A DNA stretch of 62,966 bases, filler included. It is 19 parts of 19 records of this genome, joined end to end, with 100 filler letters (N's around TTAATTAATTAA, not from the genome) between each part and the next. Parts side by side here need not be neighbours in the genome. Positions count along the whole stretch, not along the records: positions 1 to 7,326 come from SRR11831580_2021; 18 more parts are not named here. One strand, given 5' to 3'. The notes beneath the pieces are model-generated. The model searched no databases and had not been told where the DNA came from. It saw only the letters and a list, made by a program, of their open reading frames with translations. Positions 1 through 62,966 of the stretch are shown in pieces. Each line of letters starts with the position of its first letter. Positions within the stretch are counted from its first letter, which is position 1. The position numbers and the translations under genes are program-made.

Positions 1-700
1 CCTTCTTCGCGTGGGGCAACAACGACATCACATCCCGCATCAAGTGACGATATCTGCTCACAAAAGGTGAGTATCCAGTGTAACAGAATGGGGACGATGA
101 ATGTACCTTTGGCTAATGCCTCGTGTCCCCAGCACCAGAACCCGCTCGAATTTCGACTTGGATGACGACGTGTCTTCGTCATCACGTTCGCTTACAGTAC
201 GCTTATTCTTGCGTTTGCTATTACCACTAGAAACAATTACACCGTCCATGATGCTGCAAAGAATGTACACACAAACGCAAGCACACTGCTTGGGTGGAAT
301 GGAGTTGTGTGTTCGCCTCTACAGCTCCTCTTCGCGAGTCGCGACGCACTGTGTGCCAGTTCGGTCACAATCGTTCCAAAACCGCTTCTTTGCCTTCTCC
401 CTGACAAGGGTTTTTCCTGACAACCACGCGAGAGACTCATTTTTTCGTCATCTTTGCAACTCCCATGCACTGTCTCAGTTCCTGTTCCAGCAACTGTGAC
501 GTCGACTACGCCCCCAGCTGGTGCCAAACTACCACAAACCGGTAAGCGCTTCATGTTTCAGACCGAACCGGCATTCTGCTGAATTTTGCTTGATGCGTTG
601 ATGTACGTGCAGTCACTGTAGAACTAAGCTGTGGGCGTTTTCTAACTCCGCATTGTATCCGCTCTTGAATCCTAGCTTCGCCCTGTTTCGACACTTGTGG

Positions 701-3700
701 ATGGGTGAGCAAGACGACGCACTGACATGGGAGTGCTGTTTCCCCGGCTGCACTGCCTACACTAGTGCTCTGTTCCCCACCACTATCGCTCAGAGAAAGT
801 GGGTAGAAGTACTTTACCTGCCTTCTGAGTTCGAGGCTCCATGTTCGGGAGCACTCTGCTCGAGCCATCAGATGGTGGCTCGCAAGTTGACCGGGGCGGA
901 TAAAAGCAGGCGCACCGAGGCATGGAACAAACTTATCAAAGATCTCACGGCTGCTGCTATTCAAGAACGCGAATCGGGGGGAGATGTGAGCTTGTGCATG
1001 GCAGCGCTCCGACTTGAGAACAACTGCGATCACTGGTTACTGGATGACTGGCGTCTATTTGTGTCCCTGGTGCTACATGGACGATCCTATCCCAGGTTTA
1101 CGTACTACTGCTCAATCCGAATGGCTTTCGAAATCGTTTTCGAGGAAGTGCTGGAGGAAGAGATGATTGCAGCGCCTGCAGTACAATGCGTCAGTTTGTT
1201 GCGACGGCTGGATGTTGGTACAGTTGAAGATGCGTCAGAGGGGATGTGGTATTCGCAGCGTGCGCGTTCATTCGTTCCGCAGTTGTTACAGGACAAATGT
1301 CTTCATCTGGCTACCCTCGTAGGGAGCGAGAATGCACGCAACGCTGGTCGTTGGTGTAAGTGGTTGAAGCGTTCGGGATTGTCGTGTTTTGAGGAGCGGA
1401 GCCACCCTCGCTCCAGTGTACGGTTTCTGTTTCCTCAGAACGTCAGCCACGACATCGTTGCGATGAACAGTTGCGTTGGGGATGATTGCGTTGCTGATGA
1501 TGAGGTCACGGTACAGCTGCCATCTGAGACACCGACATGGCTCAGTCTCGCGACCAACGTTAGAGACTGTCTCGATGTGGTGGCAGCGAACGATGCGGAG
1601 CTTCCACCGTCGCAGATGCTCTACTTTTTGAACAATGATATGTTAAGCGCTCTGCTTGCTGTTGTGGCCGAGCGCGGGGAGATTCATCGAATCATCGAAG
1701 AAGGACCTCGCGCGTATATGTCTGGGAATCTCAACAGGAAGCAACGGCGAGCGGTCCTGCGGGCTGGGACTATCGTCAGCGTTGCGCTGCAGCCAAAGAA
1801 GGGGCGAACTCCGTGGTTGCAGGACCGCGTGGGGAAGGTATTGTTTGCTCGGGGGAAGAGGAAGTCTCTGGCTTTTCTGCGCCAGTACGGCATCTCCAAC
1901 AGCTACTCCAAGCTGTTCACACGTCTACGGTTGCTTCGCGCAACGAGTCACGCGAATGTCACGCGCGTCCCATCTTCCTCCGCTCTGGGTTTTGCTACGG
2001 TGGATAACATTGACTTTGGCAAACCACTGGCGCTTGATCCTACGGCATCGCTGCACAAAGCTACCGCAATGTTCTTACAGCCGCAACCTCGTACGTTTCT
2101 TCTGTTTGCCCGGTGTGCGTGCGTGGGTGTTTATCTCTGTGTGTGCGTGGTGGTGTGTGTTGCGTGCATCTGGTTGGTGTGCGTGTGTGTGTCTGTGTGT
2201 GCATATGTTCACATGTGTTGTGTTTACATATGTGCACGTGGGTTTACGCACATGTGTGTTTTGCTTCGTGGCGTGCGTGCGCGCGGGTTCGTTTGTAAAC
2301 ATTTGAATGTAACCGACGTGTCTGTGTGTAGTTCCCTCGTCTGTCCCGGCAGCTGACGAAGCGTCCTCCTCATCGTTGCTCTCCGCTACGAACGCTGAAC
2401 CGTCACAGTCGATCTCAACAGTCGAGGATTTGTGGGAAGACATCGTGCGGTCTCATCTATCGAACGACTCACTTCCTTCATATGAACCGACAGGCGCACG
2501 CCTGCACGTGAATGCTTACAAAGCGTATGATGTGCAACCAAACACGTTCGATTCCGTGCGATCATTAGTGGCTGCGGTGAAGGAGGACATGGCACTCACG
2601 GAGTATCAATACGGAGTGATTGGGGCAGATTACGGGATATGGTATCGCCTGTGTGAGCTAAAGGTATGGAGTACTCTCTGCGACTATTCGTGCGTATCTC
2701 ATAGTGCTGACGTACTACATTGCACGGTTATATATGTGCAGCACTCAATATGTTCTCTAACTGTTTGGTTTTGTTCTCAGGACCGCAATCCCCGTGACTA
2801 CGGTTGGATGGTTCCCGTACTTGGCGATCTGCATATATTGAAAGCCGCCTTACCTGCAGTGTGGCAGCAGGTGCGCCGCATGTAATGTGAGTGTGGTGTG
2901 CATGTATCTCATCGTTGGTATGTATGCAGGTAAAGAGCATCGGTGGAGATTCGATATTGAGCCAGATATTCACACGAGGCCAAACCGAACGAATCACCCA
3001 AGCTCACGGACACGGCTTGATAGGTCTATCATTCGAAGTGCGTCACGGGATTCTGTTCGAGGTTATCTGTGTGTCTGTTTGTTCGTATCCATAACCTGTA
3101 TATGTTCGTGATTGTTATAGGTCCTGTGCGCGCTGCATGATGCACTGATGGCGCAAATGACCACGGATTACGCGGCTTGGCTCCAGAACAATCGCGATCT
3201 TCCTGACCAGTTGGACTCCCTGGCGGGAACCCGCATTTGGTTCCAGCCAGGGGTGCGCTTCCCAGTGGCGAGGAAGGCCCTCTCGGCTCAGCTTTCGGAC
3301 TTGGAGGCAATTGAGACGCTCAGCTGCGACCAGGCGGACGTGCTGGTGTGCAAGTCCGGCTGCCCGCAGCAAGCAGCATATCCGCGTCGCACTGTGACGT
3401 TTGAATGGTTCAGAGCGTCCGTCGCTGCGAAGCGACATCTTCCACTCAAAGACTTTTTGATGTGCGAGGGTAAGGGCGAATTTCATCTGAGAACGGTTCC
3501 CCAATACGCCGTTGTGGGGCTTGAGAAGATTGTGCAGGCACGGGGCCTAGCGGTGACGCAGTTGCGAGAGCCACGTTTGGGAGATCACATTCCACATACT
3601 GAACTGAGGTGTGGAGTCTATTGCTATACGCAATAAATATGTACTCGACTGTCTAATCTGGGTGTTGTATTGTGTGTGCAGCTTTACAGAGTGGGCCACT

Positions 3701-6454
3701 GCGGTGGCGTCTTCTGATGCCACGTTTGCGCTGTGGTACGACTGGTGTTGGCACTGGGTGTCCCCGCTGCGTGCGCTTCAACACGCATCACGCACAGGAA
3801 ACTGGGAGCTGCGCCTGGACGCGCTTTCCAACATGCTCCCGGCGCTGTATGCGTACGGGGGGTGCCACTATCAAAAAGCTGTGCCGGAGCACCTACGGCA
3901 GATGGCACTACTTCCCACGCAAGTCCTCAGCGCGTTCAGCACAGGGGCGTTCTGTGTGCAGCTTACCCACGCAAGTGTGGCGCTGGACACAGCTCATGAG
4001 TGTGGTGTGAACCTGATTTTGAAGCGCCTGCTCAAGAACCCGTCCGTATCCCAGCTGTTTTCAACGTGTGATTACGCACTGCCGCTCCTGGAGCAGGTGC
4101 AGCACGCTGAAGAGGCAAGCCATGTGGACGACCACGCCACCCGCAGTAGAGGACGGAGCGGTGAGCTCCAGAGGCGGTTGAGAGTCTGTGCCCTGACCAC
4201 GTTTCTGTTCAGACCCACATGTGCGACCGCGCGGCCGCTAATACATGTGGGCAACGGTGGAGCAGCGAATGAGGGCTGCGCTTCCGCCACAGCCTATGCA
4301 TGTGGTGACCTACGCCGCCGCGAGTCGCAGGTATGTCTTCGCTACTGATGTTTGCATGTCTTGATTTGTCTATATCCTGTTTAGTTTGCATTGCTATAAC
4401 ATATTGATTTCTGTGTATCTTGTTTAGCGTCTGTTTGGGCTGTCCGCAGAAAAGGTCACCCTAAAGCGATGGCGCTCGTTTCCGCGGATTTGTAGCAAAG
4501 AGTCGCCTATTCGCAAGGAGGTTAGCCTGGCTGAGAAACGAACCAAAACTGCAAAAGGTAGAGAGATTTGTATGGAGTTTTTGCCTCATTTCTGATGCGT
4601 ACACTGCCGTATGTGCTGTTTATACGCATCCGTTATATAGAGATATGGAGCGCCAAAGTAGAGCTTCTGCAGCAGAAGATTTCAGCTGGAGCAGTAGTAA
4701 CAGCAGGTGACCTCCGTGAACTTGTATCTACCGCCTTTCCCTTCTGTTTCACCTGGGGAGCACAAAAACACGTGTTTTACGACGTGCTGGCAGACGAAAT
4801 CGGAGAGATACCGTTGCACCACGGCGATCTGGACGCAGTTCATGCACTGGATGTGTTGCGCTTTCTGCACTCTGCACACGGCGCAACGTTCCGGGAGCTG
4901 GTATCAAACGCCGCGACGATCATGCTGCGCAACCGTGGGCACGCGTTACTGTGTGCGGACAACCCAGAATGGGCATTGGGTATTAAAACCCTAACGCAGG
5001 ATTTGCGAGACGTCGACGCAACGCCCGTGGAGGTCACTGCAGATGGACAGTACTCCGGTAAACTGGGGCGGGCGGAGAAGCCAGGCGTACTGCAACTGCT
5101 GCGCGAACACGTTCGGGCACTTCAACATGAGACACCACTCACCCTGTGTGGCTTTGACACCACCGGGTTACCCGAGTACATATGTACTCCAGACGGCGTT
5201 GCGGATGTCGGTGTTGCTTCCCCAATCACTGCGTACAAGCACCCGGAAGCAGATACAGGCATGGTGTACGCCGGCGTATGTTCAGCTGAGGCAATGAAGC
5301 TCCCTCTTGTACTTCATGCGAACGACACCGACGTGCTGATCATCGCCGCTCTGCGAATGCGAACAACTGCGCTGCGCATTTACGTTAAACGCGACGAAGA
5401 CACTGTGGTGGACATACGGGCTCTGACAGGCCAGATCGAGCAGCACGCTGTTTTCGCACGTTTCTCGGACCCAGTCGCGGTTGCTGCGTTACTGTATGCT
5501 GCAGCTGGGTGCGATTACGTGGAGAGCACACGTGGCGCAACACATCGCACATACATGAAGGGCTTCATTTCACACGCGGGATGGATTGGCGGGGCCACCA
5601 CGGACAGCGTATCTGCGCAGGTCACAGTCAATCCGGTATGGCGGGATTCTGAGAACGCACTACATTATGATCCCAATGCGTTGCGCCGCCTGTACATGGC
5701 CATGGTTGCCAGTCAGCCCCGCAACACGAAGCTGTTTCGCGATGCTTCGCTTTCCGATCGCATGCGCAGCTTTGCTACAACAGAAGAGCAGCTAGATCAC
5801 CTCCGCGATCTCATCAACATCCACTCCGAAATCGAGTATCAAGTTCCGCATACCTCAGCAATCGACCGGCATATGCTGCGCGCCGTGGCTGCGCTCCACA
5901 TTTGGCTCAGCACGCACACCGCGGAGTTAAGAATTCCGGACATCACACGACTTGGATGGTATCGCATTGAGCGCGGACTGGATCCGGAGTACCTTGCTCC
6001 GGAGGTCGCGGCACAGCAAGAGGCGTTAGTCAGCCCCGTCAGGTGCGGATGCGCTACAGGATGCGTTAGAAGATCGTGCGGCTGCGTCAAGGTGAACGCA
6101 CGCTGTAACAGGCGCTGCACTTGCAACAGTTGTCAGAACCGAGGCCAAGCGACCTCTGTAACTGCGCCGGCTACCCACGTGGACGTTACGAATCTGATCC
6201 AGTGCGAAGTCTGTCTCACCTGGAGGCAAGTGGACGCGCTGCCTGATGGCGCCGATGACCTGCACTGGAGATGCAGCATGGACCCCGTACGTCTCCCGTG
6301 CAGTGTGGTACGGGATACCGATGACCGCTGCGACTGCATCCTCTTGCCGATGACAGCTGAAGAAGAGTGGTCACAGGAGGAACAGTACGCATCCACGGTG
6401 GAGGGATCCGACGCAAACAGCAACGACCTGACCGATCTCCTCACCTCCCTGTAG
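701..6454 (+). mobile_element. AcademX-type DNA transposon gene (Academ transposase + XPG/PIN nuclease + Cys8/CXC finger, with added THAP-like and CW-type zinc fingers); element termini not defined
   Basis: Motif order typical of Academ: GFATVDNIDF (D1, ~2003), VIGAD (D2, ~2628), VPVLGDLH, SRTGNWELRLDALSNMLP...GGCHY, LDTAHE (E, ~3998). Then XPG-like HPEADT / NDTDVLII / AGCDY, then HMLRA...W...GW, then CGCATGCVRRSCGCVKVNARCNRRCTCNSCQN. No TIR pair found in the window. Confidence 0.8.
701..6454 (+). CDS. Spliced ~1667-aa transposase, 8 exons: 701-2090, 2353-2663, 2781-2870, 2930-3061, 3121-3608, 3682-4330, 4428-4557, 4641-6454
   Basis: All seven introns are GT...AG and phase-compatible. The exons sum to 5004 nt with no internal stop and join track ORFs 653..2356, 2376..2885, 2891..3094, 3148..3636, 3611..4348 and 4568..6454. 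First in-frame ATG is at 701; an upstream exon cannot be excluded. Confidence 0.8.
2091..2352 (+). repeat. TG-rich low-complexity intron (intron 1 of the transposase gene)
   Basis: GTACGT donor at 2091, imperfect (TG)n/(GTGC)n runs, CAG acceptor ending 2352. Confidence 0.8.
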
Positions 6455-6477
6455 AACGGGACTGATTAGTCCCGTTC
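6454..6477. other. Perfect 10-bp inverted repeat / hairpin overlapping the transposase stop codon
   Basis: GAACGGGACT-GATT-AGTCCCGTTC. Confidence 0.9.
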
Positions 6478-7326
6478 GAGCGAACTAAACATAAAACAGA
6501 CACACAAATACAGGTTATAAGATGCGCAGCCCAGAGCACGAGTGAATAAAGCACTAAGAACAAACTATCACCCATCACGTACCACGAATATCAGGGACTT
6601 TGCTTAGTGGTGGACGATCTGCAGCAAATAGCAATGCCATATCAATCTATTACCGATGCATGCTGTGAAAACGAACAGCCGATATGTCACCTTCATGCTG
6701 TTTCAACGCGAAGTAACCACTCGGACAACGACACGTCTGCACGATCACAGAATTAGAAGAAGAAGCATCGATCGTATTTCTGAACTCTGCAGCACGTCAA
6801 GCACACCAATGATGCAGCACAGAGGGGATGCGTTCGATTGCGCGAGCACACGTACCTTTTTCTAAGACCTGCCATCTCGCGCATGATCCGATGCGCACGC
6901 AGCGCAGAGAGCGAGCGTGACAGGCAACATAAGAGAAAACGTGCATTATACACCATTAGGACACTCAGAATGGCCAGGTTTCCTACAGAAGCATGACGCA
7001 TCCCATTACAACGCCACTGTGAGTACTGCAATTCCTTTGAAGACAAGCTCACTTACCTTTTCTGAGACGGTGAACACTATCATCTGAGTCCGGTAAGACG
7101 AAGTTCGTGGATGGGCGAGTTATAGGATCTCGGCAATGGCAAGAGATGAAGTATCCGAAAAAGCGGCAGGACATAGTCTGAGCATGGGGTATCAATACTT
7201 CAACATATGTCTTCTGGAGAACAAGAAGCCGCCACGATACAGCATGGCAAAGTGAGCCAAAATTGAAGGGTGGGAGAAGCGTACCTCGCTATAGAGAGGA
7301 GTTTGGCGGGATTCTGACCGAACTGC

Positions 7327-7426
7327 NNNNNNNNNNNNNNNNNNNNNNNNNNNNNNNNNNNNNNNNNNNNTTAATTAATTAANNNNNNNNNNNNNNNNNN
7401 NNNNNNNNNNNNNNNNNNNNNNNNNN
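7327..7426. other. Artificial contig spacer (44N-TTAATTAATTAA-44N); first of 18, the others starting at 10012, 12809, 15270, 17641, 19817, 23542, 26532, 28796, 30951, 33504, 36138, 40438, 45009, 51246, 53485, 57431, 60572
   Basis: Identical 100-bp block. The palindromic 12-mer places TAA stops in all six frames, and genes are truncated at the spacers. Confidence 0.99.
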
Positions 7427-8451
7427 CTGCGCTGCTGTGCGAATTCTCTGCGCCAGTGAAACTGGAATATAAGTGGAGCGATCAGCAACTGACCTTCCTG
7501 ATGCGTCATGCGCGTAATGATTTCTCCCGCTGGGATGCGGCGCAAAGTTTGCTGGCAACCTACATCAAGCTGAACGTCGCGCGTCATCAGCAAGGTCAGC
7601 CGCTGTCTCTGCCGGTGCATGTGGCTGATGCTTTCCGCGCGGTACTGCTTGATGAGAAGATTGATCCAGCGCTGGCGGCAGAAATCCTGACGCTGCCTTC
7701 TGTCAATGAAATGGCTGAATTGTTCGATATCATCGACCCGATTGCTATTGCCGAAGTACGCGAAGCACTCACTCGTACTCTGGCGACTGAACTGGCGGAT
7801 GAGCTACTGGCTATTTACAACGCGAATTACCAGAGCGAGTACCGTGTTGAGCATGAAGATATTGCAAAACGCACTCTGCGTAATGCCTGCCTGCGTTTCC
7901 TCGCTTTTGGTGAAACGCATCTGGCTGATGTGCTGGTGAGCAAGCAGTTCCACGAAGCAAACAATATGACTGATGCGCTGGCGGCGCTTTCTGCGGCGGT
8001 TGCCGCACAGCTGCCTTGCCGTGACGCGCTGATGCAGGAGTACGACGACAAGTGGCATCAGAACGGTCTGGTGATGGATAAATGGTTTATCCTGCAAGCC
8101 ACCAGCCCGGCGGCGAATGTGCTGGAGACGGTGCGCGGCCTGTTGCAGCATCGCTCATTTACCATGAGCAACCCGAACCGTATTCGTTCGTTGATTGGCG
8201 CGTTTGCGGGCAGCAATCCGGCAGCGTTCCATGCCGAAGATGGCAGCGGTTACCTGTTCCTGGTGGAAATGCTTACCGACCTCAACAGCCGTAACCCGCA
8301 GGTGGCTTCACGTCTGATTGAACCGCTGATTCGCCTGAAACGTTACGATGCCAAACGTCAGGAGAAAATGCGCGCGGCGCTGGAACAGTTGAAAGGGCTG
8401 GAAAATCTCTCTGGCGATCTGTACGAGAAGATAACTAAAGCACTGGCTTGA
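7427..8451 (+). CDS. pepN: Aminopeptidase N, C-terminal part (5' truncated)
   Basis: ENLSGDLYEKITKALA C-terminus, NPNRIRSLIGAF motif, convergent with ssuB as in E. coli. Confidence 0.97.
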
Positions 8452-8458
8452 TAAATAA

Positions 8459-8488
8459 CCGAATGGCGGCAATAGCGCCGCCATTCGG
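8459..8488. terminator. Stem-loop between convergent pepN and ssuB
   Basis: CCGAATGGCGGC-AATAGC-GCCGCCATTCGG. Confidence 0.75.
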
Positions 8489-8493
8489 GGAAT

Positions 8494-9261
8494 TTACCCC
8501 TGTTTTCTCAGGCGAGTTTCAGATTCACCACGTTGCATCACCCGTTGCAACACCTCCGCTTCCAGCTCCGCTAATCGCACCGACCCTAATCGACGCGGAC
8601 GGGGGATATCCACTGTCAAATCCAGACCAATTTTTCCCTCTTCAATTAACAGCACCCGGTCAGCCATCGCTACCGCTTCGCTCACATCATGCGTCACCAA
8701 CAGTACGGTAAAGCCGTGCTCCTGCCAAAGTGACACAATCAAATCCTGCATCTCGAGTCGCGTTAAGGCGTCCAGCGCCCCGAGCGGTTCATCAAGCAAC
8801 AATAATCCCGGTCGATGAATCAACGCTCTTGCCAGCGCCACTCGCTGTTTCTGCCCGCCAGAAAGTGCGGCAGGCCATTCCCCTGCGCGATTCTCCAGTC
8901 CTACCGCAGCCAACGCTCGACGTGCGGCATCGCGCCACTGGCCTTTAAGGCCTAACCCAACGTTATCAATCACCGATTTCCACGGTAGCAGACGCGCATC
9001 CTGAAACATCATTCGCGTGTCTTCCTGAATTTCAGCCAGCGGTGTGGTGCCCGCTAACACATCGCCTGCGGTTGGCGTTTCCAGACCTGCCAGCAGGCGC
9101 AGCAGGGTACTTTTGCCACCACCGCTGCGGCCCACCACCGCCACAAACTGACCTGCCGGAATATGTAAATCCAGTTGGTTCAGGACGATATTTTCCGCGT
9201 AATGTTTGCTTACTGCATTGAGCAACAATGGCGTGCCCTGGTTCAGACGAGCAGTATTCAT
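8494..9261 (-). CDS. ssuB: Aliphatic sulfonate ABC transporter ATP-binding protein
   Basis: GRSGGGKS Walker A, LSGGQ signature, LLLLDEP; 255 aa. Confidence 0.97.
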
Positions 9262-10011
9262 ACCGTGGCCTCCTTCAAATGATAAGCCGGGTTCCAGCGC
9301 AACCAGAGGCGCTCTAACAGCTGCGCGCTGACGTCAGCCAGTTTGCCGAGCAGGGCGTAAAGAATAATAGCGACTACCACCACGTCCGTTTGCAAAAACT
9401 CCCGCGCATTCATCGCCAGATAACCAATGCCTGAATTGGCAGAAATGGTTTCGGCAACAATCAGCGTCAGCCACATCAGGCCCAACGCAAAACGCACGCC
9501 GACCATAATTGAGGGCAGGGCACCAGGCAGGATCACATGGATAAACAGCGGTATGCCGGATAATCCATAGCTACGCGCCATCTCCACCAACCCGCGATCG
9601 ATATTACGGATGCCATGCCAGGTGTTGATATAAATGGGGAATAGCGTACCGAGCGCCACCAGAAAGATTTTTGCGGATTCATCAATGCCAAACCACAAAA
9701 TCACCAGCGGGATCAGCGCCAGATGCGGCACGTTGCGCAACATCTGAATTGAGGTATCCAGCAGCCGTTCTCCCCAGCGAGATAGCCCGCTAATCAGTCC
9801 CAAAATCAACCCCAGCGATCCGCCAATTGAAAAGCCAATCAGCGCCCGCCAGGAGCTGATCGCCAGATGCTGCCACAGTTCGCCGCTGGCGGAGAGCGTC
9901 CAGAACGCCGTCACCACTCCTTCCGGTGAAGGCAAAATACGCGTCGACAGCCAGCCAACCGAGGAGGCCAGTTGCCACACCGCCACGATGCCCACCGGTA
10001 AAAACCAGGGG
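9258..10011 (-). CDS. ssuC: Aliphatic sulfonate ABC transporter permease (5' truncated)
   Basis: Hydrophobic permease with EMARSYG loop, overlapping the ssuB start. Confidence 0.95.
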
Positions 10012-10262
10012 NNNNNNNNNNNNNNNNNNNNNNNNNNNNNNNNNNNNNNNNNNNNTTAATTAATTAANNNNNNNNNNNNNNNNNNNNNNNNNNNNNNNNN
10101 NNNNNNNNNNNAAAAATAATAAGCCTGCTTACTTTACGCTTGCTGCAGGAAGGAAGTAGAAAATCTTTACGTTTTTGCATAAAAATCAGGCGAACTGTCA
10201 TCAAACTGCCATTTGTGCACGCTAACAATAACGTGAAAACAGCTATCTCCCGGGGGCATGCT

Positions 10263-10367
10263 ATGAACGATCAAATGTTTGTCGAGACACTGATTATCAC
10301 GTCATCGTTTTTTGCCATTGCTGTTGTACTGGTTTTGTCCGTTCTTCTTATCGAACGGACCGGCTAG
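10263..10367 (+). CDS. yoaI: Small membrane protein YoaI (34 aa)
   Basis: [34 protein letters not shown], convergent with yeaK. Confidence 0.85.
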
Positions 10368-10871
10368 TTACGCAGTGCGGCGGAAATTGACCAGTTCTGG
10401 TTGCGCAATGCGCAAATAATCCGCGGTTTTCAAAATAACGGATTTATCCAGCATGCCTGCATTGAAGGCGATTTCATCAAATCGTTCGAAGAGTAGAGGG
10501 TCGGCAACCAGTTTGAGTTTTGGATGGAAGCTGAAAGGGGGGATCGCGCCGAAGACACAGCCTGTGAGTTCATCGACTTCCGCCGGGCTGGCCAACGAAG
10601 CGCGTAATCCGCCTATATGGCTGGCGAGTTGGCTCAGATCGGCCTGTTGATCGGCTGCGAGGATCGCCAGAACATGTTGATTTACGCCATTGCCTTTGAC
10701 TTTACATACCAGTGCCTTAGCACCCTGGCCTAGAGCGGTGCCACGAATTTCTGACACCGCTTCACATTTACCTACCGCTTCATGGGTAACGACGCGGAAG
10801 TCAGCACCTTCTTGTGATAATAAAGCGATTAACCGCTGATGCGTCACGCTTCCTTTAGCCATTTCAGTCAT
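10368..10871 (-). CDS. yeaK: YbaK/ProX-family aminoacyl-tRNA deacylase
   Basis: AKALVCK and GCVFGAIPPF motifs; 167 aa. Confidence 0.93.
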   Translation of the reverse strand: MTEMAKGSVTHQRLIALLSQEGADFRVVTHEAVGKCEAVSEIRGTALGQGAKALVCKVKGNGVNQHVLAILAADQQADLSQLASHIGGLRASLASPAEVDELTGCVFGAIPPFSFHPKLKLVADPLLFERFDEIAFNAGMLDKSVILKTADYLRIAQPELVNFRRTA

Positions 10872-10913
10872 TTCACGCTCCTGAGATTACAAGCAAACAA
10901 CCACAGAAGGTTA

Positions 10914-12404
10914 TCATGAACGGCTGTTTTTGTTCTGCTTATTGACATATAAACGCTCATCGGAAGCTTTATACGCATCATGTAACGTATCGTTTTCTTT
11001 CATCGCGTAAATACCGGAAGAGAAGCCGATCTCTTTCTGCGGCGCGATATGTTGCAGACGTTTTTCGATACGTTCAGGCAGTTGTGCTGCAATTTGCGGC
11101 GTCGAATCGACAAGAATGATGCAGAATTCATCGCCACCGAGTCGGATGGCATAATCACTTTTACGAATCGACTGTTTAATCGCCTGAGCTAATAACGTAA
11201 TCGCTAAATCCCCCTCCTGATGACCGAGGGTGTCATTTATTTGCTTTAACTTGTCCATGTCAATAGCAATAAACATCACCGAAGAACCGGATTGCACCAG
11301 TTTCTGCAACCGCTGCTCCAGTTCAGGGGTTAAAATTTTGCGATTATACAGTCCAGTCATCGCATCACTAATATTTTCTCGCGACACATTTTGGTATAAA
11401 CGGAAGTGCATCCGCACCATATTCAGCAAAATTAACGCCGTCAAAATCCAGAACAGAACGCTTTTCCACGAAGACGTGATAAAGTAAAGAATATCAATGG
11501 ATAACGAGACACGAATGCCGCCCGGTAAGTCATGGACGTAACTGACATACTGGAACAGATTATCTTCGCTCTGGTTGATGATAATGTCGCGCCCCGAATC
11601 GGTATCGGTTAGCGTGACATTGAGAAAACGCCAGAGGAGAGGGCGGTCATGAGTATAAAAGATATTCCGCAGATTGTTTTTGTTAATATCCAGCAGCACA
11701 ATCCCTTTTAGCTGCCCTGCGACATATACCGGCGTCAGCAAACTCATCACGTTCTGTTTAGTACGCTGATCCTGGTAAATGCTCGACAATACGGTACGCC
11801 CGGTAAATACCTTTTCAATATCTTTGCGATCGATGCCAATACTTCCTGACTGCAGGAAGGACCAGTTATTCATCGCAAAGTATTCAACATTAACCGGCTC
11901 ATAAAAATAGACATAGCGGTCATTGAGATCGAGATAATAGTGAAATTTCTCTTCGGCCATCCCAAGACCTGAACCGTAATCATCCTGGTGGCGGTTGCCT
12001 TCCACTGCCTGATCAAAAGCGGGTAATAGTGCTGCAGCTTCCACAATTGTGTCGCAGTCAGTGGATGCGGTTTGTAGTGTGCCGCGTAAGCCCGGGTATT
12101 TATGGGCAGTCAGGTTTAAGCCATGGGTGTTATTGGCAGACTCAAAAGCCTCGCAGATGGCGCGCCGCTGTTCTGGCGACACTTCCGACTGCTCAGCAGC
12201 GAGAGCGCGCATCACATGCGCGGCAATACTCTGATTCTGATACTTATCATAAAGAAAGGAGGAGTCTGCTTTCTGCACGATATAGCGCAGATAGGCACTC
12301 ATTGCTCTGTCGCTGGCGACAAGTTCAAAAATAAGGAAGGAAGATGTCAGCACAATGACACTTGCGGCGATAAAATGCCGGAGCATTCTATGGTGCAATT
12401 TCAT
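10914..12404 (-). CDS. dgcJ: Diguanylate cyclase DgcJ (YeaJ)
   Basis: MKLHHRMLRH start, two TM segments, RLGGDEF; 496 aa. Confidence 0.93.
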   Translation of the reverse strand: MKLHHRMLRHFIAASVIVLTSSFLIFELVASDRAMSAYLRYIVQKADSSFLYDKYQNQSIAAHVMRALAAEQSEVSPEQRRAICEAFESANNTHGLNLTAHKYPGLRGTLQTASTDCDTIVEAAALLPAFDQAVEGNRHQDDYGSGLGMAEEKFHYYLDLNDRYVYFYEPVNVEYFAMNNWSFLQSGSIGIDRKDIEKVFTGRTVLSSIYQDQRTKQNVMSLLTPVYVAGQLKGIVLLDINKNNLRNIFYTHDRPLLWRFLNVTLTDTDSGRDIIINQSEDNLFQYVSYVHDLPGGIRVSLSIDILYFITSSWKSVLFWILTALILLNMVRMHFRLYQNVSRENISDAMTGLYNRKILTPELEQRLQKLVQSGSSVMFIAIDMDKLKQINDTLGHQEGDLAITLLAQAIKQSIRKSDYAIRLGGDEFCIILVDSTPQIAAQLPERIEKRLQHIAPQKEIGFSSGIYAMKENDTLHDAYKASDERLYVNKQNKNSRS

Positions 12405-12584
12405 GATAAATGGCACTCCTTCGGTTAGTGAAACGAGAAAACCAGATAAAGTTCGATTGCGGCCTGGCACAGGGGCGCTAATTATACTCATCTCTGCGCC
12501 GCTGGGGAGGGGAAATTTAGGGGTAATAGTAATAAATTGTATGCAAAAGCCACGCAAAAAGCATGGCTCTGAATATTTTTGCAC

Positions 12585-12808
12585 TTAAATATGATGAATA
12601 ATCACTTTGTTGCCCCCCTCGCTTTTCGCTTCGCGTAAGGCTTTATCTGCTTCCGTCATGACAAGCGAGATATTACGCGTGTCACCCGTTGAAAAAACCG
12701 TGCCAATACTGATGGTCATTTGTTCAGGAACATCATATCTGTTACTAAAGCCGGTCAGGAGTTCGACATTTTTACGCATACGTTCCGCAATGATTTTTGC
12801 CTGGGCAC
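12585..12808 (-). CDS. cdgI: GGDEF-domain protein CdgI/YeaI, C-terminal fragment
   Basis: TISIG...ADKALREAKSEGGNKV GGDEF-domain tail, upstream of yeaJ. Confidence 0.85.
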
Positions 12809-12908
12809 NNNNNNNNNNNNNNNNNNNNNNNNNNNNNNNNNNNNNNNNNNNNTTAATTAATTAANNNNNNNNNNNNNNNNNNNNNNNNNNNNNNNNNNNN
12901 NNNNNNNN

Positions 12909-13873
12909 CGCCCCGCAGCGCACACACACAGCCGCACCGCCCGCTCCTGTGAGCGGAACCACAACCATTGTGGATGCGATGCAGGTGGACTGGCGTGGTG
13001 CGGCCAAGGTCTTCCCGCAGAGCCTCCCTGTGCTGCCTGTCATGCAGCCCTGCATCGTGCTTGTGGCGGAGGTGTGTGGGTGTGTGTGTTCGCAAGCCGC
13101 TTGTGTGCTCTGTCATTCGCTGTGTGTTTGGGGTGTTTGTCTCAATCATATCTTCCCAGTATGGCGTCCGCCCGTCTCCTGCGTCCTCTCTCTCTGTTTT
13201 TTTTTCAATCTCTCTCTCTCTCTCTGCATTCTCATGTTATGTGACCCCCGCAACTCTGTCTGCAGGTGCGGCTCATGATGCTGAGCCAGACACCACTCGA
13301 CTTTGATGTGCACCTGGTGATGCTCGACTCGAAGGGAACCGAGGTTATCGTATGTTCCTGTGTGTAGCGTGCGTGTGGAGCGTGGCAGTGAAGGATTGTG
13401 TGTCCTCGGTGTCGCGCCTTCTCTCTCTCTTTGTGTTTCCCCGTTGCGTGCGTGTGCTGGGCCTAACAGTTCCTGGCAGTCTTCCGTCTCACCATCGTTG
13501 TTTCAACGCCTCCTCAGACAAGAGCGAGCCGTCATCAACCGTACGTTGATCTGCTTGCGCTCATAACGTATTGTGTGCTGTGTGGAACGCTCAGGTGGTA
13601 GGTTTCTTTCTCGCTCCGTCCTCGGCTTTCGCATCACTCCATACATCCATATTTATCAACACATCCACACCCTGTCTGCCCCTCTCTCACCCTCCTCGCC
13701 CCATCCGTGCAGTGTACATGCAATCGGTTCCGGGGGCAGAGTTTGTGCGCAACGCTGTGGCGCAGGCGGCTCAGGGTCTGACCGCAGTCAAGTGTGGCGT
13801 GCTGCTGTGCACGACGCCGCAGTCTGCGGGGGGATGTGTGTGTCAGGATCTAGTGGTCCTGGGCCCGCGATAA
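12909..13873 (+). CDS. 3' end of a spliced eukaryotic gene (exons 12909-13071, 13266-13349, 13480-13540, 13713-13873), possibly RMI1 C-terminal OB-fold
   Basis: Phase-compatible GT-AG introns. Peptide FDVHLVMLDSKGTEVISSVSPSLFQRLL...VAQAAQGLTAVKCGVLL follows the hydrophobic spacing of RMI1_C, but identity is low. Confidence 0.4.
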
Positions 13874-14413
13874 AACCCACCGTTGTTGTGTATTTGGTGT
13901 GTGAACCAACACCATCCCGAGTGAACATTTGTATTGTTCTAAGCCACGGCCGCATTTCATGTGTACAACTGATGAATTTTGGTGTGCAGTTGCTGTCTCA
14001 GAGCCGCACAGGCACAACCTCCCCCCAATAGCCGACACAATAATCCCGATTTACATCTAACTTGTATTCATTCATCAATAACTCATCGGAGGCGCATCCT
14101 CTGCACCGCGATACTTGTGTATTCAAACAAAGGCGAAAAAAAGAAGAACGCGGATTACAGCATAATCCCAACACAAACACACAACAAAGACGGCAGCAAA
14201 AGAACATGCTTGAATCCCGCGTGTACAATTGGCGGGTGTGATATAGTGCGCCTTTCGTAATCTTGAGTGCTACGTGTTGGCAAAGCTTCCACGCGGAAGA
14301 GTTCATCTGTGTATTCCTGTGTGCGTTATGCGTCACGGTATCAGCAGCTGATGCACACGAATGAAGGACAAAAGTATACGGAAACGCCGCACAGACGAAA
14401 CAAGATGCCCGCT

Positions 14414-15164
14414 TCATAGACCGGAAGACTTGGCCAAATAGTCAATGTCCACATCGGACAGGCGCACATCCTTCCGATGCAGCGGCTCCAGCGATATGCC
14501 CCCCATACCGCCCTCGTTCAACAACATCGGGTGCGCATTGCGTCGCTGCTCTGCGCTGCGAATCGACTCCAGAATAAAATCCTTTGTCAGAGTCTCCTCC
14601 AGGTCACTCTCACTCTCTGTGCCCGTCCGCAGCAGGGCCAGCCGCACCAGCACGGGCACAGTTTCGCAGAGAAGATACACACACATGAGCCACAGTTCCA
14701 CCACACACTGCGGGAGCGTGCTGTCGAACCAGTGACTGTTGCCCCATATGAAGAAGGTGACCGCATAGAGAATGAGCGCGATGCAGGTTACGTATGCGAC
14801 CACCGATGCCTACACACAGAGTAACATCGACACACACACGTACAATGGGTGCGTGAATGAACAGCGATATGATACACGACACTCTTGTCAGCAGGCTGGG
14901 CTGTGTATAGAAACAATGACTGCGCATGACAACATGTGAACATCGGTTACACAGAGACGTATCGGAGAACACGAGGTGGCTCTCTGACACTTTACAATGA
15001 CACTTTATAACGGCACTTTACAGGGACACGTTACAATGGCGTACCCTCGATGTCCGACGATTTTTGACTGGTAAGCGGCTCAGGAACCGCCGGAGCAGCA
15101 TCGCAGTAACAAACACACCCAGATTCATCAACAGGAGCGTGGCCACAAACAGCATATGTGCGCC
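14414..15164 (-). CDS. Last two exons (15164-15045, 14809-14414) of a TOM1/THH1/GPR137-like multipass membrane protein
   Basis: Spliced peptide ...AMLLRRFLSRLPVKNRRTSRASVVAYVTCIALILY...VYLLCETVPVLVRLALLR resembles the last TM helices and the E-x-x-P motif of the TOM1/THH1 family. Confidence 0.6.
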
Positions 15165-15199
15165 CTACACAGAGCATCATCAGTGAGAAAACACGGGCA

Positions 15200-15269
15200 C
15201 ACATACACACACTCTCACTCACACTGACACACTTACTCACACTCACTCACTCACACTCACTCACACTCA
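15200..15269. repeat. (CACT)n/(CA)n microsatellite at contig end
   Basis: Tandem CACT/CA units running into the gap. Confidence 0.85.
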
Positions 15270-15395
15270 NNNNNNNNNNNNNNNNNNNNNNNNNNNNNNN
15301 NNNNNNNNNNNNNTTAATTAATTAANNNNNNNNNNNNNNNNNNNNNNNNNNNNNNNNNNNNNNNNNNNNCCAACAAAACAGTCAGCCGTTCAACA

Positions 15396-17442
15396 TTAGA
15401 CGCCTGCACCCAACGGGAAGTGCGCCACATGCTCCACATCCGGCGTCGCGGCCGACTCCAACAATAGATGGCATTCACGGAATGCACGATCATGTATCAC
15501 CTGCATACCATGCGCTTTGTACCCAACCGGGGTAACAATTTCCGGGGAGAACAGGCGCCGAGCGGTCTTCGCTACTCTCTCGACAGGCGTCCCCGTCGAG
15601 ACACTGCGCTCCTCGGGCATATCCGCCACGTCAAAGTGGATCAGCCAAGCTTCTTCAGCTTGCACCGCACGCGCATACTTGTCCATGGTCAGCACATGCT
15701 CGTGAACTTTTGCTTTGCTATCGCTAGCAACGAGCTCGATGATATAGCGTTTGCCGGTGTCCGAGGTCAACAGAATATCGCCCCGCATTGAAGCGCTCAT
15801 AGACGAAACAGATGGGACCATCTTCAACACGTATGTCAGAATGCATGCGGTACGATCAAAGGTTGCTTCTCGTACCTCGCTGTCACCGAGTGTGCTCGGG
15901 GCCTCTGCATCCTCACCTTGGCTCTGCAAATCGAAACTACAAATCAGCAACAAACATCACATGACTCACACAAACGGGATTCGCACCTGAGGTCGTTTGA
16001 ACTCGCATGCAATCGTCACAGAATCTGGCAACCAGCTACGCAACAGCCCGGCAATCTCAAAGTGATAGGCGTATTCATGCCACACAGAGATGTACGGCGG
16101 CCGCGATCGACGCTCTTTGTGTGACGTCTCCAGCGCGGCTACCATGTCAGCACGGCTCATGTAGCGCAATGCGGTGAGCAACAGCGTTCGCATGTTCAGC
16201 TCATTGCCCAGCAGCGGTGGTGCCTCAGGCGGCACACTACGGCGGGACGTTGGGACCACATGCGCCATGAGAATAGACCGCACGAGCGGACATGTCACCT
16301 CAAACGCTAGCGGTCCCGTGACGTCCTCTGCTTCAAGGTCCATCCATGATGATCCATGAAATCGCAGAACACCCTCCGCAGCTAGAAATTGCGCCGCCGG
16401 CATGTACTGCATGTTCACAGTGACTGGTCCGGGAGCACGCAGAAAAACGGGCAATAACGCACGCGCAGCCGAGGCCTCCGGTGTGTTGGCGATCAGGTCC
16501 TCCACCATCTTCATAATAGTCGGATACCATAGAGGACCACTCGTCAACAAATGTGCCTTCTCCTTTGCCCACAACTCCGCTGTGACTGCACGATCCTCTT
16601 TCACCAGGCGGCGATCGATGAACCGGTAGCAGATCGCAAGCAATCCAGGATGCCCATAGGTCATGTCCCCAATATCGTCGACAATAGCAGCATCGACAAC
16701 ACATCTGCGACGCTGGACATACTGTGTGTGGTAGTCAGCACGTTGTGCGTCAGTGAAGAACGGGACCTGAAATGATTCCCGAACATTGAAGGGAGAGGAC
16801 ATCGCCGACAGCTGCTCATTGAACCACAGGACACTGGATGAGCCGACACCCACAAAGCCCTGCAACACGTGCTTCCCGCGGGTGGTGTGCTTGATGGTAC
16901 GGAGAGCTTCCACAAGCATACTCTCCTGTATATTGCGCGGCAGGTCGTACAGTTTGTCGAAGTCGTCAACAAGCAGCACCACGCGACGATTGCCAAACGC
17001 CCCCGCATTCCGCGAGCTCAGCCACTGTCGGAAATCCGACGCGGTCTGCCACGGCTCCGGGATTGTGTCAGCAAGGTCAGGGTTATCCTCGCAGATGCTG
17101 CCGCTCATAGCTTTCCAAAAATTAGGTAACGATGAATCCACCTTTGGCAACGTGAACCTACAACACATGTAGAATTATGGCTGAGAATGGCGACATAATA
17201 CGATCGACAACTTCCGTACATCACGACGCAAAAATCGCACAATTGCTCTGAAAGCCGGAGAATGCGAGTGGTTTTGCTGGCAGCCCGCGGTCCATAGAGA
17301 AGAACAAACGGTACAGGGTCGGTCGTGCGGTGAAGAACAGGTAACAGCGTTTGCTCATTGTCGTCGGCGACGTCGACGTACACATAGGTGTCTTGCTCGA
17401 TCGAAGCGAGGCCGCCACCGAGATAGATCACCGACTCCACTT
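15396..17442 (-). CDS. Crinkler (CRN)-like effector: P-loop NTPase + PD-(D/E)xK-type nuclease domain; spliced, N-terminus not resolved
   Basis: FVLLYGPRAASKTT (Walker A variant), VVLLVDDFDKL (Walker B), SPFNV...PFFT, TYGHPGL, then HEYAYHFEIAGLLRSWL, RGDILL...YIIELVA...HV...KYA...AEEAWLIHF. GT-AG introns at ~17219-17158 and ~15986-15924 join the track ORFs in phase. Confidence 0.75.
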
Positions 17443-17740
17443 CTGTAAACACTTGTCAGAAAGGCAAAAGCACCGATGCACTAGAGCATACTCGCATGGC
17501 TTTGGCGTGCAAGCAATAGCGCCACTGAGGTCGCAGTCCCCGGCAACAGGCCGTAAACCTTCCTCAGGCGCTCATCGACTTTGTCAATGCCGCACATGAA
17601 CACCCTGCACAGCTCTCCCCAGTTGGCCTCCATGTCGACCNNNNNNNNNNNNNNNNNNNNNNNNNNNNNNNNNNNNNNNNNNNNTTAATTAATTAANNNN
17701 NNNNNNNNNNNNNNNNNNNNNNNNNNNNNNNNNNNNNNNN

Positions 17741-18870
17741 GACTACAAGTCACGCACCTCCGATGTGACAAGGTCCAGGAGGCTGAAGTACTCTAGCAGA
17801 CGCGGAAGGCCCTGCTCGGCGTTGCCAACAATCAACACAGATACCTGCACCTGATGAGAGAGTGTTTGCACATCAAAAACAGGACCACGACGAGAGAACA
17901 CAGAGTGTAACACGAACGAGCGCAAGCGTTTAAACATATATGATTTGGTTCACGGTGTGCGGTGGCCGCGTGTGCCGTGTGTGCAGCGCGGTTCGTACCT
18001 GCGTCCCAGAGAGCAGACCCCCTGTCTGTTTGGGCGCTAGAGTGCTATCGTAGATCACAGGAGCACCAGTTGCAGCGTCGATGCTCAGCGTGCACGAGTA
18101 CACTAGTGTCTGATCCACAGCTGCACAACAACAACGCAGAATGCACTTGAGCATGCTCAGTTTTCAAGTCGGATTCTGAAACGCATACTGGTGGTGATCA
18201 CGTGCATAGCTCCGTGGCCGATGAACTGCTGAGCGTATCTGTTAACGAAACCATGAATAAGCTGCTTTCAGGTGTGATACTTGAAAACTGGATAGGGACA
18301 GCACTGACGAGGACGTACAGTAACACGCCCTTAATTCCCACGCCATATTTGCCCTTGCTCTCTCGCGGGCCGCTTCCGTCTCTCTCACATCCTGCCGTAG
18401 TCGCAAAAAGGCGCCCGAGGAGCGAAGCGACAGCTTCCATCGGAATGCCAGAGCCCGTGTCCTGAACTGTGTAAACGAACCAAACATTGACTTGTAAACA
18501 CAAAACGGGACTTCAGTGGTCTTGACTGCTACCTTTGATGCTATATAGGCCGTCGCTCCCGTGCGGACACTGGATCTGATGGTCATCCACCCTCGAGATG
18601 AAGACCTCCACTTCTTTGCGCAGAGATGCGCGGCACGCATCAAGGGAGTTTTCTAGTAACTGCCAATTTTGACGTCAGCAACCAATACAGTATCCCTTTG
18701 CAAAATTACCTCGCGCACTGTGGTGTACATGGCGTCTGATGGTGATCCAAACCCCGCTATTTCCAAGTCTTGAAAGTAAAGTCAGAAAGAGAGAATAGCG
18801 CGTTTGTGTTTGCTGTACTTTCCGCCATGAATTGGGAGCCATTTCGATGATTTGGCTGTACAAGTGCCAT
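17741..18870 (-). CDS. TOP6B: Topoisomerase VI subunit B-like GHKL protein, N-terminal part (exons 18870-18819, 18768-18710, 18659-18533, 18466-18252, then ~18109-17998 and ~17844-17757; 3' truncated)
   Basis: Spliced: SQFMAENLEIAGFGSPSDAMYTTVRELLENSLDA...LYSIKVQDTGSGIP...LLGRLF...KGKYGVGIK...CTLSID...SGTQVSVLIVGN, collinear with plant/archaeal Top6B motifs. Confidence 0.88.
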
Positions 18871-19194
18871 GGTTGTCCAGATTGATGTTCAAAGGAGCGG
18901 GTTTTGTCGCGCGACTGCTATTCTTCCAAAGTTCTTCACAACCAGAACATGAAAACTGCGCTCGAATCGCGAGAAACAAGCTCATGAGTCATGCGGCTGT
19001 CTGAGTGTCAGAGACATTGAGGTCACGGGATTTTTTCCTGAAAAGTCACCTCACCATGCGTTGCACTTTGCTGTGCTGCACTGTTTGTCAATCACTATTT
19101 CCCAATTTGCGTGTCTGCTCCCAGCTTACTCCTCCTAGCCCGCAGTTGAATTATATAACCTTCGCCACACTCAACGTGCTTGAAGTTTGGAACG

Positions 19195-19816
19195 ATGCCG
19201 ATCTTCACTACCAAACTAAAAGCTTTGGAATATTCTCGCTGGGATAATTTCGATATCAATAGTACGTCGTTCTTTCACGTCCGACTCTATACCGACATCC
19301 TGTAGACTTGTCGGATGTGTTCGCTCTCGTATCTTGGTTAGAGAAAGCGAAAATTCACCATTATCATGACACGAACAACGATTTGATGACTTACTCACCG
19401 CGGTGGCATGCGAAGCTGGCAAAGGTACACAAGTGGTGTGCGTGATCACAGAGTCCCTTCTAACACGCACCACAGTATTTGTCGGATCTGGGGTGTCCGC
19501 GAGCGTACGGGGACCGCATGGATTCGGCCACGCTGACGGCCGCAGTTGACTGGCTGCTTTCCCACGCTGTTTCGTTAGAATTCCGTGAGAAATGTATGCG
19601 TTTGTATCATGCATGGGCACAGCGTGGCGTGTGTGCCTCTCTCCCTCTTATTTTACTCTTTGTTGCACGTTATTCTCTATCGGTGTACTTCCTGATTTGC
19701 GAAATCTCGGACGGTGAAGTGGGGTGAGACAGTGATGTGTGTTCTTATTCGTTTGGTATCGTACGTAGCGGAGGAAATCAACACGGCGGCGGCGCAGACC
19801 CTTGTCTTCGAGCATT
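19195..19816 (+). CDS. RTRAF: RTRAF / CGI-99 / C14orf166 homolog (tRNA-ligase complex subunit), 5' exons, 3' truncated
   Basis: Spliced: MPIFTTKLKALEY...LVSWLEKAKIHHY...W...KYLSDLGCP...AVDWLLSHAVSLEF, matching the family pattern FxxKLxALxY / WLExxKIxHY / KYLxDxxCP / IDWLLxxAVxLEY. Confidence 0.88.
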
Positions 19817-19916
19817 NNNNNNNNNNNNNNNNNNNNNNNNNNNNNNNNNNNNNNNNNNNNTTAATTAATTAANNNNNNNNNNNNNNNNNNNNNNNNNNNN
19901 NNNNNNNNNNNNNNNN

Positions 19917-20015
19917 GCCCATTTTGGCTAACGTTTGTTGAATTGCCGCGTCATCAGCCTGAGCAAAGCCTGAAAACGCCGCTAACAAAGTAAACAACAT
20001 AAAACCTTTCTTCAT
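19917..20015 (-). CDS. dsbC: Disulfide isomerase DsbC, N-terminal fragment
   Basis: MKKGFMLFTLLAAFSGFAQADDAAIQQTLAKMG, downstream of xerD. Confidence 0.93.
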
Positions 20016-20039
20016 AAATCTTCCCGTTCTTTTCAGACA

Positions 20040-20936
20040 TCACGCCCGCGGGTGATGCTGTTGATGAAGTTGCCGCAGACGCTCGGTAGCGACATGCGTA
20101 TAAATTTGCGTGGTGGAGAGATCGCTGTGGCCCAGTAGCATCTGCACCACGCGTAAATCCGCACCATGATTTAATAAATGAGTGGCAAAAGCGTGACGCA
20201 ACACATGCGGTGACAGCTTTTCGCTGTCGATACCCGCCAGCACAGCATAATGTTTAATACGGTGCCAGAAGGTCTGTCGCGTCATCTGCTGCGCACGCTG
20301 GCTGGGAAACAACACGTCAATTGACACACCATTCAGCAGCCACGGACGCCCATGTTCCAGATAGGTTTCCAGCCAGTAAACCGCCTCTTCACCTAACGGC
20401 ACCAGACGCTCTTTGTTGCCTTTACCAATGACCCGTACCACGCCCTGACGCAGGCTGATATCACTCATTGTCAGTCCGACCAGTTCAGAGACACGCAGCC
20501 CGGTAGCATACAACACTTCAAGCATGGCTTTATCGCGTAGCTCCAGTGGCTGATCGATTAATGGTGCCTGTAATAAACGTTCGACCTGCGCTTCGCTTAA
20601 ATCTTTTGGCAAACGCTGGGGCAATTTCGGTGAAGCGAGATGCGCACTGGGATCGTCTTCACGAAACTTTTCGCGATAAAGATACTGGAACAATCGGCGC
20701 ACTGCACTCAGCAAACGCGCTGAGCTGGTGGCTTTATACCCGCCCTCCAGCCGTTCTGCCAGTAATGCCTGCAAATCGTCACTTTGCGCCGTCGCCAGCG
20801 TCAACCCGCGGTGATGCAACCACTCCACCATCATTGACAGATCGCGACGGTAAGCGTTCAACGTATTTTCAGCCAGATTTTTTTCCAGCCACAGAGCATC
20901 AAGAAACTGCTCGATGCGTGCCAGATCCTGTTTCAC
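20040..20936 (-). CDS. xerD: Tyrosine recombinase XerD
   Basis: GLRVSEL, HVLRHAFATH, LGHSDLSTTQIYTH; 298 aa. Confidence 0.98.
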   Translation of the reverse strand: MKQDLARIEQFLDALWLEKNLAENTLNAYRRDLSMMVEWLHHRGLTLATAQSDDLQALLAERLEGGYKATSSARLLSAVRRLFQYLYREKFREDDPSAHLASPKLPQRLPKDLSEAQVERLLQAPLIDQPLELRDKAMLEVLYATGLRVSELVGLTMSDISLRQGVVRVIGKGNKERLVPLGEEAVYWLETYLEHGRPWLLNGVSIDVLFPSQRAQQMTRQTFWHRIKHYAVLAGIDSEKLSPHVLRHAFATHLLNHGADLRVVQMLLGHSDLSTTQIYTHVATERLRQLHQQHHPRA

Positions 20937-21047
20937 TTGCGCCCCTTATGGTCACTCATTTGATCCATTATGCCTTATTGTGCCGTGACTAAAGCGATTC
21001 TGATACACTAGCCGCAAAAGCCACAGCAGAATCGAGAAGCTTACGTT

Positions 21048-21568
21048 ATGAATATGGGTCTTTTTACGGTTCCAGCACCTGTTACACCGAAATGGCGGCA
21101 GAAAAAATCCGCGATATTATCGGCCCAGAACTGGTGACCTTACATAACCTCAAGGACGACTCCCCGAAATTAATGGAGCAGTACGATGTGCTCATTCTGG
21201 GTATCCCGACCTGGGATTTTGGTGAAATCCAGGAAGACTGGGAAGCCGTCTGGGATCAGCTCGACGACCTGAACCTTGAAGGTAAAATTGTTGCGCTGTA
21301 TGGGCTTGGCGATCAACTGGGATACGGCGAGTGGTTCCTCGATGCGCTCGGTATGCTGCATGACAAACTCTCGACCAAAGGCGTGAAGTTCGTCGGCTAC
21401 TGGCCAACGGAAGGATATGAATTTACCAGCCCGAAACCGGTGATTGCTGACGGGCAACTGTTCGTGGGTCTGGCGCTGGATGAAACTAACCAGTATGACC
21501 TTAGCGACGAGCGTATTCAGAGCTGGTGCGAGCAAATCCTCAACGAAATGGCAGAGCATTACGCCTGA
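21048..21568 (+). CDS. fldB: Flavodoxin 2 (apparent -1 frameshift in the T run at 21061-21065)
   Basis: MNMGL([10 protein letters not shown])MAAEK...GIPTWDFG; span of 521 nt is one base short of a multiple of 3. Confidence 0.95.
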
Positions 21569-21607
21569 TCTCACTGACGGCTTAGCGCATATGCTTTGCC
21601 GTCATCT

Positions 21608-22274
<667 letters not shown>

Positions 22275-22504
22275 TCACGAAAATCCAGTACCCGGCTATT
22301 GTAACGTGTTTTTCGCCTTCTTTTACGGGAATATCAGTAAACACCATCGCGATCGCGAAATTAATTCACAACAATTCAATGGCTTCATTTTTTTGGAAGT
22401 CGCCTCGCAGAAGGCACAGATCGCGTAGTGAAAGCACTTGCATTGCCTCATAGCTCTTTTACCATTAGTCATTAATACGCCGTTAAGCAACTCAGGACTC
22501 TATT

Positions 22505-23485
22505 ATGGCTTTTACACCTTTTCCTCCCCGTCAGCCTACGGCTTCTGCCCGTTTACCGCTGACGCTGATGACGCTTGATGACTGGGCGCTTGCCACCATT
22601 ACTGGCGCGGACAGCGAAAAATATATGCAGGGTCAGGTGACAGCAGATGTCAGCCAGATGGCAGAAGATCAGCACCTGCTCGCCGCCCATTGCGACGCCA
22701 AAGGTAAAATGTGGAGCAATTTACGTCTGTTCCGCGACGGCGATGGCTTTGCATGGATTGAACGGCGCAGCGTGCGTGAACCGCAGCTGACTGAACTGAA
22801 AAAATATGCGGTATTCTCTAAAGTGACCATCGCGCCAGACGACGAGCGTGTGCTGCTTGGTGTTGCCGGTTTTCAGGCGCGCGCCGCGCTGGCAAATCTC
22901 TTTAGCGAACTGCCTTCGAAAGAAAAACAGGTAGTCAAAGAAGGCGCGACCACTTTGCTATGGTTTGAACACCCGGCAGAACGTTTCCTGATCGTAACCG
23001 ATGAAGCTACTGCTAATATGCTGACCGATAAACTGCGCGGTGAAGCGGAACTGAACAATAGCCAACAGTGGCTGGCATTAAACATTGAAGCGGGTTTCCC
23101 GGTGATTGATGCCGCCAACAGCGGGCAGTTTATCCCACAGGCGACCAATCTCCAGGCGCTGGGCGGTATCAGCTTTAAGAAAGGCTGTTATACCGGACAA
23201 GAGATGGTGGCGCGAGCAAAATTCCGTGGTGCCAATAAACGTGCGCTCTGGTTGCTGGCAGGTAGCGCCAGCCGACTGCCGGAAGCTGGTGAAGACTTAG
23301 AGCTGAAAATGGGCGAGAACTGGCGTCGTACCGGTACGGTACTGGCTGCGGTAAAACTGGAAGATGGTCAGGTCGTGGTACAGGTCGTCATGAATAACGA
23401 TATGGAACCGGATAGCATCTTCCGCGTACGCGACGATGCGAATACATTGCATATCGAGCCGCTGCCGTATTCGCTCGAAGAGTAA
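22505..23485 (+). CDS. ygfZ: Folate-binding Fe-S repair / tRNA-modification protein YgfZ
   Basis: KGCYTGQE signature; 326 aa. Confidence 0.97.
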
Positions 23486-23490
23486 ATCTC

Positions 23491-23541
23491 TTTATCGCAT
23501 CAGGCATTTATCGCCTGATGCGACGCTGGCGCGTCTTATCA
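23491..23541. repeat. REP element(s)
   Basis: GCCTGATGCGACGCTGGCGCGTCTTATCA plus an inverted partial copy. Confidence 0.85.
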
Positions 23542-23641
23542 NNNNNNNNNNNNNNNNNNNNNNNNNNNNNNNNNNNNNNNNNNNNTTAATTAATTAANNN
23601 NNNNNNNNNNNNNNNNNNNNNNNNNNNNNNNNNNNNNNNNN

Positions 23642-24654
23642 GTTCTTGAAGAGCACCAGGTTGATCTTGTCGCCGATGAAGACAGGGTCGCCTAACAAGG
23701 TCAACAAAAGAACAAACGTCAGCAACGATGGTGGGGGAATGAGAAAAAAGATGCGCGTACCCTCATTACGGGCCTTGGACCCGGGCACGATCTTAAAGTG
23801 ACAGTGTGTGTCAGCATGCGTCAGCACGAACGGGCTGGGGCGTCGTTTGCTGCTGGAGCCGGCTGTTCAACACAAGAGGCACACACGTGAGCAGAGCAGG
23901 CACACTTACATCGCGCACAGCGAACTGTCGTTTCATGTCATAGCACGCGCAATATGGAACGGGTGAAGATTGAGACGAGGACGTACTGCTTCGGTCAAGG
24001 GTCATGAACTGGTGCGACGCCATATCTCGGAGCATGATGGCCTATACAACACACATAAATATAAACAACTACACAACAACGTACACACGCATACACACGC
24101 GCACGCACAGACACGCATACTATGCTCGCACAATAGAATCACATACATAATCTGCGCACATACATCGCCATGCACTCAGAACAGCACTGTGCATACCTGC
24201 CCATAGGTAACACGCTTCGAACGTTCCCGAATTTCCGTATCTATATTCGCTTTGCGCTCTTCTTCCATATCCGCCTCTGCGTTTTCACCACGTCCCCACC
24301 CTATACGCTCACGGTGTTAAACGTGACTCCACTTCGGGACAAGGAGGACATGTCGTACCAATGCCAGTTTATCAAACTTGAGCTTCGGAACAACCTGCCA
24401 CACTTTGTTGTGCACGCTAGCAAGCGGTTTTCTAGCGGTTGTTGCTTTCGCTACAAGTGTAGCGTTACGAATGACAGTGGACGTGCACTCGACGTACTTT
24501 GCTCATGATCCACGACAGGCTCCTGGAATGCGCACACGATATTATCTAAGGAGCAAAGTACTGCATTGGGCTCTCCCGATCCTGCGGCACTCAGCGAGAA
24601 CAGCACTGAATCTCCAAAATGGAGAAACAGGTCCTCTTGCTGGAATCCGCTCAT
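23642..24654 (-). CDS. Inositol 1,4,5-trisphosphate receptor-like channel, N-terminal exons (3' truncated)
   Basis: Spliced: FLHFGDSVLF...VWQVVPKLKF...EEERKANIDTEIRERSKRVTYGQAIMLRDMASHQFMTL...HFKIVPGSKARNEGDPVFIGDKINL, collinear with the IP3R suppressor domain (FLHIGD, YGxxIQL, RxxGDxVxxGDK). One junction near 24300 is out of phase beside a homopolymer run. Confidence 0.78.
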
Positions 24655-24964
24655 TTGCGGCCCTCGAAAGCCGGAAAGCTTTTAAGCACAAGCGTGAATT
24701 CCTGCACGACAGTCCGAAGAGATGATAGCTTTGTGTGCGGCAGCAACTTCACCACACAGTCTGACACCAATCTCCTCCGAGTCCGTCTGACACCTCTTCA
24801 TCAGACAGTCGGACTGCAGCCAGCGTGGCTCAGTGCCAGGCAGCGCGGGAATTTCCGCGCGTACGATCGTTTCTGGTTTTTGGGCTCATTTGTTTTGCTT
24901 TGTTCAAGGAAATACTTAGCCACTTTCTGTGGATACTATTTGTGCAGAGCCGCAGTTCGCGAAG

Positions 24965-25971
24965 ATGCGTGCAGCGTCGTATAAAGTTCAAATCGCAATC
25001 TTGTACCTGTCTACGTTAGTGGAAATCGTTATCAATGGAGTGTTTGGAACGGTTGGAATTAGTCTGGTTGCAGTGATTGCTTTGACCATGTACGAGAAAT
25101 CTTTGCATCCGAACCGCGTTCTCAAGCCTTTTGCAGTGTTCAAATAGCGGCATTATTCTCCAACTTTGTGGTTTGCTATCTTCTGTTGGCACGCACATGG
25201 TTCTTTGAAGCTGGCTTGTTCGGTCTTCTTCTCTCCAAGTTCAAGTGGTTGTTCATCGTTTCGTTGGTGAATTTGATTTTCGTCGGCGGCATGCGCGGTG
25301 CCTTTATTGTACGTCTCCCTGTTGCATACTGTGTGTTTGTGTCCGAAGAGACTATGTATCGCGCGCGGTGCTCTCTCTCTTCCAGTGTGCGTGTGCGTGT
25401 GTTTGTCTGTGTATACCTGCGTGTGTATGCGTGTGCGCAACATGCATGTGCTTGTGTTTTGCGTGTCCGTGTGTTGCTGTGATCGTGGCAGTGTACCTTT
25501 GTGTGCATGCCTTGTGTTGTTGTGCCCTGTTTGCGCTGTTCCACATGGGCTCGTTGTGTTATCTCCGCCGCACGCCTTCTTTTGGAGATGGCTGATTGGG
25601 TGGGATGTGCTAGGTGTTCATGTCGTCATCGAGCTACTCATTGACAACTACATGGAGCAACGCCGTCATTTACATCCTTCTTCCGCTGCAGAAATTATGT
25701 ACGTGGAGGAATACTCTGTGTGTATGTGTGCGTGGCGTTTTGGTCTGGCGGCTGTGCGTATAGCAGCATATATTTGAATGATAATGTTGGGGCGACGGCA
25801 TCCCAGACACCCACCCGATTCCCATTGTCGTCGTGCTCACATACAACAACACCGATTGTAGGGTCCATTGTGTATTATCTCACCATACTCACACTGCTGC
25901 GGCGGATCGGGTCCTCCAAACTGTACCGGCCCACACACGAGGAGGTGGACAGAACACTGCGAGGGCGTTGA
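24965..25971 (+). CDS. TMEM138: TMEM138-like ciliary membrane protein (spliced)
   Basis: TWFFEAGLFGLLLSKFK resembles the TMEM138 core (TFVFQAGLxxLLxxKFK); C-terminal YY...RRIGSSKLY; TG-rich introns. Internal exon boundaries not all resolved. Confidence 0.75.
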
Positions 25972-26828
25972 TGCTGTGTGTGTGCGGTGGTGGTCATGGA
26001 CGGGCTCAACTACAGGGGCCCAGCTGCGTGGCAATGGTTACTGCCACATCACTCGCTGGCTGTCGGCGAAGCGGCCGCGCTCGACCTCCGCAGCAGAGCC
26101 CGTGAATGTAGCTGCAGTCCGTTCCTAACTCACAGCGTAGTGTATGTTGTGCGTACCGCGGTATGTGGAAGAGAGATATGCGCGCCCTCAGCGTTCATGC
26201 TCGCAGCTGCGTTATGACTGTGTCAAACACTGCTGCGAGGCAATGAGATGGAGTGTGCGGGGATTAGTCGTCCCATTCGGACGGCTGCGAGGGGTTGAAG
26301 TCAACCTACAAGACAGTAATCGTTCAGGTGAGATTGCAGTGCGGCGTTCTCAGAGTATGAAGTGGCGGGATATAAACCAGCGAGCACGACATAATATGCA
26401 GCATGCAATGGATGTTACATAAGGCAACATCCCACATATCTTCGCGCATTGCCCGTGAGTCACGCGCACTACTGCAACAACACAGCATTTGAGATGGAGG
26501 GGTCACTTGCGTACCCGCTTGTCGTATACAANNNNNNNNNNNNNNNNNNNNNNNNNNNNNNNNNNNNNNNNNNNNTTAATTAATTAANNNNNNNNNNNNN
26601 NNNNNNNNNNNNNNNNNNNNNNNNNNNNNNNCACACACACACACACCCACATACACACACAGAGCGAGGAACATCATGGGCGCAATCGTATCAGAAGTTC
26701 AAACCACCGACCAGGACTGGTCCTGTAGTGCCGACTCATAGTCACATGCGATTACGTAACAGAAGAAAGCAATTCATTAACAGACGGGCAAAAGCGCAGA
26801 CAACAACACAGCAGTAGCGGGAACGTAC

Positions 26829-28610
26829 GGGCTGATCTGGACCGCTGTGAGCCATATTCGGATAGAAAGATCACGGTTGGCGTCATCAGACCGTTCCTGC
26901 AACGAACACACACAAACACAAATACACGCATGACCAGCCGTTAATGATAGCACAAGCACAATGACTACACATGCACAGAACACACAAAAATAAAATGGTG
27001 TATCTGACAAATCGCGCAAGTATTTCAGCTTAGATGCAACCGAGAACGCACCACAAAACCACCGCAACCATCACGGGGCACACTCATTCATACTGAAAGG
27101 AACCAGCACCACACACCAACACGCATCACCCGGTATGTTCGCTTCGCATACAATACACACATGAACACATATGCTGTCTAAGCGAAGAAACACATGACGT
27201 ACCGAGGCGCTGAGACCCAAGAGTTCGAGTGCGAGCAAAATGCGCTCCGGTTGTTGGAGTTCGTCTTGCAAGTGTGCAGACATGTTCAAACACTCACCGA
27301 TCAATTGCTACACACACACGAGGATTCTCGTTCATGAGCGGAGCAACGTGGCAAAACACAAAGACTCAACGTACACATTCAGAGACGGAAAAACACAGAG
27401 CACACACTGACCTGGGAACAATTACTTCAGAATCTATGTGTACCTCTACGGAGAGAGGGCGAGCCGGGGCGGCGTGATCTGTACTGAAAAGGCGTTCCTG
27501 CGCTTGAATGATGTACAGAGGGCCGTTGAAATCTACGCGCTCACAACAACAGAGAACGTTAAAAGTAAGACAGAGCAAGAAAGATACACACATACGACGG
27601 ATAGATATATGTATGTGACGCAGCACGCGCACAGTGCAGCCACCAATGCTCCCAATTCACCAACGAAACAAACGCAAACAGCTTGGCCGCAGATCTAACC
27701 CTCGCAACTCCGCATGTACACGCACATACACACACACAAACAATCGTCTGATCATACCACTCAGCTGGGCAGCGTCTCCACCACTTGCAATAGCGGCAAG
27801 CTTCCCAATACTAAACAGCGTCTTCTTGCGTGCGACCACCGTGTCCTCTGCCTGTGCCAGCCGCTTAAGCGTGTGGGAGGCAGAACTGAAGTGGGCCGGC
27901 GTAGAGGTGAAATTACCCACCGCAATATCGTGAATCCTGACAAAACAGACAAACGAGCGCGGTGTTAGAGGAAGGAGCAGAGATACGAAACAAGAAACAG
28001 TATAGCTGCTGTAGTGAGAGGAGCGGGGACTCTACACTATATACGGCACGTTGATAACGCGTTGAAGTGCAGTTTAGGTCCACGGCGCACCAATGGCAAA
28101 CACTCAGATGCAGTTCCTATCTATATATGCGAGCGTACCATGCAAGGTCCGGGTGATTCTGCAGAAAACGCGACAAGAAATCCCACAGAGCCTGTGGCAG
28201 GGAGAGCAGCTTCGCACGCAGCCCTGTAGACGAACAGCGTCAGCAGATAACGAAACGCGTGCACAGATGAAGAGGACAGCACGCACACGAATCAGCTTGC
28301 AAACAAGTAAAGTGTCCATTCGAAAGTGCAGCAGCCAACACAACACCACACTGGCAAGCGCTTGCAGAGACCCGACTGATGATAGCAAAGCACACATTCA
28401 CACAGAACAAAACACAAACACATATCACACAAACACAAACATAAAACACAAAGATGACACCACGAAACGTAAGAAAACATACCGTTCTTGAGATACCACC
28501 GAAACGCCGCGTCCGCGAACTCATCTCCATAGGCGCCAATATATCGTTGCAATGCCGTCGGATCCCCAGATTGTTCGCACAGCATGGTCAGCGTATCGTA
28601 ATCACGGTAC
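26829..28610 (-). CDS. NUP133: Nucleoporin Nup133, internal exons of the C-terminal region (boundaries approximate)
   Basis: YRDYDTLTMLCEQSGD...LQRY...FADAAFRWYLKNGLRAKLLS...LSRFLQNHPDLAWIHDI...ASHTLKRLAQAE...RKKTLFSIGKLAAIAS, collinear with metazoan Nup133. Confidence 0.88.
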
Positions 28611-28895
28611 CTACACAGAGGGACATATATCACAAATCATCGGAAGTGAGACTCAAACGATGAGGTGTGCAAGGGGTTGGGAAGAACAATCTGAAAACCA
28701 TCGAATAAAACATGAGGATGGATGTACACAAAGGAAAGCGGGTCCTACGCCGCCACACTACACTAAGACACACACACACACAAACACACACACACNNNNN
28801 NNNNNNNNNNNNNNNNNNNNNNNNNNNNNNNNNNNNNNNTTAATTAATTAANNNNNNNNNNNNNNNNNNNNNNNNNNNNNNNNNNNNNNNNNNNN

Positions 28896-29139
<244 letters not shown>

Positions 29140-29157
29140 GTCGGGATTCCTGTTTTT

Positions 29158-29173
29158 ATACGTCTGGATGTCT
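29158..29173. promoter_or_regulatory. Two tandem MET boxes (MetJ operator) upstream of metC
   Basis: ATACGTCT-GGATGTCT versus consensus AGACGTCT. Confidence 0.8.
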
Positions 29174-29308
29174 AAACTAGCATGAATATTCGCGGGCGCA
29201 TCCTGAAGAATTGGCATAAAGCAGAAAATTTTCGCAAATGGCGTGCTGGTGACTTTTTTACTGCGTAAACGCAAGGAAAAGAAAGCAAAGGTACGGCAGT
29301 ATGCAAAT

Positions 29309-29327
29309 AGTAATGAGAACGACTATC
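29309..29327 (+). promoter_or_regulatory. Fur box upstream of exbB
   Basis: AGTAATGAGAACGACTATC versus GATAATGATAATCATTATC. Confidence 0.7.
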
Positions 29328-29390
29328 AATTCGACGTCGTTTTGATATTATTATGCGCAGATTTTGTGACTTGCGTCCTGGAGATACACA

Positions 29391-30125
29391 GTGGGTAATA
29401 ATTTAATGCAGACGGACCTTTCCGTCTGGGGTATGTATCAGCACGCCGATATTGTCGTTAAGTGCGTGATGATTGGGCTTATTTTGGCCTCCGTAGTCAC
29501 CTGGGCAATCTTCTTCAGTAAGAGCGTAGAGTTCTTCAATCAGAAGCGTCGCCTTAAGCGCGAGCAGCAACTGCTGGCTGAAGCGCGTTCCTTAAACCAG
29601 GCCAACGATATCGCCGCTGATTTTGGTAGCAAAAGCTTAAGCCTGCATTTGCTCAATGAAGCGCAGAATGAGCTGGAACTGTCAGAAGGCAGCGACGATA
29701 ACGAAGGTATTAAAGAACGTACCAGCTTCCGTCTGGAGCGTCGGGTCGCCGCAGTGGGTCGTCAAATGGGCCGCGGTAACGGCTATCTGGCAACCATCGG
29801 CGCGATTTCTCCGTTCGTTGGTCTGTTTGGTACGGTCTGGGGCATCATGAACAGCTTTATTGGTATCGCGCAAACGCAGACCACTAACCTGGCAGTCGTT
29901 GCGCCGGGTATCGCAGAAGCTCTGTTAGCAACGGCAATCGGCCTCGTGGCAGCGATTCCTGCGGTCGTTATCTATAACGTATTTGCACGCCAGATTGGCG
30001 GCTTTAAAGCGATGCTGGGTGATGTTGCAGCGCAGGTATTGTTGCTGCAAAGCCGTGACCTGGATCTGGAAGCCAGCGCCGCTGCGCATCCGGTTCGTGT
30101 CGCACAAAAATTACGCGCAGGATAA
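29391..30125 (+). CDS. exbB: TonB system protein ExbB
   Basis: SPFVGLFGTVWGIM, VAPGIAEALLATA; GTG start; 244 aa. Confidence 0.98.
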   Translation: MGNNLMQTDLSVWGMYQHADIVVKCVMIGLILASVVTWAIFFSKSVEFFNQKRRLKREQQLLAEARSLNQANDIAADFGSKSLSLHLLNEAQNELELSEGSDDNEGIKERTSFRLERRVAAVGRQMGRGNGYLATIGAISPFVGLFGTVWGIMNSFIGIAQTQTTNLAVVAPGIAEALLATAIGLVAAIPAVVIYNVFARQIGGFKAMLGDVAAQVLLLQSRDLDLEASAAAHPVRVAQKLRAG

Positions 30126-30131
30126 TATCCG

Positions 30132-30557
30132 ATGGCAATGCATCTTAACGAAAACCTCGACGATAACGGCGAAATGCATGATATCAACGTGACGCCGTTT
30201 ATCGACGTGATGTTGGTTCTGCTGATTATCTTTATGGTGGCGGCACCGTTAGCGACGGTAGATGTGAAGGTGAACTTGCCTGCTTCTACCAGCACGCCGC
30301 AGCCGCGCCCGGAAAAACCGGTTTATCTGTCGGTGAAGGCAGACAACTCGATGTTTATCGGTAACGATCCGGTCACCGATGAAACAATGATTACGGCGTT
30401 GAATGCGTTAACCGAAGGCAAGAAAGACACCACCATCTTCTTCCGAGCGGACAAAACCGTCGATTACGAGACGTTGATGAAGGTAATGGATACGCTGCAT
30501 CAGGCGGGTTACCTGAAGATAGGTCTGGTCGGCGAAGAAACCGCCAAAGCGAAGTAA
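30132..30557 (+). CDS. exbD: TonB system protein ExbD
   Basis: INVTPFIDVMLVLLIIFMV; 141 aa. Confidence 0.98.
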   Translation: MAMHLNENLDDNGEMHDINVTPFIDVMLVLLIIFMVAAPLATVDVKVNLPASTSTPQPRPEKPVYLSVKADNSMFIGNDPVTDETMITALNALTEGKKDTTIFFRADKTVDYETLMKVMDTLHQAGYLKIGLVGEETAKAK

Positions 30558-30565
30558 AGTAGAAT

Positions 30566-30663
30566 TGCCTGATGCGCTACGCTCATCAGGCCTACAAAAT
30601 CTATTGCAACATGTTGAATCTTCATGCGTTTGTAGGCGGATAAGGCGTTTTCGCCACATCAGG
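30566..30663. repeat. REP pair (BIME-like)
   Basis: GCCTGATGCGCTACGCTCATCAGGCCTAC and inverted GTAGGCGGATAAGGCG... Confidence 0.85.
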
Positions 30664-30683
30664 TAAGAGTGAATTCACAATGA

Positions 30684-30718
30684 TGCCCGGTTGCTTTTCA
30701 CAACCGGGCATTTTTTTA
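30684..30718. terminator. Intrinsic terminator between exbD and yghA
   Basis: TGCCCGGTTG...CAACCGGGCA followed by a T run. Confidence 0.8.
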
Positions 30719-30950
30719 ACCTAAATGCTCGCCGCCGCACACGCCGTGCACTTCTGCGGTGACGTAGCTCGACTCCTGACTTGCCAGATAAACATATACA
30801 GGGGCCAGTTCCGCCGGTTGCCCCGCACGTTTCATCGGCGTTTGCTGACCAAACTGCGGGATCTTATCCTGCGTTTGTCCGCCGGAAATTTGCAGTGCTG
30901 TCCAGATCGGGCCTGGCGCGACAATATTCACCCGAATACCTTTCTTCGCG
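30716..30950 (-). CDS. yghA: SDR oxidoreductase YghA, C-terminal fragment
   Basis: [10 protein letters not shown]...[12 protein letters not shown]...SSYVT. Confidence 0.92.
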
Positions 30951-31050
30951 NNNNNNNNNNNNNNNNNNNNNNNNNNNNNNNNNNNNNNNNNNNNTTAATT
31001 AATTAANNNNNNNNNNNNNNNNNNNNNNNNNNNNNNNNNNNNNNNNNNNN

Positions 31051-31736
31051 ATGCGCTGGAGATGCAGCATATTCTCGGGGCGCTATCGCTGGATGCGTAT
31101 TTGATTACCGGCAACGGAACGCGCGTGCATTCTCTGGAAGGTGAACTTTTACATCGTGATGATTTACCTGCGGATGTCGCGGAGCTGGTGCTGTATCAGC
31201 AATGGGATACCCGAGCCAGCATGCATATCTTCAATGACGACGGTTGGTTTACCGGGAAAGAGATCCCTGCGTTGTTGCAGGCATTTGTCTATAGCGGTTT
31301 TCGTTATCAGATAATCGATGTCAAAAAAATGCCACTCGGCAGCGTCACCAAGATCTGCTTCTGTGGCGATCACGACGATCTTACACGCTTGCAGATCCAG
31401 CTATACGAAGCATTAGGCGAGCGTGCACATTTGTGTTTTTCCGCCACGGATTGCCTCGAAGTGCTGCCGGTGGGCTGCAATAAAGGCGCTGCATTGACGG
31501 TGCTGACCCAACATTTAGGTTTATCGTTGCGCGATTGCATGGCCTTTGGTGATGCGATGAACGATCGCGAAATGTTAGTCAGCGTCGGTAGCGGATTTAT
31601 TATGGGCAATGCGATGCCGCAACTGCGCGCGGAGCTCCCGCATTTACCGGTGATTGGACATTGCCGAAATCAGGCTGTCTCTCACTATTTGACGCACTGG
31701 CTGGACTATCCACATCTACCTTATTCCCCCGAATAA
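31051..31736 (+). CDS. cof: HMP-PP phosphatase Cof (HAD family), 5' truncated
   Basis: [18 protein letters not shown] motifs; upstream of decR. Confidence 0.94.
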
Positions 31737-31752
31737 CGAGATCCCTTCCAGC

Positions 31753-31777
31753 ACCGGGCAATTGCCCGGTTTTTTTT
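31753..31777 (+). terminator. Intrinsic terminator after cof
   Basis: ACCGGGCAATTGCCCGGT followed by a T run. Confidence 0.8.
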
Positions 31778-31888
31778 GCGTTGAATTTGTCATTTTGTGC
31801 CGTGGTGTTTAAACCGCACAGAATAAATTGTCGTGATTTCACCTTTAAAATAAAATTAAAAGAGAAAAAAATTCTCTGTGGAAGGGCT

Positions 31889-32347
31889 ATGTTAGATAAA
31901 ATTGACCGTAAGCTGCTGGCCTTACTGCAGCAGGATTGCACCCTCTCTTTGCAGGCACTGGCTGAAGCCGTTAATCTGACAACCACCCCTTGCTGGAAGC
32001 GCCTGAAACGGCTGGAGGACGACGGTATCCTTATCGGCAAAGTCGCCCTGCTGGATCCGGAAAAAATAGGCCTCGGCCTGACCGCTTTTGTGCTGATAAA
32101 AACGCAACATCACAGCAGCGAATGGTATTGCCGCTTTGTCACGGTGGTTACCGAAATGCCAGAAGTGCTGGGGTTCTGGCGCATGGCTGGTGAATACGAT
32201 TATCTGATGCGCGTCCAGGTTGCCGACATGAAACGCTACGACGAGTTTTATAAGCGTCTGGTAAACAGCGTGCCGGGGCTGTCGGACGTCACTTCCAGCT
32301 TCGCGATGGAACAGATTAAATACACCACTTCTTTACCCATCGAATAA
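31889..32347 (+). CDS. decR: Lrp/AsnC-family regulator DecR (YbaO)
   Basis: [14 protein letters not shown]...[10 protein letters not shown]; 152 aa. Confidence 0.95.
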
Positions 32348-32376
32348 ATATCCAGAATCAGGTCAGGACACAACGC

Positions 32377-33503
32377 GTGCGATTATTTGCTCAATTAAGC
32401 TGGTATTTCCGTCGGGAATGGCGTCGCTATCTCGGGGCTGTCGCCTTGCTTGTCATTATCGCGATGCTGCAACTGGTTCCGCCAAAAGTGGTTGGTATTG
32501 TTGTCGATGGCGTGACAGAACAACACTTTACTACCGGGCAGATCCTGATGTGGATCGCCACCATGGTGCTGATTGCCGTTGTGGTTTATCTCCTGCGTTA
32601 CGTCTGGCGGGTATTGCTGTTTGGTGCGTCTTATCAACTGGCTGTTGAACTGCGTGAAGATTATTACCGTCAGCTAAGCCGGCAGCATCCTGAGTTTTAC
32701 CTGCGTCATCGCACCGGTGACCTCATGGCTCGTGCGACCAATGACGTCGATCGCGTCGTGTTTGCCGCCGGAGAAGAGGTGCTGACGCTGGTGGATTCAC
32801 TGGTGATGGGCTGCGCTGTGTTGATTATGATGTCTACGCAAATTAGCTGGCAGTTGACCTTATTTTCCCTGTTGCCGATGCCAGTGATGGCGATCATGAT
32901 TAAGCGCAACGGCGATGCTTTGCATGAACGCTTTAAGCTGGCACAGGCGGCGTTTTCCAGTCTTAATGACCGCACCCAGGAAAGCCTCACCAGTATCCGC
33001 ATGATCAAAGCCTTTGGTCTGGAAGATCGCCAGTCGGCGTTATTTGCCGCGGATGCCGAAGATACCGGCAAAAAAACATGCGGGTGGCGCGTATTGATGC
33101 TCGTTTCGACCCGACCATCTATATCGCGATTGGTATGGCGAACTTGCTGGCGATTGGCGGCGGTAGTTGGATGGTGGTGCAGGGCAGTTTAACGCTGGGC
33201 CAGCTCACCAGTTTTATGATGTATTTAGGTCTGATGATTTGGCCAATGCTGGCGCTGGCATGGATGTTTAACATTGTGGAACGTGGTAGTGCTGCGTACA
33301 GCCGTATTCGCGCGATGCTGGCGGAAGCGCCGGTGGTGAACGATGGTAGCGAACCCGTGCCGGAAGGGCGTGGCGAACTGGATGTAAATATTCACCAGTT
33401 CACGTATCCGCAGACTGACCATCCTGCGCTGGAAAACGTCAATTTCGCCCTGAAACCCGGTCAGATGCTGGGTATCTGCGGGCCGACTGGTTCCGGCAAA
33501 AGT
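32377..33503 (+). CDS. mdlA: ABC exporter MdlA, 3' truncated, apparent -1 frameshift in the A run at 33070-33076
   Basis: [15 protein letters not shown]...; continues in the next frame as [12 protein letters not shown]...GPTGSGKS. Confidence 0.95.
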
Positions 33504-33603
33504 NNNNNNNNNNNNNNNNNNNNNNNNNNNNNNNNNNNNNNNNNNNNTTAATTAATTAANNNNNNNNNNNNNNNNNNNNNNNNNNNNNNNNNNNNNNNNN
33601 NNN

Positions 33604-35147
<1,544 letters not shown>

Positions 35148-35194
35148 AGGAAAGAACATTGCCCGGTCAGGATGGCCGGGCAAACAAGGCAGGA

Positions 35195-35509
35195 TTAAAT
35201 CCCTGGCTGCAGAATACGGATATTCATCTCCAGCACGTCACCTTTTACGGCTTCGCTATACGCCTTCATGTGCGGGGTTTGCAGATGCGCTTCAAGATGC
35301 GCGATGCTTTCCCACTGCTCAATCATCACGATAGAATCCGGTGCCATAGACTGGAAACTCACGCCAGCTGCGCAATCCACCATTGGCGCATAGCCGTGGC
35401 AACCTTCTTCTTTCAGTACGGTTGGAACGATTTTAGCAAACTGATCCAATACCGCCTGACGGTGATGTTGACCAGGACGAGTACGGATTTCTGCGATTAC
35501 GGTAAGCAT
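35195..35509 (-). CDS. ygiN: Quinol monooxygenase YgiN
   Basis: MLTVIAEIRTRPG...HLQTPHM; ABM fold; 104 aa. Confidence 0.95.
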   Translation of the reverse strand: MLTVIAEIRTRPGQHHRQAVLDQFAKIVPTVLKEEGCHGYAPMVDCAAGVSFQSMAPDSIVMIEQWESIAHLEAHLQTPHMKAYSEAVKGDVLEMNIRILQPGI

Positions 35510-35539
35510 GGTTAACTCCTTCTAAAGCCTGAGCTCTAG

Positions 35540-36114
35540 TTAACCAAAAATTTCCACAAGATGCTTGCGATATTCTTCAGTATAGCGGGGAACATCAGGC
35601 ATTTTTATCACGTCATTAGCGATAAATGTCGGCAGCGGTTCCATACCGAGGAATTGGTTTGCTTTATGGAACGGCAGATACACACCGTCAACGCCAACGC
35701 CGTGGAAGAACTGATCTTTTTCGGTGAAGGCTTCCATTGGTGCGTTCCAGGTCAGAGAAAGCATATATTTTTTGCCCTGTACCAGGCCGCCGGAACCGTA
35801 TTTTTTCGACGGATCTTTGCGGGTACGACCATCGCTGGCATACAGCGTCCCGTGACCTTCGGTGAATACATCATCAATGTATTTTTTCACTGTCCACGGC
35901 GCGCCCATCCACCAGCCTGGCATCTGCCAGATCACCACATCAGCCCAGAGAAAGTTTTGTACTTCCGCTTTGACATCGTAGTCGCTGTCGGCGCGAACGA
36001 TGCGGACATCATGCCCAAGGTCGCGCAGTGTGCCATCCGCGACTTCGGTCAGGGTGTCGTTCAGTTGACCATTGGAGTGGGCGAATTTTTTCGCGCCGTT
36101 GATAATCAGGATGT
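35540..36114 (-). CDS. mdaB: NADPH:quinone oxidoreductase MdaB (first codons replaced by linker)
   Basis: ILIINGAKKFAHSNGQLN...QMPGWWMGAPW...YRKHLVEIFG. Confidence 0.95.
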
Positions 36115-36137
36115 CGTAATAACTTCGTATAGCATAC
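36115..36137 (+). other. Untrimmed 454 Titanium paired-end linker (partial loxP)
   Basis: CGTAATAACTTCGTATAGCATAC contains the loxP arm ATAACTTCGTATA and the spacer start GCATAC, preceded by CGTA as in the linker; lies at a contig end. Confidence 0.9.

Positions 36138-62966: not shown

Follow-up and report, generated by a model that had tools for sequence, protein, structure and literature searches.

Positions 701–6454 (plus strand) of the first contig probably represent an intact eight-exon eukaryotic gene for a 1674-aa DUF6589/AcademX-type transposase with a fused nuclease and zinc fingers. The window, that is, the whole 62,966-nt stretch of DNA that was analysed, consists of 19 short contigs, a mixture of E. 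coli and eukaryotic sequences, with N44-TTAATTAATTAA-N44 spacers between them; contig 1, which carries the transposase gene, spans positions 1–7326. The predicted gene is organized as follows:

701–6454, plus strand: complete gene from ATG through the stop codon, with eight exons, seven introns and a 1674-aa product (splice model, path-length control, 217-bit profile match)
701–2090, plus strand: exon 1, aa 1–463, end phase 1, with the THAP-like C2CH pattern and DNID (D435/D438); junction crossed by the family alignment (profile domain 1)
2332–2663, plus strand: exon 2, to aa 574, with GAD (D563); P0006, P0005 and P0027 align over aa 574 without insertion
2781–2870, plus strand: exon 3, aa 575–604, with GDLH (D590, H592); splice model and homolog alignments
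2930–3061, plus strand: exon 4, aa 605–648; family-consensus alignment spans junctions 604 and 648
3121–3608, plus strand: exon 5, aa 649–810.7, variable helical insertion region; junction 810.7 crossed by P0005, P0128 and P0027
3682–4330, plus strand: exon 6, to aa 1027, with RTGNW (848) and LDTAHE (912–917); profile domain 3, 89.6 bits
4428–4557, plus strand: exon 7, aa 1028–1070.3, a prediction based solely on reading frame and splice signals
4641–6454, plus strand: exon 8, aa 1071–1674 and stop, with nuclease, CXC finger, zf-CW-like module and acidic tail; homologs, AF2 model
734–871, plus strand: possible THAP-like zinc finger, aa 12–57; top Pfam match THAP (E 0.11; 13.7 bits, cut-off 23.9)
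1955–4075, plus strand: putative DUF6589-related DDE/RNase H-like transposase core, aa 419–942, split by introns 1–5; profile domains 1–3, PF20231 in homologs, P0170 model
4763–5947, plus strand: Rad2/XPG/FEN-family 5' nuclease core, aa 1112–1506; AF2 model, structure superposition, Foldseek
6041–6142, plus strand: CXC (tesmin/TSO1-type) nine-Cys zinc finger, aa 1538–1571 (Cys block 1539–1570); profile match to LIN54 CXC
6194–6307, plus strand: zf-CW-like module, aa 1589–1626; Pfam zf-CW E 2.2e-4, 21.6 bits, under the 27.5 cut-off

Removal of seven GT-AG introns (241, 117, 59, 59, 73, 97 and 83 nt, 5' to 3') in a scripted splice model joins seven stop-to-stop frames into 5025 nt with zero internal stops. 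To gauge chance, we computed how long a path without stops could become with at most seven GT-AG introns of 40–300 nt each; it reached 5994 nt on the plus strand, compared to 2409 nt on the minus strand and 1868 ± 213 nt (maximum 2679) in 30 shuffles; the stop-free spliced frame is far above chance expectation. Introns and exons also differ in composition, with T fractions of 0.34–0.49 versus 0.22 and GC contents of 0.33–0.51 versus 0.56. The spliced multi-exon gene proposed in the preliminary description is therefore borne out as one stop-free protein, but its size and the number of open reading frames (about 1667 aa, six frames) had to be revised. All the motifs listed there were located in the spliced protein, starting at aa 435 (DNID), 561 (GAD), 589 (GDLH), 848 (RTGNW), 1273 (EAD), 1299 (DTD) and 1360 (GCDY), with LDTAHE at 912–917 (D913, T914, H916, E917) corresponding to D-x3-E.

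Homolog alignments cross five of the seven splice junctions, those at aa 463, 574 and 810.7 without insertions and those at 604 and 648 with gaps (family consensus score 58 versus 28 ± 5, equalled by none of 300 shuffles). For introns 6 and 7 and exon 7, we found no significant homolog alignment, the score being matched by 127 of 300 shuffles. The notion that the spliced frame is an artefact, either a decayed pseudogene or a chance run of open frames, draws on the prediction of the gene model from DNA sequence alone, on exon 7 being without homolog support, and on the Pfam scan of single exon pieces, which produced nothing significant, with DUF6589 unmatched even at E≤1, but is nearly refuted by the length of the stop-free path, the sharp compositional difference, the colinear 217-bit profile match and the confident fold of exon 8.

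The nuclease domain lies in an exon with a confidently predicted fold. The AF2 model of exon 8 (pLDDT 79.2, pTM 0.76) superposes through residues 41–435 on the entire EXO1/FEN1/XPG catalytic core, with the highest score for EXO1 (Z 16.9, rmsd 3.6, 254 aligned residues, model 41–434 on chain 2–312), followed by FEN1 (Z 15.2), XPG (Z 13.4) and GEN1 (Z 12.8). Foldseek returned 20 matches at E≤1e-3; among the matches listed, all were to XRN, EXO1, XPG, FEN1 or Rad2 proteins, with E-values for the nuclease matches from 4e-5 to 3e-3. All seven expected acidic motif positions are filled (D1141, D1177, E1273, D1275, D1299, D1301, D1362), and the GCDY/H3TH stretch aligns with that of EXO1 containing D225, the residue changed in the deposited D225A structures. 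The domain resembles the Rad2/XPG nucleases and XRN1/2 across the whole catalytic core, but differs from them in its low sequence identity (9–14%) and in being embedded in a transposase.

The evidence for the transposase fold comes from the homolog P0170. In its model (pLDDT 76.5, 1109 residues), DNxD sits on strand 105–114, the invariant GD directly follows strand 354–358, and D-E-x-H-E opens helix 610–625, beyond a helical insertion. VIA-align placed P-element transposase (Z 10.1, 333 aligned) and Hermes (Z 9.6) above simian immunodeficiency virus (SIV) integrase (8.6), ISCth4 (8.0), Tn5 (7.3) and RAG1 (6.4); these transposase superpositions, with Z about 10, have rmsd values of 5.8–7.2 on a 1109-residue model, and Foldseek on the same model detected no transposase at E≤0.001. 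From P0170, rather than from a model of the spliced protein itself, we infer that the latter probably has an RNase H-like DDE fold. Of the two folds anticipated in the preliminary description, the FEN1/XPG fold was thus recovered directly in exon 8, and the RNase H fold on the homolog only. At the second position of D-E-x-H-E, Glu is nearly invariant, occurring in 46 of the 48 members of the family. The spliced protein has Thr there, a change that may impair its DDE site. The remaining DDE positions are conserved.

In the CXC finger, nine Cys are nearly invariant among the A1 homologs, whose profile matches the LIN54 CXC domain (E 2.3e-6; Pfam TCR 18.1 bits, under the 23.5 cut-off). The adjacent zf-CW-like module has low pLDDT in the AF2 model, and zf-CW was absent from Pfam scans of 20 different homologs. 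An N-terminal C-x3-C ... C-x2-H pattern is also visible. Together, the superpositions, profile blocks and P0170 model uphold the architecture originally proposed, namely, a DDE core followed by a Rad2/XPG/FEN-type nuclease and a Cys-rich finger.

Searching 1.84 billion representatives with exon 8 yielded 355 matches at E≤1e-3; among those of at least 600 aa, 9 of 25 cover both 3617–4186 and 5066–6241 colinearly. When a profile was built from 48 long homologs, it hit the spliced protein in four colinear blocks (217 bits, E 1.9e-68 in a one-sequence search); 46 of 51 further family members also match this protein. Precomputed annotation places PF20231 (DUF6589) in 43 of 53 relatives of P0005, and UniRef names among the relatives include “Tesmin/TSO1-like CXC domain-containing” and “DUF6589 domain-containing”. 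The animal proteins with such names have the identical domain order and share DNxD, GD...GDWH, RSGNW, DEAHE, EExD / DxD / GCDY and the nine-Cys finger, whereas the spliced protein is a tree outlier with GDLH for GDWH and DTAHE for DEAHE. At 17–31% identity to the A1 homologs, it stands very far from the other members of a family whose named representatives are, to date, mostly animal.

To our knowledge, the combination of a transposase, an XPG nuclease and a Cys finger in one protein has been described only for Academ; Kojima reportedly described the Academ protein in these terms in 2020. Judged by domain architecture and published description, linked through the DUF6589-bearing homologs, the protein appears to belong to AcademX, with which it would share one long polypeptide with the same order of domains. 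In the literature searched, we found no paper equating DUF6589 with the Academ transposase. The gene is about 5.8 kb, close to the approximately 5.6 kb given for bivalve Academ elements (PMC10294476). It departs from AcademX in its divergence and long branch, in the extra zf-CW-like module and possible THAP-like finger, and in the Thr at the near-invariant Glu. AcademH, known from animals and fungi, presumably has a DUF6589-type core as well, given that this Pfam family is rich in fungal proteins and that many fungi carry Academ (PMC5751038), but it encodes a helicase and generates 9–10 bp target site duplications (TSDs; PMC10045372). The present gene encodes a nuclease instead, and none of the scanned ORFs gave a helicase match.

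The host was previously suggested to be a protist, a suggestion that is tentative. The five adjoining non-bacterial contigs gave only sub-threshold matches to RLL and TMEM138, both of which also occur in animals, and led to no taxon assignment. Moreover, all 19 organism-named homologs are from animals, as is P0128; these are rich in Mytilus and include Holothuria, Antedon, Amphiura, Sycon and Branchiostoma. It is accordingly a serious possibility, albeit one we consider somewhat doubtful, that the contig is of animal origin or stems from some other lineage already known to carry AcademX; the element would then be an ordinary if divergent AcademX copy, leaving the host range unchanged. The nearest Atlas clusters, Mollusca and Arthropoda, fit such an origin, and E. 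coli contigs are also seen alongside those of animals that are fed on this bacterium or colonised by it. Against it, although not decisively, a midpoint-rooted FastTree phylogeny without outgroup places the spliced protein outside the group formed by every named animal sequence, on a long branch beside a sequence without an organism name, its best identity outside the CXC repeats is 31–37% among the 1.84 billion representatives, and its introns are very short (59–241 nt).

Comparison of the two flanks for inverted matches established no terminal inverted repeats (TIRs) or TSDs, and produced a single candidate pair:

357–380, plus strand: candidate left TIR, best inverted match between the flanks
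7302–7325, minus strand: candidate right TIR of the same pair, ending 1 nt short of the contig end

The pair matches at 20 of 24 nt, the first 11 exactly, a score reached in 8 of 300 shuffles; the base following the candidate right TIR is incompatible with a 3- or 4-bp TSD. No second copy or close relative of the gene was found in the data searched. These results bear on whether the gene might instead be immobile, an Academ-like transposase gene that the host has domesticated, with the XPG-type nuclease and the DNA- and chromatin-reading fingers serving a host function, which we regard as rather unlikely. The Thr substitution, the lineage-specific zf-CW-like module, the very long branch, the frame kept intact over seven introns with a second copy not found, and TIRs that are only candidates are compatible with domestication. 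However, the protein retains the remaining DDE positions and the full set of seven acidic positions in the nuclease, the search for copies covered sequences other than the host genome, and active eukaryotic DNA transposons, too, usually have intact introns. Furthermore, the candidate TIR pair reaches the contig end, as would be expected if the assembler had stopped at a repeat boundary.

An AcademX-type identity could also be questioned if the protein came from another DDE superfamily, such as a relative of P, hAT or Kolobok, with an XPG-type nuclease fused independently. P-element (THAP9-type) and Hermes are the best structural neighbours of the homolog core, apparently sharing an RNase H-like core into which a large, entirely helical segment is inserted ahead of the catalytic Glu and, for the P element, possibly a THAP-type N-terminal finger (weak Pfam match); in the family, the second Asp is followed by a G-D/E-W-H motif, and likeness to Academ was judged by description, not by sequence. 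We nevertheless consider this improbable, given that the three-part fusion is not known outside Academ and that one residue separates D from H here (D-x-H), compared with two in the C/D-x-x-H motif of P and hAT transposases, with which the family showed no sequence-level match and from which it also differs in the fused nuclease. PMC10045372 attributes a nuclease and 3–4 bp TSDs to AcademX, the bivalve and echinoderm hosts of the homologs fit the expansion of Academ in bivalves (PMC10294476), DUF6589 enrichment is reported for a rust fungus (bioRxiv 10.1101/2025.10.24.684071), and Academ abundance peaks in Pucciniomycotina (PMC5751038).

For an AcademX-type transposase of this composition, a division of labour can be envisaged. 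The zinc fingers would bind the element ends or chromatin, after which the DDE core would nick the ends and insert their 3'-OH termini at closely staggered positions in the target, resulting in short TSDs. By analogy, the fused structure-specific 5' nuclease might act at the flayed junction and cut the complementary strand, which is not transferred, so that excision would amount to full double-strand cut-and-paste. Labour is similarly divided between TnsA and TnsB of Tn7, where a second nuclease beside the DDE enzyme handles the 5' strand (PMC3627910); TnsA, however, has an unrelated, restriction-enzyme-like fold and is a separate polypeptide.

The plus-strand gene on the first contig (window 1-7326) was assembled by scripted splicing of eight exons:

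701-2090, plus strand, exon 1
2332-2663, plus strand, exon 2
2781-2870, plus strand, exon 3
2930-3061, plus strand, exon 4
3121-3608, plus strand, exon 5
3682-4330, plus strand, exon 6
4428-4557, plus strand, exon 7
4641-6454, plus strand, exon 8

The preliminary description had proposed seven canonical, phase-compatible introns joining a stop-free protein of ~1667 aa, and the translated splice agrees closely, yielding 5025 nt and 1674 codons with 0 internal stops. All seven introns (241, 117, 59, 59, 73, 97 and 83 nt) run from GT to AG in compatible phases and differ in composition from the exons, with a T fraction of 0.34-0.49 versus 0.22 and a GC content of 0.33-0.51 versus 0.56. As a chance control, we computed the longest stop-free path, capping the GT-AG introns at seven and keeping each within 40-300 nt; this path reached 5994 nt on the plus strand, compared to 2409 nt on the minus strand and 1868 +/- 213 nt (maximum 2679) in 30 shuffles. 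Five of the seven splice junctions are backed by homolog alignments: the junction at aa 463 is spanned within domain 1 of the profile alignment; those at aa 574 and 810.7 lie inside insertion-free alignments to four homologs from a public protein collection (P0006, P0005, P0027 and P0128); and those at aa 604 and 648 are spanned by an alignment to the family consensus whose score was matched in 0 of 300 shuffles. For exon 7 and introns 6 and 7, no homolog backing was found, the alignment score being equalled by 127 of 300 shuffles. Because intron 1 stays open in the frame of exon 1, the first ORF appears to extend to 2353; this intron (window 2100-2300) is GT/GC-rich and of low complexity, with imperfect direct repeats (families D1-D3). 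The motifs previously read from the separate ORFs are all present in the spliced product, both in the transposase half (DNID at 435, GAD at 561, GDLH at 589, RTGNW at 848, LDTAHE at 912) and in the nuclease and finger half (EAD at 1273, DTD at 1299, GCDY at 1360 and the Cys block).

A search of 1.84 billion representative proteins with exon 8 returned 355 matches at E<=1e-3, including 8 at E<=1e-10; the best match is a CXC-repeat protein, and the true relatives share 22-37% identity. Among 25 matches of at least 600 aa, nine pair colinearly with the contig at 3617-4186 and 5066-6241, and DUF6589 (Pfam PF20231) lies upstream of the common C-terminal region in 3 of 16 scanned matches, twice above and once below threshold. 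Searching with the DDE part of P0005 identified 53 proteins, 43 of them with a precomputed PF20231 annotation, and the 19 members named by organism are all animal (named hosts: Antedon, Holothuria, Amphiura, Mytilus edulis, M. coruscus and Sycon). UniRef names among these relatives include 'Tesmin/TSO1-like CXC domain-containing' and 'DUF6589 domain-containing', and P0128 comes from Branchiostoma. An HMM of 48 long family members matched the spliced protein with 217 bits (E 1.9e-68 in a one-sequence search) in four colinear blocks, aa 419-478, 535-603, 802-942 and 1268-1582, and 46 of 51 newly found family members matched it by phmmer. Pfam scans of the single exon pieces (five main ORF pieces) gave no significant family, DUF6589 being unmatched at E<=1. 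DUF6589 scored 37.5-59.8 bits (gathering threshold 27 bits) on six homologs that match our protein colinearly (P0006, P0027, P0170, P0175, P0180 and P0189), one of which, P0175, is without the DNxD block. An Atlas search with exon 6 gave no usable match, and a word-indexed search with P0029, the tree neighbour of our protein, found zero relatives. Extra N-terminal domains occur in some homologs, namely NADAR on P0006 (2252 aa) and a DUF4097 'toastrack' on P0180 (2048 aa), and these transposases seem to gain accessory modules freely.

For the C-terminal half, an AlphaFold2 model of exon 8 (45-sequence alignment; pLDDT 79.2, pTM 0.76) gave 20 PDB matches in Foldseek at E<=1e-3, with E values down to 4e-5, and all the matches listed are XRN1/2, EXO1, XPG, FEN1 or Rad2. 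In VIA-align, the model superimposed on EXO1 with Z 16.9 (rmsd 3.6, 254 aligned residues, model 41-434 to chain 2-312), followed by FEN1 (Z 15.2), XRN1 (Z 14.3), XPG (Z 13.4) and GEN1 (Z 12.8). The superposition on EXO1, FEN1 and XPG thus shows a complete nuclease core, beyond an XPG-I fragment, in keeping with the PIN-like core, helical arch region and H3TH of the Rad2/XPG/FEN family:

4763-5947, Rad2/XPG/FEN-type 5' nuclease core, from the fold match of the predicted exon 8 model

The GCDY stretch of the family profile aligns with the EXO1 segment that holds D225, which is mutated (D225A) in deposited structures; by this family alignment, D1362 would be the counterpart of catalytic D225, and motif context would assign the remaining expected positions to the acidic residues D1141, D1177, E1273, D1275, D1299 and D1301. 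The nuclease domain alone found 0 matches among PDB sequences at E<=10. Downstream, the Cys block at aa 1539-1570 contains nine nearly invariant Cys in A1, one of our homolog alignments, and forms a CXC domain; the family profile matches the LIN54 CXC at E 2.3e-6, and the LIN54 CXC domain was the sole PDB match of the profile from a further homolog alignment, A3. A zf-CW-like module 3' of the CXC scored 21.6 bits (E 2.2e-4), under the 27.5 cut-off, in a region with pLDDT mostly <65, and it was not seen in Pfam scans of 20 different homologs.

In the transposase half, the profile match covers the conserved DNxD, GD and D...HE blocks, and our protein retains D435/D438, D563, G589-D590-x-H592, D913, H916 and E917. 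Residue 914 is Thr here and Glu in 46 of 48 relatives. The fold was modelled on a homolog standing in for our protein, P0170 (1109 aa, 28-sequence alignment A3; pLDDT 76.5, pTM 0.75). In this model, strand 105-114 holds the DNxD (109/112), the invariant GD (359) follows directly on strand 354-358, G-D-W-H comes past strand 380-384, and D-E-x-H-E (611-615), located past a long helical insertion, opens helix 610-625. This predicted layout matches RNase H-like DDE transposases that carry an insertion domain, and homology to P0170 suggests the same fold for our own protein. Comparison of P0170 with 48,161 PDB representatives gave 13 chains at Z>=8, nucleases included. Drosophila P-element transposase scored Z 10.1 (333 aligned, rmsd 5.8), the others at this level were Hermes (Z 9.6), SIV integrase (Z 8.6) and ISCth4 (Z 8.0), and Tn5 (7.3), RAG1 (6.4) and further integrases fell under Z 8, the integrases together covering Z 7-8.6. 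Judged on the P0170 model, the P-element and hAT enzymes are the nearest fold to the RNase H-like core of the family. The preliminary description had anticipated an RNase H fold together with an XPG/FEN fold; the former was recovered on P0170 and the latter on exon 8, but Foldseek on the 1109-residue P0170 model listed nucleases only, with 0 matches at E<=0.001, and no transposase. At the N-terminus, a C2CH pattern is seen at aa 13-56, and the best Pfam match for aa 12-57 is THAP (E 0.11, 13.7 bits, under the 23.9 cut-off).

The domain order and the fold of each domain match the published AcademX lineage of Academ DNA transposons, and the folds, the profile and the LIN54 CXC match bear out the architecture initially suggested, a transposase with an XPG nuclease and a Cys finger. 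Kojima, in 2020, reportedly described AcademX as combining a transposase, an XPG nuclease and a Cys8 finger, along with a list of known hosts; against the Cys8 of that description, nine Cys are conserved here. The passages of PMC10045372 on the two lineages describe AcademX as nuclease-encoding with 3-4 bp TSDs and AcademH as helicase-encoding with 9-10 bp TSDs. Unlike AcademH, contig 1 gave no helicase match at E<=1 in its five main ORF pieces or at E<=10 in eight flank ORFs. The link between DUF6589 and Academ is circumstantial: Mytilus is abundant among the named homologs and Academ has expanded in bivalves, with elements of ~5.6 kb (PMC10294476); DUF6589 is enriched in a rust fungus (bioRxiv 10.1101/2025.10.24.684071), and within the fungi it is the Pucciniomycotina that are richest in Academ (PMC5751038). 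In the searchable literature, we found no statement tying an Academ transposase to Pfam DUF6589; the matches listed for 'Academ-1' concern animals, one fungus or one plant. Given the match of domain order and folds to the AcademX description and the indirect link through DUF6589/CXC proteins of bivalves and echinoderms, we regard the gene as quite probably an Academ(X)-type transposase, short of a proven member. The family and its architecture are already known; what this contig adds is an intact, very divergent copy with two possible extra modules.

Academ is among the least studied DNA-transposon superfamilies, and to our knowledge no member has been biochemically tested. The present copy is intact and compact; its fused domain is clearly a complete Rad2/XPG/FEN-type nuclease, and the core, as modelled on P0170, is RNase H-like. 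The interplay between a DDE transposase and a structure-specific 5' nuclease thereby becomes open to experiment. In a possible scheme, the fingers would bind element ends or chromatin, the DDE core would produce 3'-OH nicks followed by strand transfer, and the fused structure-specific 5' nuclease might cut the opposite strand at flayed ends, by analogy with TnsA acting beside TnsB in Tn7 (PMC3627910).

The best flank-to-flank inverted match pairs 357-380 with 7302-7325 (20 of 24 positions matched, the first 11 exactly); among 300 shuffles, 8 scored as high. The candidate right TIR arm stops 1 nt short of the contig end, as expected if the assembler had halted where a repeat begins or ends, and the pair would bound a 6,969-bp element. 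A 3- or 4-bp TSD is not borne out by the single base past the candidate right TIR, which differs from the base that opens the corresponding word on the outer side of the left TIR. Neither a second copy nor close relatives of exon 8 were found in metagenome contigs or genome contigs, and a search of metagenome contigs for P0027 relatives from which TIRs and TSDs might be read also returned none. That the gene is domesticated rather than mobile seems to us a minority possibility, with which the change at Thr914, the additional zf-CW-like module and the great length of the tree branch are all compatible. Host genes in the contig 1 flanks were considered and dropped: eight flank ORFs had no Pfam match, and the stop-free path there was not above shuffles. 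Both flanks (1-320 and 6780-7326, minus strand) show donor-like GTAAGT and GTACGT signals, and an ATG-led ORF in the 5' flank would encode a peptide reminiscent of a Brix-domain N-terminus.

The source of the gene has to be judged against the make-up of the 62,966-base window, which represents more than a single locus and joins 19 contigs of 2-7 kb each into one pseudomolecule through N44-TTAATTAATTAA-N44 spacers:

7327-7426, 10012-10111 and so on along the window, spacers
12909-15269, 15370-17640, 17741-19816, 23642-26531 and 26632-28795, contigs of non-bacterial look
41965-42077, E. coli GadY sRNA, the sole Rfam match in the window

The majority of the contigs are E. coli-like. Contig 2 carries pepN-ssuBC at 100% identity with E. 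coli chromosomes, and 16 of 26 long ORFs from the remaining contigs match typical gammaproteobacterial Pfam families. Contig 1, with a GC content of 0.535, had no match among 5,426 E. coli genomes, and exon 8 had none in the nearest genome (99% complete), which shares 44% of 31-mers with the window. The window thus mixes E. coli with eukaryotic contigs, so taxonomic claims drawn from it need care. The E. coli-like contigs also carry a GAPES1-GGDEF gene, an XerD-like integrase, a gyrB/parE-like gene, AcrB, NrfA and an AmpC-like beta-lactamase.

Among 57 ORFs on the five non-bacterial contigs, only three had Pfam matches, all sub-threshold (AAA_16, RLL and TMEM138):

15399-17455, minus strand, three consecutive ORFs (116, 402 and 186 aa), matching only AAA_16 (E 8.2e-4, first ORF)
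19464-19724, plus strand, RLL-like ORF (RNA transcription, translation and transport factor), E 4.7e-5
25063-25479, plus strand, TMEM138-like ORF, E 1.1e-4, 23.3 bits against a 27 cut-off

In the public collection, a single protein, P0206, resembles the TMEM138-like ORF (78% identity); P0206 itself carries PF14935, and the similarity indicates that a neighbouring contig holds a eukaryotic gene. TMEM138 is a protein of cilia, present in animals too. The RLL-like ORF is a further sign of a eukaryotic contig. In a midpoint-rooted FastTree phylogeny of 38 sequences and 533 columns, built without an outgroup, our protein falls outside the clade that holds every named animal sequence, beside P0029, and the nearest Atlas clusters are molluscan or arthropod. 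Given the weak RLL and TMEM138 matches, the sharing of TMEM138 with animals, the tree and the Atlas clusters, a protist host is only possible. A fuller reading, which we hold tentatively and consider rather unlikely, is that of a ciliated non-animal protist in which a deeply divergent AcademX-type lineage gained a histone-reading zf-CW module along with a THAP-like finger, and replaced one nearly invariant Glu of the catalytic helix. It would then be an active element whose integration is guided by chromatin or, alternatively, a domesticated XPG-type nuclease that is targeted to chromatin. Were the host to prove a protist, the known host range of Academ would widen, and the ciliated-protist reading, if true, would extend it past animals, fungi and red algae. 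Table 3 of a 2015 survey (PMC4438587) has Academ in animals only and, with later work (PMC5751038), fungi have since joined, so a protist host would be a modest extension. Apart from the transposase, the three consecutive ORFs at 15399-17455 are possibly one interrupted STAND-type NTPase gene.

Follow-up and report, generated by a model that had tools for sequence, protein, structure and literature searches.

A probable CW-type zinc finger with a leucine at the cage floor in an Academ-like transposon protein

The locus described here raises the question of what kind of module follows the CXC domain of a putative DNA transposon protein, and whether such a module would read histone methylation. 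The gene in question lies on the first contig (positions 1-7326) of the window, that is, of the whole stretch of DNA analyzed (62,966 nucleotides). On the plus strand of this contig there are five collinear open frames (602-2356, 2313-2885, 3121-3636, 3608-4348 and 4562-6454). The last of them, translated with the standard code, is free of stops for 630 residues and ends with the stop codon at 6452-6454. GT-AG junctions that keep the frame are present between every neighbouring pair of the five frames. Since each junction has several such options, we do not give a single gene model. The order of the frames is collinear with a group of long relatives (P0006, P0007, P0027, P0029, P0037 and P0128).

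Positions ~701-6454, plus strand: putative multi-exon gene for an Academ-like protein, from the first in-frame ATG at 701 to the stop codon.

Judging from its sequence, the gene fits a eukaryotic one with several introns, which would code for an Academ-like (AcademX-type) transposon protein. The protein-atlas clusters with similar features are eukaryotic, mostly from Cnidaria and Arthropoda (scores 0.87; a lead only). A bacterial origin of the contig was also considered and was rejected on account of the lack of any E. coli match and of the split frames with their GT-AG options.

The two most upstream features of the putative protein were assigned by profile and homology searches.

Positions 734-871, plus strand: weak candidate for an N-terminal THAP-like zinc finger (C-x3-C ... 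C-x2-H), from Pfam THAP PF05485.
Positions 3677-4081, plus strand: exon with homology to the DUF6589 (PF20231) region in long relatives, from tblastn and a profile.

THAP is the top Pfam match for segment 701-1000 (aa 12-57 of its translation) and spans profile positions 1-58 of 87, with an E-value of 0.11 and 13.7 bits against a cut-off of 23.9. The DUF6589-type exon was found in two ways. Seven long relatives used as tblastn queries (P0006, P0007, P0026, P0027, P0029, P0037 and P0128) matched the region 3617-4186 with E-values of 1e-10 to 1e-16, and a profile built from the same seven matched aa 24-158 of the frame at 3608-4345 (E 1.3e-27). In P0007 and P0027 the stretches that match the window exon fall within these proteins' own Pfam DUF6589 matches. 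In P0006, P0007, P0026 and P0027 the DUF6589 region lies upstream of the part matched by the window protein. The window's own exons gave no direct match to Pfam DUF6589. We presume, as a proposal of our own, that this exon represents the putative core of an Academ transposase. In 2017 the RNase H-like domain of Academ had no Pfam match (PMC5751038). Our literature search found no functional information on DUF6589.

The last frame codes for a predicted nuclease that is followed by a CXC domain.

Positions 5129-5995, plus strand: PIN/FEN-like 5'-nuclease (XRN/EXO1/XPG/FEN1 fold) with a helical domain, together aa 190-478 in the last frame, from a predicted-fold match.
Positions 6041-6142, plus strand: tesmin/TSO1-type CXC domain with nine cysteines, aa 494-527, from Pfam TCR, conservation and fold.

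The nuclease was recognized through its AF2 model, in which pLDDT mostly exceeds 90 over aa 220-530. A wide VIA-align search with this model ranked XRN1 (Z 9.3), Rat1 (8.0), EXO1 (7.2), XPG (6.1), FEN1 (5.5) and GEN1 (5.1). Foldseek with the long model placed Xrn2 at the top (E 0.042) and gave nothing at E<=0.001; there was no Pfam XPG match in the last frame. The family-conserved residues E229, D231, D255, D257 and D318 are all kept. If the putative exon order holds, this predicted XPG-type nuclease would reside in the same protein as the DUF6589-type region.

The CXC stretch reads CGCATGCVRRSCGCVKVNARCNRRCTCNSC (aa 495-524), and a linker of 20 residues separates it from the segment of main interest. 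The initial annotation had counted eight cysteines here; there are nine, each conserved in at least 97% of family alignment A1. Pfam TCR (PF03638) matches the window protein with an E-value of 0.03 (15.1 bits, the cut-off being 23.5), and it matches 60 of the 138 members of the family alignment. Fold searches returned the tesmin domain of Lin54 (Z 4.3, 28% identity) and the CXC domain of MSL2 (Z 3.9). Both the nine-cysteine pattern and the fold are thus of the Tesmin/TSO1 type. The matched Lin54 entry in PDB is titled as a tesmin domain bound to DNA. In contrast to Lin54 and MSL2, the window protein has a single CXC copy, placed at the end of a nuclease.

The combination of a DUF6589-type region with a nuclease of the XPG/FEN fold and with CXC is the layout that we take to be that of AcademX, and the window protein fits it. 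Academ DNA transposons and their AcademX lineage were reportedly described by Kapitonov and Jurka (2010) and by Kojima (2020). The likeness to AcademX is that both a putative DDE-type transposase region and an XPG/FEN-type nuclease reside in the same protein, the nuclease being a predicted fold. We infer that the window protein belongs to Academ. Kojima (2020; Mob DNA 11:15) is also said to have described a sub-lineage of AcademH whose transposase carries a PHD finger. This would be a similar case of an Academ-superfamily transposase with a small cysteine-rich finger of the class that reads H3 tails. It differs in having PHD rather than CW and a helicase rather than a nuclease. The same division between AcademX (nuclease) and AcademH (helicase) is given in PMC10045372.

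The segment after the CXC domain was analyzed next to its closest structural homologs, and the features below follow mainly from its alignment with MORC3.

Positions 6194-6325, plus strand: CW-type zinc finger, most likely, aa 545-588, from Pfam zf-CW, the MORC3 alignment, a profile with P0003 and the protein atlas.
Positions 6203-6205, 6212-6214, 6272-6274 and 6299-6301, plus strand: predicted zinc ligands C548, C551, C571 and C580, from the MORC3 alignment.
Positions 6194-6196, plus strand: cage floor L545, which replaces Trp, from the MORC3 alignment.
Positions 6221-6223, plus strand: cage wall W554, from the MORC3 alignment.
Positions 6326-6451, plus strand: acidic C-terminal tail, from translation.

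The CW segment itself reads LIQCEVCLTWRQVDALPDGADDLHWRCSMDPVRLPC (aa 545-580, nt 6194-6301) and passes into the acidic tail. It shows the four-cysteine pattern of zf-CW (C-x2-C ... W-x-C ... C), and these cysteines align with the zinc ligands of MORC3. Two of the three signature tryptophans are kept, the wall and the core one (W569 by the MORC3 alignment), which leaves the set of three incomplete. Pfam zf-CW (PF07496) matches aa 545-582 over profile positions 2-43 of 47, with an E-value of 6.4e-5 (23.3 bits) for the last 107 residues and of 7e-4 (20 bits) for the whole frame. A phmmer search of 177,635 PDB sequences matched aa 545-588, and its best five chains are all MORC3 CW domains (E 7.8e-4 to 1.7e-3). 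A profile that joins the window segment with its homolog in the related protein P0003 also finds PDB CW domains (E 6.3e-4). In the protein atlas the best score is 0.93, with 197 of 256 features in common, and the ten best named matches are all zf-CW. The CW-like motif that the initial annotation had placed at 6190-6325 is thus borne out, the Pfam and PDB ranges being in agreement, and its assignment to zf-CW is supported by Pfam, PDB and atlas matches. The retained second Trp, W-x-C Trp and four cysteines were likewise read correctly, as was the Leu in place of the first Trp. The spacer before WRC needs correction: 11 residues, not ten, lie between RQV and WRC (DALPDGADDLH). The proposed check against the Pfam profile gave a divided answer, as the E-value is significant although the score stays below the curated gathering score of 27.5.

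It might be argued that the CW likeness is due to chance, and that the segment is a linker bearing Cys and Trp or an unrelated small zinc knuckle after CXC. The score below the curated threshold would agree with this, and so would the AF2 model, which is too poor to confirm the CW fold of a two-stranded sheet around a Cys4 zinc site. The pLDDT of the CW part is about 33 in the long model and 42.5 when modelled alone, and Foldseek with this low-confidence model again placed the MORC3 CW best, at an E-value of about 0.4 and with nothing at E<=0.001. Furthermore, P0003 by itself gives no CW match and is one ligand short, and the three supporting lines are all sequence-based and not mutually independent. 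However, the significant E-values come from different libraries (Pfam and PDB) with nearly the whole domain covered, and all CW signature positions but one are present. As a control for cysteine-rich bias, 137 CXC-bearing relatives were scanned with zf-CW at E<=0.01, and not a single one matched; the atlas matches also speak against chance. We consider this explanation quite improbable. In our view aa 545-588 are most likely a CW-type zinc finger; its binding of zinc and any ligand it may have are predicted.

How common is such a finger in the family? The window protein has 347 relatives at E<=1e-3. Among the 135 alignment rows in which the last CXC cysteine is aligned, only two have a CW-like segment after CXC. 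The median length of the tail after CXC in 134 relatives is 31 residues, and among the long tails listed for the family alignment the majority are D/E/S-rich and start directly after CXC. We read the CW finger as an insertion, specific to its lineage, that separates CXC from the acidic tail. This position, together with the lack of zf-CW in the 137 scanned relatives, would distinguish the window protein from the AcademX lineage. The second carrier is P0003, which is 37% identical over aa 411-587 and has a homologous but damaged CW copy. The two proteins have in common the pattern LIQC..C..WR...LP.G..D..W..S..PVR..C, including the Leu at the cage floor. The third zinc ligand of P0003 is Tyr, and P0003 alone gave no match to CW chains; the module may be decaying in this protein.

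Outside the family alignment, further relatives and the literature were searched. Word-limited protein searches with the whole frame, with aa 535-630 and with aa 480-630 (longer proteins) returned nothing under the E limit, which is weak evidence. No related locus was found in metagenome contigs (alignment A3 and P0001) or in genome contigs (P0001). The literature searched contains no paper on Academ with zf-CW and, judged by titles and the beginnings of abstracts, none on a CW-bearing transposase; whole-word matching did not find Academ and XPG together. The view that CW is unusual for this family stands within the relatives and the literature searched. A CW finger on an Academ-like protein is a new domain combination, rare in the family and of modest interest.

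We next consider whether the finger would read methylated H3K4. This was the central proposal of the initial annotation, which had recorded the Leu and yet rated H3K4-methyl reading as likely. The best PDB sequence match is the CW domain of MORC3 (PDB 5svx, 4qq4 and 6o5w). It has in common with the window finger the C-x2-C-x2-W-R hairpin, the LPDG.D.L stretch, W-x-C and the final Cys. The floor of its cage is Trp410, whereas the phmmer alignment puts L545 at this position, and the protein that carries the MORC3 finger is an ATPase rather than a transposase. The complete two-Trp aromatic cage of the H3K4me3-reading CW domains (MORC3, MORC4, ZCWPW1) is thus absent from the window protein. In MORC3, W410 and W419 cage the methyl-lysine, H3K4me3 is bound at 0.6 uM, and the W410A mutation abolishes binding of CW to a peptide of viral NS1 that acts as an H3K4me3 mimic (PMC10612106). 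The CW domains of MORC2 and MORC1 (PDB 5of9 and others) are likewise similar to the window finger in having a degenerate cage. The naturally floor-less MORC2 CW keeps the wall, has Thr496 at the floor and binds neither H3K4me3 nor any H3/H4 peptide tested there (PMC5811534, PMC7596504). MORC2 chains are present among the weaker PDB matches, their sequence similarity to the window finger being lower than that of MORC3. In MORC2 the finger docks on the ATPase module of its own protein; for the window finger a comparable partner is not known.

A working H3K4-methyl reader, perhaps with a shifted preference for me0, me1 or me2, would steer insertion to particular chromatin or protect the element there. 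Reading of H3K4me is what CW domains are best known for, as in MORC3 and MORC4 (PMC5811534 and PMC7596504). The wall and core Trp, the four Cys and the MORC3-like LPDG.D.L stretch are all retained, and a Leu common to both carriers points to an old state and not to random decay. Against this stands the missing floor Trp. Given the MORC3 W410A and MORC2 precedents, an H3K4me3 reader is unlikely on comparative grounds, and the idea of such a reader guiding insertion was not supported. We regard methyl reading of any such kind as unlikely. Some methyl-lysine pockets include non-aromatic residues, so the Leu leaves some room for low-affinity methyl-lysine binding.

Overall, the best explanation, and one we hold to be fairly probable, is an Academ-like gene whose CW finger serves as a chromatin tether or regulatory module and not as an H3K4me3 cage. 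The order of parts in the protein would be a possible THAP finger, the DUF6589-type region, the PIN/FEN nuclease, CXC, the CW finger and the acidic tail, the last being a common feature of the family. CW would act as a small zinc-stabilized interaction module that tethers or regulates the protein on chromatin, by means other than caging H3K4me3. One of the likelier modes would be binding of an N-terminal peptide resembling that of H3, with methylation mattering little or not at all. Alternatively, CW may contact DNA or a part of the transposition complex; the cage-deficient CW of MORC2 and the DNA-binding CW of MORC4 (PMC7596504) provide examples for comparison.

A more specific version can be put forward as a rather unlikely one: an AcademX-type lineage would have captured a Leu-floor CW through which the transposase-nuclease is anchored to H3 tails with no or only light methylation at K4, or to a different N-terminal peptide. 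If true, integration would be biased away from H3K4me3-marked promoters, and the element would be the first DNA transposon guided by a CW finger, and its finger a natural CW of new specificity. The case for targeting is thin. It consists of two sequences, one of them with a broken zinc site, and the cage defect is of the kind that abolishes histone reading in MORC2. The finding is a modest novelty at the level of annotation, any targeting mechanism being putative. Chromatin-reading modules can let transposable elements choose their landing sites, examples being chromodomains in some retrotransposons and the PHD finger of one AcademH lineage. If a cut-and-paste transposase carried a CW finger, the list of such modules would grow, and the window finger would offer a natural cage variant for studies of CW specificity.

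Finally, we looked at whether the gene belongs to a mobile element or to its host.

Positions 357-380, strand not assigned: left arm of a marginal candidate for an inverted repeat that flanks the gene, 24 nt, 83% complementary to 7302-7325.
Positions 7302-7325, strand not assigned: right arm of this candidate repeat, ending one base short of the last position of the contig (7326).

The alignment score of this pair was reached by 5 of 200 shuffles, and we detected no clear terminal inverted repeats. Academ elements produce target duplications of 3-4 bp; here the duplication is unreadable, as the contig ends 1 nt past the right arm. No second copy was found within the window. These observations bear on the idea that the gene is a domesticated Academ-like transposase, now a host gene, to which CW was added for a function in host chromatin. 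Several introns, the absence of convincing terminal repeats and the single copy in the window would agree with domestication, as would the last exon, intact over its 630 codons with the family-conserved residues kept. On the other hand, an autonomous element would account just as well for the intact residues of catalytic type and for a layout typical of the family, and we do not find domestication a likely account. The contig also breaks off one base past the candidate repeat arm, as contigs do at repeat borders.

The Academ-like gene of contig 1 (positions 1-7326) ends in a 630-residue frame, P0001 (4562-6454, + strand), to which the residue numbers used here refer. Translation of its C-terminal part gives the following arrangement.

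aa 495-524, + strand: CXC block with nine Cys residues
20 aa: linker between the CXC block and the CW-like segment
aa 545-580 (nt 6194-6301), + strand: CW-like segment LIQCEVCLTWRQVDALPDGADDLHWRCSMDPVRLPC
from the CW-like segment to the stop codon at 6452-6454, + strand: acidic tail

The initial annotation had located and described this motif correctly, apart from counting eight cysteines in the CXC block instead of nine and a spacer of 10 residues instead of 11. It had also proposed a zf-CW domain. In agreement with this, the Pfam zf-CW profile aligns with aa 545-582 (profile positions 2-43 of 47), at E = 6.4e-5 (23.3 bits) for the last 107 residues and E = 7e-4 (20 bits) for the whole frame; however, both scores are below the curated cut-off of 27.5 bits. 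In a phmmer search against PDB, five MORC3 CW chains came out on top (E = 7.8e-4 to 1.7e-3), ahead of ASH1L and MORC2/4, and a two-sequence profile of P0001 and its relative P0003 gave E = 6.3e-4. Language-model features of aa 538-598 scored 0.93 to a zf-CW cluster of the protein atlas (197 of 256 features in common), and all ten best named atlas matches were zf-CW. As a control for cysteine-rich bias, zf-CW matches at E ≤ 0.01 were sought in 137 CXC-bearing relatives, and none was found. The structure predicted for the CW part is of low confidence (pLDDT 42.5 when modelled alone and about 33 within the long model); for the stand-alone model Foldseek ranked the MORC3 CW domain first, but only at E = 0.41. 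Overall, aa 545-580 very probably form a CW finger, the three lines behind this assignment all being sequence-based.

Whether this finger could read H3K4 methylation depends on its aromatic cage. Alignment with MORC3 puts Leu545 in place of the cage-floor W410, whereas the cage-wall W419 is retained as W554. Both MORC3 tryptophans are described as caging the lysine, and alanine at either position as abolishing binding of an H3K4me3-mimicking peptide from influenza NS1 (PMC10612106). The floor Trp is likewise absent from MORC2, which has Thr496 there, keeps the wall Trp505 and folds well. Tested against H3K4me3 and a broad set of H3/H4 peptides, the MORC2 CW domain bound none of them; it docks instead on its own ATPase module (PMC5811534; PMC7596504). 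DNA is reported to be bound by the MORC4 CW domain as well (PMC7596504). These precedents speak against the initially proposed H3K4-methyl reader, and steering of targeting through H3K4 methylation is unlikely. Together with the missing floor Trp they lead us to favour a zinc-stabilised interaction module that would not cage H3K4me3. Such a module might recognise a peptide largely irrespective of its methylation; alternatively, lying beside the DNA-binding-type CXC, it might make contacts to DNA or to a partner. Since Leu is common to both carriers, P0001 and P0003, the floor-less state would be ancestral to a small CW-bearing lineage.

A phmmer search of 1.84 billion representatives returned 347 relatives of P0001 (E ≤ 1e-3), most of them spanning aa ~220-545 or ~400-545 and stopping at the CXC domain. 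CW was surveyed in the best 150 of the 347, and further carriers may exist; word-indexed protein and contig searches found no other. In the alignment of P0001 with 137 relatives, the last CXC Cys is aligned in 135 rows, and among these only P0001 and P0003 have a CW-like insert. The tail after this Cys has a median length of 31 residues in 134 relatives, and most listed long tails are acidic. P0003 (297 aa) is 37% identical to P0001 over aa 411-587 and shares the pattern LIQC..C..WR...LP.G..D..W..S..PVR..C; it has Tyr at the position of the third zinc ligand, and P0003 alone gave no CW match. The family's C-terminus seems particularly prone to gaining small zinc modules. In two relatives, P0014 and P0141, the position of the P0001 CW is taken by a second CXC that follows the first. 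The 2252-residue P0007 is another accessory-domain variant, in which a NADAR domain (E = 2.4e-17) at the N-terminus precedes DUF6589 and the nuclease. A literature search, in sources available in part, returned no paper joining Academ and zf-CW and none on a CW-bearing transposase. What is new is the combination of familiar domain types, in which an Academ-like transposase-nuclease bears a CW finger; resting on two sequences, the finding is modest.

Overall, contig 1 resembles a eukaryotic gene with several exons; its open frames, taken as putative exons, and further features are as follows.

602-2356, 2313-2885, 3121-3636, 3608-4348 and 4562-6454, + strand: five collinear open frames
734-871, + strand: THAP-like C-x3-C ... 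C-x2-H pattern shortly after the first in-frame ATG (701)
357-380 / 7302-7325: inverted pair, 24 nt, 83% complementary, bracketing the whole gene

GT-AG junctions that keep the frame are possible between every pair of frames. The last part of the first long frame contains a low-complexity stretch rich in TG/GTGTGC (2100-2300), which probably belongs to an intron and leaves the first splice junction ambiguous. THAP was the top Pfam match for the 734-871 segment, a weak one (E = 0.11, 13.7 bits; cut-off 23.9), and the pattern, if real, would make a second DNA-binding finger in the protein. The inverted pair, whose right arm stops one base short of the contig end, is marginal (its score was reached by 5 of 200 shuffles) and may represent element termini or chance.

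In a scan of 49 relatives, Pfam DUF6589, presumably the Academ transposase core, was found upstream in the long proteins P0006, P0007, P0026 and P0027. Pfam gave no direct DUF6589 match in the upstream exons of contig 1, and the exon at about 3677-4081 matches seven long relatives in their DUF6589 region (E = 1e-10 to 1e-16 by tblastn; E = 1.3e-27 with a local profile), collinear with them in its order relative to the nuclease part. For aa 190-600, an AF2 model using 137 relatives has good confidence as far as about aa 530 (mean pLDDT 76.9; 229 residues at ≥90). A structure search independent of Foldseek (48,161 chains) gave as its highest-ranking matches XRN1 (Z = 9.3, 9.1, 8.6, 8.3), Rat1 (8.0), EXO1 (7.2), XPG (6.1), FEN1 (5.5, 5.1) and GEN1 (5.1), along with two unrelated short matches, 3-isopropylmalate dehydrogenase (5.7) and the MutL ATPase domain (5.2). 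Foldseek agreed weakly on the nuclease fold (Xrn2, E = 0.042). The CXC part resembled the Lin54 tesmin domain (Z = 4.3) and the MSL2 CXC domain (3.9). The family-conserved E229, D231, D255, D257 and D318 are kept in P0001, as are all nine CXC cysteines. Kojima is said to have described AcademX in 2020 as joining a transposase-like region and an XPG-type nuclease in one protein, a layout that the contig 1 gene appears to share. The gene is likely of Academ type. AcademX is characterized by an encoded nuclease and 3-4 bp target duplications, AcademH by a helicase (PMC10045372).

The window is not a single locus; it comprises 19 contigs, and features must not be read across their joints.

7327-7426 and 17 further: linkers, N44-TTAATTAATTAA-N44, with a stop in all six frames

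Contig 2 (7427-10011) matches the E. coli pepN-ssuB-ssuC region at 100% identity and has a match in 5425 of 5426 E. coli genomes, and no E. coli match to contig 1 was found. This suggests a mixed assembly of eukaryotic and E. coli contigs, with contamination in either direction. The nearest genome compared has 44% of the window's words in common. Long open frames are scarce or absent in five contigs (12909-15269, 17741-19816, 23642-26531, 26632-28795 and 28896-30950), none of which holds a second copy of the Academ-like gene. Frames of at least 150 aa cover 0 to 37% of them, compared with 71-100% of the other contigs, and they may be further eukaryotic pieces, intron-rich or non-coding.
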